Positions 1-64,000 of a stretch of DNA of 64,000 nucleotides are shown here, piece by piece. Position 1 is the first letter of the stretch, and each line of letters starts with the position of its first letter. The position numbers were made by a program, and so were the translations under genes. Origin of the DNA: Spirochaetia bacterium (GTDB lineage Bacteria > Spirochaetota > Spirochaetia > SZUA-6 > Bin103). The notes under the pieces were generated by a model. The model was not told the DNA's origin and searched no databases. It worked only from the letters and a program-made list of their open reading frames with translations. Location of the stretch: assembly GCA_965198005.1 (NCBI GenBank), contig CBDAOI010000003.1, positions 1,156,109 through 1,220,108 on the forward strand, read 5' to 3'.

Positions 1-148
1 GTTCGACTCCACGGCCCGCGGCGGCACCGCGTTCGCGGTAAGCCGTCAACTGCGGCTGCCGTTTTCGTTCGTCGGCACCGGCGAGGGGCTGGGCGATCTG
101 GAACCGTTCGACGCCGCACGGTTCGCTGCCGCGGTCGTCGGGTCGTGA
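1..148 (+). CDS. ftsY: Signal recognition particle receptor FtsY, 3' end (cut by window edge)
   Basis: Frame from nt 2 reads FDSTARGG...FVGTGEGLGDLEPFD*, matching the SRP GTPase C-terminal motifs; TGA at 146-148 overlaps the next GTG. Confidence 0.9.
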   Translation, partial: FDSTARGGTAFAVSRQLRLPFSFVGTGEGLGDLEPFDAARFAAAVVGS

Positions 149-1263
149 GGTTGACCGGCGCCCGGCGCGGGACGCGGAGCGGGCGGCGACTGCCGTTCGC
201 AGCCTGCTTGGCGGCGGCGGCGGTGGCGGGCTGGACGGTCGACTACTTCGAGGCGGACCGGCACGGAACGGCGTTGGCGCCGCTGGCAGCGGAGCGGGCG
301 GAACGGCCCGGCTGGGTGCTGGCGGTGGATTCGCGGGCCGAGGCCGCCGCCGCCGGTCGGCTGGCGCGCCGCCGTCTGCTCCACGGAGGGAGCGTGCTGC
401 AGGAGTGGCGCACCGAGACGGTCGCGCAGGGAACCGTCGAACGTGAGTTCCGGCACGGGCGGGTCGTAGCCGAGCGGCTCCAGGGTCCGGACGGATTGCT
501 GCTCGAGGAGCGTCGTTTTACCCCGGCCGGCGAGCTGCAGCAGCGTAACCGGTGGAGCTACTCCGACGGCGGGCTGCGGCACGTGCAAAGTTTCGACGGC
601 GCCGGCGAGATGATTGCCGCGGCCACGTACGCGCTGAGCACCGCCGGGCGCCTGCGCCACTTCACCCACGCCGCCGGCGGCGTGACGCCGCCGCCCACGG
701 CTGCCGGGCCCGGCCGAGACCCGGACGTCTACGAGTTGAGCCTGGTATTCGCCGCCGGCAACCTGATAGAGCAGCGTCTGGCGTACGGCGGCGCGGAACT
801 CGTGAGGCGGTACCCCGCCGCCGGCCGGCCCGAGGGTGGCCCGGCGCCGGCGGAAGCTGCGTCGACTGCGCCCGAAATCGCAACCGGTACCGAGGTCAGC
901 TACGACGCAGCCGGCCGGGTTGCACGCGTACGGGTATACGCTCGCGGCGCCGACTCTGAGCCCGAGCTGCGGGAAGAACGGATCCACCACTACAACTCGG
1001 AGGGCATGCTGCGCCTGCTGGAGGTGGTGGACGCGCGCGTCGACGGCGCCGGGCGCGAGACCTGGGAGTACGCCTACGGCGCGTCGGGGCGGCTGCTTCG
1101 GGAGGAGTACCGGCGGCGCGGCGCACTGGTGCGCGTGTCCACGTTTCCGACCGAGGAGCAGCGCGTGGACCTGTTCTACCGCCGCGGCCACGCGTTCCTG
1201 CGGCAGGTCTGGCGCGGCGGCGTCAAGCTGAGTGAGGAATTGCTCCCGGAGGCAGCCGGGTGA
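145..1263 (+). CDS. Hypothetical exported protein with YD/RHS-like beta repeats
   Basis: 372-aa ORF with N-terminal hydrophobic segment and YxYD-xxG-like repeats; 4-bp overlaps on both sides. Confidence 0.65.
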   Translation: MRLTGARRGTRSGRRLPFAACLAAAAVAGWTVDYFEADRHGTALAPLAAERAERPGWVLAVDSRAEAAAAGRLARRRLLHGGSVLQEWRTETVAQGTVEREFRHGRVVAERLQGPDGLLLEERRFTPAGELQQRNRWSYSDGGLRHVQSFDGAGEMIAAATYALSTAGRLRHFTHAAGGVTPPPTAAGPGRDPDVYELSLVFAAGNLIEQRLAYGGAELVRRYPAAGRPEGGPAPAEAASTAPEIATGTEVSYDAAGRVARVRVYARGADSEPELREERIHHYNSEGMLRLLEVVDARVDGAGRETWEYAYGASGRLLREEYRRRGALVRVSTFPTEEQRVDLFYRRGHAFLRQVWRGGVKLSEELLPEAAG

Positions 1264-2612
1264 ATCGGTGGACCCGGTCCCACCTGCGCCTGATCGTGCA
1301 GGTCGGCGCGCGCCATCTCGGGCTGACCCGCGGGGGCCTGCAGGTGGCGCCGCTGCTCGCCGTGGCGGGCGTCGCCATCGGTACGGCGACGCTGCTGGTG
1401 GTGCTGGCGGTCATGAACGGCTTTCAGCTTGGCTCCATCGAAGCGATCCTCGAGGTCGGTTCCTACCACGTCCGCGTTACCACGGAGCCCGCAGCCGCCG
1501 CCGATCCGGAGCTGCGCGCCCGCTTGGCTGCCGTGGACGGCGTCACGTCGGTGGTGCCGTTCAGCGAGTTCCCGGCCCTGGCGCGCGGCGCCCAACGGAT
1601 GGCCGGACAACGCCCGGCACGCGGACTTCTGGTGCGGGTGCTGCCGCCGGACGTGCTCGACCTCGATCCCGAGTTCGCACGCCGGGTCGCGCTGGTCGCC
1701 GGCACCTTCGAGCTCGATTCCCCCGGGGCGATCGTCATCGGCGCGGAACTGGCGGCCCGCCTCGGCGTGCTGCCCGGAGATCCGGTGGAGGTCGTCACGC
1801 TCGGCGACGACGCACTGCGCGTCGGACCGGGCGCCACCCTCCAGCCGCGCCGGGCGGAATGGCGCGTGCGCGGCGTATTCCGCAGCGGTCACTACGATTA
1901 CGACCTCAGGCGGGCGTTCATCGGTCCGTTCACCGCGCGCACGCTGGTCGACGACCTGCCGGTGACGCTGGGGATCAAGCTGGACAACCGGTTTCACGAC
2001 CGGACCGCGGCCGCGGCGTTGGCTGCGGCGCTCCGGGGCCGCGCTCCGGGCTCCGAGGTGGAGTCGTGGCGCAGCTTCAACCGCGCGCTGTTCGGGGCGT
2101 TGCGCGTAGAGAAGCTGCTGCTGAGCACCATTCTGGGTCTGATTTTCGTGGTGGTGGCCTACAACGTTCTGCAGGGATTGCGCCGGCGGGTGGTGGAACG
2201 AAGCGCCGAGATCGGCCTGCTGCGCGCCCTGGGGGCGCCACCCTGGGTGGTGCGCGGCGTATTCCTCTGGGAAGGGACGGTGCTCGGCCTCGGCGGGGCA
2301 GTCGTGGGCACCACGCTCGGATTGCTGCTGGCGCAGAATATCGGCGTGTTGTTCACGGTGCTCGAAACGGTGGCCAACGCCGCGTTGGCATTGGCGGCGG
2401 CGGTCGGCGGCGCGCCCGGCGGCGCGCGCACGGTCTCGATCTTCTCGCCCGTGACGTTCTACATCACCGACGTGCCGACTCGCCTGATCCTGGTCGAGGT
2501 GCTGCTGGTGGCGGCGTTCGCGGTGGCGGCGCCGGCGTTGTCCGGCGCGCTGGCGGCAGTGCGCGCGGCGCGCGTGGCGGCGGTCCAGGTGCTGCGGTCG
2601 GGGGCCGAATGA
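1260..2612 (+). CDS. LolC/E-family (MacB/FtsX) ABC permease
   Basis: GVAIGTATLLVVLAVMNGF and EIGLLRALGA motifs. Confidence 0.9.
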   Translation: MNRWTRSHLRLIVQVGARHLGLTRGGLQVAPLLAVAGVAIGTATLLVVLAVMNGFQLGSIEAILEVGSYHVRVTTEPAAAADPELRARLAAVDGVTSVVPFSEFPALARGAQRMAGQRPARGLLVRVLPPDVLDLDPEFARRVALVAGTFELDSPGAIVIGAELAARLGVLPGDPVEVVTLGDDALRVGPGATLQPRRAEWRVRGVFRSGHYDYDLRRAFIGPFTARTLVDDLPVTLGIKLDNRFHDRTAAAALAAALRGRAPGSEVESWRSFNRALFGALRVEKLLLSTILGLIFVVVAYNVLQGLRRRVVERSAEIGLLRALGAPPWVVRGVFLWEGTVLGLGGAVVGTTLGLLLAQNIGVLFTVLETVANAALALAAAVGGAPGGARTVSIFSPVTFYITDVPTRLILVEVLLVAAFAVAAPALSGALAAVRAARVAAVQVLRSGAE

Positions 2613-3298
2613 TCGGGACTGAAGTGGCGGTGGGGATCGACGTAGCGGCGCTCTGGAAGCGCTACCGCAGCGCTGCCGGCGCACTCACCGTGCTGCGCGG
2701 GCTCGATCTCAGCCTTGAGCCCGGACGGACGGTGGCGATCACCGGCGAGAGCGGATCGGGCAAGAGCACGCTGTTGAACATAGTGGCCGGTCTGGATCAC
2801 TTCGGACCGGGAACGGTACGGGTCGGCGACGATGAGCTGGGAACACTCGACGAACGGGGACTGGCGCGCTATCGCCGTTCCCTCGGGCTGATATTTCAGT
2901 TCCACCATCTGCTCCAGGACTTCGACGCCACCGAAAACGTGCTCCTGCCCGGAGTAATGGGCGGCATGGCGCGCGCCGCCGCGCGCCGCCGCGCGCGTGA
3001 CCTCCTGGATGCGGTCGGGCTGCGCGACCGCGCGCACCACTATCCGGCGGAGCTTTCGGGCGGCGAGCGCCAGCGGGTCGCGGTGGCGCGGGCGGTGGCA
3101 GGAGATCCCGCCCTGGTGTTGGCCGATGAACCGACCGGGAACCTGGATGAGCGCAATTCGCGGGTCGTGGCGGACCTCCTGTTCGAGCTGGTCCGGAGTC
3201 ACGGCACTACGCTGGTGCTGGTGACCCATGACCCGGCGCTGGTGGCGCGGGCCGACCGCGCCTACCGGCTCACCGGCGGCATCCTGGTGCCCGCATGA
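2609..3298 (+). CDS. lolD: Lipoprotein-releasing ABC ATPase LolD
   Basis: GESGSGKS, LSGGERQR, LADEPTGNLD; ATG at 2609 overlaps the upstream stop (ATGA). Confidence 0.9.
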   Translation: MIGTEVAVGIDVAALWKRYRSAAGALTVLRGLDLSLEPGRTVAITGESGSGKSTLLNIVAGLDHFGPGTVRVGDDELGTLDERGLARYRRSLGLIFQFHHLLQDFDATENVLLPGVMGGMARAAARRRARDLLDAVGLRDRAHHYPAELSGGERQRVAVARAVAGDPALVLADEPTGNLDERNSRVVADLLFELVRSHGTTLVLVTHDPALVARADRAYRLTGGILVPA

Positions 3299-4695
3299 CC
3301 CGGCACGCGCTGGCGGCGCGGTGGGGGAGCTGGCGGTTGCTGCCGCGTCTCGCATGGCGCTACCTGGTGCCGAGCCGCACGGCTGGAGGCACCGGTGCCT
3401 ATCTGGTCGGATCCGTGTTCGGCATCGGCCTCAGTCTGGTGCCGCTGATCATGGTGATGGAAGTGTCCGACGGCCTGATCGAGGGAATTACCCGTCGCTA
3501 TCTGGAAGTCGGCACCTACCACCTGCAGGTCGGGTTGCCGTTCGGAGCCGGATCGGACCCGGCGGCCCGCGCGCGCGTGCTGGACGACCTCGCGCGGCGG
3601 CTGGAGCAGACCCTCGGCCCGGGCACGATCGCGGTGCGGGAGCGGCAGGGGATAGCGCTGGCTGCCGCCGGCCCGAAGCGGGCCGTGGTCACGGTGCGTG
3701 CCGTGCCGCCGGACCAGTACCGGCGCGATCCGGGACTGCGCCGTTATCTGGAATTGACCGCCGGTGTGTTCGACGTGGCGGACAGGGGGGTCATCCTCGG
3801 CCGGGCGGTAGCGCACGAGCTTGGCGCTGCGGTGGGTGACCGGCTCGTCATCGTGACCGCGCTCGACCGGGGCGGGGCCGCTCTGGTGCCGAAGCCCACC
3901 CGGCTGGAGGTGCGGGGAATCGTGGGTTCCGGGTACCAGGAGCTGGACCAGGTGTGGGTCTACGTCGGCCACGAGACCGGTGACGGGATGTTGCCGCCCG
4001 GATCCAGCCGCGACTTCATCGGACTCAAGATCGACGATCCGTTTGCGGACCTGACGGAGGTGACGGCCCGGGTGCAGGCCGTCGCCGGCGCCGGATATCC
4101 GGTCTACTCCTGGCAGCAACTGGAGCGTGCGACCTATGACTCGTTCGCCACCAGCCGGGCATTGCTAATGCTGATCATGTCGTTGATCGTCGCCGTGGCG
4201 GCCATCAACGTCGCTTCCGCCACGGTGACGGTAGCGCTTGCGCGGCGCCGGGAAGTGGCGTTTCTCAAGAGCCAGGGACTGCCCCCCGGCGTAGTGTTCT
4301 GGTCGCTGACGCTGACCGGGATGTTGGCGGGGGCGCTGGGGGCCGTGGTGGGCATCGCCGGCGGTCTGGTGGCGGCTCTCAACGTCAACGAGATCGTCAC
4401 GGGGGCGGAGGCGGTCGCCACGCTGGTGCGCGATTCGCTGGTTCCGGCAGCAGCTTCGTCGGCGGGCGCGGGCGGCCGGGGGGCGGCCGGAAGGGTGGTG
4501 CTGATCGACCGCGAGTTCTATCTGGAACACATCCCGATCGACGTCGAGGCGGCCAAACTGTGGCTGGTGGCGGCGGCCACGGTCGCTTTGGCGGGGTTGG
4601 CGGCCTCGGTGCCCGCGGCCCGCGCGGCCCGGCGCCGGCCGGTCGAAGTGCTGCGCCGGTCGCTGCTGGCGGGCCTTGAACGCGCCGATGCCTGA
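3295..4695 (+). CDS. LolC/E-family ABC permease
   Basis: FtsX-type C-terminal TM block (IVAVAAINV...REVAFLKSQG); flanks lolD. Confidence 0.88.
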   Translation: MTRHALAARWGSWRLLPRLAWRYLVPSRTAGGTGAYLVGSVFGIGLSLVPLIMVMEVSDGLIEGITRRYLEVGTYHLQVGLPFGAGSDPAARARVLDDLARRLEQTLGPGTIAVRERQGIALAAAGPKRAVVTVRAVPPDQYRRDPGLRRYLELTAGVFDVADRGVILGRAVAHELGAAVGDRLVIVTALDRGGAALVPKPTRLEVRGIVGSGYQELDQVWVYVGHETGDGMLPPGSSRDFIGLKIDDPFADLTEVTARVQAVAGAGYPVYSWQQLERATYDSFATSRALLMLIMSLIVAVAAINVASATVTVALARRREVAFLKSQGLPPGVVFWSLTLTGMLAGALGAVVGIAGGLVAALNVNEIVTGAEAVATLVRDSLVPAAASSAGAGGRGAAGRVVLIDREFYLEHIPIDVEAAKLWLVAAATVALAGLAASVPAARAARRRPVEVLRRSLLAGLERADA

Positions 4696-5022
4696 CCGGC
4701 GCCGGCCGGCTGACCGGTTTGCCGGCCACCGGGAATTTGGGGATACTAATGGATGAGCGGTGACACGATCATCCCACCGGTGCCGGCTGCCGATATACGG
4801 GAAACAGGAGCGGTGCCGTGGCGCGCAGCAGGCCCGTGTCGGGCGCCGCAGGGGTTTCCTGTCCGCGGCCTCCGCGGATACACTGGGCCGCGGGAGGCGG
4901 CTGCTTGACGCGGCTGCCTGCTGTTGATTCTCTGTTCGTGTACGTGAAGGAGCTGTTCAAGGTGGCAACACAAAGTAATCGGTCGGAACAGTGCCCGACT
5001 ACGGTACGAGCGGTGTCGGACG

Positions 5023-7569
5023 ATGTTTAAGGGTCTGACACAGCGGGCGCAGAAGGTGCTCGGCATTCTCGCTCAGGAAGAGGTCAAGCGGTTCCACTCG
5101 GAGCAGCTGCTGCCGGAGCATCTCATTCTGGCGCTGCTCAAGGACGGCGAGGGCGTGGCGGTCAAGGCGCTGCAGCGCGTCAAGATCAACGTGGCCGAGA
5201 TGCGCAGCGAGATCGAGCGTGTCCTTCCCCGCGGCAAGGGCGGGCTCATTCTCGGCGACGTGCCGCTGTCCAAGCGGGCCAAGCACGTGCTGGATGGCTC
5301 CGCCGACGAGGCCCAGAGCATGGGCCACGAGTACGTCGGCACCGAGCACTTCCTGCTCGCCGCGGCGCGTGAAAACAATGCGGTCGTGGTCCGCCACCTG
5401 GAGAATTGCAACGTAACGCCCAACATGCTGCGCGAGGCGATTATCCGGATCAACGGAATCGGCGCCGTGCGGCAGTCCGGCGGCAGCGGCAGTGGCCAGC
5501 GCCGCCGGCAGTCGTCGACCCGGAAGCCCACGCCCACGCTGGACGAATTCAGTCGTGACCTTACCAGCTTGGCGCGGGAGGGGAAGCTCGATCCGGTCAT
5601 CGGCCGGGCGCAGGAGATCCAGCGCGTGATCCAGATCCTGGCGCGGCGCACCAAGAACAATCCCGTGCTGATCGGCGAGCCGGGCGTGGGCAAGACCGCG
5701 ATCGTGGAGGGGCTGGCGCAGAAGGTGGTGAACGGCACCGCCCCCGACGTCCTGCATGCGCGCCGGGTGCTGACCCTGGACCTCGCGTCGCTGGTGGCGG
5801 GGACCAAGTATCGCGGCGAGTTCGAGGAACGCCTCAAGCGGGTGATGAGGGAGATCATCGGAGCCGGCAACGTGGTGCTGTTCATCGACGAGTTGCACAC
5901 CATCATCGGAGCGGGCGGCGCCGAGGGTGCGATAGACGCGTCCAACATGCTCAAGCCGGCCCTCTCGCGCGGTGAGCTGCAGTGCATCGGCGCTACCACC
6001 CTCAACGAGTTCCGCAAGTACATCGAGCGGGACGCAGCTCTCGAGCGCCGCTTTCAGGCCGTGTTCGTGGACGAACCCGAGGTGGAGGACACCATCGAAA
6101 TCCTCAAGGGGATCAAGGACCGCTACGCCGAGCATCATCAGGTGGTGTACACCTACGAGTCGCTGGAATCGGCGGCCCAGCTCTCGCAGCGGTACATCGC
6201 CGACCGTCACCTGCCGGACAAGGCTATCGACCTGCTGGATGAGGCAGGCGCCCGCAAGCGAATCGACAACAGCGTGCGCCCCAAGGAGCTGACCGATCTC
6301 GACGAGCAGATCGAGCGTCTCACCATCGAAAAGACCAATCTGGTAAACGGCCAGAACTACGAGCGGGCTGCCGCGGTGCGCGACCAGGTGCGTCAGCTCA
6401 AGGGCGAGCTGGACAAGCGCAAGAAGGAGTGGGAGAAGACGATGAAGTCCGAGCAGCGTCTGGTGGATGTCGAGGACATCCAGCAGGTGATCTCGGGCAT
6501 GACGGGGATCCCGCTGGCGCGCATCGTGCAAACCGAGTCCGAACGGCTGCTTAATATCGAGGAGGAGTTGCACAAACGGGTGGTTGCACAGAACGAGGCG
6601 ATCGCGGTGATCGCGGCGGCGATCCGCCGGTCGCGCACCGGCCTGTCGTCGCCGCGCCGGCCGCTCGGGTCGTTCGTGTTCCTCGGCCCGACCGGGGTGG
6701 GGAAGACGCTGGTCGCCAAGACCCTCGCCGAGTTCCTGTTCGGCAACGAGGACGCACTGGTGCGCATCGACATGTCCGACTTCATGGAGAAGCACAACCT
6801 GTCGCGGCTGGTCGGAGCGCCGCCGGGGTACGTCGGCTACGAGGAGGGCGGCATGCTCACCGAGCGCATCCGACGCCGGCCGTACAGCGTCATTCTGCTC
6901 GACGAGATCGAGAAGGCCCACCCGGACGTGTTCAATCTGCTGCTGCAGGTGCTCGAGGAAGGTCAACTCCAGGACCAGCTCGGTCACACCGTGTCGTTCC
7001 GCAACACGGTGCTGATCATGACGTCGAATGCCGGTGCGCGCGAAATCAGTACCGATACCTCGCTCGGCTTCCAGACCGGCTCCGGCGGCAAGGAATTCAA
7101 GGAGATTCGCGCCTACGTGCTGGCAGAGATGAAGCGGCTGTTCAGTCCCGAGTTTCTCAATCGCATCGACGAATCGGTCGTCTTCCATTCGTTGAGCAAG
7201 CCGGAACTGGAGCGCATCCTCGAACTGGAGTTGAACGACGTGCGCGGGCGCTTGGCGGATCAGGAGATCAGTCTGGAGATGCGCAAGGACGCCTGTGAGT
7301 ATCTGATGGAGAAGGGCTACGATCCCAAGTACGGCGCGCGGCCGTTGCGTCGGGTGTTGCAGAAGGATATCGAAGATCCGTTGTCGCTGGACATTCTCAA
7401 GGGCCGGTTCCTGCCGGGCAGCACCGTGGTCGGCCATATGCGGGACGGCAAGCTCAACTTCCGCCGCAAACGGAGCAGTCCAGGCCGGAACAACAGCAGC
7501 GGCTCGGGCGGAGAACGCAGCCGGAGCGGCAAGTCCGCCGAGTTGGTAGCCTCCAGCGCCCGGTCTTAG
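5023..7569 (+). CDS. clpC: ATP-dependent Clp protease ATPase subunit ClpC
   Basis: Clp N-domain repeats, two AAA+ modules ([16 protein letters not shown]), UVR-type middle domain, GARPLRR. Confidence 0.95.
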
Positions 7570-7600
7570 CGCCCCAAAGCCGCCGCCGGGGGCGACGCTC

Positions 7601-10600
7601 GTGGCCCATCCCGTCCGCGCGGACAACGGTCGGCCGGTGACGGCGCGCGGGCGGGCGGGCGCGCGCGGATCCGTGAGCCTGATCCTGGCGCTGGCCGGCT
7701 CGGTGATGCTCGGCGCTCAGGTGCGGGCGCTGCTGGACGCGGGCACCTCCGCGTTCGAAACCGGGCGGTACGAGGCTGCTGCACGGAGCTTCGCCGAGGT
7801 TCCGGCGCGCGCGCCCGATGGGCGCGAAGCGGTGACCGCTTCGTTCCTGGAGGCGCTGAGCCTGTTCTATGCCGGCGATGCCACCGCCGCCCGGCAGCGG
7901 CTGGAAGCGCACCGGCGGCGCTTCAGCGATTCCCCCTACGACGATCAGATCTGGTACTGGATCGGTGCCGCGGCGCTGGCGGACGGCGATGCGGCAGCCT
8001 CCCTGGCCGCGTTGGAGCGGCACTTGCACCAGCCCGCCGGTTCCGCTCGCGCGACTCCGCCACCGTTCGCGGTGCAGGCGTGGGACACGCGCGCGCGGGC
8101 GCTGGAGCGGCTCGGGCGGACACGGGAGGCGCTCGACCTGTACGAGCGACTGCTGGCCGGGGAGGTGGCCGCGGCCGGCGCTACGGCGGTAGACGGCGCT
8201 GCCCGCGCGCGCTGGCTCGCGCGGGCAGGAGCGCTGCTGCTCGAAGCCGAGCGTTACACCGCGGCGGCGGAGCGCTACCGCCGCATCGTTACGGAGTTTC
8301 CTTCCACGCCGGCGGCGCCGGAGGCGTTGTTTTTCCTGGCCGAGGCCGAGTACTTCGCGGGCGACGCGGCGGCCGCCGCGGTCCGGTACGAGCGCTACCT
8401 CGAGTACTATCCAGGCGCCGCGCATCGGGTAGCGGCCGGCTACCGGCTGACCCGAATCGCGCTCGAAACGGGCGATCCGGCCGGCGCGCACGGCGCGTGG
8501 CGGCGGCTTGCGGCGGAACCCGCGGCCGCGGCCTACGATCCGGTGGCGCTGGCCGCCCTGGCCGGCGACGTGCACGCCGCCGGCGGCGACTGGACGGGAG
8601 CGGCAGCCGCGTATCGCGCAGGGCTGGCCGCCGATCCGACTTCCAGGCAGCAGCAGGTACTGGCGTTGAACCTGGCGGTGGCGCTGGTCGGGAACGGCTC
8701 CCCGGCGCAGGCGGCAGCGGTATTCAGGCGGGCCGCCGAAGGACCCGATCCGGCGCTGGCCGAGACCGCGTCGTACCGGCACGCGCTGCTGCTCGTGCGG
8801 CAGGGTCGGCTGGAGGAGGGCGCCGCGGTGCTGGCTCGGTTCCTCGACCGCTACCCCGGAAGCGTCCGCGCCGGGGAAGCGGAGGGGCTCCTGATCGAGG
8901 TGCGCCAGCGGACAGGCGACCACCAGGCGTTGCTGCAAACGCTGGATCGGCTGGCGCGGCGGCGCCGGCTGACCCCGGCCGAAGAGCAGCGGCGGGGACT
9001 CGCACTGCTGCGCGTGGGTGACGCCAGCGCGGCCCTGGCGGCGCTGGCGAGCAGCGCGTCCGCTTTGCCGGCGCCGGCCCAGGCGGAGAGTCGGTACGCG
9101 ATCGGCGCGGTGTATGGCCGGCGTGGCGAGCACGCGCGCGCGGCGCCCTACTTTGCCGCCGTCCATGCCGACCCCGCGGCCGCGCTCGAACTGCGGCAGC
9201 GCGCCGCGTATGCGCTGGCGATCACCCACTTCAACGTAGGAGAATACGACGCCGCCCTGGAGGTACTGGGTGAGCTCACCGGCGATGCCGCGGCTGCGGG
9301 AGCCGGAGCGGCCGGCCGATGGCGGGGTGCGGCGGAGTTCGCCACGGCCGCCGCATTCTACCGCCTGGGCCGGGTGGAGGAGGCAGCGCGCCACTTCGAC
9401 CGCGCCGCGGCGGCCGCCGGCGGTGAGGCTGCCCCCGTAGCCGGGTCCGAGCTGGGGTTGGCCGCTGCCGCCCGGAGTTGGGGAGCGCTGGCCCTGTTGC
9501 AGAGCGGTGCCCTGGAGCCGGCGCGCGCGTTGCTGCGGGAACTGGCGTCTGCGTCTTCGTCCGCGTTGCACTGGTATCGCGCCGGTCTGGCATCGGGGCT
9601 GCTGGAAGACTACGCCGCCGCCGAACGGGAGTTCGCGGCCGCGCTGGCTGCCACCGAGGCCACCGATCCCTTGCGCGCGGAGATTCTCTACGAGGTAGCG
9701 CGGCTCCATCTGGCGCGCGGCGACCCGGCTGCTGCGGAAGACGCGCTCGGGCGGCTGGAGCGTGCCGCTTCCGGCCAGCGGCTGGCGGCGGCGGGCCGCC
9801 TGCTGCAGGCCGACACCCTGCGCGACCGGGGCCTGCTGCGCGCGGCGGCGGCCGCATATCAGGCCCTGGCGGAACGCATGAGCCGGCCGGATGCGCGCGG
9901 CGACCTTGAACTGGCGGAGTTGGCCCGGTTCTTGGCAATCGAGGCGCTGGCGGACGCCGATGGACCGGTCGCGGCACTGGACCACGCCTGGGAATACCTG
10001 ACGCGTGATCCGGGCGCGGTCCGCACCGCGCGGGTCGCGGCGTTGTTGCGGGCGGGGCTGGTGGCGGCGCCGCCCGCTACCGCCCGCAAGTTCTACAGTC
10101 GGGTACGCGCCGCTCGCACCGGAGCGGCGCAGCCGCTGCCGCCCGTCCTGATCGAAACCGTGCACTTGGCCTACGCCGAGGTATGGTTGGCGCAGGAGCC
10201 GGCCCGAAGTGAGCGGCTGTTGCGCGCTCTGCTGACGGGACCGCACAGCGCCGGCACCCGGCTGGAGGCGTCCCTTCTGCTTGGGCGCGCCTACGAGGGG
10301 ATGCGGCGCTGGCAGCAGGCGGCCGATCTGTACGCCGGCCTGGCGTCAAGCGAGGAGACCGCGGTGGCGGCGCGCGGCGCGCTCGGCGTGGCCCGGGTAC
10401 TGGCGCTGGCCGGGGACCCGGCCGCCGCGGCGCAGGAGTACGAGGCGGTCGCGATTCGGTTCGAGGAGCTGCCCGAGGTGGCCGGGGAAGCGTGGTTTCG
10501 CGGCGCGGCCGCGCACCGCGCGGCCGGCAACCTGGAGGCGGCGGCGCGGTTCACCGCACAGTTGCGGGCGCGCCTCCCCGACTCGGGCTGGGCCCGGCGC

Positions 10601-10636
10601 GCGCGGGGGGAGGTCGAGGTCGGCCCCGACCCGTGA
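7601..10636 (+). CDS. Large tetratricopeptide-repeat protein, probably exported
   Basis: 1011-aa Ala-rich ORF with many TPR/BamD-like repeats and an N-terminal hydrophobic stretch; start uncertain. Confidence 0.8.
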   Translation: MAHPVRADNGRPVTARGRAGARGSVSLILALAGSVMLGAQVRALLDAGTSAFETGRYEAAARSFAEVPARAPDGREAVTASFLEALSLFYAGDATAARQRLEAHRRRFSDSPYDDQIWYWIGAAALADGDAAASLAALERHLHQPAGSARATPPPFAVQAWDTRARALERLGRTREALDLYERLLAGEVAAAGATAVDGAARARWLARAGALLLEAERYTAAAERYRRIVTEFPSTPAAPEALFFLAEAEYFAGDAAAAAVRYERYLEYYPGAAHRVAAGYRLTRIALETGDPAGAHGAWRRLAAEPAAAAYDPVALAALAGDVHAAGGDWTGAAAAYRAGLAADPTSRQQQVLALNLAVALVGNGSPAQAAAVFRRAAEGPDPALAETASYRHALLLVRQGRLEEGAAVLARFLDRYPGSVRAGEAEGLLIEVRQRTGDHQALLQTLDRLARRRRLTPAEEQRRGLALLRVGDASAALAALASSASALPAPAQAESRYAIGAVYGRRGEHARAAPYFAAVHADPAAALELRQRAAYALAITHFNVGEYDAALEVLGELTGDAAAAGAGAAGRWRGAAEFATAAAFYRLGRVEEAARHFDRAAAAAGGEAAPVAGSELGLAAAARSWGALALLQSGALEPARALLRELASASSSALHWYRAGLASGLLEDYAAAEREFAAALAATEATDPLRAEILYEVARLHLARGDPAAAEDALGRLERAASGQRLAAAGRLLQADTLRDRGLLRAAAAAYQALAERMSRPDARGDLELAELARFLAIEALADADGPVAALDHAWEYLTRDPGAVRTARVAALLRAGLVAAPPATARKFYSRVRAARTGAAQPLPPVLIETVHLAYAEVWLAQEPARSERLLRALLTGPHSAGTRLEASLLLGRAYEGMRRWQQAADLYAGLASSEETAVAARGALGVARVLALAGDPAAAAQEYEAVAIRFEELPEVAGEAWFRGAAAHRAAGNLEAAARFTAQLRARLPDSGWARRARGEVEVGPDP

Positions 10637-10642
10637 GTGCGG

Positions 10643-11905
10643 TCAGGCGGCCCCGGTCGGCCGCAGCACCGCCGCCCGCAGCGCCCGCCGCCGCGCTTCC
10701 CGTACCAGCGCCAATGGTTTGCAGTGCACCAGAAGCGGCGCGATCAGCGGGGCTGATCCGGCCAGCACGGCCGCGCCCTCCGGATCCAGCAGAGCTGCTG
10801 CCGAGGACAGCAGGGTGCGCCGGCTGTGGCCGCCGAGGTCGTCGTCGGGACGCAGCAGCGCGAGCTGGTGGCGGTCGGGCGCGGCTCCGTTGCCCCCCAG
10901 ACCGACCTGGTGCCGGACGGTGAGCGCGTGCGCGGGAATCCCGACCCGGCGGAGATTGGCCGCGGTGGCGAGCAGTTGCAGGGCGTCGCGCCCCACCAGG
11001 GTCAAGCGGGGGCCGGCGCCGGCCGGCGCGCCGGACGTACACGCCAGCCACACCGGCAGGTGGCCCTGGCCCGGATTCCAGACCAGCATCGACCGCACGA
11101 CGGGGAGCGCGGCGCTGGCGCGCTGGATCACGGCCGCCGTGACCCGCGCCAAGTGGCTGGGGGTATCGAAGTCGCTCAGGCCATATACCGTCACCAGGGG
11201 GTACGTCCGGCCGGCCAGCGTGAACTCCCCCTGGTGGCGGCGATAGGCGGCGAGCGGCGCTCGAGGCGTTCCGGCGGGCTGGCCGGTCGCGCGCGGCCGG
11301 GCCTGCAGCACCGCGTGGCCGCGGCTCCGGGTTTCATGCGTCAGGTCCGCCACCGCGGCCAGTTGGCGCCGCGTCTGGGCGGCCAGCGGCGAGACCACCA
11401 CGACCGCGATCCGGCCACCGGCGGCGGTCACCGCCGCAGCCCGCGCCAGGAGGTGCGCCAGCACCGGGGTGCCGGCCTTCGCCGGCAGGTTGGCGACCAC
11501 CAGATCGTAGCCGCCGGAATCACGCGTGCCGTCGAGATTGGCGACGTCCACCCCCCCGGCGGTGGTGCAGGAGACACCGTTGAGCGTGGCGTTGTGAGCG
11601 GTAACGGCCAACGCCAACGCATCCCGGTCACGGGCGGTCAGCGCCGCGCCGTAGCGGCGCGCCAGCGCCACTCCCAGTACGCCCGTCCCGCAGCCCAGAT
11701 CCAGAATCGAGCGCAGGCGGCGCTGTTCCTCCGGCTGCCCGGCAAGTTGCTGCGCCAAGCTCTTGAGCAGCAGCCGCGAGCCGGTGTCCACCTCGTGGCT
11801 GCTGAACAGCGATTGCGACAGCCCGAATTGCAGGGTACGGCCGTCGAACTGAAACGCTACGGTCTTGTGGATGAGGGCAGCGACGTCATGAGGCGCGCTC
11901 GACAT
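10643..11905 (-). CDS. Class I SAM-dependent methyltransferase (RsmC/MTS-like)
   Basis: LFSSHEVDTGSRLLL, LDLGCGTG and VANLP motifs; degenerate second domain. Confidence 0.8.
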   Translation of the reverse strand: MSSAPHDVAALIHKTVAFQFDGRTLQFGLSQSLFSSHEVDTGSRLLLKSLAQQLAGQPEEQRRLRSILDLGCGTGVLGVALARRYGAALTARDRDALALAVTAHNATLNGVSCTTAGGVDVANLDGTRDSGGYDLVVANLPAKAGTPVLAHLLARAAAVTAAGGRIAVVVVSPLAAQTRRQLAAVADLTHETRSRGHAVLQARPRATGQPAGTPRAPLAAYRRHQGEFTLAGRTYPLVTVYGLSDFDTPSHLARVTAAVIQRASAALPVVRSMLVWNPGQGHLPVWLACTSGAPAGAGPRLTLVGRDALQLLATAANLRRVGIPAHALTVRHQVGLGGNGAAPDRHQLALLRPDDDLGGHSRRTLLSSAAALLDPEGAAVLAGSAPLIAPLLVHCKPLALVREARRRALRAAVLRPTGAA

Positions 11906-12446
11906 ACTCGCCGGTTTCGGTGTTGACCACGATGCGGTCGCCGTCCTTGATGAACAGCGGCACCTTTACCTTGAGACCGGTCGCCGTGGTGGCGAGCTTG
12001 GTGGCGCCGGTTACGGAGTCGCCGCGTTCGGCGTGGGGCGCGTCGGTCAGCTCCAGCACCATCTTGATCGGAAGCCTGATGTCGAGCGGTTTCTCGTCCC
12101 ACACCATCACCTGGTAGGTCTCGCCGTCCAACAGATAGCACCGCCGTTCGGCCAGCCCGGCCGCCGGCACCGTGAACTGTTCATAGGACTCGGTGTCCAT
12201 GAATACGAAGTTCTCGCCATCGTCATACAGGTACTGCGCGGCAACGGTGTCGATCTCGACCTCTTCCACCAGTTCCTGGCTCTTGTTCACCTGCCGCACC
12301 ACGAGGCCGGTCACCACGTGCTTGAGCTTGAGCCGCACGAATGCCGAACCCTTGCCGGGATTCACGAATTCCCGCTCCGTCACCAGATGCGGCGCGCCTT
12401 TCACCAGCAGGTGCATCCCCTTGTCCACTGCGCCAGCCTTGATCAT
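11886..12446 (-). CDS. efp: Elongation factor P
   Basis: VNPGKGSAF loop, RGDSVTGATK, VPLFI, GEYVER. Confidence 0.96.
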   Translation of the reverse strand: MIKAGAVDKGMHLLVKGAPHLVTEREFVNPGKGSAFVRLKLKHVVTGLVVRQVNKSQELVEEVEIDTVAAQYLYDDGENFVFMDTESYEQFTVPAAGLAERRCYLLDGETYQVMVWDEKPLDIRLPIKMVLELTDAPHAERGDSVTGATKLATTATGLKVKVPLFIKDGDRIVVNTETGEYVERAS

Positions 12447-12487
12447 CGCCGCGCTTACCATAGCAAAAAGCGAGCAAAAAGCGGAGG

Positions 12488-13465
12488 TCAGAATAAATCG
12501 GCGCAGGCCATCAGCGGCACGATGGACGGCAGCCCCAGCAGCGCCGCGTACAGGCGGTCTACGCCGACTGCCACGCCGGCGCACGCGTTTACCCGACCGA
12601 ACCGGTCAGCCAGATCCGGGTCGGTGCGGGGCATGACCGCGGCCGCCGCCTGGCGCCGCGCCTCGGCCGCGAACAGCGTCCGCAGCGTCGCCGCGCAGGT
12701 CTCCTCCTGGAAACAGTTCGCCACCTCCACTCCGCCGAGATACAGCTCCCAGCGCCGGGCGTGAACTCCGTCCGCGGCGGTGGCGGCCAGGGTCGGGATG
12801 CGGGCCGGGTAGTGCAGGATCGCGGTCGGCGAGTCCGCCCCGATGGACGGCTCGACGCGCGCCAGGAAGATGCGATGAAACAGCTCCTCCCAGGTGTCCT
12901 CCACCGCGGCGGGGATCTGCAGCCGCCGCGCCACGGTCCGCAGTTGCGCGGCCGAGGCCCCCGCAGGGTCGAGACCGACCGCGTCGCGCCAGAGCGCCCC
13001 CATCTCCCGCCGCCGCACCGGCGGACGGGTAGCGGCGGCCGGCGGCCTCCATTGCGCCAGCTCCGTGCGCAGCGCCGCCAGCAGCTCTGCCGTGCGCCCG
13101 AGTGCGTCGAGGTAACTCTCGTCCGTGGCGTACCACTCGAGCATGGTGAACTCGTGGCGGTGAAGCGGCCCCACCTCCTCGACGTTGCGAAAGCAGCGTG
13201 CGAGCTGGTATACGCGCCCCATCCCCGCCGCCACCAGCCGCTTCATCCACAGTTCGGGCGACGGCGTCAGGTACAGGGGGCGGCAACGGCCGCTTTGCCA
13301 CCGCTGGTCGGTGGCGAATACCCCGATCGAGGGCTCCGGGATCAGCCACGGGGCCAGCAGCGGCGTTTCCACCTCCACGAACCCGGCGGCGTCGAAGAAG
13401 CTGCGCAGGCGCCGGTTGAGCCGCGCGCGCAGGCGCAACAACTCGCCCGCCGCCGCCGGCGTCAC
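12488..13465 (-). CDS. epmA: EF-P beta-lysine ligase EpmA
   Basis: LysRS-like catalytic core only (EVETP, SPELWMKRL, FRNxE, EFTMLEWY, GVAVGVDRL); adjacent to efp. Confidence 0.9.
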   Translation of the reverse strand: MTPAAAGELLRLRARLNRRLRSFFDAAGFVEVETPLLAPWLIPEPSIGVFATDQRWQSGRCRPLYLTPSPELWMKRLVAAGMGRVYQLARCFRNVEEVGPLHRHEFTMLEWYATDESYLDALGRTAELLAALRTELAQWRPPAAATRPPVRRREMGALWRDAVGLDPAGASAAQLRTVARRLQIPAAVEDTWEELFHRIFLARVEPSIGADSPTAILHYPARIPTLAATAADGVHARRWELYLGGVEVANCFQEETCAATLRTLFAAEARRQAAAAVMPRTDPDLADRFGRVNACAGVAVGVDRLYAALLGLPSIVPLMACADLF

Positions 13466-13487
13466 GGACCCTGACTCCTAGGCGCCC

Positions 13488-14318
13488 CTAATGCATGAAA
13501 GCGCCGCCGGCCACGGGCACCGCCAGCCCGGTGAGATAGGCGCCTTCGGAGGCGACCAGATGGGCGGTGGTCCGCGCCACGTCTTCCGGCTCGACCACCC
13601 GTCCCAGGGGCGTTTGCCGGGCGACCCCCTCCAGCATGCGCGCCAAGTGGTCGTCCACCGACACCTCCGGCGGATGCACGGCGGCGGCGATGTCCCGGAC
13701 CCGCTCCGTGTTGGTCAATCCCGGGCACACCGCGTTCACGGTGATGCCGTGCTCCCCCAGCTCGTGCGCCAGCGCCTGCGTGAAGCCGATCAGTCCCCAC
13801 TTGGAGGCGCCGTAGGCGGCGAACCGGGCCGGCGTGCGCAACCCGGCGACCGAGGAGATGTTGACGATGCTGCCACCCGCGCCGCGCTCGATCATCGCCC
13901 GCGCCACGGCCCGGCTCACCAGGAAGGTGCCGGTCAGGTTGATCTTGAGAATGTGGTCGAACGCCGCCTGTTCGAGGTCCACTACGGGGGTCCGGTCGTT
14001 CCCCGGCAGGGCCGCCGCATTGTTGATCAGGATGTCGATTCCGCCGAACTGCTCGAGGGTGCGGTCGACCATGTCCTGCACCTGGTCCGGGTCCGAGATG
14101 TCGGCGACCACCGCCAGCGCTCTGCGGCCCAGCGCCTCGATCTCCCTGACCACCGCGGGCAGGCCGTCGTAGCCCGTCGTTCCCGCGCGCTGCAGGCCGA
14201 CGTCGTTGACCGCCACGTCGGCGCCGTCCTGTGCCAGCCGCAGCGCGGTCGCGCGCCCGATACCCCGTTCCCCACTTGCGCCCGTAACCAGCGCAACTTT
14301 TCCACTGAAGTCGTACAT
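13488..14318 (-). CDS. SDR family oxidoreductase
   Basis: TGASGERGIG, NNA, YGASK motifs. Confidence 0.92.
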   Translation of the reverse strand: MYDFSGKVALVTGASGERGIGRATALRLAQDGADVAVNDVGLQRAGTTGYDGLPAVVREIEALGRRALAVVADISDPDQVQDMVDRTLEQFGGIDILINNAAALPGNDRTPVVDLEQAAFDHILKINLTGTFLVSRAVARAMIERGAGGSIVNISSVAGLRTPARFAAYGASKWGLIGFTQALAHELGEHGITVNAVCPGLTNTERVRDIAAAVHPPEVSVDDHLARMLEGVARQTPLGRVVEPEDVARTTAHLVASEGAYLTGLAVPVAGGAFMH

Positions 14319-14399
14319 GTGGGCCAACGATAACCCGGATCTGCCGAAACTTGAAAGGGGCGCCGTCTGCGGGGCCTGCGGGCGTTGCGGGGGCGCGCC

Positions 14400-14408
14400 T
14401 GCTATACT
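14400..14408 (+). promoter_or_regulatory. Putative extended -10 promoter (TGcTATACT) for the YbhB-family gene
   Basis: Match to TGnTATAAT-like consensus in a divergent intergenic region. Confidence 0.45.
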
Positions 14409-14415
14409 CTGCACC

Positions 14416-14450
14416 GAACGCAATCGGAACGCACAATCGGAACGCAATCG
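14416..14450 (+). repeat. Triple imperfect direct repeat GAACGC(AC)AATCG
   Basis: gaacgcaatcg / gaacgcacaatcg / gaacgcaatcg in tandem. Confidence 0.8.
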
Positions 14451-14479
14451 CACCAGGCGGCGCAGGAGGGTAATTCGAC

Positions 14480-14959
14480 ATGGGATTCGCACTATCGGAC
14501 ATGCAGCTTACGAGTTCGGCGTTCGCGACCGGGGGCGCCATCCCGGCCCGGCACACCGGTGAGGGCGAGGACGTCTCGCCGGCCCTGGCCTGGAGCGGCG
14601 CGCCGGCGGCCGCGCGCTCGTTCGCCGTCATCTGTCACGACCCGGACGCGCCGCTGGTGACGCCGGGCCGGTACGGATTCGTGCATTGGGTGCTGTACGA
14701 CATTCCCGGCACGGTGCGCGAGCTGGCGGAGGGCACCGGCGAGCACACCGCGGGCACCAACGACTTCGGCGCGGCGGGCTACGGCGGCCCGATGCCGCCG
14801 CCCGGACATGGCACCCATCACTATTTCTTCTGGGTGCTGGCGCTCGATCGGGAGTTGGATCCGGCACCGGGTTTCAGTCTGTGGGAGCTGCTGGAGCGGG
14901 TGGAGCCGCACGTGATCGCCATGAACCGTCTGGTCGGCCGCTACCGTCGCGCGGCCTGA
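14480..14959 (+). CDS. YbhB/YbcL (PEBP) family protein
   Basis: DVSP, DPDAP, HWVLYDIP, YGGPMPP.GHG.HHY. Confidence 0.92.
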   Translation: MGFALSDMQLTSSAFATGGAIPARHTGEGEDVSPALAWSGAPAAARSFAVICHDPDAPLVTPGRYGFVHWVLYDIPGTVRELAEGTGEHTAGTNDFGAAGYGGPMPPPGHGTHHYFFWVLALDRELDPAPGFSLWELLERVEPHVIAMNRLVGRYRRAA

Positions 14960-15067
14960 CTGATCCGGGCGCAGAGCCGGCCGTGGGGGGTAGGCACACC
15001 GCCGGCGGGTATACTATGATGCGCGGCACATGCTTACACGCAACGGAAAACAGGAGTCCAATACCCT

Positions 15068-16747
15068 ATGCCGACCATGACGGGCGCCCGCATGATGGCG
15101 GAACTGGCCCACGGGCACGGGATTACCCACGTGTTCTTCGTTCCCTACTTCGCACCGCGCGGCTTGATGGAGATGGAGTCGCTCGGGATCAAGCGGATTC
15201 AGACCCACGGCGAGAAGGCCGCCGCCTACATGGCGGACGGGTATGCACGGGTCGCGCAGCATCCCGGTCTGTGCATGGCCCAGGCGGTGGGTGCGGCGAA
15301 CCTGGCCGCGGGGCTGCAGGATGCCTACCTGGCCTGCTCGCCGGTGGTGGCGTTGACCGGACGGGAAGCGCAGCGCCACCAGCAACGGCACGCGTATCAG
15401 GAAGTGGACCACGTAAAGCCGTTCTCGGCGGTCACCAAGAACACCGCCTACGTCAACACTCCGGAGCTCCTGCCCACCTACCTGCGGCAGGCGTTCCGCA
15501 TGGCGGTTTCGGGCACGCCGGGCCCCACCCACCTCGAATTCGAAGGTATCGACGGGGGGTCGGTGGCGAACCGGGAAGCCGACGTCGAGTTGGGCATCGA
15601 GCCGACCTTCGCGCAGGTGCCGCCGTTCCGGCCCGAGGCGGATGAGGAATCGATCGCGCGCGCGCTCGCGCGTCTCGCCCAGGCCGAACGGCCGGTCATT
15701 GTTGCCGGCGGCGGCGTTACCGCCTCCGGGGCGCGCGCCGAGCTGGTGGCGCTGGCGGAGAAACTCTCCATTCCCGTGGCCACGTCGCTCAACGCCAAGG
15801 CGATGTTCCCGTCCGACCATCCGCTGGCGGTCGGGGTTCCCGGCGCCTACTCGCGCGCCTGCTCGAGTAGGATCGTGCACGAGGCCGATCTGGTGTTCTT
15901 CATCGGCAGCCACGCCGGGGGGCAGGTCACCTTGTACTACAACATCCCCGCGCAGGGCACTCCGGTCATCCAACTGGATATCAATCCGCACGAGGTGGGC
16001 CGCAACTACGCGATCGAGGTGGGGCTGCAAGGCGACGTCCGAAGTTCGTTGCGGCGCATGCTGGCCCATCCGGCCGCGGCCGGATGGGCGTCGCGCGCCG
16101 GTTGGATCGGCCGCGTGCAGCAGCTCGTCGCCGACTGGAAGGAAAGCGTGCGGCCGGAGGCGGAATCGGACATCGTGCCGATGCGGCCGGAACGTTTGTG
16201 TTGGGAGTTGACGAACTGCCTGCCTTCTGATTCGATACTGGTGTCCGACACGGGTCATTCCGGGGTGTGGACCGGGACGATGATCGATCTCAAGCACCCC
16301 GACCAGTCGTACGTCCGGTGCGCCGGATCGCTGGGATGGGGCGTGCCGGGTGCCATGGGCGCCAAGTGCGCGGCTCCGGATCGGCCGGTGGTGCTGTTTA
16401 CCGGCGACGGCGGAATCTGGTATCATTTGGCGGAGTTCGACACGGCGGTGAAGAACGGGATAAATACGGTTACCGTGGTCAACAACAACCATTCGCTGAA
16501 CCAGGAGAGGGGGGGCGTGGAGAGCATCTACGGCGGTCAGACTCCGGGCTCGGACGAGTTGTGGCTGTTCCCTGACGCGGATTTTGTTAAGATAGCCGAG
16601 TCGATGGGTTGTTTCGGGATCACCGTGCACGAGCCGAGTGAGTTTTCCGGCGCCCTCGACCAGGCGCTCACTGCCGGCAGGCCGGCAGTGGTAGACGTAA
16701 AGACCCACCTCGACGGCATTGCGCCGCGAGCGTGGACGCCTGCGTGA
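15068..16747 (+). CDS. Thiamine pyrophosphate-binding enzyme (acetolactate synthase-like)
   Basis: E.AAAYMADGYAR and TPP motif GDGG...NN. Confidence 0.9.
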   Translation: MPTMTGARMMAELAHGHGITHVFFVPYFAPRGLMEMESLGIKRIQTHGEKAAAYMADGYARVAQHPGLCMAQAVGAANLAAGLQDAYLACSPVVALTGREAQRHQQRHAYQEVDHVKPFSAVTKNTAYVNTPELLPTYLRQAFRMAVSGTPGPTHLEFEGIDGGSVANREADVELGIEPTFAQVPPFRPEADEESIARALARLAQAERPVIVAGGGVTASGARAELVALAEKLSIPVATSLNAKAMFPSDHPLAVGVPGAYSRACSSRIVHEADLVFFIGSHAGGQVTLYYNIPAQGTPVIQLDINPHEVGRNYAIEVGLQGDVRSSLRRMLAHPAAAGWASRAGWIGRVQQLVADWKESVRPEAESDIVPMRPERLCWELTNCLPSDSILVSDTGHSGVWTGTMIDLKHPDQSYVRCAGSLGWGVPGAMGAKCAAPDRPVVLFTGDGGIWYHLAEFDTAVKNGINTVTVVNNNHSLNQERGGVESIYGGQTPGSDELWLFPDADFVKIAESMGCFGITVHEPSEFSGALDQALTAGRPAVVDVKTHLDGIAPRAWTPA

Positions 16748-16792
16748 CCCCGCGGCAAGGCGCGCGAGGCAGCACGCGACAGGAGGCCGATA

Positions 16793-17815
16793 GTGAGTAC
16801 GAATGAAGGCGAGATCGTCCTTGACGTAAAGGGGCTCAAGACCCACTTCTTCACCGACGAGGGTGTGGTCAAGGCGGTGGACGGACTGTCGTACAACGTC
16901 AAGAAGGGCGAGTTCGTCGGATTGGTGGGCGAGAGCGGCTGCGGCAAGAGCGTCAGCGCCATGTCGATCCTGCGGCTCATCCCCTATCCGCCTGGGATCA
17001 TCGTCGACGGCGAGATCAAATTCAAAGGCGAGGATCTGCTCCAAGCCACGGAAGCGCGGATGCGCGAAATCCGCGGCAACCGGATCGCGATGGTGTTCCA
17101 GGAGCCCACTACCTCGCTCAACCCGGTGCTGACCGTGGGCCGGCAGATTTCCGAGTCGCTGGAGTTGCACCGCGAAATGGCCAAGAAGGCGGCGCTGGCG
17201 GAAAGCGTCAAGCTGCTGGAGTTGGTCGGCATCCCCGACCCGGACCGGCGGATCAAGGACTACCCGTATCAGTTCAGCGGCGGCATGCAGCAGCGGATCA
17301 TGATCGCGATCGCGCTGAGCTGCGACCCCGAGGTGCTGATCGCGGACGAGCCGACCACGTCGCTCGACGTAACCGTGCAGGCACAGCTCCTGGAGATCAT
17401 CGCCAACCTGCAGCAACAGCTCGAAATGGCGGTCGTCATCATCACCCACAACCTGGGTCTGGTGGCGCGCTACGTGGACCGGGTAAACGTGATGTACGCC
17501 GGCAAGCTGGTGGAGGCGGGAACCACCGAGATGATCTTCGGCGAGCCGAAACATCCCTACACGATCGGTCTGCTGGCGTCGGTCCCGCGCCTGGACAGCC
17601 CGCGCCGGGTGGTGCCGCGGGTCATCGAAGGGCTGCCGCCGAACTTGGCGCATCTGCCCAAGGGATGCTCGTTCGCCCCACGTTGCAACTACGCGATGGA
17701 TCAGTGCCGGGAAGAGGAACCGCAACTGGAAACCGTGGTGACCGGCCACTACCGTTCCTGTTTCTACGACGCGAACGAGCTCAAACGCCCGCAACTGATA
17801 GCGGAGGAGGCGTAA
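16793..17815 (+). CDS. oppD: Oligopeptide/dipeptide ABC ATPase
   Basis: GESGCGKS, FSGGMQQR, HPYT, GCSFAPRC. Confidence 0.9.
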   Translation: MSTNEGEIVLDVKGLKTHFFTDEGVVKAVDGLSYNVKKGEFVGLVGESGCGKSVSAMSILRLIPYPPGIIVDGEIKFKGEDLLQATEARMREIRGNRIAMVFQEPTTSLNPVLTVGRQISESLELHREMAKKAALAESVKLLELVGIPDPDRRIKDYPYQFSGGMQQRIMIAIALSCDPEVLIADEPTTSLDVTVQAQLLEIIANLQQQLEMAVVIITHNLGLVARYVDRVNVMYAGKLVEAGTTEMIFGEPKHPYTIGLLASVPRLDSPRRVVPRVIEGLPPNLAHLPKGCSFAPRCNYAMDQCREEEPQLETVVTGHYRSCFYDANELKRPQLIAEEA

Positions 17816-17816
17816 G

Positions 17817-18809
17817 ATGGAAAACGGCCACTTGGTCGATGTTGAAGGACTGGTCAAGTACTACCCGGTAACCGCCGGGGTACTGCGCAAGAAGGTCGGC
17901 GACGTCAAGGCCGTCGACGGCGTCAGTTTCCACATCCGGCGCGGCGAGACGCTGGGACTGGTCGGTGAGAGCGGCTGTGGCAAGACCACCACCGGGCGCT
18001 GCATCCTGCAGCTCCAGGACGTAACCGCCGGCAAGGTGATGTTCGACGGCAAGGATCTGGTGCAGACCAAGGGCGAAGAGCTGCGCCGCATGCGGCGGCA
18101 TATGCAGCTCATCTTCCAGGATCCGTTCGCCTCGCTGGACCCGCGCATGACCGCGGGCAACATCGTGGGCGAGCCGCTGCTGGTGCACAAGATCGCCCGC
18201 GGCAAGGAATATCGCCGCATGATCAGCGACCTGCTGCGGATGGTGGAACTGGAGCCGACGGTGGGCAATCGCTACCCGCACGAGTTCAGCGGCGGCCAGC
18301 GCCAGCGGCTCGGCATCGCGCGCGCACTGGCGGTGCGGCCGGCGTTCATCGTCTGTGACGAGCCGGTGTCCGCCCTCGACGTGTCGATTCAGGCGCAGAT
18401 CATCACCCTGCTGATGCGGTTGCGCGAGGAGCTGAACCTGACCTACCTGTTCATCGCCCACGATCTCGCGGTGGTGCGGAACATCAGCGACCGGGTGGCG
18501 GTGATGTATCTGGGCAAGGTCATGGAGGTGACGACCAGCGATCAGCTCTACGACAACCCGCTGCATCCCTACACGATCTCACTGCTGTCGGCGGTGCCGA
18601 TTCCGGACCCCGTGATCGACCGCACGCGCGAACGCATCATCCTGAAGGGTGACGTGCCGAGCCCGATGAATCCGCCGAGCGGCTGCCCGTTCCACACCCG
18701 TTGCCCACAGGCGGAGGCGATCTGCAAGGTGGAAACGCCGCAGCTCAAGCTGGTCGGCAACAATCACTGGGCGGCATGTCACTTGGTGGAGGCCGCAGAG
18801 TCTGCCTAG
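17817..18809 (+). CDS. oppF: Oligopeptide/dipeptide ABC ATPase
   Basis: GESGCGKT, FSGGQRQR, DEPVSALD, GCPFHTRCP. Confidence 0.9.
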   Translation: MENGHLVDVEGLVKYYPVTAGVLRKKVGDVKAVDGVSFHIRRGETLGLVGESGCGKTTTGRCILQLQDVTAGKVMFDGKDLVQTKGEELRRMRRHMQLIFQDPFASLDPRMTAGNIVGEPLLVHKIARGKEYRRMISDLLRMVELEPTVGNRYPHEFSGGQRQRLGIARALAVRPAFIVCDEPVSALDVSIQAQIITLLMRLREELNLTYLFIAHDLAVVRNISDRVAVMYLGKVMEVTTSDQLYDNPLHPYTISLLSAVPIPDPVIDRTRERIILKGDVPSPMNPPSGCPFHTRCPQAEAICKVETPQLKLVGNNHWAACHLVEAAESA

Positions 18810-18847
18810 CAGGTATCGAATCAGCCAGGGACAATAGCGAAAGTACA

Positions 18848-20023
18848 GTGAGCGACTCGGACAACAAAGGTAAGGCGCCCGCGGCGGGCGCCGGGCAGAA
18901 GCCCAGGAAGCAGGGTACGGCGGTGCGCCGGGCGGGAGCCGGCAGCAGCGCGGGGGGCGGCAAGCGGCCCGCCGGCGGCCGGAGACCGGCCGGACGCAAG
19001 GGAGCGCGGCAACCGCCCCCATCGACCACCGCCACCGTCGTGCGTGCGCTCAGCGTCGTGCTGACCGTGCTGGTGGTGGTAGGCGGCGTGGCCGGGATCG
19101 CGATCTACCAGAACAACGTGGCGCCGTTTCAGACGGCGGTGCTCAAGGTGGACGACGCCGAGCTCAAGATGGGCTATTTCCTCAAGCGGGTGCGGCTGTC
19201 GGGGCAGGAGCCGCTGACCGTGCTGCAGGAGCTCACGCGCGAGATGATCATCGACTTGGTAGCGCCCAACCCGCCGTACGACATCGTCCTCACGGACGAG
19301 GACGTGGACCAGTTCGCGCGCGAGCTGGCGAGCGCCGGCGGGGCGCCGATCAACGATCTCGAGTTCAGGGAGTGGTACCGCCAGCAGGTCAACGACAGCG
19401 GCCTCGACGACGACGAGTTCAGGGACCTGCTGCGGCGCAATCTTCTGAGCTTGCGGATGGGGGAGTACCTGGGCGACCGGATGCCCACGGTGGTCGAGCA
19501 GGTCCATCTTCACATGATCGCGTTCGGCTCCTACGAGGACGCCCTCGAGATCAAGGAGCGGCTCGACGCCGGTGAGGACTTCCACGAGCTGGCGCGCGAG
19601 CACAACCAAGTCCCGGACCTCAAGCAGTCCGGCGGCGATCTCGGCTGGCTGCCGCGCGCCGCGCTGCTGCCCAACATCGCCGGCGTCGCGTTCGACCAGT
19701 TGGCGGTGGGCGAGGCGAGCCAGCCGCTGGCTCTGAGCCAGGCTTCGAGCCAGAATCAGGCGTTCGCGGTGATCCTGGTGTCGGAGCGGGCGGATGCGCG
19801 CCAAGTCGAGGGTGACGCGCTGGCGGCGGTACGGGCGAGCGCGCTGCCGCAGTGGTTCAGCCAGGAGTACCAGTACCACACGGTGGAGTTCCACGGCTTC
19901 AACAACGGCTACGACTCCGAGACCGACGCATGGGTGCGCTGGCAGCTTGCACGCATGTCCCGCCACGACCAGCCGCGCGAACCCCAGGGCCAAGGCCAAG
20001 GCGCTCAGGCCGCCGGTCCGTAG
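18848..20023 (+). CDS. Membrane-anchored parvulin (PpiC-type) peptidyl-prolyl isomerase
   Basis: Single TM segment, then HLHMI...GEDFHELAREH...GGDLGW; GTG start inferred. Confidence 0.8.
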   Translation: MSDSDNKGKAPAAGAGQKPRKQGTAVRRAGAGSSAGGGKRPAGGRRPAGRKGARQPPPSTTATVVRALSVVLTVLVVVGGVAGIAIYQNNVAPFQTAVLKVDDAELKMGYFLKRVRLSGQEPLTVLQELTREMIIDLVAPNPPYDIVLTDEDVDQFARELASAGGAPINDLEFREWYRQQVNDSGLDDDEFRDLLRRNLLSLRMGEYLGDRMPTVVEQVHLHMIAFGSYEDALEIKERLDAGEDFHELAREHNQVPDLKQSGGDLGWLPRAALLPNIAGVAFDQLAVGEASQPLALSQASSQNQAFAVILVSERADARQVEGDALAAVRASALPQWFSQEYQYHTVEFHGFNNGYDSETDAWVRWQLARMSRHDQPREPQGQGQGAQAAGP

Positions 20024-20042
20024 CTCCATAGCCGAGGCGCTA

Positions 20043-20558
20043 TCAGATCTGGCTGCCTTCCTCTTCTTCTTCCTCGAGGCCGTCGTCGAAGGGGATGTTG
20101 CAGAAGTCGGCGAGGCGGGTGCCCGAGGCTCTGATTTCCTTGATCGACGACCCCTTGACCATGTCCAGGCCGTGCACGGTGCCGTTGCCGTCGACCACCG
20201 ACAGGATCGCGGTTCTGCGCGAAATCGCCTTCATCATCTTGGGGCGGTCGCTGTAGCTGAGCCCCGCCTCGCGCAGCAAAACCTTGTCCAGGTTGTCGAG
20301 CGGCTGGCGCTTGCGGGTATAGAGCACCAGGATTCCGACGTTCTTTTCGAACACGTTCTTGTTCTTGTCGAACACCCAGCGCTCGAGGAACAGCGCGCCG
20401 AACAGGCACGCGCCGATGATGATGATGATGATCACGCTGGGCTGGCGCACCGCCGCCGCCAGAAACACCGCGATCACCGCGAACACGATGCGAAAGCTGA
20501 CCGAGGTCGAGTAGACCAGACGGTCCGCGCTCACTTCCTTCAGAACCGGATTGAACAC
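20043..20558 (-). CDS. Hypothetical two-TM membrane protein
   Basis: Coding-like codon usage, two hydrophobic segments, acidic tail; GGAGG upstream of GTG. Confidence 0.65.
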   Translation of the reverse strand: MFNPVLKEVSADRLVYSTSVSFRIVFAVIAVFLAAAVRQPSVIIIIIIGACLFGALFLERWVFDKNKNVFEKNVGILVLYTRKRQPLDNLDKVLLREAGLSYSDRPKMMKAISRRTAILSVVDGNGTVHGLDMVKGSSIKEIRASGTRLADFCNIPFDDGLEEEEEEGSQI

Positions 20559-20563
20559 GCCGG

Positions 20564-21169
20564 TTATTCCTCCTTGGTCTCGTCGGGGGGGTAGGGGGGA
20601 TCCAGCACCAGGCGGGCTATGACCCCGAACCAAGTATAGTCGACCGTGTACACGTCGACCGACTCCAACAGCTTGATATAGTATGCCTGACGGTCCGGCG
20701 TGGCGTCGCCGAGGATGATGTTGATCAGCTCGCCGGTGTCGAGCGTCAACTCGATCTCCACCCTGGGATCGGTCAACCCGAAGATCTCGAGCTGCTCGTC
20801 GGTGGCGTCCTCGGCGATCAGCCGGTTGGCGCCGGGGCCGCTCAGCAGCAGGGGGATGCCGCCGCCCCACCGTTCCATGTTCACCTTGGGGCCGTCGGGC
20901 TGGTCGAAGTACCAGTACCGGTCCTCGTGCTTGACCCAGGCCTCTTCCATCTCGAGCGGCGGCAGCCGGATCTCCATCCGCGCCAGTTCGTCCATCTCCA
21001 CGTACCACACGAACGGCCGCGGCTCCTCGCGCGGCGGCGGTTCCGGCTTGCTTACCTCGCGGTAGATCGGATACAGCACCGCCACCAGCACGACCAGGAT
21101 CAGCATGGCGCGGAGTTTGGCGTCGGTCACCAGTTTCAGTGGCAGGGCCAGCAGCTTGCGCAGTTCCAT
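20564..21169 (-). CDS. DUF4340-like protein
   Basis: N-terminal TM, L..FGL.DP and LGD.TP...AYY motifs; follows the GldG-like gene. Confidence 0.7.
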   Translation of the reverse strand: MELRKLLALPLKLVTDAKLRAMLILVVLVAVLYPIYREVSKPEPPPREEPRPFVWYVEMDELARMEIRLPPLEMEEAWVKHEDRYWYFDQPDGPKVNMERWGGGIPLLLSGPGANRLIAEDATDEQLEIFGLTDPRVEIELTLDTGELINIILGDATPDRQAYYIKLLESVDVYTVDYTWFGVIARLVLDPPYPPDETKEE

Positions 21170-21180
21170 CGTCCCGTCCC

Positions 21181-22722
21181 TCAGCGCCGCCGCCACCACA
21201 GGTACGCCGCGGCTACCACCAACAGCAGCGGCAGCAGTCCAATGCTGGAGACGTGCAGGAACCGCGCCTGCTCGGGCGACATGACCAGCCGGCGGAGGGG
21301 CAGCACCTTGCGGTCGACCGAGATGATCTGCTCACCCGCCGCCAGAAAGTTGACGGAGGTCAGCAGCAGATCGCTGTTGTTGCCGTTGCGGAAGTGCTGA
21401 TTGGTGGCGAAGTCGGAATCGCCGAACACCACCAGTCGGGTGGTGTCCGAGAACTCGGCCGGGTCGGCGCCTTCCGGGAGCTGTTCCGCGATATCCACCC
21501 CGAGCGCCAGCGGCCCGCGCTGGTCCACCTCCTGGTCGAACTGAGCGCTGCCGTCGTCGGCAGCCTCGCCGCCGCGTTCGAGCCAGCTCTCGGGGCTGGT
21601 GAACACCAGTGGCCGAATCGCGAACTGCTCGAACTCGAACTCCGGAACCGGCAGCAGCGCGGTGGCGCCGGGGAAATAGGTTTCCTGCAGGCCGTACTGG
21701 TTGCGGGTGCGCGGTACCAGCGGCACGTCCGGATTGGGCGCGACGTTGGAGGCGGGATCCAGCACCAGGCCGTCGCTGATCTCGATCCCCCACTCGCGCA
21801 GCAGCTCGCGCAGCTCGTCACCCGGATTGGGGTCGATCAGAATCAGCAGCCGGCCCGCGTCCTTGAGGTAGGCGCGCAGGATCTCCAGCTCGCTGCCGGC
21901 CAGTCGTTGGCGCGGCCCGGCCAGCACCAGCACGGCCGCGTCTTCGGGGATGCTCGGCGTGCGCAGCAGATCGAGCTCGCCCACGTAGAACAGGTTGTCG
22001 CGCAGGCCGCTGCGCAGGCTGTCGTATTCGTCGCGGATGCTGTGCTCGCCATGGCCGGTCAGAAAATAGACCTTGCGCTGCTTGATGCCGGTCACCTCGA
22101 GGATGGCGCTGGTGAATGCGTGCTCCGCCTCCTGCGCTATCTGGAAGCCGTAGACCGCCCGCTGCCCCTCGTCGCTGCGGAACACCACCATCCCGTACTG
22201 GGCGCCGAGCCGGTTGACGCCGTACTGGCGCGCCTCGTCCGGGCGCAGTTCCGGGTCGACCTCGCGCAGCGAGATCTGTTCGGTCAAGGTCCGGTACTCC
22301 GTGAGCAGGTTCAGGCCGTAGCTACTCACGGCCGGCGGGACGGTGGGGGTGAAGAAGGTCACGATCTCGACCTCCTTCTCCAGCCCCTCCAGCACGTCCT
22401 TGGTCTGGGAGGTGAGCGTGAACTGCGACAGACCGGTGAAGTCGAAGCGGTGCGAGTTGTTCGCGCTGATGCCGTTGGCCAGCAGGATGATGCCCGCGAA
22501 CAACGACACGCTGACCGAAGCGCCGATGCCGAAGCGGCCGCGCCGGCTGGCGATGGCGCCGCCGACGCTGCGGAAGTCGAGCACCACGGCGACCGCGATC
22601 AACGCCGCCCCCAGCGCGAAGATCGCCCACAGGTAGTCGCGGATGCCGGGCGAAATGAACCCGATGACCCATCCGATGAACAGCGATGCGAGTCCGAGGA
22701 CTGCCAGCAGCTTGGTGTACAT
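21181..22722 (-). CDS. GldG-family ABC transport auxiliary component
   Basis: RFDFT....TL, VYFLTGHGE, VVFGDSDF, NSDL motifs. Confidence 0.88.
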   Translation of the reverse strand: MYTKLLAVLGLASLFIGWVIGFISPGIRDYLWAIFALGAALIAVAVVLDFRSVGGAIASRRGRFGIGASVSVSLFAGIILLANGISANNSHRFDFTGLSQFTLTSQTKDVLEGLEKEVEIVTFFTPTVPPAVSSYGLNLLTEYRTLTEQISLREVDPELRPDEARQYGVNRLGAQYGMVVFRSDEGQRAVYGFQIAQEAEHAFTSAILEVTGIKQRKVYFLTGHGEHSIRDEYDSLRSGLRDNLFYVGELDLLRTPSIPEDAAVLVLAGPRQRLAGSELEILRAYLKDAGRLLILIDPNPGDELRELLREWGIEISDGLVLDPASNVAPNPDVPLVPRTRNQYGLQETYFPGATALLPVPEFEFEQFAIRPLVFTSPESWLERGGEAADDGSAQFDQEVDQRGPLALGVDIAEQLPEGADPAEFSDTTRLVVFGDSDFATNQHFRNGNNSDLLLTSVNFLAAGEQIISVDRKVLPLRRLVMSPEQARFLHVSSIGLLPLLLVVAAAYLWWRRR

Positions 22723-22728
22723 GACCCG

Positions 22729-23445
22729 TTACTTCCACCTCGTGGCTTCGATGGTTCTGGTCGCCATATAGAGAAACAGCGCGGTAACCGAGACGTAGTA
22801 GACCAGCGACCTGGTGTCCACGACGCCGCGTGTAAAATCGGGAAAGTAGTGCCCGAGCGAGAGCTGCGCCACCAACTCGCCGGCCGGCCCCGGCAGCAGG
22901 CTGGCGCCCGACCCCAGAAACCAGAGGCCGAACAGGATGCCGCCGCTCAGCACCGCCGACACGATCTGGTTGTTGGTCACGGACGACGCGAAGATGCCGG
23001 CCCCCAGACAGGCGCTCCCCAGCAGCAGCAGCCCCAGGTAGCTGGTGGCGATCGGCCCCAGGTCGGGATCGCCGAACACCATCAGGAGGCCCGGGTAGTA
23101 CAGGGTCAGCACCAGCATGCCCGCCACCACCACCAGGCTGCCCAGGAACTTGCCGACGATCAGCTCCCCGTCGCGCAACGGCGCGGTCAGCAGCAGCTCC
23201 CAGGTGCCGGTCTTCTTCTCCTCCGCCACCAGGCGCATGGTGAGCAGCGCCGCGAACAGCAGAATCAGGAACTGGGCGGCGTTGAGGAAGCCGCGGATGC
23301 TGGTATCGACGTAGCCGACACTCGCCAGGTAAGTGGCGAAGAAGGTGCCGGAGAGGGCCAGGAACACCGCCGTAATCACGTATGCCATCGGCGACGTGAG
23401 GTAGGTTGCCAGCTCCTTGCGGGCAATGATCAGGATGTTTCTCAA
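22729..23445 (-). CDS. GldF-like ABC-2 permease
   Basis: ARKEL..Y..SP.AY, TMRL.AEEKK.GT.ELLLT.P, GKFL. Confidence 0.9.
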   Translation of the reverse strand: MRNILIIARKELATYLTSPMAYVITAVFLALSGTFFATYLASVGYVDTSIRGFLNAAQFLILLFAALLTMRLVAEEKKTGTWELLLTAPLRDGELIVGKFLGSLVVVAGMLVLTLYYPGLLMVFGDPDLGPIATSYLGLLLLGSACLGAGIFASSVTNNQIVSAVLSGGILFGLWFLGSGASLLPGPAGELVAQLSLGHYFPDFTRGVVDTRSLVYYVSVTALFLYMATRTIEATRWK

Positions 23446-24584
23446 CTCGTGCCGTCCTCCTGCGTTTCTTCTACATGTTCGGCATTTCTTGGTGACTGGC
23501 CGGGCGCCGCGCCGTTGGTCGTTCCGAGCCCAAGCCAGCCGTGCACGCCGGGAGCGAGTCGCCGATAGTGGCTGCTGATCCGCTCAGCCTCCGCCACGGT
23601 CATCTCCTTGAGCATGCCGTAGGCGTAGGGTAGGGCATGCTCCACGCGGTGAGTCAAGGCCCGGTCCCACATCGTGCTCCAGACGAACGGATTGGTCAGC
23701 TCGGTGGGCGGGGCACTGCGGCTGCGTGCCACGAAACCCGGCAGAAACGGCCGTCCACTCTCCTCACCGACCGGAAGATAACGAAAATTCAGCGCCCAGC
23801 GAAGGTCGTCGGCGCTGGTATTCCGGGTCGCACCGTGCAGGACCTTGTTGTCCAGGAACAGAACGTCCCCGGGACTCATCGGAATGCGCTGCGCGCGCCC
23901 TTGGGTCTGCTCGTCGAACGGTCCCCAGCGTATGCCGTGCCGGTGGCTGCCGGGCACCACCTGCATGCACCCGTTCTCGGGCGTGGCCTCGGTCAGCGGC
24001 ACCCAGGCATTGGCGATGCGGCTGGCGTGCGAGTTCGGCAGGCCGGAGGTGGCGTCCATGTGCAGGTCGGTCTTGCCGACCTGGAAGTTGTAGAACCCCT
24101 CCAATGCCGGATTGTCGCGGCCGGCGACCTTGGCCACCCGCTCCACTTCCGCCAGGTGCCGCTGCGCCAGCTTGAGGTTGACGTGGTAGATCGGCGAGGC
24201 GAGGATCTCGGGGCCGATCAGTGACTCGAGCACGTCGAGGATCCGGGAATTGCGGATCGTAGCGAACAGTTCCGGCAACTGGCCGGTCGGCAGGTCACGC
24301 CGCCACTGGAAGCTGTCGAGATAGATGTTGAGCAGCGGGTCGAGGTGGTGCAGCAGGCCGCCGCCGCTGGCTCCCACCGCCACGGCGAACCGTTGCGGGA
24401 AGGGCAGCGGGTCGTAGCCGGCGAGCGCTTCCGGGCAGTTCTCGCCCAGGTACACGTAGGCCAGCGCGTCGATCAGCCTGGTGTAGGCTTGCCGAACCGG
24501 CCCGAGGTCACGGTCCGGGTCGAGCAGACCGCGGACCAGCAGGTACCCGTCCGCTGCATATCTCTTGGCATTCGTATCAGACAT
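23442..24584 (-). CDS. Phytanoyl-CoA dioxygenase (PhyH) family protein
   Basis: HxD (HMD), W.PL..AT.ENGCM.V.PGSH, LHG, R motifs. Confidence 0.88.
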   Translation of the reverse strand: MSDTNAKRYAADGYLLVRGLLDPDRDLGPVRQAYTRLIDALAYVYLGENCPEALAGYDPLPFPQRFAVAVGASGGGLLHHLDPLLNIYLDSFQWRRDLPTGQLPELFATIRNSRILDVLESLIGPEILASPIYHVNLKLAQRHLAEVERVAKVAGRDNPALEGFYNFQVGKTDLHMDATSGLPNSHASRIANAWVPLTEATPENGCMQVVPGSHRHGIRWGPFDEQTQGRAQRIPMSPGDVLFLDNKVLHGATRNTSADDLRWALNFRYLPVGEESGRPFLPGFVARSRSAPPTELTNPFVWSTMWDRALTHRVEHALPYAYGMLKEMTVAEAERISSHYRRLAPGVHGWLGLGTTNGAAPGQSPRNAEHVEETQEDGTS

Positions 24585-24767
24585 TGTTCTCCTGTGGTTC
24601 ACACCCGAGGCAGACGCTCTCTCGGGCGCGCGCCGGCCGGACCGCCCACGTGGCTCGGGACCTCAGGGCTGGCCGTCCACTTCAGTCTACCGCTCGCACC
24701 TCGCTCCGTCTACCCGGACGCTGGACAAACTGGACAAAAACGCGCGGAGGCGGTATATCCGCAGTCC

Positions 24768-25346
24768 GTGGACAATCTGTTGAAGAAACTGTTCGTCAAG
24801 GTGCGGGAGTCGGACGCCGAGTACCTGCAGATGGACGTGCGGCCGGTGCTGCCGGTGCTGGGCGTCGTGGTCGGGATCGTCGTGGGGCTGGTGGTCGCCA
24901 TCAGCGGTCTGCAACCGTACCTGGGAGTGATGCTGATCGTGGCCGGCCCGCTGGCCGTCAGCTACGCCCCGAAGAAGACGGTGGTGCTGGACCGCAAGGC
25001 CGACGGGCTCGCGGTGTACAAGCGCGGCCGGCTCGCCGCCGCCACCGGTCCGGCGGAAGCGAGCTGCAAGCTCAGCGAAGTCACCGCGGTCGAGGTGGTC
25101 TCCAGCAAGTCGGACCAGCGCAAGGTGCGTACCGAGCTGGTGCTGGCGGACGACAAGCGGCTGGCGATCGAGCGGCCGTTCTCGGTGTTTGCCGCCAAGC
25201 ATCAGGTGATCGCCGCCACGCTCCGCAGCTTCCTGTTCGAGACCCCCGCCCCAGCCGAAGGCGCGACCGGCGGCGCGGAGGACACCCCCGACGAGACCAC
25301 CGACGAGACCATGAGCGAGCCCCCCGCCGGCCAGCCCGAGGAGTGA
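24768..25346 (+). CDS. Hypothetical two-TM membrane protein
   Basis: Two hydrophobic helices, a beta-rich domain and an acidic tail; GTG start inferred. Confidence 0.65.
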   Translation: MDNLLKKLFVKVRESDAEYLQMDVRPVLPVLGVVVGIVVGLVVAISGLQPYLGVMLIVAGPLAVSYAPKKTVVLDRKADGLAVYKRGRLAAATGPAEASCKLSEVTAVEVVSSKSDQRKVRTELVLADDKRLAIERPFSVFAAKHQVIAATLRSFLFETPAPAEGATGGAEDTPDETTDETMSEPPAGQPEE

Positions 25347-25371
25347 ACGAAGGCCACTTTGCCTAGTGAAT

Positions 25372-25788
25372 TCACTTGGATGGGATATCCTTGAGTGAAT
25401 GGTGTCCGAACTCATCGTCACGGTCAAGGTGCCGCACCGCTTCTTGCGGTAGCCGCGGTAACGTCTCCAGGCTTCGTTCGCCTCGCCCGCGCTCGTAGAT
25501 CAGGATCCCCCAGCCGTCGATATGGGTCTTCAGCGGGGCATAGTCGATTCGCTCGTACGCCCGAACACCGCATTCCTGGGGAATCGCCAGTTCGTCGAGG
25601 TCGAGGGAAAGGCGGCCGAGCCGGTGTCGATCTACGATCCCGCGCGTAGCCAGGTCGATGTCCGACCGTTCGGTGGCTCGGCCGGTGGCCCGCGAGCCGA
25701 ACAGAATCACCTGCTCCAGGTCAGGGTATCGTCTGAACACGGTGGCGAGCTTGCGTAGCAATGCGGCGGGAAGATTGACGTCGCTCAT
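25372..25788 (-). CDS. Minimal nucleotidyltransferase (MNT) antitoxin
   Basis: LFGSRATGRATERSDIDL fits GSx10DxD. Confidence 0.88.
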   Translation of the reverse strand: MSDVNLPAALLRKLATVFRRYPDLEQVILFGSRATGRATERSDIDLATRGIVDRHRLGRLSLDLDELAIPQECGVRAYERIDYAPLKTHIDGWGILIYERGRGERSLETLPRLPQEAVRHLDRDDEFGHHSLKDIPSK

Positions 25789-25791
25789 GAC

Positions 25792-26256
25792 TCACTCATC
25801 TTCTTGTTCGGCCATCTCCCGGCTCAGCCGGAGATGCAACTCATTCAATCGTTCAAGATATTGTTCTTCGATGTCCTTGATTATCGCTTCGAACGTGTCG
25901 CTGTCGTACGTGTGAGACATGCGGTTGCGGTCGGTCAGCATATCGATCCACAGCTCGCACTGGGAGATCAGCTTCGCCTGGCAGGCTTTCCGGATGACGG
26001 CGCGCGGGGTTACCGAGCTCAGCACGACACCATCGTGTTCCAGGCGGTCCTTGAGCGTATTCCAGGCGAGTTCGAAGGTGTACTCGAAACGCTGAATCAT
26101 GCCTTCCTGCTCAAGCTCGTTCAGGGACTCAGCTCCCTCTTCCAGCGCGTTTTGCAACCGTCGAAATGCCCGGGAGAAGTTACTGAAGCGGTAGTGCCAG
26201 CGAATCTCCTCCTTGGGTATGTCGGGGGGTATGTCGGGTATGTCCGTCATATTCAC
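25792..26256 (-). CDS. HEPN toxin, HI0074-like family
   Basis: G.IQRFEYTFELAW..LK, PR.VIR, RNRMSHTY (Rx4HxY). Confidence 0.9.
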   Translation of the reverse strand: MNMTDIPDIPPDIPKEEIRWHYRFSNFSRAFRRLQNALEEGAESLNELEQEGMIQRFEYTFELAWNTLKDRLEHDGVVLSSVTPRAVIRKACQAKLISQCELWIDMLTDRNRMSHTYDSDTFEAIIKDIEEQYLERLNELHLRLSREMAEQEDE

Positions 26257-26299
26257 CTCTCGTCTCCATTCTCGGTTGCCTTTCGAGAATGTGCCGGCG

Positions 26300-26542
26300 T
26301 CAGATCCTGCGCAGGAAGGCGCGCGCGGTGCTGTCCCACTCGTGGCTGACCACGTCGACGTCGCGCCGGTTGCCGTCGGCGGTGACGGTCACGGTGACGT
26401 GGCCGCTGGCGCCCTGCAGGGTGATGCCGTCCGCGATCCGCCGCGTGACGGTGAGGCCGGCGCCTTGTGGTCCGAAGTGACGCTCGGCCGCATCCAGCAC
26501 CGCGGCCGCGGTCTTGCGGCTCTGCTTGCCCAGACGCACCAT
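26300..26542 (-). CDS. Small hypothetical protein
   Basis: 80-aa ATG ORF with coding-like codon usage. Confidence 0.5.
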   Translation of the reverse strand: MVRLGKQSRKTAAAVLDAAERHFGPQGAGLTVTRRIADGITLQGASGHVTVTVTADGNRRDVDVVSHEWDSTARAFLRRI

Positions 26543-26623
26543 GGGCTGGCAAGGTACCCCGCAGCCGGCGCCGGCACAAGGGCCGGCGGCTAGCTAGCTA
26601 GCTAGGAGGGAGGTAGCCACGCC

Positions 26624-27976
26624 ATGAGTTCCGACCAAGTGACGCCCACGCCTTCGCCGTTGCAGCCGGTCTATTCCCCCTACGGGCTGAATGCGCTCGT
26701 TCCGTCTCCGGTCAACCGGATGATGGCCGGCGTCGCCGACGACTTCCGGCCCGGCTTCGACGTCAACCTCGGCGTCGGCTACGTCAACGAGGACACCATC
26801 CCGCACGCGGCGATCGCGGCGGCGATGCGGGCCGTGCTGGATGATCCCGAGCACCACCGGCTGGCGCTCAACTACGGCGGCGCGCGCGGCTCGCCCAACC
26901 TGGTCGCGGCGTTGCGCCGGTACCTGGCGGAACGCGACGTCGGCTATGACGCGGCCTGCCTGGCGCGGCGCGAGATCATTGTCGGGCCCAACGGCGCCAC
27001 CAGCCTGCTGGAGGGAATAGCCGCCGTCACCGAGCCGGGGGTGGTGGTGACCAGCGACCCGATGTACTACATCTACACCAACCTGCTGCAGCGCATGGGA
27101 TTTCGCGTGCTGGCGGTGCCCGAGGGAGCGGACGGCGTGGCGGCGGCGGCGGTGGCGGCCGCGCTGGAGCGGCTGGGGGCGGCGCGGCGGCAGGTGCGGT
27201 TTCTGTACTTCGTCACCGTCGGCAATCCCACCTCCACCGTCACCGGCGCGGCGCGCCGCCGCGAGTTGCTGGAGCTGGCGCGGCGCCTGTCGCGCGAGCT
27301 GGGCCATGCCGTGCCGTTGATCCTGGACCTGGCGTACGAGGAATTGCTCCACGACCCGGCGGTGGAGCGGGCGCCCTCCCTCGCCGCCGAGGATGAGGAG
27401 GGTCTGCTGTACGAGGTCGGCACCCTGTCGAAGATCGTGGCGCCGGGCCTGCGCATCGGTTACCTGGTGGGGCCGCCGGGCGGGCTGATCGACGCCCTGG
27501 TGCAACGCACCAGCGACATCGGCTTCTCCGCGCCGCTGATCAACCAGGAGATCGCCGCGCGGCTGCTGGACCGGCTGGTGGTGGAGCAGGTGCAGCGGGT
27601 CAACACCGGCTACCGCGCCAAGGCACAGGCCACGGCCGCCGCCATCGACCGGCTGCTGGGGGGCGAGATTGAGCACCGCCGCGGCGGCCGCGGCGGCTTC
27701 TACTTCTACCTGACCCTGCGCCGGACCGCCACCGGCGAGGCGTCGCCCTTCTTCCGCTACCTCACCGCCACCACCGGCGACCCGCGGGTGGACGGCCGCC
27801 CGGGAGAGCGGCCGCGCGTGCTCTACGTGCCCGGCGAGCACTGCGTCCATCCCGCCGGCGAACTGGTCGCGGCCGGCGCCCGCCAACTGCGCATCTCCTA
27901 CGGCTTCGAGGAGCTGCCCCAGATCGAACGCGCGCTGGAGTTGATGCGCGCCGCCGTCGCCTACGCCAACTCTTGA
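26624..27976 (+). CDS. PLP-dependent aminotransferase class I/II
   Basis: [21 protein letters not shown]; strong RBS. Confidence 0.88.
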
Positions 27977-27993
27977 CGCCAACTCTTGACGCC
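27963..27993 (+). repeat. 13-bp tandem duplication spanning the stop codon
   Basis: acgccaactcttg acgccaactcttg acgcc. Confidence 0.85.
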
Positions 27994-28048
27994 TGCGCGC
28001 GGGCGCCGGGTTGCGGTGGGCGGCCGGGTGGGATATTTATACGGTGAC

Positions 28049-28357
28049 ATGGGAACGGAACATACATTGGGGGCGCTGGACGGCGCGGCGATCGAGGCCG
28101 CGCTGGGCGAGCTGCCCGGCTGGCGGCGGGACGGCGACAGCCTGGTGCGCGAGTACCGGTTCGGCAGCTTCCGCGAGGCGGTCTCCTTTATCGTGCGCAT
28201 CGCGTTCGCGGCCGAGGCGGCCAACCATCACCCGGAACTATGGAACGTCTACAGCACGGTGCGGCTCCGGCTCAACACGCATGACGCCGGCAACAAGGTG
28301 ACGGCGCGCGACCTGAACCTGGCGCGCGAGATCGAGTCGATCGCCTGGGTGCGTTAG
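28049..28357 (+). CDS. phhB: Pterin-4-alpha-carbinolamine dehydratase
   Basis: AE..NHHP and THD....VT.RD..LA motifs. Confidence 0.92.
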   Translation: MGTEHTLGALDGAAIEAALGELPGWRRDGDSLVREYRFGSFREAVSFIVRIAFAAEAANHHPELWNVYSTVRLRLNTHDAGNKVTARDLNLAREIESIAWVR

Positions 28358-28476
28358 AGGAGTGTCGGATTGCGACAGACTTCTGACGGAAGGACGGGAT
28401 GGGCCAATAGCGGCGCCCCGGGCGGCGGTCTTGGGGCGATGGCAGGCGGCAGCGCGCGGCCGGCCGCCGCGGCGCC

Positions 28477-29118
28477 ATGATCTCGCTGGTCTATCAGGGC
28501 CACTACCTGCTGTTCGGGTTGCTGCTGTGCGCGCTGGTCGTGTCGCTCACGGTGCACGAGTTCGGTCACGCGTTCGTGGCCAGGCTGAACGGCGACGACA
28601 CCGCCGAGCGGGCCGGCCGGCTGACGCTCAATCCGCTGCGGCACATCGCGCCCGCCGGTCTGGTGATGGTGATGCTGGTGGGCTTCGGCTACGCCAAGCC
28701 GGTGCCGACCGATCCGCGCAAGTTCCGCTCGCCGCGCGCGGACCTGTGGATTTCCGCCGCCGGGCCGGCGATGAACCTGCTGCTGGCGATCGTGGCCTGG
28801 AACCTGTTTCTGCTGATGCGCGCCGCGCAGATCGGGTTCTTCTTCGAGCCGGGACCGGTGACGTTCTTTGCGCTGCTGGTACGGGTCAACCTGCTGCTGA
28901 TGCTGTTCAACCTGATCCCGCTCGGGCCGCTGGACGGCAACTACATCGTCCCGCACCTGCTGCCGCCGCGCGCCGCCCAGGTCTATCGCTCGCTCAATGC
29001 CCGGTACGGCTCCTACGTGCTGTTCGGTCTGATCCTGCTGAGCATCATCGGCGTGCCGGTGTTCCGCTCGTTGATGGCGGTCGGCGACGCGTTGCTGCCG
29101 TTGATCAGCTTCGTGTAG
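28477..29118 (+). CDS. Site-2 (M50) membrane metalloprotease
   Basis: HEFGH, GRLTLNP, AGP..N, FNLIP..PLDG. Confidence 0.93.
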   Translation: MISLVYQGHYLLFGLLLCALVVSLTVHEFGHAFVARLNGDDTAERAGRLTLNPLRHIAPAGLVMVMLVGFGYAKPVPTDPRKFRSPRADLWISAAGPAMNLLLAIVAWNLFLLMRAAQIGFFFEPGPVTFFALLVRVNLLLMLFNLIPLGPLDGNYIVPHLLPPRAAQVYRSLNARYGSYVLFGLILLSIIGVPVFRSLMAVGDALLPLISFV

Positions 29119-29131
29119 GCGGTCATTGAAA

Positions 29132-30121
29132 ATGAGTGAGACCATGCGCGCCGCCTGCGTCGTGGCGCCGGGCCGGGTAGAGGTGGTCGACGCGCCGGTG
29201 CCCACCCTCGCCCCCGGTCATGCCCTGGTGCGGCCCGAGCTGGTGGCCATTTGCGGCAGCGATCTGCATGCCGTGTACCGGCATCCCCCGGCGGCATACC
29301 CGCAGCCGATCGGTTGGTCCGGACACGAGATCGTGGGCCGGGTCGAAGAGCTGGTCCCGGCGGCGGACGGGCCGCGGCACAGCGGGGTGCGCGTGGCCGA
29401 CCGCGTGCTCGCCCTCACTTCGGTGCAGTGCGGGATGGCGGAGCGGTTCACGACCCGCATCGAGCAGCTTCTGCCGCTGCCGGCCGAGCGGCCGGCCGAG
29501 CAACTCGTGATGGCGCAGCAACTCGGCACCGTGGTGTTGGGATGCGGCCAGGCCGGCAACGTGGTGGGCCGGACGGCGGTGGTAATCGGGCTGGGCAGTG
29601 CCGGTCTGATGTTTGTCGCCATGCTGCGGCGGATGGGAGCCGCCCGTATCCTGGGGCTCGATTTCAGCGACGCGCGGGTGGCGGCCGGGCTGGCGCTGGG
29701 CGCCTCCGCCGCGCTCAACAACAGTGCCGCGGGCGCGCCGGAGTGGGTTGCCGACCTCACCGGCGGCGGCATGGCGGACCTGGTGGTGGAGGCGGTGGGA
29801 AGCGCCGGCGCGATCAACCTCGCGCCGCGGCTGGTGCGGCGCGGAGGGCGGATCCTGTTCTTCGGCCTTCCCCCGCGCGGCGCGCAGCCGATCGACTTCC
29901 TCACGCTGTTTCGCGTGCGGTGCGAGTGCCGCAGTAGTTGGGGAGCACACCTGGAGCCCGGCTTGCAGTCGACTCGTAGCGCGCTGGAGCTGATTCTCAG
30001 CGGCGCCGTCGACGTGTCCTCGCTGATGACGCACGTCAAGCCGCTGAGCGAGGTGGGGCGCGCGTACGAGCTGGCCCATACCCGCGCGGACGGGGCGCTC
30101 AAGGTAGCTGTCCGCCTGTGA
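29132..30121 (+). CDS. Zinc-binding (MDR) dehydrogenase
   Basis: ICGSD, GHE, G.GSAG motifs. Confidence 0.88.
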   Translation: MSETMRAACVVAPGRVEVVDAPVPTLAPGHALVRPELVAICGSDLHAVYRHPPAAYPQPIGWSGHEIVGRVEELVPAADGPRHSGVRVADRVLALTSVQCGMAERFTTRIEQLLPLPAERPAEQLVMAQQLGTVVLGCGQAGNVVGRTAVVIGLGSAGLMFVAMLRRMGAARILGLDFSDARVAAGLALGASAALNNSAAGAPEWVADLTGGGMADLVVEAVGSAGAINLAPRLVRRGGRILFFGLPPRGAQPIDFLTLFRVRCECRSSWGAHLEPGLQSTRSALELILSGAVDVSSLMTHVKPLSEVGRAYELAHTRADGALKVAVRL

Positions 30122-30645
30122 TCGACGCCGGAAATACCGGCCCGGACCGCGCGCGGGGCCGCCGCCGGCGCTACGCGGTGGCGAACGCGGACGAAATCGC
30201 CCCGGGCGAACGCAAGATCGTGACCGTCGCCGGCCGCTCGATCGGCATCTTCAACGTCGGCGGCGAGTTCTTCGCGCTGCGCAATCGCTGTCCCCACCAG
30301 GGCGGCGCGCTGTGCACGGGGCAGCTCTGGGGCGTCCTGCGCTCGGACGCGCCAGGTGAATTCCAGTACGACCCGAGCCAGGAGATTCTGGCCTGCCCCT
30401 GGCACGGCTGGGAGTTCGACATCCGCACCGGTCAGTCGTGGTGCACGCCGGAACGGCTCAAAGTGCGCAGCTACAAGGTCTCCCGCGTTGGCGCCGAAGA
30501 GGCCGCGGCGGCCGCCGCCCCGGCCGCCGCGGCGGCCGACTCTGACGCGCCGGCGCCGGGCATGGTCAAGGGCCCGCACGTGGCCGAGACCTATCCGGTC
30601 GAGCGCAGCGGAGCGTACCTGGTAGTCGAGATGCCCTCGGGGTAG
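30118..30645 (+). CDS. Rieske [2Fe-2S] ferredoxin
   Basis: CPH and CPWHGWEFD. Confidence 0.88.
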   Translation: MIDAGNTGPDRARGRRRRYAVANADEIAPGERKIVTVAGRSIGIFNVGGEFFALRNRCPHQGGALCTGQLWGVLRSDAPGEFQYDPSQEILACPWHGWEFDIRTGQSWCTPERLKVRSYKVSRVGAEEAAAAAAPAAAAADSDAPAPGMVKGPHVAETYPVERSGAYLVVEMPSG

Positions 30646-30686
30646 GAGTCCGGTTTGCCGGGCAGCCACGGTGCCGGATACTTTCT

Positions 30687-31757
30687 TTAGCCTGATGCGC
30701 GATTCGCGCTCAGCCGCGGCAGCTCCAGCCGGTCGGCGAGCCCGTCCAGCCGGGTCACGGTGCCGGCGTCCAGCGGCAAGCCGGCGCGCCGGCGCGCGGC
30801 CGCGGTGCGCTGCTCCGGCTCGCCCGGCAGGAAGACTTCCTCGACCCCCGGTTTGGGGGCGGCGGACTTGAGCTGGGCGAAGTACTCCTGCTGGATCCGC
30901 TCCATCTCGGCGCGGCCGCCCAACGCGTCGGGATCGGCCGCCCAGAGCGAGAAGGTGTTGCTGAACCTGGACCCCATGGCGCCGGCGCCGGCGCCGCCGA
31001 GCACCGCGCCCAGCAGGTCGACGACCACCGACAGCCCGTAGCCCTTGTGCCCCATGGCGGCCCCTAGCGGGAGCAGCGAGCCGCCCGCGTACAAGTCTTC
31101 GGGACGGTTGGACGGGTTGCCGTCCCGGTCCAGAATCTGGTCCGGCGGCAACCGCTTGCCGGCGTTGCGCGCCACCCGCACCTTGCCCTCGGCGGTGACG
31201 CTGGTGGTGACGTCGACCAGGATCGGCTCGCCCGCGGTGGGCACCGCGAAGGCAATCGGGTTGGTCGCCAGCCGGCGCTCGGTGCTGCCCCACGGCGCCA
31301 CCAGCGGCGAGCCGTTGCCGCTGCAGTACACTTGGCCCACCAGGCCGGCATCGGCCATCTGCAGCGCGTACACCCCGGCGCGGCCGATGTGGTTGGCGTT
31401 GCGGCCGATCACCACCGCGGTGCCCTGGGCCTTGGCGCGCGTGATTGCCTGGTCGGTCACCAGCGCGCCGGCCACCTGGCCGAGCACGCCGGCAGCCTCG
31501 TACACCGCGGTGGTGGCGGTCTCGCGGACCGGCTGCGGCGTGGCCGCCGGGTCGACGCGGCCGTCCTGGATGGCGTTTACGTACTCTTCCAGGCGGTGCA
31601 CGCCGTGGGAGTCGTGGCCGACCAGGTTGGCGCCGGCCAGATGGTCGGCGACTATGGTCGCGTGCTCCGCCGGCGCGCCAGCGGCCACCATTACCTGATG
31701 CGCAAATGCATACAGCGTCTCGAATCTGAAGCGGGTCTCGGTTGCCATTGGCGCCAT
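30687..31757 (-). CDS. Ldh_2 family (malate/L-lactate dehydrogenase-like) oxidoreductase
   Basis: G.DSHG, HIGR, TNPIA, HKGYGL, PGE. Confidence 0.9.
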   Translation of the reverse strand: MAPMATETRFRFETLYAFAHQVMVAAGAPAEHATIVADHLAGANLVGHDSHGVHRLEEYVNAIQDGRVDPAATPQPVRETATTAVYEAAGVLGQVAGALVTDQAITRAKAQGTAVVIGRNANHIGRAGVYALQMADAGLVGQVYCSGNGSPLVAPWGSTERRLATNPIAFAVPTAGEPILVDVTTSVTAEGKVRVARNAGKRLPPDQILDRDGNPSNRPEDLYAGGSLLPLGAAMGHKGYGLSVVVDLLGAVLGGAGAGAMGSRFSNTFSLWAADPDALGGRAEMERIQQEYFAQLKSAAPKPGVEEVFLPGEPEQRTAAARRRAGLPLDAGTVTRLDGLADRLELPRLSANRASG

Positions 31758-31792
31758 GATAGCAGACCCGGCGCGCCGTGGCTGCGCGTGTC

Positions 31793-31909
31793 GGACAGCG
31801 GGTGGCGGTGCTGGTGGACGAATACGGGGTGATCAAGGACAGCGACGCGCACGTGCGGTTCGCGTTTCTGACGGGCATCAGCAAGTTCTCGAAGGTGAAC
31901 CTGGATTAG
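31793..31909 (+). pseudogene. Remnant of an AAA-ATPase-like/PD-(D/E)XK protein gene
   Basis: Reads GQRVAVLVDEY-GVIKDSDAHVRFAFLTGISKFSKVNLD*. Confidence 0.7.
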
Positions 31910-32005
31910 ACGGGGCGCCGATCGCCGACCCGGAACTTGCCTTTCGCCGGTGTCTTGGATATATTTGCGTCAATCCCCGATTACGCATTACCGGAGAAGA
32001 AATCC

Positions 32006-32341
32006 ATGCCGACGTACGACTATGAGTGCTTGAACGGCCATGCGTTCGAATACCTGCAGTCGATCACCGCTACGCCGCTGACGGAGTGTCCTACCTGCGG
32101 CGCCGACGTCCGCCGTCTGATCGGCGGCGGCACCGGCATCATCTTCAAGGGCTCCGGGTTCTACGTGACCGATTCCAAGAACGGCCGGCGGGGGAGCGGC
32201 GCCGCGAACAAGGACGCGGACAAGAGCGCGGCCGGCGACGGCAAGGACTCCTCCGACAAGGCCGCGAAGGCCAAGAACTCCGAGTCGGTGGCGACCACCG
32301 GCGGCGAGAAGCAGGCCAAGCCGGCGGCTACCCGCTCCTGA
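32006..32341 (+). CDS. FmdB-family zinc-ribbon protein
   Basis: MPTYDYEC..GH.F...CPTCG...FKGSGFY.TD. Confidence 0.9.
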   Translation: MPTYDYECLNGHAFEYLQSITATPLTECPTCGADVRRLIGGGTGIIFKGSGFYVTDSKNGRRGSGAANKDADKSAAGDGKDSSDKAAKAKNSESVATTGGEKQAKPAATRS

Positions 32342-32344
32342 ACG

Positions 32345-33514
32345 CTACCCACCGCCCCCCACGCCGCCGAACACCTGCGTGCGCAGCTCGGCGCCGGCGG
32401 TTTCCAGCAGCGGCTCCAGTTCCAGCCGTCCATAGGAGCGCGCCAGCACCTGCAGGTCCGGCTTGATGACCGGATGGGGCGGCGCGAACAGGGTGCAGCA
32501 GTCGGGGTAGGGCAAGGTCGATATCCGAAACGTCCCGATGCTGCGGGCGAGCGCGATGATCGCCTCCTTGGACTGACCGATCAGCGGGCGCAACACCGGC
32601 AGCGCCGAGTGACTACCCGTAACGTGCAGGCTCTGCACGGTCTGGCTGGCAACCTGGCCGAGACTCTCACCGGTAATCAGACAGGAGTGACCGCGCCGGC
32701 CGGCGATCGCGCCGGCGATTTCCATCATGGCGCAGCGCATGAGCAGCGTGACCTCGGCGGCCGGCGCCCGTTGCTTGATCCGCACCTGGAGCGGCGTGAA
32801 CGGCACCACGTGCAGGGTGAACCGACCGAAGAAGCGGCTCAGCATCCCGGCCAAGCGATGCACCTTGTCCTCCGCTTCGGGAGCGGTGAACGGGTGGGCG
32901 TGGAAGTACACCCCCTCCACCGCCAGGCCGCGGCCGCCCATCAGATAGCCGGCCACCGGCGAATCGATGCCGCCCGACAGGAGCAGCAGGCCGCGCCCGG
33001 AGGAGCCGACCGGCAGGCCGCCGGGGCCGCGACGTTGATCGCTGTAGGCGTAGAGCCGGTCGCGCACCTCGACCCGCACCGTGACCCGGGGCCGGCGCAC
33101 GTCCACCGCCAGCCCCGGTACCCGGGCGCGGAGCTGGTCGCCGAGGATGCAGGCGATCTGATAGGAGGTAAGCGGGAACGTCTTGTCCTCGCGGGTGGCT
33201 TCCACCTTGAAGCTGGCGGCAGGGTCCAGCTCGGGCGCCAGCAGGTCGGCGGCCTGCGCCAGCGCGTCGGGATGCTTGTCGAGCAGCAGGACCGGTGCGT
33301 ACGCCACCACCCCGAACGTGGAGCCCAGCGCCTCGGCAGCCGCCGCGGCGTGTGTCTGCGCCACTTCCACGTACAGGCGCCCCCAGGTCCGGCGGATGCG
33401 GGCGGCACCGCGCGGCAGGCGGGCCGCGATGTTGCGCACCAGCCGGTATTCGAATTCCGAGCGGTTGGCTCCCTTGAGCGCAATCTCCCCGTACTTGACC
33501 AGGAACAGCGTCAT
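32345..33514 (-). CDS. thiI: tRNA 4-thiouridine synthase ThiI (no rhodanese domain)
   Basis: GEIALKG.NR, THUMP domain, LLSGGIDSPVA, GESLGQVASQT, DCC. Confidence 0.95.
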   Translation of the reverse strand: MTLFLVKYGEIALKGANRSEFEYRLVRNIAARLPRGAARIRRTWGRLYVEVAQTHAAAAAEALGSTFGVVAYAPVLLLDKHPDALAQAADLLAPELDPAASFKVEATREDKTFPLTSYQIACILGDQLRARVPGLAVDVRRPRVTVRVEVRDRLYAYSDQRRGPGGLPVGSSGRGLLLLSGGIDSPVAGYLMGGRGLAVEGVYFHAHPFTAPEAEDKVHRLAGMLSRFFGRFTLHVVPFTPLQVRIKQRAPAAEVTLLMRCAMMEIAGAIAGRRGHSCLITGESLGQVASQTVQSLHVTGSHSALPVLRPLIGQSKEAIIALARSIGTFRISTLPYPDCCTLFAPPHPVIKPDLQVLARSYGRLELEPLLETAGAELRTQVFGGVGGGG

Positions 33515-33526
33515 GCGTCCGGCGCC

Positions 33527-34717
33527 TCAGGTGGCAAGCGCGCGCAGTGCCGGCAGCTCCCGCGCCAGCACCTCCAGCAGGCGAGCGACGTCGGCGGCGG
33601 TGGTGCTCCAGCCGACCGATACCCGGAACGCGCCGCGTGCCAGGGGCGGCGGCAGGCCCATCGCCAGCAGGACGGGTGAGACCTTGGGACCCCGGGCTCC
33701 CGAGGACGAGCACGCCGAGCCGCGCGACACGTATACCCCGTGGTCGTCCAGCACGCGCACCAGCACCTCGGCCGGCACGCCGGGGGCGCTCAGACAGGTG
33801 ATGTAGGGCGAGTACCGGTGCGGTTGGCGGCCGCGCTGCGCGGGGATCAGCCGCAGTCCCAGCTCCTCGGCGGCGCTCGTCAGTTGCTCGTGCAGCCGGT
33901 GCGCGTGCTCCAGGTGCCGGTCCGCGGCGGCCGCGGCGGCGGTTGCTTGGCGGGCGAACGCGATCAGTCCGGCCACGTTCTCGGTGCCCGGGCGGCGGCC
34001 GCCCTCCTGGCCGCCACCCCGCGGCAGCGGTTCGAACGGGGTGCCGGCCGCCAGCCGCAACGCGCCGACCCCCACCGGCGCGCCCAGCTTGTGACCGCTG
34101 ACCGCGGCGCTGTCGGCGACGGTCAGCGGCGCGTCGAGCCCGCGGCAGAACGCCTGCACCGCGTCCGTGTGCAGGTGAATCGGACGGCCGGTACGGCGCG
34201 CGTGGTCGCGCACCACAGCCGCGGCCGCCGCCAGCGGCTGAATCGCGCCGGTCTCGTTGTTCACCGCGATCAGCGCCACCAGCCGGGTACGGTCGTCCAG
34301 GCACTCCGCCAAGTGGTCCAGGTCGACCATCCCGTCGCTGCCCGCGCGCGCCGTGCGCACGGGAAACCCCATGCCGCGCAGCAGCCGCGCCGGCTCCGCT
34401 ACCGCCGGATGCTCGACCGCCGAGATGACCAGGCCGCCGGCAAACCCGGCGCGGGTGTCGTGCCGCACGGAGGCCAGCGGCGAGTACAGCACCAGGTGGT
34501 CCGCCTCGGTCGCGCCGCCGGTGGCTACGATCTCCTCCGGCGGGCAGCCGAAGCGGGCGGCGAGCCGGGCGCGGGCGTCGGCCAGGGCGCGCCGCTGGCT
34601 GCGGCCGTAGCCGTGGGCGGAGGAGGGATTGCCGGGCAGGTAGTCGGCGGCGCACGGCGGCTGCGGCGGCGCCGATGCCGCCCAGTCGAGGTAGGTCGGG
34701 GGGGCCGCCGTGCTCAT
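33527..34717 (-). CDS. Cysteine desulfurase (IscS/NifS family)
   Basis: GNPSS.H, NNETG, HTDAVQ, SGHK, GSACSS. Confidence 0.92.
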   Translation of the reverse strand: MSTAAPPTYLDWAASAPPQPPCAADYLPGNPSSAHGYGRSQRRALADARARLAARFGCPPEEIVATGGATEADHLVLYSPLASVRHDTRAGFAGGLVISAVEHPAVAEPARLLRGMGFPVRTARAGSDGMVDLDHLAECLDDRTRLVALIAVNNETGAIQPLAAAAAVVRDHARRTGRPIHLHTDAVQAFCRGLDAPLTVADSAAVSGHKLGAPVGVGALRLAAGTPFEPLPRGGGQEGGRRPGTENVAGLIAFARQATAAAAAADRHLEHAHRLHEQLTSAAEELGLRLIPAQRGRQPHRYSPYITCLSAPGVPAEVLVRVLDDHGVYVSRGSACSSSGARGPKVSPVLLAMGLPPPLARGAFRVSVGWSTTAADVARLLEVLARELPALRALAT

Positions 34718-34727
34718 CTCGGCTCCC

Positions 34728-36275
34728 TCAGATCTTTCGCACGAGGTCGATCACGTTGTTGGTCAGACCGATCAGGGCTACGACGAAGCCGGTGACCACA
34801 AGCACGTTGGTCAAGGTCTCGCGGGTGGCGGCCCAGGAGTTCTTGCTCGCGATCACGGTGGCCCCGGCCGGCGGCTTGGTGAGCAGGGTTCCCGCGGTGC
34901 GCTGCTGCTCGGGGTCGATCACGGTGAACTGCGGGGCGCCGTCCTCGGTCAAGCCGCCGGCGCCGCGCAGGTAGTCGCCGATGGTCGAGCCCGGCACGTA
35001 GGGAACCGAGCCCGGCACGTTCACCTCGCCGCCGACGTAGACGTTGAGGTCCTGGAGCGGCACGTGCAGCCGGTCGCCCGGCTCCAGCGCCAGATCGAGG
35101 CTGGGATCGCGCGTCGCCCACAGCCGCGCGGCGTCGAGCGGCACCAGCGCGCCGGTGGCCGCGCGCCGGACCGTGCTCTCTTCGGCCCGCGCCAGCGGCG
35201 TCGGACCGCCCATGCCGTCGAGCACGGCCAGCACCGACAGCCCGCTCCGGAAGGGGAGCTGCACCACGATCTGCTGCGTCGGAATCGCCACCGGCTCGTC
35301 GCCGGCCACCGGCTGTCCGTACAGCGCGCCCTGCACCGTCACCATCTGCTCCGGGCGCGTCGTCGACGGCACGGTGACGCGGTCGCCGTCGCGGAGCGGG
35401 AACGCACGCTGGGCGGTCACCGGCGGTGCCAGCACGTCGACCCGGTCGCCGCGGCTGCGCTTGAGCTCCAGGCGGCCGCGGTCGGCGCCGCGCAGGGTAC
35501 CGCCGGCGAAACGGATCAGGTCGTCGATCCCTTCGCCCGGGAGCAGATCGAACACGCCGGGGAAGGCGACCTCGCCGCTGATCGCGACCAGGGTGCGGGC
35601 GCGCGCTACCCGCACGCGGTCGCCCGGCGTCAGGGTGGGGTTGGCCTCGAGGTCGCCGTGAGAGGAGAACCGGGTGAGGTCGAGCATGCGCGCGGCCCCG
35701 TCGCGGACCAGTTCCACCCGGCGCAAGCTGCCCCCGAGTTGCGGCCCGCCCGCCACCGTAATCAGGTCGGACACGCGTGACAGCGGGGTGAACGTGTAGA
35801 TGCCCGGGCTGGCGACGCCGCCGTACACGAACACGTCGAACAGCGCCGGCGCCTCGAGGGTGAAGCTCACGAACCGTACCGGCACCTGCGCCTTGATCCG
35901 GTCCAGCACCCCGCGCCGGACGTCGCTGAACATCCGGCCGGCGACGTCGATGGTGCCGATGAAGGGCACCTCGAGCATGTAGTCGTCGGGCAGGACCAGG
36001 GGGAAGCTCGACACCTCGCGGTCGCCGATCTGGAGCCGCAGCAGGTAGGTGTCGCCCGGCGTCAGCCGATAGCTGGTGGCGCTGAGGATGCGCTGCCGCA
36101 AGCTGCCCGGGTCACCGGTGACCGCGCCCACCGGCGGCTGCAGCCGGAACACGTCGCCGCTCCGTGCCGCGGCGGTCTGCGCCGGGAGCGCCGGCGCCAG
36201 CACCGCGAGCGCGCACGCTAGCGCCACGAACGCCCGCCACTGTCCGGCCGTTCCGCGCCGGGAGAACCCCCACAT
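34728..36275 (-). CDS. SLBB-domain polysaccharide export-like protein
   Basis: YRLTPGD and repeated V.GEV..PG / AGG SLBB units; signal peptide. Confidence 0.8.
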   Translation of the reverse strand: MWGFSRRGTAGQWRAFVALACALAVLAPALPAQTAAARSGDVFRLQPPVGAVTGDPGSLRQRILSATSYRLTPGDTYLLRLQIGDREVSSFPLVLPDDYMLEVPFIGTIDVAGRMFSDVRRGVLDRIKAQVPVRFVSFTLEAPALFDVFVYGGVASPGIYTFTPLSRVSDLITVAGGPQLGGSLRRVELVRDGAARMLDLTRFSSHGDLEANPTLTPGDRVRVARARTLVAISGEVAFPGVFDLLPGEGIDDLIRFAGGTLRGADRGRLELKRSRGDRVDVLAPPVTAQRAFPLRDGDRVTVPSTTRPEQMVTVQGALYGQPVAGDEPVAIPTQQIVVQLPFRSGLSVLAVLDGMGGPTPLARAEESTVRRAATGALVPLDAARLWATRDPSLDLALEPGDRLHVPLQDLNVYVGGEVNVPGSVPYVPGSTIGDYLRGAGGLTEDGAPQFTVIDPEQQRTAGTLLTKPPAGATVIASKNSWAATRETLTNVLVVTGFVVALIGLTNNVIDLVRKI

Positions 36276-36451
36276 GACCAGCGGATCGTACCCCCCACGG
36301 CCCGCCAAGGCAACGGACTAACCCATTGGACTTCAATTCGACCGGCGTCCAACATCTGCCTTCGATTCGATCATCGAAGGAGGATTCGGCCTGTTTGATA
36401 GACGATAGACGATAGGACGATAGCAGAGTTAGTCGATTGTCGGCTCTCGCC

Positions 36452-37021
36452 CTACTGGAACAGCGATGGGGAGATGACGAACGAAGCGCCGAGTATGACG
36501 GAACCACGAGTAGGGTCGGGCAGGGTTGCCCTGTAGCCCACCGACAGCCCGATCCAGGATAGGAGCACGTAGGTAACCCGGGCGTCTATGCTCCACTCGA
36601 GGCTATCCTCAAGAACCTTCGTGGTCTGCTGCTCAGGGCATTGGGGCACTGGGTTATTGTTTTCGTCATGGGAGTGCTGGATACAGGTATTTGGCGTATT
36701 GAACGAGTCTTCTGTGCCGCTTACGTGCGTCACGCCGACGCCAAGGCTGGGGTACAGGCCCTCGACGGGGGAGTGCAGGTTGATTCCCAGGGAGCCTGAC
36801 ACAAGACGACTGTGCTCGTTGCCGGCCGTCTCGCTGTACGTTCCCACCGTCCCCTCGAAGCCTATGTTGCCCAGCAGGTCGTAGAACGCCAAAGACGCGC
36901 CAAGGGGAACCTTGGGAAGGTACACATAGCCAATTGCGGCACTGGCCGGTATATCCGAGAACCCCGCTACCGCCACAACGCTCAATATGGCTACCGTCGC
37001 CACCGTCGCCACTACTCTCAT
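36452..37021 (-). CDS. Hypothetical exported protein, possible small beta-barrel
   Basis: Signal-peptide-like N-terminus, alternating beta-strand pattern, lower GC than neighbours. Confidence 0.55.
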   Translation of the reverse strand: MRVVATVATVAILSVVAVAGFSDIPASAAIGYVYLPKVPLGASLAFYDLLGNIGFEGTVGTYSETAGNEHSRLVSGSLGINLHSPVEGLYPSLGVGVTHVSGTEDSFNTPNTCIQHSHDENNNPVPQCPEQQTTKVLEDSLEWSIDARVTYVLLSWIGLSVGYRATLPDPTRGSVILGASFVISPSLFQ

Positions 37022-37127
37022 GCTTCTTCAAGAAATAGAGTATACTGGAGCGGGCGCTTCTGCAACCCCGCGCTTGCCTGGCCTGGGGCTTGGCGTCGTC
37101 CGCCCCGTGCGCTATGCTCAAGGGGTC

Positions 37128-37532
37128 GTGGTGTTTGGCGTGTTCGGCTTCGGGTTCCTGCTGCCGGTCCTGTTCCTGTTTCTGGTGCTGCAGCTTGGTG
37201 CGCTGGTGCGGCGCCACCACCTGCACGCTGCGGATCGGTCCGTAGCGGCCGCGTGGGGTACCAGGGAGCGCGTGCACCCGCAGGGGCGGCGGCTGGAGAA
37301 CCGGGTATTCCGGCTCGCGTACCGGCTCGGCGGCCGGCTTACGGTGTCCGACCTGGTGGTCGACCTGGACCTGAGCCTCGACGAGGCGCGGCGCTTCCTC
37401 GACCAGCTCGTGGACCACACCCACGTGACCATGGAGGTGCGCGACGACGGTCTGGTGTACTACGAGTTCCCGGAAATCATCGCGCGCCGCCGCGGCGCCG
37501 AGGGCGACGACGACCTGCCCACGCGCGCCTGA
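37128..37532 (+). CDS. Hypothetical membrane protein with wHTH-like C-terminus
   Basis: TM segment then GGRLTVSDLVV...A..FLD.L...G.VYYEFPE; start uncertain. Confidence 0.6.
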   Translation: MVFGVFGFGFLLPVLFLFLVLQLGALVRRHHLHAADRSVAAAWGTRERVHPQGRRLENRVFRLAYRLGGRLTVSDLVVDLDLSLDEARRFLDQLVDHTHVTMEVRDDGLVYYEFPEIIARRRGAEGDDDLPTRA

Positions 37533-37648
37533 CGACGAGCGCCAGCGCCGGCTGTACGTAGGCCTTGAATCGCTGAAGTGCGGTTGGGGCGGCGAGTCAG
37601 TCAGCAGACGAGCAACCGGATCGCTCTGGTGTAGAATGACCCAACGTC

Positions 37649-38890
37649 ATGAAACACTCCCTCACCACCTACGGAGAACTGGTCAGGATTGATCCCGAGA
37701 ACGGCGCCGCAGCAGAGACCCTGCGTCGCGTACCGCTTGGCGCCTCGACCGCTGATGGCGGGCTCGCGGAGTCGGACATTCACGATCTGATGTTCCGGTT
37801 TCCCAGCGCACTGCCGATCGCTGCGATCGACGCCTCCTACGCGGATGCCGTTCCGGTCTGCCGCGAGTTGTACACGCGGGCGGGCTACGTCGATGCGCTG
37901 TACGTCAACCCGCTCGGGCGACTCACCCTCGCCGAGTTCAAGCTGTGGCGCAACCCACAGGCGCGGCGCGAGGTGATTGGGCAAATCCTCGATTATGCCA
38001 AGGAGCTCGCGTCGTGGCGCTACGCGGATCTACAACGCGAAGTATCCAGAACACTCAAGAGAAAGGGCAACGTGCTGTACGAACTGATCCGCGAGCACGA
38101 ACCCGCGGCCAACGAAGCGGAGTTCGTCGACAACGTGACGCGCCACCTCAAACGCGGCGAGTTCCTGCTGCTGATCGTGGGCGACGGCATCCGGGAGGAC
38201 GTGGAGGACATCGTCGGCTTCGTACAGCGTCACAGCGGCCTGCATTTCAACTTGGCCCTGGTGGAGGCAGCGCTCTACCGCGACGGCGCGAATCGCATCA
38301 TCGTGCAGCCCCGGGTCCTGGCGCGCACCGAGATCGTGCGCCGCATCGTCGTCGACGATGGCGGCAGCCGCGATATGGTGGCCGACGACGATAGCGCCGA
38401 GGAGACACTCTCCGATCAGGAGAGAGAGAATCTCCGATTCTGGAACGCGGTGCTACAGGATTACTCGTTTAGTGACGTGAACGTTGAGGTTCCGACCTCC
38501 AGCAAGGAGCCAATCGTTTGGGTGACGGTGAGAGGCTCCGGGTTTGGCGGTTATGGATTGAGCTTTGCTGCATATATCTTTCGCAGCCGCCCTCACATCG
38601 GCTGTTACCTGTCCTGCCGTAAGGGCATAGAGGATGCGATACGCATTTACGCCGAGATCGAAGCGTCGCTGGAAGAACTGCGCGGTGAGTTGAGCGATGA
38701 CTTGGCAAGCTGGACCAACTCGGCTGGGCGTCCAAGGATTGGATTCTGGCGTGAAATACGGCTCCCACTCCCGGCTGGCGATGACGGCGAGGAGTTTCGC
38801 GCGGCGGTTGCATGGATGCGAGATCACCTGGATCGCCTGGTCAGTACGTTGCACCCGCGTCTGCGGCGGATGATCGACGCAGCGAGCTGA
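37649..38890 (+). CDS. NucS/EndoMS-like PD-(D/E)XK nuclease with DUF4268-like C-terminus
   Basis: E...VDALY...LAEFKLWRNPQARREVIGQILDYA. Confidence 0.7.
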   Translation: MKHSLTTYGELVRIDPENGAAAETLRRVPLGASTADGGLAESDIHDLMFRFPSALPIAAIDASYADAVPVCRELYTRAGYVDALYVNPLGRLTLAEFKLWRNPQARREVIGQILDYAKELASWRYADLQREVSRTLKRKGNVLYELIREHEPAANEAEFVDNVTRHLKRGEFLLLIVGDGIREDVEDIVGFVQRHSGLHFNLALVEAALYRDGANRIIVQPRVLARTEIVRRIVVDDGGSRDMVADDDSAEETLSDQERENLRFWNAVLQDYSFSDVNVEVPTSSKEPIVWVTVRGSGFGGYGLSFAAYIFRSRPHIGCYLSCRKGIEDAIRIYAEIEASLEELRGELSDDLASWTNSAGRPRIGFWREIRLPLPAGDDGEEFRAAVAWMRDHLDRLVSTLHPRLRRMIDAAS

Positions 38891-38934
38891 CGTGGCACAG
38901 AGCCGCATCGTTTGGGAGGAGATTCCGGGCCCCG

Positions 38935-39283
38935 TCATTGCGCTGCGCTGCCTCGGCTTGAAGTACACCGAGCAAAAGCGCTCGACTTCCTCGGCGAGGT
39001 ACACGCCGGACGCGTCGAGTTCGGCCTTGATTGCGTACATGCGCGACGGATCGACTTCTGCACCCATCTCGGCGCCCTCGTGGTACGTGGCAAACGCTTC
39101 GCGAATCTCGTCGCGGTGGTTAACGAAGTCGAGGACGAAGGTGTCTTCCTTGTGTGCATGGGTGCGATTGAGCCGGGATAGGGGCTCCTCGGTGTAGGAC
39201 ACGCCGTACGAAACGGGCAAGCGCCCTGGCTGCGTTCTTCCGCTCCACGTGGGGATCGTCCGCACCGGCGTCGCCGTGAAGGC
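38935..39283 (-). pseudogene. hsdR: Collapsed relic of a second hsdR allele
   Basis: Collinear diverged copies of hsdR segments ~45918-46151, ~46320-46340, ~46568-46627 and ~46773-46790. Confidence 0.9.
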
Positions 39284-39468
39284 GACCACTCCAGGCGCAA
39301 CCCCGCTCGAATGGTGCGTCATGGTGGCGGCCACGCCGCTTCGAACGTATCGCTCACGGAGATCGAGAGGCCGGGAAGGCTCGGCGAATCGGCATGGGGC
39401 GCCCGGCAGCGCGCCGCGTACGACCGCCTGCGGCCGAATCGGCGCGCCTGCTCCGGCAGCTCGGGCGG

Positions 39469-40335
39469 TTACGCCGAGAGCACCCGCCGCACCTCCTCCA
39501 CGTCGACCGAAAGCGCCGCCGCGATCGCGTCGGCATCCTGGCCGAGGCCATGCAGGCGACGAATGGCTTGCGCGAGCTTCAGTTCCGCCCGATGCCGCTC
39601 CTGCTCCGCCCGATGCCGCTCCCGCTCCGCCCGATGCCGCTCCTGCTCCGCCCGTTGCTGACCCTGCTCCGCCCGCTGCTGACCCTGCTCCGCTCGCTGC
39701 TGACCCTGCTCCGCCCGCTGCGCGCGCTGCCGCTCGTGCGCGGCCTGCCGCTCCTGATAGTCCACCTGCTGCGCCAACAGAATCGAGTCGCGCAATAGCA
39801 TGTCCTCGCCCTGCATGCTGCGCCGCACCTCTTCCTCCGCCATCGCCTCATGCAATTGCCGCAGCACGAATCCGCACTCCGCCGGATACTCTTCTTCCGC
39901 TATCGACAGCACGTGCGCGTTGCCCTGCCCGTTTTCCTTCACCAGTCCCTGGTCGAAGATCGCCAGCACCCGCTCCAACTCGTCCCGCCGCCGGCTCGCC
40001 AAGCGCGGTATCCGGATCACGTGACTGCGGTGATGAATCCCCGCCACCAGCGGATGGCTCGCCTCCAGCTCCTGGCCCGTGCGCCGCTCGGTCACCCGCG
40101 GGCACACGTCGATCACCGCTTCGTCCGACAGTCCCAGGTCATACCCCAGCAGGTAGATGGTCACGATCGGCACCGCTTCCGTGCGGCCCGACGCATGCGT
40201 GACCAAGTTGTCCGGGCTGCTCAGTTGCTGCCCCAGATAGCGCCGGAAGCGTTCCACCACGGTCGGCGCCTTGGCCTTCTGGATCTCGATCAGCACCTGC
40301 TGCTGCACCGGGGACTCTCCCACCCCTGGCGTCAC
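39469..40335 (-). CDS. Rpn-like PD-(D/E)XK protein, apparently N-terminally truncated, with coiled-coil tail
   Basis: VLIEIQKAK...RFRRYLG, IVTIYLLG, heptad repeats and a C-terminal HTH-like end; possible pseudogene. Confidence 0.65.
   Translation of the reverse strand: MTPGVGESPVQQQVLIEIQKAKAPTVVERFRRYLGQQLSSPDNLVTHASGRTEAVPIVTIYLLGYDLGLSDEAVIDVCPRVTERRTGQELEASHPLVAGIHHRSHVIRIPRLASRRRDELERVLAIFDQGLVKENGQGNAHVLSIAEEEYPAECGFVLRQLHEAMAEEEVRRSMQGEDMLLRDSILLAQQVDYQERQAAHERQRAQRAEQGQQRAEQGQQRAEQGQQRAEQERHRAERERHRAEQERHRAELKLAQAIRRLHGLGQDADAIAAALSVDVEEVRRVLSA
39584..39720 (-). repeat. In-frame 21-bp tandem repeat (about 6.5 units)
   Basis: Encodes (AEQGQQR)x3 then (AE[Q/R]ERHR)x3. Confidence 0.92.
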
Positions 40336-40870
40336 CCGGTCCGTTCTTCCAGCGTCTCCGAGCCCCTCTCCGCCGCCTCGGACGGCGCGCGCCCCGGTCT
40401 TCCCTCGGACTTCGTGTCCACCGCGACTACGAGTGGATGCCGCTGTGGCTCGGTCTGTGCAACCACCGCGAGACTGCCCTCCTGCGCGTGTCCTGAAGGC
40501 CTACACCGCGCTCTGCAGGCGATGACCGGCTGGACCGGCGGCTCGCCGCCTGTACGCTCCTGCACGAATTCGGGCACCGACGCTATCGCCGTGCTGTTCG
40601 ACGACACCGGCGACTCCCGCCCAAGCGCCGCGTTGGAGGCCCTGCAGCACCTCGTATGTTCTGAACTCTGGCCGGCCCCACATCAATCGCGCGCGAAGCC
40701 CGACGATGGCGAAACTCCCCAATCCCCAAGTCCTCCTTCTATCCGTCGCCGCCCGACCAAATTCCCGGCTACTCGACCAGTCCCTCCTCACCACTTCTGC
40801 CACTTCGACTCCAACGGCCCAGCATGTCGTGATTATGCGACAGCCCTACCGAACCCCCGTCAGCGAACCA

Positions 40871-43800
40871 CTATGGCCCTCTTCGCACTGCCGATCTTTG
40901 TGCACTCTGCCGTATGTCTAACGTTAAAAAAACCACCCTAACTTCGCCCCACTCTCCCCCGTAGTAAGCAATAAACCCAGGAGGCCTCGAATCTTCGTGA
41001 GCGATATCTCTGCGCCTACGATACGCGAACCTATTGGGCGCTTCGTCCCTCGCAATCTCCTCCATTATCTGGAGTATTTGATTCGGTCTGTCAACATAAG
41101 AGTACACGACGAGAAAAAACAGGTCGCACGAACAGTAGGCCATCAGTCGAGCAAAATGCCGTTGTATACTTGTACGATCAGCCGCTCCAGAGCGACATAT
41201 AACGGCCTCCAACACTGTTACTGTTGTCGCACCCAATCTCAGCACGATATCTCGCTCACCAGGATTCCCTCGTTCCGTATAGCCACCCCTCATTTGGTCT
41301 CCTACTGACCATCCCAGCAACTCAAGTCGGTGTGTCAAAAGCTCCTTGAGAAACGCATTGAGATCATCTTCACGTGAATCGATTCCTACAGTTCGCATCA
41401 TCGGAACTAGTTCGGTGATACTCGCGGCTGCCGCCCGTACATGGGAAATCACATGCTCGTCAGCCGAACCAGACGGGTGCAATACCTTGGCTTGTTCAAC
41501 ATTATCCATCTGCTTGAGATCAAGTAATGAGTTTTTGACCCTACTTATTGCATCGTCACTAGGCAAGGCGATCACTACACCGGCGTAGGGCGTAGAGCGT
41601 ACCAGGTCGCGTGCCGCACGCAACACATCGGTCTCTCCTACCTGTAGTGTTGCTTGTTCGAGAACCGCCTGAGCTTCGGAGGATCGGTTCAACCTAGCAA
41701 GCGCTACAGCCGAGTTTGCCGCTGCCACATCGCGGAGGGTTGTCGGGTTTATCGATGCAAGAAAATCAAGGGCCGGTTGCGGTTGACCCACCGAAATTAG
41801 CAATTGGGCTTTGTTGCAAGTGTATATTTCCGATTCATCGATGCTGATGGCCCCGTACTGATGCAGCTTGCGCTGTGTATCTGACAGTAGTTGATGGCCG
41901 CGGAGTTTCTGGCTACCTTTTAGTCGCTTGAACGGGTCATGCTCTAGAAGAATACTAAGGCGAGTAGCGAACAGATTGACGAAGTAGGCAAACACGTCCG
42001 GCCTTTCACGGTGAAGGAGGGAAAATACTCGTTCTGCTGCCGCACGGTCTCCGCTTGGGTCGTTGAGGAGAGCAAGTCCCTTGTAGAAACTTATCGCCTC
42101 ATCGGCGGACTGTTGTTCGGCTGGAGCAAGATCCTTCGGTATCTCAGTATTCGCGATCTCGTCCCATTCTTCCCGGAGCAAGTGTAATCGTAGTGTTGTC
42201 CGGAGCCGTGCCACGACTCGTCCCGGGATGGGACCGATCGTACGAAGCTCTCTTTCGAGTTCGATGAATCGTTCGGCTGCATCCGCAAGACCAGCAGACA
42301 GGAGCGTTTCAATGCGTGCCTGAGCATGGGTGAGGGAGAAGACTTCTCCCGCCTCACTTGGCGTTAGCTCCTCAATCCGACGTATAGTCTGATCTCGCGT
42401 ATTGTGGGGAGCGAACTGTAGGAGCTGCGCAAGCAGCATAGGCTCGTCGGTCTCCAACACCGCGGCCAGGACCCGATCCCTGTCGTTCGCCGAGAGCGCG
42501 TCAATCGCCGACCCGATATCGGCAGCGATTGGGCGACCGGAATGGCCGTCGGAACCGTACTCTTCATAATGGGGAGAAAAGGCTGTGATTCTGCCTTTTT
42601 CGTGATGCGCAAGCGCCCCGGTCCGTATCGCGGTCACCAGTGCGCTTGTGATCTCCTCGGGCACAGATCCTGAAAAGGCCGAGATCGCCCCACTCAACGT
42701 ACGAATGTGCGTGCGTATCGACCCCCCGAGGTCGAATACAATCGAATATCGGTCTTCCTCCGAGCATTCCTCCAACGCACTAACTGTATCAATAGGATAA
42801 AGGAAACGCGAAAATGACGTGGGCGGTGCACGCGATGCGATTCTCGCGAGCGTCGCTGCTGCAGTAGTGCTCAATCTAACCGACCGGCGCACAGGACTGG
42901 TTGATCCAACGAGACTACTGTAGGCATCGACGAATGGCATCGGATCTACTTCATCTGAGAGATCTCCACAGTCGACAATGTCTACAGCAGCGCTAAACTT
43001 TGCTGTCTCAAGTTCGGAATAGGAAGAAGCAAACAGCGCGTCAACCATCGCTCGCAGCACCTCTCTTGACTGTTGAGAGAGTTCATTCCGCAGAGTAGTA
43101 AGCAGCGATTCACCAGTCTCCATGTGGTCAGGCACGCTGTAGGGGACGTTCTCGTGAAACCACTCCATCAGTGAAGCTGCCTCTTTAGGATTCGTATCAC
43201 CCCGTGCCAAGAAATGACCCAACACGGATACCGCATCAGCGAATGCCATCGATTTTGTGGTCTTGTTATCACGGTCGATTAGATCACGATCCCACGCTCC
43301 GGAATATTGCGTTCGTTTTGCAATAAGCAGGCACGCTACTGCCGTCGTAGCGGGATGGAGCAGCAAGTCCGCCAGAAGTAGCGTCTTGCCGCGAAGCTGA
43401 AGTACGAGAATGAAGAAAATATCTGCGCTCTCTATTGCTAACTCGATCAGGCGCTTCGCTACTGGATCCGGAGCAGGACCATCGTTGTCGGTCTCTACAA
43501 CTGAAAGAATCAGCGATACCAGCCATGCTATATCTCCGTGTTCTCTCATTCTATTGACACCAGTAACGTCAAAGACCCAAGCAACGCGATCCACCAGGCT
43601 TTCAGGGACGGTAGGAATCCGTGATGCGATGGTGTCCACAGTCTCGTTGTTTACGAGAGCATACTTCTTGATGAGTTCGTTTCGCGCCTCCTCCCATCCG
43701 CAGATTCCCCGGTCTGACTCAAGAACGGTGAAGGCGGCTTCCCGGAACGTTGCCACCGCGTCCTCATCCCACACCACATGAGGCACGAACGAGGGATGCC

Positions 43801-44428
43801 CCAGTTTTTTCCACCGATCAAACCAGACGCGGAGCGCAGTAGCCTGACTATCGGAGTCTGTCGGTATTCGATCCCACAGCCGGGCAGCAACCCAATCAGG
43901 AGACTGGCACCCAACTCGTTCCGGCCTGAGCTCGTTGTTTCTAATCTTCGTAGTGACGTCATCTAGTTCCGGGTGTCTACCTGGTTTGATGGTCACCCGA
44001 TAGGTCTCTTCGAAGCGGCTTTTCAAGAGGGAGCAGAGCGCACTCATCGCTGGAGTGGCTGCCTCGGCTGCTCGAACGAGATCAAATGATGCGGAGATTC
44101 GGCCCCAGACTACGGTCAGCCATCCGGCGTCAATCAACTCCTCTAGACTCGGTTCGTTCGATGTCGCGGAGAGATTCGAGCTATACGTGGCGCGTGCGCT
44201 ATCGAGATCGCTCGCGAAATCGATGCTGAGGTTGAGCAGAAGCCGGAGCATCAATTCGTCGGATAGAGTGACATCGTGATGAACACGACGACCGGCTTGG
44301 GAGCTGCTATCCGACGTAAGGTATCGCGCCAGTCTATCGCGCAGAATGCCGCGAGTCGCGGCAGGAGAGTGCTCTATGCTCGAGAAACGCGCCAGCACCC
44401 TACCCCAGAGTGTGGCCGACAGCGTCAT
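40871..44428 (-). CDS. Large hypothetical protein with helical/TPR-like body and C-terminal restriction-endonuclease-like domain
   Basis: About 1185-aa open frame in lower-GC DNA; REDD...DQMRGG...GERDIVL...VLEA motif. Confidence 0.7.
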   Translation of the reverse strand: MTLSATLWGRVLARFSSIEHSPAATRGILRDRLARYLTSDSSSQAGRRVHHDVTLSDELMLRLLLNLSIDFASDLDSARATYSSNLSATSNEPSLEELIDAGWLTVVWGRISASFDLVRAAEAATPAMSALCSLLKSRFEETYRVTIKPGRHPELDDVTTKIRNNELRPERVGCQSPDWVAARLWDRIPTDSDSQATALRVWFDRWKKLGHPSFVPHVVWDEDAVATFREAAFTVLESDRGICGWEEARNELIKKYALVNNETVDTIASRIPTVPESLVDRVAWVFDVTGVNRMREHGDIAWLVSLILSVVETDNDGPAPDPVAKRLIELAIESADIFFILVLQLRGKTLLLADLLLHPATTAVACLLIAKRTQYSGAWDRDLIDRDNKTTKSMAFADAVSVLGHFLARGDTNPKEAASLMEWFHENVPYSVPDHMETGESLLTTLRNELSQQSREVLRAMVDALFASSYSELETAKFSAAVDIVDCGDLSDEVDPMPFVDAYSSLVGSTSPVRRSVRLSTTAAATLARIASRAPPTSFSRFLYPIDTVSALEECSEEDRYSIVFDLGGSIRTHIRTLSGAISAFSGSVPEEITSALVTAIRTGALAHHEKGRITAFSPHYEEYGSDGHSGRPIAADIGSAIDALSANDRDRVLAAVLETDEPMLLAQLLQFAPHNTRDQTIRRIEELTPSEAGEVFSLTHAQARIETLLSAGLADAAERFIELERELRTIGPIPGRVVARLRTTLRLHLLREEWDEIANTEIPKDLAPAEQQSADEAISFYKGLALLNDPSGDRAAAERVFSLLHRERPDVFAYFVNLFATRLSILLEHDPFKRLKGSQKLRGHQLLSDTQRKLHQYGAISIDESEIYTCNKAQLLISVGQPQPALDFLASINPTTLRDVAAANSAVALARLNRSSEAQAVLEQATLQVGETDVLRAARDLVRSTPYAGVVIALPSDDAISRVKNSLLDLKQMDNVEQAKVLHPSGSADEHVISHVRAAAASITELVPMMRTVGIDSREDDLNAFLKELLTHRLELLGWSVGDQMRGGYTERGNPGERDIVLRLGATTVTVLEAVICRSGAADRTSIQRHFARLMAYCSCDLFFLVVYSYVDRPNQILQIMEEIARDEAPNRFAYRRRRDIAHEDSRPPGFIAYYGGEWGEVRVVFLTLDIRQSAQRSAVRRGP

Positions 44429-44696
44429 GTCGCCAAACAAACGCGGTTACGAGCCACCGCGCCTTTGCTCGTCCTCTGCCTCTTTCGGAACCACTGCGTG
44501 AGCCGTCGGCTGCGTAAGGGAGGGGTAGAGGGTTCACACGGCGCAACCCTTCCCCCGCGACCGTCTTCCTCACAACAGGCCTGGAATTCCACACCGACAG
44601 TTCACCGTACCACCCGGGGGCGCGTACCGGGGAGTCGCAGCAGTCGCGGATCTGCGCACAACGATCATGGGATCGACTTCGCATGGTTGCGCCAGC

Positions 44697-47600
44697 TCAG
44701 AGTGCGGACGTGTCAAGCAGCACGTCAACCAACTCTGCCACGACGGTCAACTCGCCATCATCCGCGCCGGAGATGACGATGGGATCGAACTCAGGATTGA
44801 CCGGTTTCAGGGTGATCTTGGCATGGCGCCAGGAGCCTCCGTCCGCGACTCGCTCGCTCTGGTATCGCTTGAGAGTGTATCGCGCACCGGTCTCAGGATC
44901 GACCGCGCCGCGAAGCTGCACCAGCACGGTCTTGCCCTGCCTGCTTCCCTCCACCGGCGAGCGGAACAGGGCATACGCACCATCGGGAACGGAGGGCTCC
45001 ATCGACCGGCCCGTGACTTGGGCGACGAACATACCCGGTCGCAGCCGCCGTGCGGTGTCCACCTCCACCCACTCCCATTCTCCTTCGGCCTCCACGGTCT
45101 GGGGATCGCCGAATGCGCTGGCTGCCACCTCCAGCGGAACGAGAGGAACGCAGGTCACGTAGCGTTCATCGGGAAGCCCGGCGACGATGCGCAAGCCGCC
45201 GTGCACCGGTTCCGCGGGTACTTCGCCAGTATCCCGGAGCCGCCGGTACGCCTGCGACGACAGCCACTCGCTCACCACGTCCCTGAACTCGTCGTCGTTC
45301 ATGTAGCGAACGTAGATGTCTTCGTTCTGATCCAACCGCTCCACGAACAGGCGCTCGATCAGGCTGCGGAACACCAGATCGAACTTGCCCTCGGGATTGA
45401 CCGCGGCGGTCTGGCGCAGCTCGTCGTCGGCGACCGCAGCCTCGACGATCTGGTCGAAGAAGAGCTGGTCGGCCTCGTTGAAGTCGGTGCCGAACCGCTG
45501 GTTGACGACGTCGATGAGCTGCGACAGCGGGACCGACTCCTCGTGCGCGGCGCCGCTGCCGACCTCGGTAGGTCCATCGAGAGGGTGCCCGTCACCGGTG
45601 CCCAAGACAATCGAGCCTTCGCCGATCTTCTGCAGCCGGTAGTACTCGAGACTCACGTTGTCGTCGAATTGGTACGCCGGCCCCGAGCGGCGGCGCGGGA
45701 GCTTGGCGGCGAGGTGGCGCAGGTAGACGTAGAGCCGCTCAAGGTCGGAGTCCTGATAGGGGATCACCTGGCTCAGAAATCGGTAAAGGTTGCGGAACGC
45801 GTAGACCTTGCCGCGCCAAAGCTCGGCCTCCGTCTCGTTCTCCTTCAAGAGCGCTGCAAAGCGCGACACCGCCGGATCCAACGCGGCGTTCATCGCCCGG
45901 TGATCCGCCGGGCTCTGGCGCTGCCTGGGCTTGAAGTACACCGCACAGAAGCGTTCGACCTCCTCGGCGAGGTACCCGCCGGATGCGTCGAGTTCGGCCT
46001 TGATTGCGTACATGCGCGCCGGATCGACTTCCGCACCCATCTCGGCGCCCTCGTAGTAGGTGGCGAACGCTTCCTGAATCTCGTCGCGGTGGTTCACGAA
46101 GTCGAGCACGAAGGTGTCTTCCTTGTGCGCGTGGGTGCGATTGAGCCGGGACAGAGTCTGCACCGCCTGGATACCGGCGAGGCGTTTGTCGACGTACATG
46201 GTGTGCAGCAGGGGCTGATCGAAGCCCGTCTGGTACTTCTCGGCCACCAGCAGCACCTGATATTCCGGCGTCGCGAAGTGCTCCGGCAACTCCTTCTCGC
46301 GGATGCCGGCGTTCATCTGCTCCTCTGTGTAGGACACGCCTGCCACCCGGTCGTCGCGGACCTCACCCGAGAAGGCGACCAGCGACTTGATCGGATAGCC
46401 CTTGCTCGTGATGTAGCGGTCGAAGCTCTGCTTGTAACGTACCGCCTCAAGACGCGATCCGGTCACCACCATCGCCTTGGCGCGGCCCCGGATCCGGTGG
46501 CGGGTGACCGTGTTGAAGTGCTCGACAATGACCTCGGTCTTCTGCGCGATGTTGTGCGGGTGCAGCCGTACGAATCGGGCAAGTGCCTTGGCTGCGTTCT
46601 TCCGCTCCACGTGGGGATCGTCCACACACTCCTTGAGCAGCCGGTAGTAGGTGGCGTAGGTCGTGTAGTGCTTGAGGACGTCCAGGATGAACCCCTCCTC
46701 GATCGCCTGCCGCATGGTGTAGCGATGCGCGGGCCTGCCGTCCCATCCGAAGACTTTCAGCGTCTTGTGCTTCGGCGTCGCCGTGAAGGCCAAGAAGCTC
46801 AGGTTGGCCTGCCGGCCGCGCTTGGCCATGCTGAGGAACAGTTCCTGCACGTGCTCACCTTCGAGGCCCTCCTCGGCGGCGCGTTGCCGAGCTTGCGCAC
46901 GTAGCGCTTCGCCTCCCAGGACCTCCTTGAGCGCGGTCGCGGTTTCACCGCCCTGGGAGCTGTGCGCTTCGTCGATGATCACAGCGCAACGGCGGGTCGG
47001 CAGCACGCCCGTCGCCTCCGTGCCTCCTTCTTCGGCCATCGCGAGAAGCTGGCGCGAGACGAAGGGGAACTTCTGCAGCGTGGTGATGATGATCGGGACC
47101 GCCATCGCCAGCGCTTCGGCGAGCTGTCGCGAGTTCTCGTCGATCTTCTGCACTACGCCGCGCTTGTGGTCGAACTGGTAGATGGTGTCCTGGAGTTGCT
47201 GGTCGAGCACGACGCGATCGGTCACCACGATCACGCTGTCGAACACGCGGGCGTTGTGCGTGTCGTGCAGCGAAGCCAGGCGATGAGTGAGCCATGCGAT
47301 GGTGTTGCTCTTGCCGCTCCCCGCCGAGTGTTCGACCAGGGCGTTGTGTCCGACCCCTTCGCGACGCGCGGAATCCACCAGGAGGCGCACCGCTTCGAGT
47401 TGGTGATAGCGGGGAACGACCATCGTCTCGACCTTCGCCCGGCGTCCCCGGTCGTCCCGTTTCTCTTCCACTTGCAGATGTACGAAGCGCGCCAGGAGGT
47501 CGAGCAGGCTGTCCCGGTGCAGCACCTCCTCCCACAGATACGAGGTGCGGTAGCTGCGCCCACTCAGATCGGGCGGGTTGCCGGCGCCGCCGTCGCAGCC

Positions 47601-48245
47601 GCGGTCGAAGGGAAGAAAGTGGGTGGCGTCGCCGGCGAGGCGCGTGGTCATCAGCACCGACTCGGTGTCCACCGCAAAGTGCACGAGGGTGCGCCGCTTG
47701 AAGCTGAAGATCGGCACGCGCGGATCACGATCCTCCCGGTACTGCTGGCGTGCGTCCTCGACGCTCTGTCCCGTCAGAGGATTCTTCAACTCCAGGGTGA
47801 CGACCGGGATCCCGTTGACGCTCAGCGTCACGTCGAGCGACTGCTCCGTACGTGGCGAAAAATGAAGCTGGCGGGTCAGCCCGAGGCGGTTGGCCGCGTA
47901 GCGTGCGTCCAGCTCCGGATTCAACTCGTGCGCCGCCTTGAAGAACGCGGCATGCAAGGTCCTGCCGTAGCACTTGAACCCATGCCGGAGCGTCGCCAAG
48001 GCGCCGTGGGTATCCATCCAACCGCACAGATCGCGCAAGATCTGCGCACCGGTCTGCTCCCCTAGTAAGGCTTCAAGTCGGGCCCATTCCTTGGACTGTG
48101 TTTCGCGGATGAAACCGAGCGTGATCTCGGGGAAGATCGCACGTTCCCGGTCGAAGCCGTCGTTCGGCACCGGCACGTACCCGTGCGCCAGCAGGTGCGC
48201 CTCGATCACCGTTTCGAACGCCGCTTCCCCGGTTCGTTCCGTCAC
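44697..48245 (-). CDS. hsdR: Type I restriction endonuclease subunit R with C-terminal S24/LexA-like domain
   Basis: D....NGIP....[36 protein letters not shown] at 48245 overlaps the ptuB stop. Confidence 0.95.
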
Positions 48246-48886
48246 CGTCGTCCCCCTGTGGGCCGCGCGAGTTTTCTGTTCAGCCACCAGATGCCCACAT
48301 GTACGTAGGGATCGAGGCGCCGGGGCGTGTTGCGGCGCGCAATTTCGCGCTCAACGCGCTGCCTCGGTACCGGTCTCCGCTGGCGCCGCCACCAATGGAG
48401 GACCGCATCCAGGATCGCCTTGCGATGATTCCTGATCCGCGGCAGGTTCAGGTTGAGCACGCCGTTGAGTTGCTGGTGGAACACCGGATCGTCGGACCGC
48501 ATCGTACCGTCATTTGCGTAGCTGATTCGATCCTCTATGCGGCGCAGCGGGTCCGCTGGATTCCACCGCAAGTCTCGATCCCCCTTCCGCGTGTCACAAT
48601 ATTGCAAGCGAAAAGGCTGGCCCTCACCGCCGCGACAGGCGGCAAGCAGATTCTGATAGTCGAGTTCCTCGCCCGGATAAGCGACCCTGCTTCGCCAGTG
48701 CTCGATCTTCATGGCGTTGGCCTCGCTCGCGATTCGGCACATGCAATAACAACACAGCCCGCGCTGTTCTGCCACCAGTGCCTCCCGCAGAGCGTCTTTG
48801 TCCTCATAGTTGTCGTAGGCACCGTGCGGCGTACTGCGATGGGTCGTGAGGCTTGCCGGTTCCGGACCCTTCACGATCGACCTCAT
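48242..48886 (-). CDS. ptuB: PtuB-like HNH endonuclease (TIGR02646-like)
   Basis: [30 protein letters not shown]. Confidence 0.85.
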
Positions 48887-50103
48887 TCGCCCTCTTCCAG
48901 GAACTCCAGGAGCGTACGAATCCGCGTCACCTCCGGATCATCGCTTCCGACCTTCTCGATCAACTGAGTCAACGACCGCCGGGCGCGCCCAAACGCATCG
49001 CGATCGATCTCACCGTTGATACGGGCAAGGAGTTCCAGTACTTCCCTGGTGCGCGGATCGGCCTCCATGATCTCCTCCAGCACGCGGCTGGAGTCGACGC
49101 CGAAGGAGTGTGTCGGCGAGAACGCCCCGTCCTCGGTAAGGATCTGGATGCGGTCGTGCTCGACTTCGCCGATCACCTGCGGCGAGTGCGTGGTAGCGAT
49201 GAACTGACAGCGGGGAAACGTCTCCGTGAGCTTGCGTGCGATCTGGCGCTGCCACTTCGGGTGCAGCAGGAGATCGATCTCGTCCATCAACACCACGGCG
49301 CCCGCCTCAGCGGCCGGATCGGTCAGTCCGGGGTTCGCCTCGCCCAGCCGTCGGGTGAGATCCAGCACCACGGCCAGTATGCTCCGCTCGCCGTGCGACA
49401 GGTGGAGCACCGGCAGCGACGCCCCGTGGCGGTCGATAAGCAGCGTCCGATCATCGGATCCGCCAAGATGCAGGTGGCCGTAACCAGGAAGGAAGCGTCG
49501 TGCCGCACGTTCCACGCCGATCAAGGCCGCGGCGTTGAAGGTCTGCCTCACTCTCATCCAGTTCGCGAAGTAGCCCAACGGAACCTCCCGATCCGAAAGG
49601 GCGCCTTCGTATGCCCGCGAGACCCCGCCCATGGGCTTCGGCGGCCACCGTTCTGTCACCGCTAATCGCACTGCCCGAGTCGGCGAGTACATAACCGCCA
49701 AGGGCCGCCCTTGTGACTCCACTGCTTCGATTTCGGGGCGAGTGCTTGGGGCGACGGGAGGCTGCGCGCCGATAAACCCTTTCCTCCCCGGTCGCATTTC
49801 GCTCTGACTACGAATCTGGTGCACCACAAAGTGGTACGACGATCGTGCGGCATCGAGACTGCACCCGACGTCCAGGGATTCCGCCTCCACGCGAATATCG
49901 TCATCGCTGAACGGCTTTGGCGCCCCCACGTTGGACCTGTTATATACCCGTTCGAACTCGAACAGGCAGATCGCCAACGCGTCGATAAGCGTCGTCTTGC
50001 CGACGCCGTTCTCGCCCACTACCACGTTGAAACCAGGCTGGAAGCGCAACTCGGCCGTCATGATGGAGCGGACATTCGTCAACTTGATACTGGTGACTTT
50101 CAT
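48883..50103 (-). CDS. ptuA: PtuA-like ABC-type ATPase
   Basis: GENGVGKT, LSHGERS, VVLMDEIDLLLHPKWQ, FIATTHSP, SS.VLEEIM. Confidence 0.85.
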   Translation of the reverse strand: MKVTSIKLTNVRSIMTAELRFQPGFNVVVGENGVGKTTLIDALAICLFEFERVYNRSNVGAPKPFSDDDIRVEAESLDVGCSLDAARSSYHFVVHQIRSQSEMRPGRKGFIGAQPPVAPSTRPEIEAVESQGRPLAVMYSPTRAVRLAVTERWPPKPMGGVSRAYEGALSDREVPLGYFANWMRVRQTFNAAALIGVERAARRFLPGYGHLHLGGSDDRTLLIDRHGASLPVLHLSHGERSILAVVLDLTRRLGEANPGLTDPAAEAGAVVLMDEIDLLLHPKWQRQIARKLTETFPRCQFIATTHSPQVIGEVEHDRIQILTEDGAFSPTHSFGVDSSRVLEEIMEADPRTREVLELLARINGEIDRDAFGRARRSLTQLIEKVGSDDPEVTRIRTLLEFLEEGE

Positions 50104-51416
50104 GACACCTGATCCACTTCGATCTGCCCGGTTACCGCACCCGCGATCAGGGCCGATCGGCGCTCCACTATGAGCGCGTGCGCGAGTGTAACAGACTCCT
50201 TTAGAGTGTCAATTCCATCTCCCTCTCTCTGCAAATATCTCACGATTTCTTGCTGCTCGCCAACCGGCGGAACCGGAAGGTTCACTGCGAAGAACCCATC
50301 GGGATATAGGCGTAAGCGTGAAGACCATACACCCATGGAATAACGCGTAACCTCCTGTGCGAAGACGCGCAAGCGAACCAGCGCATCAATGTACGTCGGA
50401 TCCAGCTCTTTCGTCGGCGCATATACGTTGTACGCTGGGCTAACGATGCCATCTACAAACGCGACTCCCATTGCGCCCATCCAAGCCCAGAGTGTATTGA
50501 TCACCAAATCGCCACGGAGACATATCTTGTACCCTTCCGTAGTCTCGGCCTCGAACATGTTGACTTCCTTCTCAGAGCGAGGTGTCACGCCAGTCAGGTG
50601 GGATACCGTTAGAAGCTCCTCGCACCCCGTTGCTGATCGTTGATCCCTCTCACGAAACAGCCAACGAGCTCGCTCCGTATCCCAGTGCTCCGGGATCTCG
50701 CCCAGCCATCCTATGCCGGAATCGCGGAACGAAGCGTCGGGATTCAGCCCGCGTGTGACAGCACGAGTGATCAGCGCTTGGCGCTTCTCCTTTAGCAGGC
50801 TCAGCAACCGTTTCTTCTCCGCTAACAGTGCATCCAGCCGTTCCGTCTCCCGGTCCAGGTAGGTAGCTATGGCGCGTTGCTTGGTCCTATCGGGTAACGG
50901 AACGGACACATTGCCGATAGAGTCCCACTCAGCGCGTGGCATCTTCGATCCAAAGGTCGAAGCATTTACCGTGTCGACAAACTCACTCCAAAGGCAGATG
51001 TACATAAGGAATCGAGGTTCTACCTCCACCGGCCTCATAACCAAGAACTCGGTAGAAGACTGTCCGGAAAAATCAGCGACCCATGCTTTTGCGAGATATG
51101 GGCGCAGCTTTCCGAATAGTACATCTCCGGGCTCGAAAACATTACTGAGCGAGGCGGGGTAGACTACAGTGGTCGCGGTGCCATCATCAGCCGCTGTCGC
51201 GTTGAGAAGCCTTCCCGTCCGTGACTCAATGTTCTCCAAACCGATATACGGCCTGTCATCGTTACCTCCATCAATGCGTAACTGTCGAAGCGACACGACG
51301 TGCTTTAGGCGCTTACCTTCGAATGGTAGTCTCAGCAGTCTCAGCTTGTTATTCTCGTCATGATGGCTCATCTGTCGCCTCAGAGAAAGCCGACCGATTT
51401 GCTCTTTTGTTTCCAA
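50100..51416 (-). CDS. hsdS: Type I R-M specificity subunit S
   Basis: Two TRDs with conserved P....Q..I..YLD and RQALITRAVT.G repeats; start may be near 51371. Confidence 0.92.
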   Translation of the reverse strand: METKEQIGRLSLRRQMSHHDENNKLRLLRLPFEGKRLKHVVSLRQLRIDGGNDDRPYIGLENIESRTGRLLNATAADDGTATTVVYPASLSNVFEPGDVLFGKLRPYLAKAWVADFSGQSSTEFLVMRPVEVEPRFLMYICLWSEFVDTVNASTFGSKMPRAEWDSIGNVSVPLPDRTKQRAIATYLDRETERLDALLAEKKRLLSLLKEKRQALITRAVTRGLNPDASFRDSGIGWLGEIPEHWDTERARWLFRERDQRSATGCEELLTVSHLTGVTPRSEKEVNMFEAETTEGYKICLRGDLVINTLWAWMGAMGVAFVDGIVSPAYNVYAPTKELDPTYIDALVRLRVFAQEVTRYSMGVWSSRLRLYPDGFFAVNLPVPPVGEQQEIVRYLQREGDGIDTLKESVTLAHALIVERRSALIAGAVTGQIEVDQVS

Positions 51417-51452
51417 GACCCGGCCAGACCGCCTTACACGGAAGCGGAAGAT

Positions 51453-53465
51453 TCAAGCGGTCACCTCCCGCAACAACTGAATGATCCTCTCTTCCGCCTG
51501 CTTCAGATCCGCGTCGATTTCTTCCAGCGGGCGCGGGGGCGTGTACTGGTAGAAGTGGCGGTTGAAGTTGATCTCGTACCCGACCTTGTCCCTGGTGCGG
51601 TCCATCCAGGCGTCGGGTACGTGCGGGAGCACCTCGCGCTCGAAGTAGGCGTCGATGTCCTCGGCGAGCGGGACGTTCTCAGAATCGCGCAGTGCAGGGT
51701 CGGGCTCGAGGCCGTCACCGCGGTCGTTCCTGACCGGCGCGGCCTGCGGAGTCTTCGCGGTGAATGCCTCGCGGAACAGCTTGTACTGGGGCTTCTTCCA
51801 ACGTGACCGGCGATCGCGCAGGAGGGCGCCGATCCGCTGCGATACGATGTTCCAATCGTCCAGGGGACCCCTGCCCAGCGCCCGGTCGATGGCCTGTACG
51901 TCGTCGAGCAACTCGGGGCACGCGTACAAGAACCGCTCCATCGCGTCGAACGTCATCTGATAGCGCAGGCGCAGGGGACGCTCCACGGTGACCCGCGTAT
52001 ACCCGAAGTCGATGTTGAGGAAGCTCTTGCAGCGCTCGTCGTCCTCGAATCGACCGTACAGCCGTACGGTCTCGTCGATTTGATCGTCCGACAGGTGGCG
52101 GCGCTTGTCGCCGAGGCTGCGCCGGCTCTCCGCGCTGCCGCCCGGCGTCCACAGATCGCGTGCATCGACGAGTTGAATCCTGGCGTGGCGCCGCTTCTCC
52201 TTGCGATTGGTCACGATCCACACGTAAGTGCCGATGCCGGTGTTGTAGAACATCTGTTCGGGTAGCGCGATGATTGCTTCGAGCCAGTCGTTCTCGATGA
52301 TCCAGCGGCGGATGTTGCTCTCACCCGAGCCGGCGCCGCCCGTGAACAGTGGCGAGCCGCTGAAGACTATGGCGAGCCGCGAGCCGTGGCGATGCTCGGC
52401 CGGGCGCACGGGCTCGAACTTGGTCACCATGTGCAGCAGGAACAGGAGCGCGCCGTCGTTGACGCGCGGCAGCCCGGCGCCGAAGCGACCGGCGAAGCCC
52501 CGCTTCTCGTGCTCGCGCCTGATCTCGCTCTGCTGCCGTTTCCAGTCGACGCCGAACGGAGGGTTGGTCAGGAAGTAGTCGTAGGTTTCGCTCTCGAAGC
52601 GGTCCTCGGTGAGGCTGTCGCCGAAGCGTACGTTGTCGTCGCCGCCGCTACTGTGGCTCACCTCCTTCATCAGCATGTCGGAGGCGGCGGTGGCGTAGGC
52701 GCGCTTGTTGTAGTCCTGCCCGTAGACGTAGAGCTTGGCGTCGGGATGATGCTCGCGCAGGTAGCTCTGCGCCTCGGCCAGCATGCCGCCGGTGCCGCAG
52801 GCCGGATCGAGCAGCTTGCGCACGGTGCCGCGGGTGGCGAGCAGATCGTCGTCGTTGATGAACAGCACGCTCACCATGAGCCGGATCACGTCGCGCGGCG
52901 TGAAGTGGTCGCCGGCAGTCTCGTTGGCCAGTTCATTGAAACGACGGATCAGGTTCTCGAAGATGAGACCCATCTGGTCGTTGGGCACTTGCCTCGGGTG
53001 GAGGTCTACCCTGCGGAACTGCGAAACCACCATGTAGAGGATGTTCGCCTCGCGCATCTTCTCGATCTCGGCTTCGAACTCGAAGTATTCGAAGATGCGG
53101 CGCACCTCGGAGGAGAACCCCTGGATGTAGCTCACCAGATGCTGCGCGGTGTTGTCGGGATCGCCGAGCAGCCTCTCGAAATCGAGATCAGAGTGGTTGT
53201 GGAAGCGCTGGCCCGCAGCCTGATTCAGCATGGCGTCTAGCGCTGCGCCCTGGTATCGGCCCTTGCGCTTCCGATATTCCGCGAGGACTCTGGCCTTGGT
53301 GGGCGCCAGCACGCAGTCAAAGCGGCGCAGCACCGTCATCGGGAGCATGACGCGCTCGTACTGTGGCGGCCGGTAGGGGCCGCGCAGCAGATCGGCGATC
53401 TGCCAAATCAGGTTGGCAAAATAACTATGGTCGGGCATCGGTACAGCCGCACGGAACCTGGACAT
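51453..53465 (-). CDS. hsdM: Type I R-M N6-adenine methyltransferase subunit M
   Basis: IWQIADLLRG, G.HFTPR, DPACGTGGML, NPPF, FYNTGI.TY. Confidence 0.96.
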   Translation of the reverse strand: MSRFRAAVPMPDHSYFANLIWQIADLLRGPYRPPQYERVMLPMTVLRRFDCVLAPTKARVLAEYRKRKGRYQGAALDAMLNQAAGQRFHNHSDLDFERLLGDPDNTAQHLVSYIQGFSSEVRRIFEYFEFEAEIEKMREANILYMVVSQFRRVDLHPRQVPNDQMGLIFENLIRRFNELANETAGDHFTPRDVIRLMVSVLFINDDDLLATRGTVRKLLDPACGTGGMLAEAQSYLREHHPDAKLYVYGQDYNKRAYATAASDMLMKEVSHSSGGDDNVRFGDSLTEDRFESETYDYFLTNPPFGVDWKRQQSEIRREHEKRGFAGRFGAGLPRVNDGALLFLLHMVTKFEPVRPAEHRHGSRLAIVFSGSPLFTGGAGSGESNIRRWIIENDWLEAIIALPEQMFYNTGIGTYVWIVTNRKEKRRHARIQLVDARDLWTPGGSAESRRSLGDKRRHLSDDQIDETVRLYGRFEDDERCKSFLNIDFGYTRVTVERPLRLRYQMTFDAMERFLYACPELLDDVQAIDRALGRGPLDDWNIVSQRIGALLRDRRSRWKKPQYKLFREAFTAKTPQAAPVRNDRGDGLEPDPALRDSENVPLAEDIDAYFEREVLPHVPDAWMDRTRDKVGYEINFNRHFYQYTPPRPLEEIDADLKQAEERIIQLLREVTA

Positions 53466-53515
53466 GCGAGGAATCGGTCACGGTGACGTCGACGCGAGCG
53501 TCTTCGTGAAGCAGG

Positions 53516-53809
53516 TTATCCATCGAGCGGCGTAGATGGAGCGTCAGTCTCTGGGTTCGCTTGGAAGCGTTCGACGAAGCTTCGGGCGGCGGGAATCCAG
53601 GCATCCGGCATCCGGTCGCCGGAATCCGACCATTCGATGTCGTGGAGCACGCCGGACAGATCGCGCATGATCTCCGCGAGTTGGGTGCGTAGCGGGTGCT
53701 TCATATGCTCGTCGATCTCGTCTGGTTCGCCATATTGGCACCCGGCTTCCAGATCGTCGGCGACCTGCTCAAGCTTGGCATAGAAGTAGTCCATCGATCC
53801 GCCACTCAT
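53516..53809 (-). CDS. Small hypothetical protein resembling phage hypotheticals
   Basis: 97 aa, MSGGSMDYFY...LHDIEWSDSGD; preceded by TTGACA. Confidence 0.65.
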   Translation of the reverse strand: MSGGSMDYFYAKLEQVADDLEAGCQYGEPDEIDEHMKHPLRTQLAEIMRDLSGVLHDIEWSDSGDRMPDAWIPAARSFVERFQANPETDAPSTPLDG

Positions 53810-53813
53810 GACC

Positions 53814-53847
53814 TGCAATGGTTTGCATGTGGTATGCAGTGTGTCAA
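53814..53847 (-). promoter_or_regulatory. Putative sigma70 promoter overlapped by a TGCA operator-like array
   Basis: TTGACA at 53847-53842 on the minus strand; TGCA at 53814, 53824 and 53835 forming overlapping palindromes. Confidence 0.5.
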
Positions 53848-54019
53848 GCGTAATGGGAGATTCTGGAGATTCTGCGGGACGTGTCCGAGAGCGAGGGGGA
53901 GCGGCGCTTGGAGATCGACATCCTGGCGGTCGACGGGGAACGCGTGAAGCGAGACGGCGTGGCCGGCTATAATGGGGACTCCGACGAATCAATGATACGG
54001 GACGAGACGGAGGATTAGG

Positions 54020-54815
54020 GTGGAGCTCAGTCCCCACCGCGACGTTGCCCGGCGCATGGCCGGCGCCTGCTGCGATCTGCTGGAGAGTCTGGATGCGGCG
54101 CAGCGCGGGCGCGCTACGTATCCCTATCTGGATGGGGAGCGGCGGTTCTGGTATTACCCGCCGCTGAACCGCCACGGCTTGCCGCTGGGCGGCATGAGCG
54201 CCGAGCAGCAGGCGCTGGCGAAGCGCATCCTGGAGGTTTCGCTGTCGGACAAGGGGTACGAACAGGCGTGCGCGATCATCGAGCACGAGCTGATCCTGGG
54301 CGAGCGGGAACGGGCGGAGGGGCACGCGCACTGGGTCCGCGATCCCGGCGGTGACGAGCCGTGGGGCTGGCGTGCGGAAGGACACCATCTGTCGCTGCAC
54401 TTCAGCGTCTGGGGCCGGCGCGTAGTAACGCCGTTCTTCTTCGGCGCCAATCCGGCGGAGGTTCTGCACGGTCCGCGCCGCGGCTTGCGCATTCTGGCGC
54501 GGCGCGAGGATCTGGCGTTGGAGCTGATGGAAAGTCTCAGCGGAGACCTACGTCCACCAGGTGCACGGCGACATTGCGCGTGCCAAGCTGGCGGAGTTGC
54601 GCGCGGGCGGCATCGGCCATCTGCACTTCGCCTGGGCCGGGCCGGTGGCGCGCCGCGAGGGCCACTACTACCGCATCCACGGCGGCAATTTCCTGGTCGA
54701 GTTCGACAACTGCCAGAACGAGGCCAATCACGTGCACTCGGTCTGGCGCGACCTGGAGAACGACTTCGCCGAGGACGTGCTGCGCCGCCACCTGCTGGCC
54801 TACCACGTGCTGTAG
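54020..54815 (+). pseudogene. DUF3500-family gene, internally deleted and frameshifted
   Basis: WGWR.EGHHLSL and TPFFFGANP in one frame; FAWAG, HYYRIHG, EFDN, NHVHSVWRD..NDF in another; shift near 54543. Confidence 0.82.
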
Positions 54816-54823
54816 TAGGCGGC

Positions 54824-55630
54824 CTACGCGCGCCGGCGCCGTAACGGATCCTGGCGGTAGAACGCCTTGAGCTGGCCGTAGACGCCGGCGAACTGGGCGT
54901 GCAGCGCGTCCGGCTGCTCGAAGAACAGCTCGCTGGTAACGGCGAAGAACTCGGCCGGGCTTTCTGCGGCGTAGGAATCCACCGGCCCACCGCCGTCCTG
55001 GTGCAGCCGCTCGTAGGCCGCGCTGAACTCCCGGTGCCAGCCGGCAGGGTCCATGTCGCGGTGCAGCGGGGGCCGCCCGTTCATGCCGCGGTCGATCAGA
55101 TCGAGCTTGTGCGCCGCTTCGTGAATCACCACGTTGAAGCCGTCGCCCCAGCCCGACGCCTCCACGTCAGCCCACGACAGCACGATCGGCCCCTCCTCCC
55201 AGGCTTCGCCGACGACCTCCTCCTCCCACTCGCGTACCACGCCGCCGTCGTCGGTCTCCTCGAAGCTGGACGAGAATTCCTCGGGCAGCAGCACGATGGT
55301 GCGCCAGTTGCGGTACCACTCAAGCCCGAGGCCGAGGATCGGCAGGCACGCCTGGGCGGCCACCACCAGCCGATACGGGGTCTCGGCATCGTCCTCGCCG
55401 CCGTCAGGCGCGCTCACTCCGCGCAACTCGAACCGTTTGCGGCGCAGAAATCCGCTTACCAGTTCGCGCAGCCGGGTGTCCTCCTGCGCCGTGAGGCCGC
55501 GCAGTATTGGGTGGTTGTCCAGGATCCACTGCCACTGCTCGGCAGGCACCGAACTGCCGCTCCGGTTGCGCCGCGCGCGCAGCCAAGCCGTCGCCCGAAG
55601 ACCGCCGTCCCGGCGTCGCTTTTGTCCCAT
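54824..55630 (-). CDS. MtfA/M90-family zinc peptidase
   Basis: AAQACLP.L, GEAW..GPIVLSW, NVVIHEAAHKLD, YAA..PAEFFAV.SE.FF. Confidence 0.9.
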   Translation of the reverse strand: MGQKRRRDGGLRATAWLRARRNRSGSSVPAEQWQWILDNHPILRGLTAQEDTRLRELVSGFLRRKRFELRGVSAPDGGEDDAETPYRLVVAAQACLPILGLGLEWYRNWRTIVLLPEEFSSSFEETDDGGVVREWEEEVVGEAWEEGPIVLSWADVEASGWGDGFNVVIHEAAHKLDLIDRGMNGRPPLHRDMDPAGWHREFSAAYERLHQDGGGPVDSYAAESPAEFFAVTSELFFEQPDALHAQFAGVYGQLKAFYRQDPLRRRRA

Positions 55631-55723
55631 CCCTTCTATTCGTCAGCAGTCGGTCCGACCGCCCCCTGCCGTCCAACGGGGGTCCATGGATCGTCCCCAC
55701 GGCCCGCGGCGTGGTTGGCGGGC

Positions 55724-55786
55724 GCGCGCCAGCACGAACAGCAGATCGGCGGCGCGGTTCAGGTAGGCCGGCACCGGTGCCCGCAC
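55724..55786 (-). pseudogene. Possible remnant of a PduO-type cob(I)alamin adenosyltransferase
   Basis: VPAYLNRAADLLFVLAR resembles the family C-terminal YLNRLSDLLFVLAR. Confidence 0.5.
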
Positions 55787-55829
55787 GGGCGTAGCACGGG
55801 TGCCACCGCATCGGCGATCCGACAGGTTT

Positions 55830-57095
55830 CTAACGCTGTAGCGCGTACACGCGATAGCCGTCCTCGCGAATCCGCTGCAGGTAGAATGAGTCGCGCGGCA
55901 CGCCGTACTGCCAGTCGGGCCCGAGTTGGTCATAGCCGTCGCCTGCAACCCAGCGGTCGTAGACGTCCGCCCGCGCCTCGTGGGCGTGATTGAGGGCGGA
56001 GTCCATGTCCCAGCGCTCGATCACCTCCGGCGCGCGCTGCGCCACCTGGCCGCTCAGCACCACGGCGGTGTTGCCCGACCCATAGGACAGCAGCAGCAGC
56101 CGTTGGCCCACGATACCGTCGCCGTAGCGCCGATACCGCCGGTCGAGCAGCGACGCGAGGGCGAGAAACAGCGAGCCGGAGTAGAGGTTGCCGACGATCG
56201 CGGCCGGCTGAATCGAGGCGTCGAAGTCGCGCTGCTCCAGGTAGCGCTCCACTGCCGCCGGCTCCAGGTCGAGATACCTGGTAACCAGTGAGCTCAGCAT
56301 CTCCAGCGGAAGCTGGCGAAAGGGAGCGTGAAACGCGAACAGCTCGGTCTGTTTCAACACCTCGGCCGGCGTGCAGTCCGTGCGCCGGCAGTGGTCCAGA
56401 AACGCTTCCTCGATGGTCTCCTTGTAGCAGTTCACCGAGAACGCCCCGCGCACCCGCGGCGTGGCGGCGCCGACCGGGCGAAAGAAGTCGTCCACGTCGC
56501 GCGAGGCGTAGCCGGCGGTGGCGAGGTCGAGCTCGGCCAACCCGCAGCTGCGTTCCGCGATCATCGCCACGGCGCCGGCGCCCTGGGTGATCTCGGCGCT
56601 GGTGCCGGCGTCGTAGCGGGCGACGTCGGTGCAGATCACCAGACCGCGTTCCTCGACCCGGGAGCCGAGGGCGAGCAGAGCGTTGACTCCCATCAGCGAG
56701 TAGGTGCCGCCGGCGCAGGCGTGCTGCGTCTGGAAGGTGGCGATGGTCCGGGGAATCGGAAACCCGGCGGCGCGCAGCATGCCGGCCACGTGGGCGGCGA
56801 TCGGCTTGGCCATGTCGGTGGCCGATTCGGTGCCCACCGCGACGTAGCGCAGGCTGGCGATGGCGCTGTCGTTCATCCGCGACAGCAGTTGCATCGCAGA
56901 TTGCGCGGCCATGGTTACGGCGTCCTCCCAGAGGTTGGGAAACCGTACCGAAATCTGGCCCGTGCGTTCGATGGCGCGGCCCAGGATGCGTTTGATGGTA
57001 GGATTGGAGAGGGCGTACCGCTCCAGCAACCGGCTCAGGCGCATCAGAAGCTTCGGGATATACACGGCCATGTCACCGATCCCTGTGGTTATCAA
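55830..57095 (-). CDS. mvaS: Hydroxymethylglutaryl-CoA synthase
   Basis: EDAVTMAA, GTES..D.AKP, HACAGG (catalytic Cys), E.TQGAGAVA, DFFRP, FHAPF, GNLYSGS, SYGSG. Confidence 0.9.
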   Translation of the reverse strand: MITTGIGDMAVYIPKLLMRLSRLLERYALSNPTIKRILGRAIERTGQISVRFPNLWEDAVTMAAQSAMQLLSRMNDSAIASLRYVAVGTESATDMAKPIAAHVAGMLRAAGFPIPRTIATFQTQHACAGGTYSLMGVNALLALGSRVEERGLVICTDVARYDAGTSAEITQGAGAVAMIAERSCGLAELDLATAGYASRDVDDFFRPVGAATPRVRGAFSVNCYKETIEEAFLDHCRRTDCTPAEVLKQTELFAFHAPFRQLPLEMLSSLVTRYLDLEPAAVERYLEQRDFDASIQPAAIVGNLYSGSLFLALASLLDRRYRRYGDGIVGQRLLLLSYGSGNTAVVLSGQVAQRAPEVIERWDMDSALNHAHEARADVYDRWVAGDGYDQLGPDWQYGVPRDSFYLQRIREDGYRVYALQR

Positions 57096-57159
57096 CTCTC
57101 CGCCTCCTGCTCATAGGGTAGCACTCGACGGCTTCCGGATTCAAGCGAACTTGTTGCCT

Positions 57160-57191
57160 TGCCTAAACCATTGCCTAAACCTGCCTAAACC
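57160..57191. repeat. Triple direct repeat TGCCTAAACC including the stop of the Rieske gene
   Basis: Copies at 57160, 57172 and 57182. Confidence 0.85.
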
Positions 57192-58135
57192 TGACCGGTG
57201 CGCAGCGCATACCGGCGCTCGGCGTAGGCCGCGTCCTCGACCCACAGGCGCCGGGCCGCGGCCTGCATGCGCCGTCGTATCAGCCCCGCCGCCCGCATGG
57301 CCAACCGGAAGCCGAGCCGGTCCGAGGTGGCCAGCGTCGCCTCGACGATCGCGCACTCGCCCGGCCGCACCGGCGTGGCATGGGTCTCCACCACCGACCC
57401 GGCACCTTCGCCGTCGATGATGGTCATGACGATGGTACGCGGATCGGGGCAGTGGAACCGGGCATCGACCTCCACTCCCAGGCGGCGCGTGGCCCGGTAC
57501 GTCACCCGCACCACGATGCTGTCCGGCTTCTGGTCAAGCACCCGCAGGCTGCCGAACGAGTGGGGATGGAAGTGGACGCCGTGCCACGGATCGAGCCGGT
57601 TGGCCAGCACGTCCTCGGGCTCGCACCGGGCCTCCATCCGGATGACCGCGTCGACGTAGCTGGCGGGGCGCTCGCACCGGTAGGGTGCGGGGGTGCCGGG
57701 CTCGGTACCGCGCTCGGTCCGGTCCAGCCGGACCCAGAGCAACACGCCGTCGTCGTGGCTTGGCAGCGGGCGCCAGCCGCCATGGCCCTCCCGGCCGAGC
57801 ACCAGTCCGTGCCACGGGCAGACGATGCAGCCGGCGCGCACCTGACCGTCGGCCAGCGGTGCTCCGAGGTGGGGACACGCGTTGGGCGCGACCAGCAGAC
57901 CGTCCGACCCGCGCCACGCCACCAGCTCGCGATCACGGATCCGATACTGGCGCGGCCGGTCGCCGATGGCCCGGGTCGCGTCGATCACGTGCCAGCCGCC
58001 GCCGGGAAGCTGTTGCGCACTCCGCAGCGCCTGCCGGATCCACTCGGGATCCGACTGCTGCCAGTCCGGCGTACCCGCCGCGCGGGCGGCTCCCGGCCGT
58101 GGTGCGGGCCGCCGGCCGAAGCGAACACCCTTCAT
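57185..58135 (-). CDS. Rieske/DUF5914 protein of actinobacterial-type crt clusters (CrtV-like)
   Basis: CPHLGAPL, CPWHG, ANRLDPWHG..FHP, GEG.GSVVETHATP, LW.ED.AYAERR. Confidence 0.8.
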   Translation of the reverse strand: MKGVRFGRRPAPRPGAARAAGTPDWQQSDPEWIRQALRSAQQLPGGGWHVIDATRAIGDRPRQYRIRDRELVAWRGSDGLLVAPNACPHLGAPLADGQVRAGCIVCPWHGLVLGREGHGGWRPLPSHDDGVLLWVRLDRTERGTEPGTPAPYRCERPASYVDAVIRMEARCEPEDVLANRLDPWHGVHFHPHSFGSLRVLDQKPDSIVVRVTYRATRRLGVEVDARFHCPDPRTIVMTIIDGEGAGSVVETHATPVRPGECAIVEATLATSDRLGFRLAMRAAGLIRRRMQAAARRLWVEDAAYAERRYALRTGQV

Positions 58136-59400
58136 GCGGCCACGCCCGGCAGGATTCCATGCCGGCGCACCGACGCCACCGGCTCGAGCGGCAGTCCCCA
58201 CGCGCCGAGGATCGCATTGGCGGCGAGCATGCCTGAGGTGGCGGCGCGTTCCATCAGCGCGGTGGGCTGGTCCAGCCGCACGCAGTCCCCGGCCAGGTAG
58301 ACCCGGGGATGGGGAGCGGCAACGCCGGGCCGCCGGCGGTGGGAACCGGGTGCGAACGCCGGACAGTCGCGGCGCAGCAGAAAGACCTCGTCCAGGACCG
58401 TGGCGGTGCGGGTTTCCGGATACAGCCGCCGCAGGCCGTGCAGCATCGCCGCCTTGAGCTGCGGCTCGGTGGCGGCCGGGGGCACCGCGTACGCGTGCAG
58501 CTCCACCACCGATCCGCCGTGGGCCGCGGCCCAGGCGCGGCTCTCGTCCTCGAACCGGTGGAACAGCGAGATATTGTCCAGCAGCGGGAAGCCGGCGGTG
58601 CCCGCAAACGGCGGCCGGCCGGACGCGGTCGGCCGGTCCAGCCACAGCCGCCACACCGCGAACGGCCGGGTCACGGCCAGACCGCGCAATCGCGCGCCCC
58701 AGGCGCCGGGCGCGAACGGGGTGTGCGGCAGCAGCCGCTGCAACCCGGGCACGTCGAGCGCCAGCACCAGGGCAGCGCCGGCGGCGCCCGCGCCCGTGGC
58801 CGTCCGTACGGCCCACCGACCCCCGGCCCGCTCGATCCGGCGCGCCTCCGTTCCGGTGCGCACGCGCACGCCGCGCGCTTCCAGGTAGCGGCGCATCGGG
58901 TCCCAGATCCCGGTAGAGAACGGGCGCCGGGCCACGTCGAACAGCAACCCTTCGTCGTTGCCCATGAAGTAGAAGTGGAACATCATGAGCAGCTCGCTGG
59001 CCGACATCTCGTCCTCCGGGTTGAAGAACGAGTGCGCGAACACGTCGAACAGCATGCGCCGCGCCGCCGGCGGAAAGCGCAGCGAGTCCAGATAGTCGCC
59101 GGCGGTGACGGCATCGTGGCGGCGGTAGGTGCGCCGTTGGTCGAAGGCCAGCAGCGACAGCGCGCGGCGCAGATGCACCCGGCCGAGCGCGGCCAGGGTG
59201 AGCGCGGGGTTGCGCCGGGTGAGTGCCACCACGTTGGCGGGAGCACGCCGGGGCAGGCGGGCGAACGACTGCCGGGCGCCGTCGGGACCGAGGATCGGGT
59301 AGTCGTGGTGCGCACGCCGCGTTCGGCCAGGACTACCGCCGCGGCGACGCCGGCGATACCGCCGCCGACCACCACCGCGCTACGTTGCGCCGCGGCGGAG
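58132..59400 (-). pseudogene. crtU: Isorenieratene synthase CrtU-like, deleted and frameshifted near the 5' end
   Basis: VVGGGIAG...LAERGV in one frame; DYP..., FH.YF.G..EGLLFD, GSVVELHAYA, LMERAATSG in another; junction near 59307. Confidence 0.8.
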
Positions 59401-59409
59401 TCGCGGGCC

Positions 59410-60122
59410 GCGGGCGGCGGGCGGCGGGCCAGGAACGAATGCACGATGGAGCGCTGCCAGCCGTCCATCGGCAACACGCGCAGAGCCGTGAACCCGGCGT
59501 CGCGCAGGCGCTGTTGAAACCGCTCCACGCTGTCGAACGCCAGCACGCTCGCGCGCAGGTAGTCGAACAGTGCGGCGTTCCCGACCAGGATGCGCGCGAG
59601 CGGGATCACGACCGTGGTGGTGACCAGCCGCCATACGGCGCGCGTCCAGCGCGAGCCCGCTACCGAGTACTCGTGAAAGCAGATCGGCGCGCCCGGCGCC
59701 AGCAATTCTCGCGCGCGTGCCAGACAGGTGTCCGGGTCCGGCATGTTGCGGATCCCGTAGGCCATCAGGATGCCGTCGAAGATCCCGGTAACGCCGGCCG
59801 CACGTGGATCCATCGCGTCACCGTGGACCAGCTCGACGCCTTGCAGCTCGGGCCGGGCGCGTGCGACGGCCAGCATCTCGGCGGCCGCGTCCAGCCCGAC
59901 CAGCGTCGCGCGCGGATAGGCGGCGCGCAGGGCCGCGGTGGAAAGGCCGGTGCCGCAGCACAGATCCAGGATGCGCGCGTCGGGCGCCGGCGCCAGGCGT
60001 GCCGCGCTCAGTGCCAGGTGACGCCGGTAGCCGGGATTGAGCGACACCAGCAGGTCGTAGGAGCGCGCGACGCGGTCGAACTCCGCGGGCACGCCGGGTC
60101 CGGGGGCGGTCATGGCGGTCAT
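59410..60122 (-). CDS. UbiE-like methyltransferase (CrtT-like), fused without a stop to the crtU 5' fragment
   Basis: YD.LV.LNPGY, LDLCCGTG.ST, HEYSV, GWQ..IVH.FLA. Confidence 0.75.
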
Positions 60123-61080
60123 GGCACCGGCAGCGCCAGGTCGGCGAACGCGAGTACCCGGTCGGGGCTGCGGTAGCGCGCGCCCGCGCCGGCAGCTCGG
60201 CGGCGGCCGCGGCACCCGCGCGGGCCACGGCCAGCAGCTTGCCGGCCAGGGGCACCACCGCCCGCCCGGCCAGCACGTCGCAGCCGGTCGCCCGGATGCG
60301 GTCGCCGATGGCGGCGTAGATGCCGCGCGCAGCGCGAATGGACAACGCGGACCGCCACGGGAGGGCCGGGAAGCCGACTTCGGCCGCGGCATAGAACAGC
60401 GCCGCCAGGTCCAGTACCCGCGCCACCACCCGGCGCAGGGGAGCGCGCACTGCGGCCGGCAACGGTCCCCCGAGCAGCGCGGGCAGATGCGCGAGCAGCT
60501 CCGGCGCGAGCAGCTCGTCCGGCAGATAGAGCCGTCCCATCCGCCAGTCCTCGACCACGTCCCGGCAGATGTTGGTGAGCTGCATCGCGATTCCCAGGTG
60601 GGCCGCCGCGTGCAGGGCGCCCGGCTCGCGCAACCCCATGACGTGCGTCATCATCAGTCCCACGGTTCCGGCGACGCGGTAACAGTAATGCAGGAGCGCG
60701 CGCGTGTCGGCGTAGCGACGGCGCTCCAGGTCCATGCGCATTCCGGCCAGCAGCTCGCGCGGGTAGTGGGGGGGCATGGCGGTGGCGCGGGCCACGGTCC
60801 CGAACGCGTCGATGGTCGCATCGCCGGTGCCGGCCTGCATGAACAGGGCCTCCAGTTCCGCCTCCAACCCGGCCAGCGCCGCCGCTTGCCGCGCGGCCGG
60901 GGCGCGGTCGATCGCGTCGTCGGCGCGCCGGCACCAGGCGTACACCACCAGCGCCCCGCGCCGGCTGGGGCGCGGCAGCAGGCGGCTGGCCAGCGCGAAG
61001 CTCTTCGATCCGGCGCCGATCCGCCGCCGGCAATCGGCTTCCACGGCGGCCGGCAGCGCCAGGGACAGGGTGCTGCTCAT
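60119..61080 (-). CDS. crtB: Phytoene synthase with probable frameshift near the 3' end
   Basis: GSKSF, DDAID, YCYRVAGTVG, QLTNICRDV.ED; the presumed natural end lies in another frame stopping at 60119. Confidence 0.88.
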
Positions 61081-62532
61081 CGGTCCAGGTCCTCAAGCAC
61101 GAGATTGGCGGTGGCGCACGCCGAGCCCAGCACGCCGGGGATGCCGGCCCCCGGGTGAGTGCCCGCTCCTACGAGATACAGGCCGGGTATCTTGGGGTCG
61201 CGGTTGTGCGCCCGGAACCAGGCGCTCTGCGTGAGCGTGGGGGCAAGCGAGAAGGCGCTGCCGTGGCGGGCGTTGAGCTCGGTGTGAAAGTGGTGCGGCG
61301 TCATCCAGCGGCGCAGCACGACGTGGGCGCGCAGGTCGGGGAGCACCCGTTCCAGCGCGCCGAGGATGCGGTCGGCGTAGCGCGGCGCGATCTCGTCCCA
61401 GGCCAGGTCGGCATTGCCCAGGTGGGGGACCGGGGCCAGCGCGTAGAAGGCGCCGCAGCCCGGTGGAGCGGCCGACCGATCGGTGACGTGCGGCGCGTGC
61501 AGATAGAGGGCGAAGTCGTCCGGCAGGCGTTGCCCGTGAAAGATTTCCGCCAGCAGCTCCCGATAGCGCGCTCCGAACGGCACCGTATGATGCACCACGT
61601 ATTCCCGGTAGTCGCGGTCGGTGCCGAAGTACAGCAGAAACAGCGACATCGACCAGCGCGCCCGTTCCAGCCGCCGCCGGCGGCGCGCGGCCGGGCGCAA
61701 CCCCCGATAGAGCGCAGCGTAGGTGTGGTGCACGTCGGCGTTCGATACCACCGCGTCGAACGGCTCGTGACGGATGGCGCCGGCCTGGTGGTAGCTGACC
61801 ACGTGCAGGCCGCGTTTTGCGGCCGGTCCCGCGTTCGGGCGGCTGCCGTTGCCGGCGGCGGCGCCGGGCGTGAGTTCGACGTGCCGCACCGGGCTGGCCA
61901 GCGCCAGGCGGCCGCCCAGCGCGGTGTACAGCGCCGCCAGCGCGTGGACCAGGGCGCCCATGCCGCCGCGCGGAAAGAACACCCCCCAGTGGCGCTCGAG
62001 GTGGTGGATAAGGGTGTAGATCGCGCTGGTCTCGAACGGGTTGCCGCCTACCAGCAGGGAATGGAAGCTCAGCGCCTGCCGCAGCCGCTCGTCCTGGACA
62101 AAGTGAGCGACCGCTCCGTAGCCGGAGCGGTCGGCCCGCAGGCGCACGAGTTGCGGCGCGACCCGCACCATGTCCCGGAACCGGAGGAAGGGCACCGTCC
62201 CCAGCTCGACGTAGCCGGCCTGAAACACCGCCGCGCTGTAGGCCGCGAACCGCCGGTAGCCGGCCGCGTCGCCGGGGCTGCGCCGGCTGATCGCCGCGGT
62301 CAGGGCCTCCCCGTCGGCGACGTAGTCGAAGCGGTCGCCGTCCGGCCACAGCAGGCGATACAGCGGGTGTACGGGGAGCAGCTCGACGTGCTCGGCGAGC
62401 CGCGTCCCGGCCGCGGCGAACAACTCCTCGAGCGCCGCCGGCGCGGTGATCACGGTCGGGCCCATGTCGAACCGAAACCCGTCCTGCTCGAACACGTACG
62501 CCCGGCCGCCGGGCCGCGCGCGCGGGCTTCAC
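61077..62532 (-). pseudogene. crtI: Phytoene desaturase lacking the GxGxxG FAD-binding motif
   Basis: PGGRAYV...FDMGPTVIT, GGNPF.TS.IY, QSAWFR.HNRD, GAGTHPGAG.PGV; GTG start at 62532 is out of frame with the body. Confidence 0.88.
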
Positions 62533-63476
62533 GCGGCTCCCCGCCACCGGCGTACCGAGAGCCCGGCCGGCGGATAACCGCGAAACAGCAGCCGGTTGAG
62601 GAACAAGCAGATCCGCGCCCGCCGGCAACGCCGGCGGCGGGCGCGGGCCACGGCCGCCGGCAACGCGGCCGGGGAGCTGGTGGCCACCAGCTCCACCAGC
62701 TCCGCCAGCTCGGCGGCCAGCGGCAGCGAATAGCCGGTGCCGGGGTGAAACCATCCGCCCCGATAGCCGCCGCGTATGATCCCGTCGTCCGGAGGTGGCG
62801 CGGCCGCGTGCAACGGCATCGGCAGCACGCCCTGCTCGCTGCGCTCGAGCGCCTGCGGATGCCAGCCGTGCGACCGCATCCAGGCCACGATCCGGCTGCG
62901 CCGGTCGTCGATATCCAGCTCGGCGGAATCGGAAAAGCTGGTGTCTTCGAGCAGGATCCGGCGCGCGCCCAGCGGCAGCACGTACATGAACCGAAAGCCG
63001 TCGTCCTGGTCGACGGTGGCGTCCATCACGATCGGGCAGGCGAGCGCATGCGGTGCGCGCAGCGTGATCTCCTCGCCGTAGAACTTCTGGTACCCGCACT
63101 CCACCGGCGGCGGCTCGGCCCCGCGCGCGTCAAGCAGCACCGCGGCCGGCAGCACCCGCCCATCGTGCAGCGTGGCACGATGCGGTGTCAGCGCCCGGAC
63201 CGGCGTCCGTTCGCACACCGTCGCGTCGCCGAGAGCGGCGCACATGTCGAGTACGGCCCGGCGCGGTGCCACGCAGCAAAGCATCGCCGCCGACAGATCG
63301 CTCTCGTAGAAGCTCCAGGTGTGGTTGCCGCCGATCCGTCCCGCCTCCAGGACGGCCAGGCGCGGGCTGCCCGGGCCGGCCGCGGGCGCTGCCCGATGCC
63401 CGTACAACGCCGCCACGATCAGGCTGCTCTGCAACCCGCCACCGCAGAGGACCAGATCGACCGGGTCCAGCAGCAT
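62529..63476 (-). pseudogene. crtY: Lycopene beta-cyclase with two apparent in-frame deletions
   Basis: GGGL, GGNHTWSF, GYQKF.G, MDATV.Q..GFRF.Y.LP, FHP.TGYSLP; only 315 aa. Confidence 0.8.
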
Positions 63477-64000
63477 CAGGGACGGCGCTCCAGAATCACC
63501 GCGAGCACCCGCCGCAGCGACTCCCGATGGTCCGCGTCCACGGCCAACGCCGCGACCCGCGCGCGCGTGCGGTGCGCGGTCTGTTCCAGGTGGCGCTGCA
63601 CCAGGCGGCGGATACCGTACCGGTCGACCGCGGCACGGATCCGGTGCACGTCGTCGGGGTGCGGATTCCCGCCCGTGCCGCCCGTGCCGCTCGCGCCGTC
63701 GCGGCGGTGGCCGAACAATTGGCGGAGCCGTTCCCACTCGGCGGCGGGAACGTGCCGCTCCAGCAGCGCGTAGATCAGGGTGTGGCGTCCTTCGCGGATG
63801 TCGCCCGCCACGGGTTTGCCGAGTTGCGCGGGGTCTCCGTACAGATCGAGCTCGTCGTCGATGATCTGGAAGATGGTTCCCAGGTCGCGGCCGATCGCGT
63901 CCAGCTCCGCCACGGTCTCGGTCGGCACTCCGCCCAGCGCGGCGCCGACGGTAAGCGGGAGCGCACAGGAGTAGCGCGCCGTTGGTCCTGATCCTGACCG
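63476..64000 (-). CDS. crtE: Polyprenyl (GGPP) synthase, 3' part (cut by window edge, possibly disrupted)
   Basis: TARYS, FQIIDDELD, GKP..GDIREG. Confidence 0.8.
   Translation of the reverse strand, partial: RSGSGPTARYSCALPLTVGAALGGVPTETVAELDAIGRDLGTIFQIIDDELDLYGDPAQLGKPVAGDIREGRHTLIYALLERHVPAAEWERLRQLFGHRRDGASGTGGTGGNPHPDDVHRIRAAVDRYGIRRLVQRHLEQTAHRTRARVAALAVDADHRESLRRVLAVILERRP

Follow-up and report, generated by a model that had tools for sequence, protein, structure and literature searches.

PrrC (EcoprrI), which is encoded between hsdS and hsdR, is masked by the restriction-modification (R-M) enzyme and is activated by Stp, and in PARIS the ABC ATPase AriA holds the nuclease AriB, the trigger being the anti-restriction protein Ocr. 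Defence systems nested in type I R-M, Hma, BREX and DISARM systems have been described as "guilt by embedding" in a preprint (Payne et al., 10.1101/2024.01.29.577857), the text of which reports that PrrC is found almost only inside type I R-M systems and that Septu occurs within Hma, with just 0.7% of Septu embedded there. Its Discussion offers a back-up-defence rationale for embedded ABC-ATPase systems and holds that the linkage gained by embedding is of selfish benefit (Payne et al., 10.1101/2024.01.29.577857). DarTG2 has been found between hsdS and hsdR in EPEC, at a site called a potential recombination hotspot (PMC12255303), and a stand-alone E. coli Septu is reported to cleave tRNA-Tyr upon infection (PMC13096335). 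Both the nesting of defence genes within type I R-M systems and the back-up idea are therefore already in print (Payne et al.; PMC12255303); we found no mention of Septu within a type I R-M system in the text of either work, and their figures or supplementary tables may list it. The locus described here, in which a PtuAB pair is nested inside an hsd operon and sister operons carry alternative cargos, belongs to this described class of one defence system nested within another. As with DarTG2 and the systems covered in the text of Payne et al., a same-strand defence module lies between hsdS and hsdR at a hotspot for alternative cargos, but unlike the latter systems a whole PtuA clade is here confined to this slot.

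Organization of the operon

The window analysed is a stretch of 64,000 nucleotides from a Spirochaetia bacterium (GCA_965198005.1, CBDAOI010000003.1:1156109-1220108). On its minus strand, ORF listing together with PADLOC and Pfam profiles confirmed the gene identities and the order hsdM-hsdS-ptuA-ptuB-hsdR given by the original prediction, with the following features:

51453..53465, minus strand: hsdM, type I N6-adenine DNA methyltransferase, 670 aa (Pfam and PADLOC)
50100..51371, minus strand: hsdS, specificity subunit, 423 aa from ATG 51371, or 438 aa if the start is TTG 51416 (PADLOC)
50100..50103, minus strand: hsdS/ptuA stop/start overlap ATGA (sequence read directly)
48883..50103, minus strand: ptuA, Septu ABC/SMC-type ATPase, 406 aa (PADLOC, NCBIfam and PDB matches)
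48883..48886, minus strand: ptuA/ptuB stop/start overlap ATGA (sequence read directly)
48242..48886, minus strand: ptuB, Septu HNH nuclease, 214 aa (PADLOC, NCBIfam and PDB matches)
48242..48245, minus strand: ptuB/hsdR stop/start overlap GTGA (sequence read directly; holds if hsdR starts at GTG 48245)
44697..48245, minus strand: hsdR, restriction/translocase subunit, 1182 aa from GTG 48245 (Pfam and PADLOC)
44697..45128, minus strand: predicted LexA-like S24 module of HsdR, aa ~1040-1182 (Pfam, alignment, AF2 and Foldseek)

The ORF listing, the PADLOC matches and the junction sequences place ptuAB between hsdS and hsdR, i.e., in the position typical of PrrC. The three 4-bp overlaps, from which translational coupling had been predicted, are present, the last of them depending on the choice of the hsdR start: the ORF lister places this start at GTG 48287, and the alternative GTG 48245, which gives the overlap, has a Shine-Dalgarno-like AGGGGGA 8 nt 5' of it. 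As the same -4 overlap recurs in most of the corresponding junctions of related loci (40 of 54 for hsdS/ptuA, 54 of 63 for ptuA/ptuB and 19 of 30 for ptuB/hsdR), these overlaps are not due to chance. The start of hsdS is uncertain (TTG 51416, ATG 51371 or ATG 51361), and the hsdM and hsdS genes have no overlap in the window. A Septu module placed precisely at the hsdS/hsdR junction is thus a real and widely conserved layout. The operon forms a low-GC island (0.51-0.65, versus 0.68-0.74 in the flanks) with housekeeping genes on either side, and of 23 other genomes from this family only 6 have close homologues of its PtuA (at least 53% identity).

The type I R-M system in the window is complete and its catalytic motifs, as read from the protein sequences, are intact. 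HsdM matches Pfam HsdM_N (7.6e-24) and N6_Mtase (4e-50) as well as PADLOC MTase_I (PDLC03029, 1.2e-255), and carries the NPPF motif of an N6-adenine methyltransferase at aa 301-304. HsdS matches the type I specificity-subunit profile of PADLOC (Specificity_I, PDLC03105, 9.7e-80) over residues 35-435. HsdR, which matches HSDR_N, SWI2_SNF2, ResIII and a T1R_D3-like domain in Pfam and REase_I in PADLOC (4.6e-39), has both a nuclease motif of the PD-(D/E)xK type (D138...E152-L-K154, with QxxxY) and the SF2 motor motifs GSGKS and DEAH of a translocase.

HsdR is further predicted to terminate in a LexA-like, self-cleaving S24 module. Its C-terminus matches Pfam Peptidase_S24 (1.1e-7; score 32 bits, cut-off 23.3), and an alignment of 37 sequences places Ser1081 within GRSMEP, Lys1126 within TLKRY and a cleavage-site-like strand at VAASAFG, where the family consensus is AAG. 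The AF2 model of the module (pLDDT 80.8) gave 32 PDB matches at E<=1e-3 in Foldseek, headed by LexA, lambda CI and UmuD. Our literature search found no published description of such a module at the end of HsdR.

Characteristics of the PtuA and PtuB proteins

PtuA is an ABC/SMC-type ATPase with all four expected motifs (Walker A GENGVGKT, 30-37; signature LSHGERS, 235-241; Walker B VVLMDEID, 270-277; H-loop TTHSP, 304-308). Its PADLOC match (PDLC00271, 5.5e-98) covers residues 1-403 of 406, and its match to NCBIfam PtuA (7.1e-60) lies under the cut-off of that equivalog. PtuB, an HNH nuclease encoded directly downstream of ptuA with an ATGA overlap, matches PADLOC PDLC00322 (4.3e-69) and, over its cut-off, NCBIfam TIGR02646 (2.5e-14), with the motifs CCYC (45-48), KIEHWRS (60-66), which contains the catalytic-type His, and NLLAAC (79-84). 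All catalytic motifs of both proteins are intact, judging from their sequences. The check with PADLOC that had been suggested for this locus thus recovered both Septu components together with MTase_I, Specificity_I and REase_I.

In sequence comparisons with the PDB, the best match of PtuA was the ATPase of Ec83 (9e8z, 3.9e-34), followed by the Septu PtuA 8ee4 (3.4e-33), and PtuB matched 9e8z_E (2.7e-5) and 8ee7_C (3.9e-5). The pair therefore resembles type I Septu (8EE4/8EE7/8EEA; E. coli Septu Ec-B88) in its two-gene ABC-ATPase and HNH composition, its 4-bp overlap, the absence of a reverse transcriptase, its near full-length PADLOC matches, and its sequence matches to PtuA and PtuB chains of known structure. 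It differs in that its PtuA is compact (406 aa, versus 465 aa in 8ee4) and aligns well only over the C-terminal half, and in that the pair, a putative defence module, is nested in an hsd operon with no promoter region of its own. Type I-A retrons (Ec78/Eco7, Ec83), i.e., type II Septu, have a homologous effector pair, but the locus in the window has neither a reverse transcriptase nor msr/msd, and its PtuA is shorter than those adapted to retrons (542-552 aa). The claim that no retron is involved was borne out by the RVT_1 and Rfam searches: the 4.89-Mb genome has 32 RVT_1 matches, all of them outside the window, the nearest on the same contig being at ~978 kb, and the Rfam search of positions 38000-58000 (E<=1) found no retron RNA, giving one chance-level sRNA match only. 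Lacking both a reverse transcriptase and an msDNA-coding RNA, the pair is of Septu type I.

Phylogeny and distribution of the embedded PtuA clade

Among the 40 best relatives of PtuA, 39 occupy the hsdS/hsdR slot, and the remaining contig is too short to judge. In the full PtuA-anchored scan, 80 loci were kept, of which 45 had Hsd neighbours, 22 had none and 13 were too short to judge; Hsd neighbours were called by phmmer, the queries being the Hsd proteins of the window (E<1e-5), so that very distant R-M genes may be missed, and their absence refers to a span that reaches at least 3.5 kb on the upstream side of ptuA and 5 kb on the downstream side. In a 95-row tree of PtuA, 52 rows fell into a single clade (SH-aLRT 96) that consisted of 51 embedded sequences and one from a 1.7-kb contig, although 11 of the 52 came from an HsdM-anchored scan and are thus embedded by construction. 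The clade spans 15 labelled phyla and includes an archaeon. The phylogeny annotated by gene neighbourhood, which had been proposed as a way to examine this locus, thus contains an hsd-embedded clade, and the closest homologues do not lie in random contexts.

The hsdR gene is kept in 41 of the 45 embedded loci; the other four (L001-L003 and L011), and also L105, lack a neighbouring hsdR. An apparently intact ptuAB stands beside housekeeping genes in L003, L011 and L105, and the reading frame of ptuA, ptuB or both seems to be broken in L001 and L002. These broken frames in relatives, and the selfish linkage benefit of embedding set out in the Discussion of Payne et al. (10.1101/2024.01.29.577857), would suit a hitch-hiking or decaying passenger of no current function. 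Such a reading is very hard to credit for the pair studied here, in which no ATPase or HNH motif is disrupted: 34 columns, including Walker A, signature, Walker B and H-loop, are invariant in a 44-row PtuA alignment, and the module is conserved over the 15 phyla.

Alternative cargos at the hsdS/hsdR junction

In 80 HsdM-anchored loci, the junction held PtuAB in 22 cases and another cargo in 26, hsdS abutted hsdR in 16, and 16 were undetermined. The other cargos in sister operons include IetA/IetS (PADLOC 3e-147 and E=0), HEC-01A (PADLOC 1.4e-152), RhuM/PDC-S05 (1.8e-158) and SoFic (1.1e-64), and an HTH-M78 and DUF4411 pair was present in 14 of the HsdM-anchored loci. On an HsdM tree of 108 rows the PtuAB label requires at least 12-17 changes, and at least three PADLOC PtuB subtypes are paired with the embedded PtuA clade. 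The hsdS/hsdR junction is thus a cargo hotspot in this Hsd subfamily, and the defence cassette most often found in it, among several alternatives, is PtuAB. The conserved 3' end of hsdS and 5' end of hsdR probably serve as homology arms for cassette exchange.

A comparison of the C-termini of HsdS from more than 100 relatives found no extra docking or winged-helix domain; in loci with PtuAB, with other cargos and with no cargo alike, HsdS ends in a conserved ...ERRxALIxAAVTGQIxV helix, with 0-10 residues after it. This result bears upon the idea that HsdM2S, on finding unmodified sites, recruits PtuAB as a nuclease besides or instead of HsdR, for which the hsdR-less four-gene versions within the clade (L001-L003 and L011) and L105 might speak. 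We consider this quite improbable: besides the missing HsdS domain, hsdR is retained in most embedded loci, the same slot of sister operons holds toxins of very different kinds (Fic, RhuM, IetAS), and two of the hsdR-less loci are those with broken frames.

Divergence of PtuA and its possible links to the Hsd proteins

The mean identity of PtuA (44%) is far below that of HsdM (72%) and HsdR (76%), and the distance correlation between PtuA and HsdM is 0.60, versus 0.87 between HsdM and HsdR. As the PtuA and Hsd distances do correlate (r ~0.6; none of 2000 permutations was as high), long co-inheritance is real. At the same time, in four locus pairs HsdM is 91-96% identical yet PtuA is only 42-52% identical. 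By these sequence comparisons, PtuA is fast-evolving, diverging much faster than HsdM and HsdR, and is exchanged.

The original prediction proposed that the R-M complex guards and restrains PtuAB. In this PrrC-like scheme, PtuAB would be latent on the Hsd complex, most plausibly its HsdM2S core, until the enzyme is put out of action by an anti-restriction factor of a phage, whereupon PtuAB would be unmasked and cut tRNA or DNA. The pair shares with PrrC the slot between hsdS and hsdR, an ABC-ATPase-regulated RNA/DNA nuclease, and an almost exclusively embedded occurrence (39 of the 40 top PtuA-anchored loci and 51 of the 52 clade rows; for PrrC, the text of Payne et al., 10.1101/2024.01.29.577857), and the conserved translational coupling and the co-variation of PtuA and Hsd distances also fit. 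The analogy gains weight from the tRNA-Tyr cleavage reported for E. coli Septu (PMC13096335), which makes Septu a tRNA nuclease like PrrC and a tRNA target plausible for PtuAB. Homology to PrrC is nevertheless limited to the ABC ATPase class: PrrC is a single polypeptide whose own nuclease domain is not homologous to the HNH of PtuB, whereas the system in the window consists of two proteins with an HNH effector, and the 25 best PADLOC families for its ATPase, which comprise PtuA, the retron I-A ATPase and AriA, do not include PrrC. Near-identical HsdM and HsdR occur in sister operons with unrelated cargos or with divergent PtuA, so that a conserved interface is unlikely; HsdR cannot be a required guard, given the apparently intact ptuAB in L003, L011 and L105; and HsdS has no docking extension. 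These four results (cargo swaps, PtuA variants, hsdR-less loci and the lack of an HsdS extension) argue, on sequence grounds, against a dedicated Hsd-PtuAB interface, without refuting a guard formed by HsdM/HsdS. The proposed guard thus went unsupported, and we regard it as unlikely.

The fast divergence of PtuA and the swapping of its variants in constant Hsd backgrounds would also fit a phage-facing sensor. PtuA itself might, as in PARIS, detect an anti-restriction protein of the phage, such as a DNA mimic, or another phage cue and free PtuB, the R-M system being a mere bait whose inhibitors PtuA detects, with no contact between Hsd and PtuAB. PtuA belongs to the same ABC-ATPase class as AriA (PADLOC 3e-24; PDB 5e-6), and a benefit of this kind is proposed for embedded ABC-ATPase systems in the Discussion of Payne et al. 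(10.1101/2024.01.29.577857). However, the resemblance to AriA is at the class level only, PARIS is a different family, with a Toprim effector rather than an HNH nuclease, and the E. coli Septu is not reported, in the text of PMC13096335, to need an anti-restriction protein. This alternative is accordingly a doubtful one.

PtuAB as a probable second layer of defence

The explanation that we prefer, with moderate confidence, is that this one operon combines a complete type I R-M system with a complete type I Septu at the hsdS/hsdR junction, PtuAB being an autonomous second layer of defence. Two observations count against the autonomy that we infer. Were the module fully autonomous, one would look for it in other contexts too, where the wider Septu family does occur, and the main PtuA clade is seen embedded only, barring one contig too short to judge; this state resembles that of PrrC and could reflect dependence on Hsd or merely reliance on the operon promoter. 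The correlation of PtuA and Hsd distances likewise points to long co-inheritance.

As an autonomous second layer, PtuAB would most likely act beside the R-M system as follows. By analogy with the solved Septu complexes, a PtuA oligomer would keep the HNH nuclease PtuB in check until an infection cue frees it to cut nucleic acid, which is tRNA-Tyr in the E. coli systems studied, relatives with only ~30-35% identity over the C-terminal half from which both trigger and target are taken. Direct physical restraint of PtuAB by Hsd proteins would not be needed. Embedding would give the module fixed co-expression via translational coupling, co-regulation and joint horizontal transfer with its R-M system, and phages that escape restriction would be stopped by PtuAB.

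Gene order and junctions of the operon

Family searches, the listing of open reading frames and direct reading of the junctions agree that five consecutive minus-strand genes, spanning 53465 to 44697, are arranged in the order hsdM-hsdS-ptuA-ptuB-hsdR with three 4-bp overlaps and with no reverse transcriptase in the window, as the original prediction had stated. The genes and overlaps are listed below.

Genes of the operon and overlaps between them
hsdM, minus strand, 670 aa: Pfam HsdM_N and N6_Mtase; PADLOC MTase_I (1.2e-255)
hsdS, minus strand: PADLOC Specificity_I (9.7e-80)
ptuA, minus strand, 406 aa: PADLOC PtuA PDLC00271 (5.5e-98), match nearly full-length
ptuB, minus strand, 214 aa: PADLOC PtuB PDLC00322 (4.3e-69)
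hsdR, minus strand: Pfam HSDR_N, SWI2_SNF2 and T1R_D3-like; PADLOC REase_I (4.6e-39)
50103-50100, minus strand: hsdS/ptuA overlap, ATGA, read directly
48886-48883, minus strand: ptuA/ptuB overlap, ATGA, read directly
48245-48242, minus strand: ptuB/hsdR overlap, GTGA, read directly, with the GTG at 48245 assumed as the hsdR start

The identities of ptuA and ptuB were also backed by NCBIfam, and among PDB sequences PtuA matched both the Ec83 ATPase (9e8z, 3.9e-34) and the PtuA of a stand-alone Septu (8ee4, 3.4e-33), with PtuB matching 9e8z_E and 8ee7_C (both ~3e-5). The characteristic motifs were found in PtuA (Walker A, signature, Walker B and H-loop), PtuB (Cys pairs and the HNH histidine), HsdM (NPPF) and HsdR (D...ELK, QxxxY, GSGKS and DEAH). 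The GTG at 48245 is preceded by a good Shine-Dalgarno-like sequence, the first hsdR start reported by the ORF lister being the GTG at 48287. Overlaps of 4 bp are also common in the related loci, where they were seen at 40 of 54 hsdS/ptuA, 54 of 63 ptuA/ptuB and 19 of 30 ptuB/hsdR junctions.

None of the 32 RVT_1 matches in the genome falls inside the window, where no tRNA gene was found either, and the Rfam search returned no retron RNA family, giving a single match at chance level. Many of these RVT_1 matches lie in near-identical open frames of ~538 aa, distributed over all four contigs outside the window, which look like copies of a group II intron-type element.

Genomic surroundings and expression

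The region of ~40.9-54.5 kb has a GC content of 0.51-0.65, compared with 0.68-0.74 in its flanks, and on the upstream side of the unit housekeeping genes come next (for an M90 peptidase, an HMG-CoA synthase-like protein and a Rieske protein). Three further features lie in or beside the operon.

Additional features of the island
40871-44440, minus strand: 1189-aa ORF, 257 bp downstream of hsdR, where the GC content of the island is lowest (0.51-0.56)
53516-54469, minus strand: 317-aa ORF, directly upstream of hsdM
50212-50185, minus strand: promoter-like site, TTGACA-16 nt-TG-TACACT (10/12 matches), inside the 3' end of hsdS, ~80 nt before ptuA

Neither ORF gave a match in Pfam, PADLOC or NCBIfam, and neither has a homologue among 160 related loci, which rules both out as members of the conserved unit. 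In the Atlas, the clusters nearest to the 1189-aa ORF consist of unnamed proteins with lengths of 1060-1245 aa (0.94-0.96), and the Mrr_cat/NucS_C nuclease families are weak leads (<0.8); possibly this ORF is a defence gene that awaits characterisation. In a scan of 40500-54800, the numbers of promoter-like sites (2, against 3.4 expected) and terminator-like sites (10, against 9.9) were not above the shuffled expectation, and because of this the site at 50212-50185 is only a lead towards a putative internal promoter for ptuAB-hsdR.

Two metatranscriptomic runs of one study contain short contigs whose sequences are identical to segments of the operon. Two of them bridge the ptuA/ptuB junction (48764-48975 and 48787-49001), two lie inside ptuA (49431-49690 and 49657-49867) and one inside hsdS (50352-50539); 53591-53752, within the 317-aa ORF, is also matched exactly by an RNA-library contig. 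These contigs give a weak hint that the operon genes are expressed, DNA carry-over being possible and a contig being no proof of a single transcript; segments that no such contig covers carry no information either way.

Phylogeny of PtuA and conservation of the gene order

Relatives of PtuA were sought in one genome per prokaryotic species, 80 loci being kept of 95 relatives, and their neighbours were called by using the proteins of the window as queries against six-frame ORFs of these loci (phmmer, E<1e-5). Hsd neighbours were found in 45 of these 80 loci; in 22, there was no such neighbour over at least 3.5 kb on the upstream and 5 kb on the downstream side, and 13 contigs were too short for judgement. 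Among the 40 best-ranked loci, 39 were embedded, i.e. had PtuAB amid hsd genes, the exception (L015) being a contig of 1.7 kb.

In the PtuA tree (95 rows, quick IQ-TREE LG+G4, with four contigs common to this and the HsdM-anchored scan removed), the window's protein belonged to a clade of 52 rows with an SH-aLRT of 96, consisting of 51 embedded rows and one short contig. Although embedding is built into 11 of these rows, which the HsdM-anchored scan contributed, 39 of the 40 PtuA-anchored rows of the clade were embedded as well; thus, the hsd-embedded clade that had been predicted does exist. The record titles of its members name 15 phyla and include a Methanothrix archaeon. The nearest non-embedded PtuAB pairs among the relatives sampled are cyanobacterial, with ~31% identity. 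Three smaller embedded groups branched outside the main clade (L051/L137/L128; L049/L057/L115; and L067, which lies in a different R-M family), indicating that Septu became embedded in type I R-M more than once. The PtuB partners of the main clade span at least three PADLOC subtypes, viz. PDLC00322 in the window, PDLC00315 (L033, 9229-9921) and PDLC00346 (L037, 9269-10021), which indicates that the nuclease partner has been exchanged independently of the ATPase.

The hsdS/hsdR junction as a hotspot for cargo

The HsdM-anchored loci are a sample rather than a census, being the best 80 of at least 572 stretches; within these 80, PtuAB lay between hsdS and hsdR in 22, other cargo occupied this slot in 26, hsdS abutted or overlapped hsdR in 16, and 16 were not judgeable. 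The non-PtuAB ORFs in the gap (116) formed 63 clusters, ten representatives of which were scanned, and some loci carried PtuAB together with a second cassette.

Cargo identified in the slot
HTH-M78 (ImmA/IrrE-like) and DUF4411 pair, 14 loci
HEC-01A ABC ATPase (1.4e-152)
RhuM / PDC-S05 (1.8e-158)
SoFic (1.1e-64)
IetA/IetS (3e-147 and E=0)
DUF6575 protein
Two divergent PtuB subtypes

The M78 cassette, found in L004, L008, L013, L029, L089, L096, L098, L103, L107, L111, L117, L122, L126 and L147, is located between hsdS or ptuB and hsdR, at times alongside PtuAB. Its first gene encodes an ImmA/IrrE-like HTH and M78 protein of ~380-400 aa with a weak PADLOC RmrA match, and the second, present in 10 of the 14 loci, a DUF4411 protein of ~165-175 aa, with longer ORFs in L089 and L111. 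The cassette is a candidate for a defence module of the toxin-antitoxin type.

The HsdM tree (108 rows, FastTree, the HsdM-anchored rows being drawn from the best 80 of at least 572) split into two clades. The smaller one, with 31 rows that are ~50% identical to the window's HsdM, contained no PtuAB (14 rows without cargo, nine with other cargo and eight unknown). All 53 PtuAB rows were part of the clade of 77, where they were intermixed with 16 other-cargo and two no-cargo rows, and the PtuAB label requires at least 12-17 changes on this tree.

Relationship of PtuAB to the restriction enzyme

For the 41 loci in which PtuA, HsdM and HsdR are all full-length, PtuA distances correlated with those of HsdM (r=0.60) and HsdR (r=0.58), values reached in 0 of 2000 permutations in each case; the HsdM-HsdR correlation was higher than either (r=0.87). 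The mean identity across these loci was 44% for PtuA, 72% for HsdM and 76% for HsdR. This fast evolution of PtuA agrees with the possibility that PtuAB senses anti-restriction proteins directly, as PARIS does with Ocr, to which we assign a low probability, the same as that of restraint by the R-M complex discussed below. In four pairs of loci HsdM is 91-96% identical and PtuA just 42-52% (for L047/L049, 96% and 50%); one PtuAB variant has evidently been replaced by another within the same operon.

The window's closest relatives (L001-L003), with PtuA 76-64% and HsdM up to 90% identical, as well as L011 and L105, show the order hsdM-hsdS-ptuA-ptuB, after which housekeeping genes come in place of hsdR, and the best HsdR homologue in their genomes is at least 70 kb away or 41-56% identical. 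An hsdR gene is present in 41 of the 45 embedded PtuA-anchored loci and absent from four, although in these the sequence extends at least 5 kb downstream. In L001 and L002 the reading frame of ptuA and/or ptuB seems to be broken; L003, L011 and L105 look intact. HsdR thus appears to be dispensable for keeping PtuAB.

An extra docking or winged-helix domain is absent from the window's HsdS family, whose members end in a conserved helix (...ERRxALIxAAVTGQIxV) that is alike in PtuAB-bearing, other-cargo and no-cargo loci. A complex prediction for HsdS (26-row alignment) and PtuA (44-row alignment) scored 0.00 and, being without controls, speaks neither for nor against binding. That PtuAB serves as an extra nuclease arm of HsdMS we consider improbable.

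These results bear on the proposal in the original prediction that the R-M complex restrains PtuAB in a PrrC-like manner. Although the exclusive embedding of the clade and the partial co-divergence of PtuA with Hsd are in its favour, the interchangeable cargos, the swapping of PtuAB variants in constant Hsd backgrounds, the existence of HsdR-less forms and the lack of any HsdS adaptor leave such a guard somewhat disfavoured by the sequence comparisons, and we regard it as unlikely. The same two observations are the sole hints that the clade is obligately tied to its host R-M as a latent tRNA/DNA nuclease, which the HsdM2S core would keep silent until the restriction enzyme is disabled or overloaded by a phage; the variable cargo, swapped variants and HsdR-less forms argue against this too, and it seems doubtful to a like degree. 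If true, it would be a second PrrC-type guarded back-up, phylogenetically far wider (15 labelled phyla including an archaeon).

The most economical reading, which we consider moderately probable, is that PtuAB is a type I Septu that functions autonomously and sits in a slot for cassettes within a subfamily of type I R-M systems. PtuAB would be co-expressed with the R-M genes through translational coupling, would be transferred together with them, and would form a second line of defence against phages not stopped by restriction. That it is a functionless passenger is very improbable.

A LexA-like module at the C-terminus of HsdR

HsdR ends in an additional module.

44697-45128, minus strand: Peptidase_S24 module (Pfam 1.1e-7)

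In an alignment of 37 sequences, conservation is 90% or more for the strand with the LexA-type cleavage site (PL..AAG.F), for the serine (G.SMEP) and for the lysine (KRY); at this site, the window's HsdR has AAS (Ala-Ser) in contrast to the AAG (Ala-Gly) of the family. The fold was recognised after modelling only. Using phmmer, the C-terminus found among PDB sequences RNA polymerase alpha alone, at chance level (E ~0.007), whereas the structure that AlphaFold2 gave for the last 192 residues (pLDDT 80.8, pTM 0.77) matched the C-terminal domains of LexA, lambda CI and UmuD, with 32 PDB matches at E<=1e-3 (best 3jsp_B, 1.8e-5). The module is not specific for PtuAB, being present in 26 of 49 PtuAB, 8 of 22 other-cargo and 0 of 15 no-cargo operons (four duplicated contigs included; HsdM-anchored loci being the best 80 of at least 572). 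With 53% identity, it is also found at the end of two large helicases encoded in related genomes.

Helicases ending in the S24 module
L169, 219-3284, minus strand: 1021 aa, Helicase_C and MZB
L170, 258-6197, minus strand: 1979 aa, DEAD, Helicase_C and MZB

It is an attractive idea that the module is a RecA-filament-responsive, predicted self-cleavage switch; on HsdR and the DEAD-MZB helicases it could provide defence motors with a built-in response to DNA damage. We found no published description of an HsdR-S24 fusion or of a self-cleavage switch on defence motors.

Relation to known embedded defence systems

Defence systems embedded in another are a class already known. Payne et al. (bioRxiv 10.1101/2024.01.29.577857) describe type I R-M, BREX and DISARM as often hosting further genes, many of which belong to known defence systems; for Septu, embedding in Hma is common, PrrC is found almost exclusively inside type I R-M, and embedded ABC-ATPase systems may be back-ups set off by anti-defence proteins. 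In EPEC, DarTG2 lies between hsdS and hsdR, a site termed a potential recombination hotspot (PMC12255303). Stand-alone E. coli Septu is reported to cleave tRNA-Tyr on infection (PMC13096335), tRNA-Tyr is degraded by Retron-Eco7 as well (PMC12673091), the architecture and ATP control of PtuA6-PtuB2 are summarised in PMC12065111, synergy of Septu with tmn, not with R-M, is the subject of Wu et al. (10.1101/2022.08.21.504612), and PMC12819146 compares just retron and stand-alone PtuA. No published text was found that names Septu inside type I R-M; the figures or supplements of Payne et al. may list it there.

The locus in the window is real and well conserved. To the published picture of embedding, the comparative data add a single PtuA clade confined to one slot of one Hsd subfamily, the exchange of whole cassettes in that slot, including PtuAB variants, with HsdM and HsdR nearly constant, and the apparent dispensability of HsdR. 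By combining restriction as the first line with a nuclease of the abortive type in one coupled operon, whose genes move jointly between phyla, the locus provides a clean natural example of layered immunity.

What the first reader, a model, noticed from the sequence alone, without database searches (positions are those of the whole stretch)
44697..45160. HsdR fused to a LexA/S24-like autopeptidase domain
Seen: after the normal HsdR end, about 150 extra residues read [14 protein letters not shown]...[18 protein letters not shown]...YTLKRY...[11 protein letters not shown]. The candidate catalytic Ser (45003-45005) and Lys (44868-44870) are intact, but the scissile site reads AAS rather than the canonical AAG. 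Established: S24 domains dimerise and self-cleave on RecA-ssDNA filaments, and EcoKI restriction alleviation works by proteolysis of HsdR. Inference: this could be a built-in DNA-damage or ssDNA sensor that switches restriction, releases PtuAB, or cleaves a partner in trans.
Basis: partly seen in the sequence, partly recalled or inferred. Interest (0 to 1): 0.75.

Follow-up and report, generated by a model that had tools for sequence, protein, structure and literature searches.

The report
Restriction enzyme with LexA-like self-cleaving tail
The DNA-cutting subunit of a type I restriction system ends in a LexA-like self-cutting protease domain that also caps many other bacterial defence enzymes, which suggests an undescribed protein-level switch, and this copy carries a rare change at the cutting site.

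Summary
The minus-strand ORF 44697-48287 is an intact HsdR. Its last ~150 residues match Pfam Peptidase_S24 above the cut-off (36.8 vs 23.3 bits). They fold with confidence (pLDDT 87) into the LexA / lambda cI / UmuD fold (Z 10-12).

The tail is a portable module. It gave 1836 hits in the representative library and at least 574 loci in species genomes. It is nearly always C-terminal and sits on HsdR, Type ISP-like, DEAD/MZB, HNH, McrBC, LlaJI and Schlafen-like enzymes. This genome holds a second tailed system.

The module's norm is [A/V/I]-A-A|G. This copy reads V-A-A|S. That is a real strain allele, seen in mismatch-free contigs of three studies, and its closest relatives keep Gly.

PtuAB is one of several swappable cargoes between hsdS and hsdR, so it is not a partner of the tail.

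Best reading (inferred, 0.45): damage-triggered self-cleavage switches restriction off, possibly blunted in this strain.

My searches found no publication. This scan had already found the same fusion in other genomes.

The parts
51453..53465 (-). hsdM, the type I methyltransferase subunit (670 aa)
   Evidence: Pfam N6_Mtase 171.3 bits and HsdM_N 85.3 bits; PADLOC MTase_I 848 bits.
50100..51416 (-). hsdS, the specificity subunit (438 aa)
   Evidence: Pfam Methylase_S 29.2 bits; PADLOC Specificity_I 267 bits. Its stop overlaps the ptuA start as ATGA.
48883..50103 (-). ptuA-like ATPase (406 aa), Septu cargo gene in the hsdS-hsdR slot
   Evidence: PADLOC PtuA 327.3 bits, E 5.5e-98; Pfam AAA_21 and AAA_15. 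Its stop overlaps the ptuB start as ATGA.
48242..48886 (-). ptuB-like HNH nuclease (214 aa), Septu cargo gene
   Evidence: PADLOC PtuB 230.6 bits, E 4.3e-69. Pfam HNH reaches only 14.1 bits, below its cut-off.
45243..48287 (-). HsdR body: nuclease, SF2 motor and helical C-terminal region (residues 1 to about 1015; likely true start is the GTG at 48245)
   Evidence: Pfam HSDR_N, SWI2_SNF2, ResIII and T1R_D3-like; PADLOC REase_I 132 bits; ELK166, GSGKS323 and DEAH439; GTGA overlap with the ptuB stop.
45165..45242 (-). variable linker (residues about 1016-1041) between the HsdR body and the S24 module
   Evidence: These columns vary in the alignment of 121 C-termini, whereas the module that follows is nearly invariant.
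44718..45164 (-). LexA/S24-like module (residues 1042-1190)
   Evidence: Pfam PF00717 36.8 bits against a cut-off of 23.3; AlphaFold2 pLDDT 87.1; LexA, cI and UmuD as top structural matches; dN/dS 0.10-0.12 against relatives.
45117..45125 (-). predicted scissile site Ala1055-Ala1056 | Ser1057; the module's norm is A-A|G
   Evidence: Codons read. The site aligns with the VAAG of the genome's own LexA. The P1' residue is Gly in 116 of 121 aligned C-termini, 77 of 80 loci and 111 of 117 parsed representatives. The T at 45119 is confirmed by mismatch-free contigs.
45003..45005 (-). candidate nucleophile Ser1095, in the G-R-S-M-E-P motif
   Evidence: Ser in 120 of 121 aligned sequences. It aligns with the GDSM/GESM motifs of the genome's LexA paralogues.
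44868..44870 (-). candidate general base Lys1140, in Y-T-L-K-R-Y
   Evidence: Lys in 120 of 121 aligned sequences. It aligns with the TVKRL motif of LexA2.

Best explanation
The last ~150 residues of this HsdR form a complete LexA/UmuD/cI-type (S24) self-cleaving module: a cleavage-site strand, a Ser nucleophile and a Lys base. A variable linker of about 25 residues joins it to an otherwise ordinary, intact type I restriction subunit. The gene lies in a translationally coupled hsdM-hsdS-ptuA-ptuB-hsdR operon. The module is a portable cap found on the C-termini of many unrelated DNA-targeting defence enzymes. I infer that it is a proteolytic fuse. A damage signal, most likely the RecA-ssDNA filament, would drive the module to cut its own A-A|G bond and shed the tail. 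The enzyme body would then end in [A/V/I]-A-A-COOH, the same kind of end that marks the cleaved LexA N-terminal fragment for ClpXP. Restriction would so be switched off while the cell's own DNA is broken or transiently unmodified. That would be a hard-wired form of restriction alleviation. In this strain the P1' Gly is replaced by Ser, which may slow or block the cut, so the fuse may be blunted here. Shown: the domain's identity, fold, residues, distribution, purifying selection and the reality of the Ser allele. Inferred: that it cleaves at all, what triggers it, and what follows.
For: Identity: Pfam S24 scores above its cut-off. The confident model matches LexA, cI and UmuD at Z 10-12. A family HMM aligns the AAG, GxSM, KR and NPxF landmarks to the genome's own LexA paralogues.

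Catalytic apparatus under constraint: Ser 120/121, Lys 120/121, Ala-Ala 120/121 each and P1' Gly 116/121 in aligned C-termini. The site reads [AVIM]AA|G in 77 of 80 loci, with 3 not parsed. dN/dS of the module is 0.10-0.12, against about 0.16 for the HsdR body.

A generic mechanism is needed: the same module (65% identical, with AAG) caps a methylase/Type_ISP_C protein in this same genome. Among 37 representatives it accompanies Type_ISP_C (8), ResIII (8), Eco57I (6), MZB (5), HNH_4 (3), Schlafen-type helicase (2), McrBC (1), LlaJI (1) and PLDc_2 (1). It is C-terminal in 121 of the 134 representatives that hold the module's end.

Precedents in print: LexA cleavage reveals latent ClpX-recognition motifs (passage in the Introduction of PMC10584840, citing Neher 2003). 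Type I restriction is suppressed after DNA damage (passage in PMC3874165). EcoKI HsdR is removed by ClpXP and Pseudomonas HsdR by Lon-like proteases (abstracts).

Host factors: the genome encodes RecA (451.9 bits) and ClpX (631.1 bits).
Against: No experiment exists; cleavage, trigger and outcome are all inferred. The module is far from LexA in sequence: BLASTP against the genome's own LexA gives nothing significant, and PDB sequence and profile searches found no LexA.

The LexA pocket that receives RecA F203 is formed by V79, V82, F111, L113, V146 and V153 (passage read). I mapped these by offsets from the scissile bond, Ser and Lys. In the module only two of five assessable positions keep the residue type (Phe at Ser-8, Val/Ala/Ile at P1'-3). 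The others are Ala, Pro and Tyr. This mapping assumes no insertions or deletions.

RecA-independent S24 autocleavage is known (IrvR; abstract of PMC7101444). In the Type ISP-like system the tail sits on the methylase/specificity protein, not on the PLD-helicase, so loss of restriction alone is not the only possible outcome.

This copy has Ser at P1'. All characterised sites quoted in the papers I read are Ala-Gly or Cys-Gly (passages). The cleavage loop is the least confident part of the model (mean pLDDT 57 for model residues 21-30).
Confidence: 0.45

Rival explanations
1. On-switch. The tail holds the enzyme in check, for example by dimerising or tethering it. Infection-linked RecA filaments or another signal trigger self-cleavage, which releases a more active or less discriminating nuclease, as an alarm or abortive-infection response.
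For: It rests on the same conserved cleavage apparatus. All host bodies are defence effectors. In the Type ISP-like pair the tail sits on the recognition/methylase protein, which fits a change of control as well as it fits destruction.
Against: One small module would have to inhibit many unrelated bodies: HsdR, methylase-TRD, HNH, McrBC and Schlafen-type helicases. The variable linker argues against a specific docking surface. Unleashing DNA cutters on damaged self DNA is hazardous, whereas documented control of type I enzymes after damage goes the other way (passage).
Confidence: 0.2
2. Non-cleaving scaffold. The S24 fold serves as a dimerisation or RecA-filament docking domain, for example to pair two motor subunits or to bring the enzyme to recombination intermediates. 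Proteolysis would then be irrelevant.
For: LexA, cI and UmuD C-domains appear as dimers and as RecA-filament complexes in the entry titles. This copy has a non-canonical P1' Ser. Among 117 parsed representatives, 6 lack Gly at P1' (2 Ser, 2 Thr, 2 Asp).
Against: A pure scaffold would not need a nearly invariant Ser, Lys and A-A|G.
Confidence: 0.1
3. One reading: the tail acts in trans on a partner, or its cleavage releases or activates PtuAB.
For: ptuA, ptuB and hsdR are joined by 4-base start/stop overlaps, so they are made together.
Against: PtuA plus PtuB are present in only 12 of 57 HsdR-type loci. Other cargoes fill the slot elsewhere. The tail also occurs on enzymes with no PtuAB nearby. 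The module carries its own conserved substrate site.
Confidence: 0.05
4. In this strain the fuse is disabled. The Gly-to-Ser change makes the tail non-cleavable, so the domain is here a silent appendage or a selected always-on allele. This concerns only this copy and is compatible with any reading of the family.
For: P1' is Gly in 116/121, 77/80 and 111/117 relatives. The closest relatives, 93% identical in the tail, have VAAG. LexA G85D and the P. aeruginosa LexA G91D appear as mutant structures; that these are non-cleavable is recalled, not read here.
Against: Ser is the smallest change after Ala, and its effect at P1' of an S24 peptidase was in none of the texts I could read. Every other conserved residue of the module is intact. 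The allele is fixed in mismatch-free contigs of three studies.
Confidence: 0.4

Closest known systems
LexA, lambda cI and UmuD (MEROPS family S24, Pfam PF00717)
   Same: Same fold (Z 10-12.3). Ser-Lys dyad in GxSM and xKR motifs, a preceding cleavage-site strand with [V/A/I]-A-A|G, and an NPxF strand. The defining features A84-G85, S119 and K156 are as stated in the PMC2921402 passage.
   Different: There is no DNA-binding domain. The module is the C-terminal cap of a 1000-residue restriction motor and of many other defence enzymes. Its sequence is far from LexA (no significant BLASTP hit). It has a longer hairpin before the Lys strand (alignment). The RecA F203 pocket positions are only partly kept. 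This copy reads A-A|S.
Restriction alleviation of type I enzymes: EcoKI HsdR degraded by ClpXP; Pseudomonas aeruginosa HsdR degraded by Lon and AsrA
   Same: Both are post-translational, proteolytic shut-off of the HsdR subunit to protect self DNA after damage or hypomethylation (abstracts of PMC4231737 and PMC11109961; passages of 10.1101/2024.10.21.619520 and PMC3874165).
   Different: Those systems use host proteases that recognise a translocating or stalled HsdR, with no protease domain in HsdR. Here the enzyme would carry its own sensor-protease. None of those texts, nor the 2025 review PMC12707154, contains S24, peptidase or self-cleav, and LexA appears only once, in a reference title of PMC3874165 (term look-ups).
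Type I R-M operons with embedded defence cargo (here Septu PtuAB)
   Same: The order is hsdM-hsdS-cargo-hsdR. PtuA scores 327 bits and PtuB 231 bits against PADLOC. The cargo varies between related loci. That cargo such as PrrC sits inside hsd loci is recalled, not checked here.
   Different: The cargo is not specific to the S24 tail. In this operon the genes from hsdS to hsdR are joined by 4-base overlaps.

Membership tests
Peptidase S24 (LexA/UmuD/cI autopeptidases) | Sequence match to the family profile above its curated cut-off | tested here: met
   PF00717 scores 36.8 bits on the last 180 residues and 32.0 bits on the whole protein, against a cut-off of 23.3.
Peptidase S24 (LexA/UmuD/cI autopeptidases) | LexA C-terminal-domain fold | tested here: met
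   Model pLDDT 87.1. Top matches are LexA, cI and UmuD: Foldseek E about 2e-5, Z 12.3-10.0.
Peptidase S24 (LexA/UmuD/cI autopeptidases) | Ser nucleophile and Lys general base (LexA S119 and K156) | tested here: met
   Ser1095 and Lys1140 are present, each kept in 120 of 121 relatives, and aligned to the LexA paralogues' motifs.
Peptidase S24 (LexA/UmuD/cI autopeptidases) | Internal Ala-Gly (or Cys-Gly) scissile bond | tested here: not met
   This copy reads Ala-Ser and the base is confirmed by contigs. The feature is met by the module family: Gly in 116/121, 77/80 and 111/117.
Peptidase S24 (LexA/UmuD/cI autopeptidases) | Self-cleavage, stimulated by RecA-ssDNA filaments or alkaline pH | not testable with these tools
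   This needs biochemistry. RecA is encoded in the genome.
Type I restriction enzyme R subunit (HsdR) | N-terminal PD-(D/E)xK nuclease, SF2 motor motifs, and hsdM and hsdS partners in the operon | tested here: met
   HSDR_N, SWI2_SNF2, ResIII and T1R_D3-like; ELK166, GSGKS323 and DEAH439; PADLOC REase_I, MTase_I and Specificity_I. TIGR00348 scores 189.4 bits, below its cut-off of 284.55, so this is a divergent HsdR subfamily.
Septu (PtuAB) | Adjacent PtuA ATPase and PtuB HNH nuclease | tested here: met
   PADLOC PtuA 327.3 bits and PtuB 230.6 bits; the genes are adjacent with an ATGA overlap.

The most novel reading that the evidence does not exclude
The S24 cap is a general, RecA-filament-gated fuse for DNA-targeting immune enzymes (type I, Type ISP-like, DEAD/MZB, HNH, McrBC and Schlafen-type). 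Self-damage makes each enzyme cut off its own tail. That unmasks an Ala-Ala-COOH degron and sends the enzyme to ClpXP. It would be a self-contained autoimmunity brake that many environmental bacteria stack on several systems at once, with natural P1' variants such as this Gly-to-Ser allele tuning or disabling it.
Probability: 0.3. Interest if true: 0.8.

Novelty: new variant of a known kind. Interest (0 to 1): 0.65.

Why it matters
Restriction enzymes endanger their own host whenever its DNA is broken, repaired or under-methylated. The known safeguards rely on host proteases that recognise the enzyme. A LexA-type self-cleaving domain built into the enzyme would be a different, portable solution: a direct protein-level wire from a damage signal to the immune effector.

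The module is common. It gave 1836 hits at E 0.001 or better among 1.84 billion representatives and at least 574 loci in species genomes. It occurs in 14 of the 23 other genomes searched in this organism's family. It was absent from every restriction-modification text I could check.

The idea is directly testable with Ser, Lys and scissile-site mutants. The natural Gly/Ser pair found here, this strain against relatives 93% identical in the tail, offers a ready-made comparison.

Tried and rejected
- phmmer of the tail against PDB sequences gave only weak RNA polymerase alpha hits (E 0.007), which I judge spurious.
- A profile of alignment A1 against PDB hit only 7lo5, LlaBIII, LlaGI and a marginal 2f8l (E 0.82), through the Type ISP-like rows of the alignment, and no LexA.
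- BLASTP of the tail against the genome's own LexA gave nothing significant.
- The first AlphaFold2 run, with a shallow 29-row alignment, failed (pLDDT 39.6). The second run, with 74 more diverse rows, succeeded.
- The homodimer job on the module returned no verdict. It is evidence neither for nor against pairing.
I used A1 instead.
- NCBIfam has no model for the tail.
- tblastn of the tail found no match in 50,697 phage records and 1 match in 72,556 plasmid records.
- No promoter-like or terminator-like site lies between hsdR and the next ORF.
- Earlier-findings look-ups by place and by sequence returned nothing.
- I considered that Ser might be the only tolerated substitute for Gly at P1', since it was the only one. 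I dropped this when the wider set also showed 2 Thr and 2 Asp.
- Papers I could not obtain: the LexA cleavage-loop mutagenesis study and Neher 2003.
- Literature searches with no relevant paper on S24 fused to restriction enzymes. The S24 hits in the defence-systems preprint are table numbers.
Full report
**What is there**

The minus strand of the window carries one operon: hsdM (51453-53465), hsdS (50100-51416), a PtuA-like ATPase (48883-50103), a PtuB-like HNH protein (48242-48886) and a long ORF, 44697-48287. Pfam and PADLOC name them:
- N6_Mtase 171 bits and MTase_I 848 bits for hsdM.
- Specificity_I 267 bits for hsdS.
- PtuA 327 bits and PtuB 231 bits.
- HSDR_N, SWI2_SNF2, ResIII, T1R_D3-like and REase_I 132 bits for the long ORF.

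hsdS/ptuA and ptuA/ptuB overlap as ATGA. The ptuB stop overlaps a GTG as GTGA. That GTG is the likely HsdR start. It gives 1182 aa, like the closest relatives (1182-1183 aa). The nuclease and motor motifs are intact: ELK166, GSGKS323 and DEAH439, numbered from the upstream GTG.

The codons for Ser1095 (45005-45003), Lys1140 (44870-44868) and Ala-Ala-Ser (45125-45117) are where it said.

Pfam Peptidase_S24 scores 36.8 bits on the tail alone, against a cut-off of 23.3. A first structure prediction with a shallow alignment failed (pLDDT 39.6). A second, with 74 diverse rows, gave pLDDT 87.1 and pTM 0.82. Its top matches are all LexA, lambda cI and UmuD: Foldseek probability 1.00 and E about 2e-5; VIA-align Z 12.3-10.0, with E. 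coli LexA residues 75-201 aligned to model residues 13-162. That places the AAS within a residue of LexA's A84-G85.

An HMM of the tail family aligns its AAG, GxSM, KR and NPxF landmarks to the genome's own two LexA paralogues. Plain BLASTP does not, and PDB sequence searches miss LexA. So this is a divergent S24 subfamily.

**A portable cap on defence enzymes**

A word-indexed search with the tail found 1529 proteins. Of the best 120, 103 carry HsdR-type domains, 16 are Type_ISP_C/N6_Mtase enzymes and one is a 2001-aa DEAD/MZB helicase. The exhaustive representative search gave 1836 hits at E 0.001 or better, 1059 at 1e-10 and 162 at 1e-30.

Among 37 representatives of 420 aa or more, 36 score S24. 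With it come Type_ISP_C (8), ResIII (8), Eco57I (6), MZB (5), Helicase_C (4), HNH_4 (3), Schlafen-type helicase (2), a STAND NTPase (2), and McrBC, LlaJI, PLDc_2 and T1RH-like_C (1 each). Of the 134 representatives that contain the module's end, 121 have it within 20 residues of the C-terminus.

Almost all are metagenome-assembled genomes, from Spirochaetia (closest, 86%), Gammaproteobacteria, Nitrospirales, Latescibacterota, Acidobacteriota, Planctomycetota, Chloroflexota, Myxococcota and others. It is nearly absent from sequenced plasmids (1 of 72,556) and was not found in 50,697 phage records.

In the window's own taxonomic family, 14 of 23 other genomes have it, often two or three copies on different bodies. 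None of 17 genomes from other families of the order has it.

This genome itself has a second tailed system: a PLD/SNF2 helicase gene followed by a 1338-aa methylase/Type_ISP_C/S24 protein. Its tail is 65% identical to this one and reads AAG.

**Constraint**

In 121 aligned C-termini, Ser is kept in 120, Lys in 120 and each Ala of the site in 120. P3 is Ala 61, Val 42 or Ile 17. P1' is Gly in 116. In 80 genomic loci the site parses as [AVIM]AA|G in 77, with none having Ser and 3 not parsed. Nei-Gojobori dN/dS for the tail against four relatives is 0.10-0.12, at least as strict as the HsdR body at about 0.16. A scaffold-only role would not require this.

**The AAS site**

Ser at P1' is rare. It occurs in 4 of 121 aligned C-termini, including this protein, on both HsdR and Type ISP-like bodies. 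In the wider set, 2 of 117 have Ser, beside 2 Thr and 2 Asp. The relatives 85-94% identical in the tail all read VAAG. The difference is one base, the T at 45119.

Contigs with no mismatch spanning that base occur in runs X1, X2 and X8, from three studies. One of these may be the source sample. More diverged contigs in the same runs, and all three covering contigs in X9, read C, which gives Gly.

So the allele is real and strain-specific, not an assembly error. I found no data on Ser at P1' of an S24 peptidase. The texts I read give only Ala-Gly or Cys-Gly sites. Whether this copy cleaves is therefore open.

**PtuAB is cargo**

Of the 80 loci, 57 are HsdR-type, 16 Type ISP-like and 7 other. 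Forty of the HsdR-type loci show hsdM or hsdS upstream. Twelve have PtuA plus PtuB between hsdS and hsdR, and eight more have only a PtuA-like hit.

In ten other slot genes I scanned, I found an OLD-like ATPase-TOPRIM, IrrE/M78 peptidases with or without an HTH, DUF4411, a Schlafen/AlbA_2 protein, RhuM and DUF6575. The 1189-aa ORF downstream (40871-44440) has no relative in any of the 80 loci.

**Mechanism**

Because one small module caps many unrelated bodies through a variable linker, its effect must be generic. The best-supported model is a fuse. A signal promotes self-cleavage at A-A|G, and the body is left ending in [A/V/I]-A-A-COOH.

LexA cleavage is stated to reveal latent ClpX-recognition motifs (PMC10584840, Introduction passage citing Neher 2003). 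That the LexA fragment ends in Val-Ala-Ala is my recollection, not read here. The genome has RecA and ClpX. Type I restriction is known to be suppressed after DNA damage (PMC3874165 passage). HsdR is removed by ClpXP in E. coli and by Lon-like proteases in Pseudomonas (abstracts and passages).

Several points weigh against a simple RecA model:
- Of the LexA pocket residues that receive RecA F203, only two of five positions that I could map by offset keep their type.
- A RecA-independent LexA-like protein exists (IrvR; abstract).
- In the Type ISP-like pair the tail is on the methylase/specificity protein.

I put the fuse at 0.45, an on-switch at 0.2, a non-cleaving scaffold at 0.1 and trans action or PtuAB release at 0.05. 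Independently, I give about 0.4 that this strain's Ser allele blunts cleavage.

**Novelty**

Ten full-text searches found no description of S24 domains on restriction enzymes. Term look-ups in a 2013 type I review, a 2025 restriction-modification review and a 2024 preprint on HsdR proteolysis also found none.

This scan had already reported the same fusion in at least seven other windows. My results agree with those notes. They add the P1' allele with read support, the second tailed system in the same genome, the cargo-slot survey, the selection estimate and the degron argument.

Noticed in passing
G000:C3:424479-431663 (locus L007 2480-9664): This genome has a second S24-tailed restriction system. 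A 1054-aa PLD-nuclease/SNF2-helicase gene is followed by a 1338-aa N6_Mtase/Eco57I/Type_ISP_C protein that ends in the same module, 65% identical to the window's and reading AAG. The same gene pair recurs in 16 of the 80 related loci.
   Followed up: partly
window 40871-44440 (minus strand): A 1189-aa ORF lies 256 bases downstream of hsdR. It has no Pfam, PADLOC or NCBIfam match and no relative in any of the 80 related loci. The ESM Atlas places it among clusters of hypothetical proteins (scores 0.95-0.96), with only weak leads to Mrr_cat and NucS_C/TPR proteins (0.79 and 0.77). It may be a separate, undescribed defence gene with a C-terminal nuclease.
   Followed up: partly
window about 44655: In all four runs laid, one contig each departs from the window at 44655 into the same foreign sequence (loose ends). 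Related strains therefore have a different neighbour just past the hsdR stop, and the hsdR 3' flank is a strain-variable junction.
   Followed up: no
loci L012-L084, between hsdS and hsdR: In the 20 HsdR-S24 loci I measured, the gap between hsdS and hsdR was 1.6-5 kb, and 0.7 kb in one more distant locus. Its contents vary: PtuAB, OLD-like ATPase-TOPRIM, IrrE/M78 peptidase with DUF4411, HTH-M78, Schlafen/AlbA_2 with Fic-like_C, RhuM and DUF6575. The M78 (IrrE-like) peptidases are themselves damage-response-type proteases.
   Followed up: partly
L007 9661-10140: A 159-aa ORF right after the second tailed gene matches the first about 50 residues of an AAA_15/SMC-type ATPase and then a BPD_transp_1 permease segment. 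It looks like a truncated or chimeric gene at a rearrangement point.
   Followed up: no
L090 4974-7444 (Halomonas sp. PA16-9, 1.83-Mb plasmid record NZ_CP040452.1): This is the only plasmid-collection hit (38.6% identity). A 686-aa ORF is followed, in an overlapping different frame, by a separate 159-aa S24-module ORF that has AAG, the Ser and the Lys. It is either a split form or a frameshifted fusion, in a named strain (not labelled a metagenome assembly) that could serve for experiments.
   Followed up: partly
G000:C2 (locus L002 1258-1908): A second LexA-like repressor (216 aa) has the site Q-A-G rather than A-A-G, besides the canonical LexA on C4 (L001 1255-1860, VAAG).
   Followed up: no
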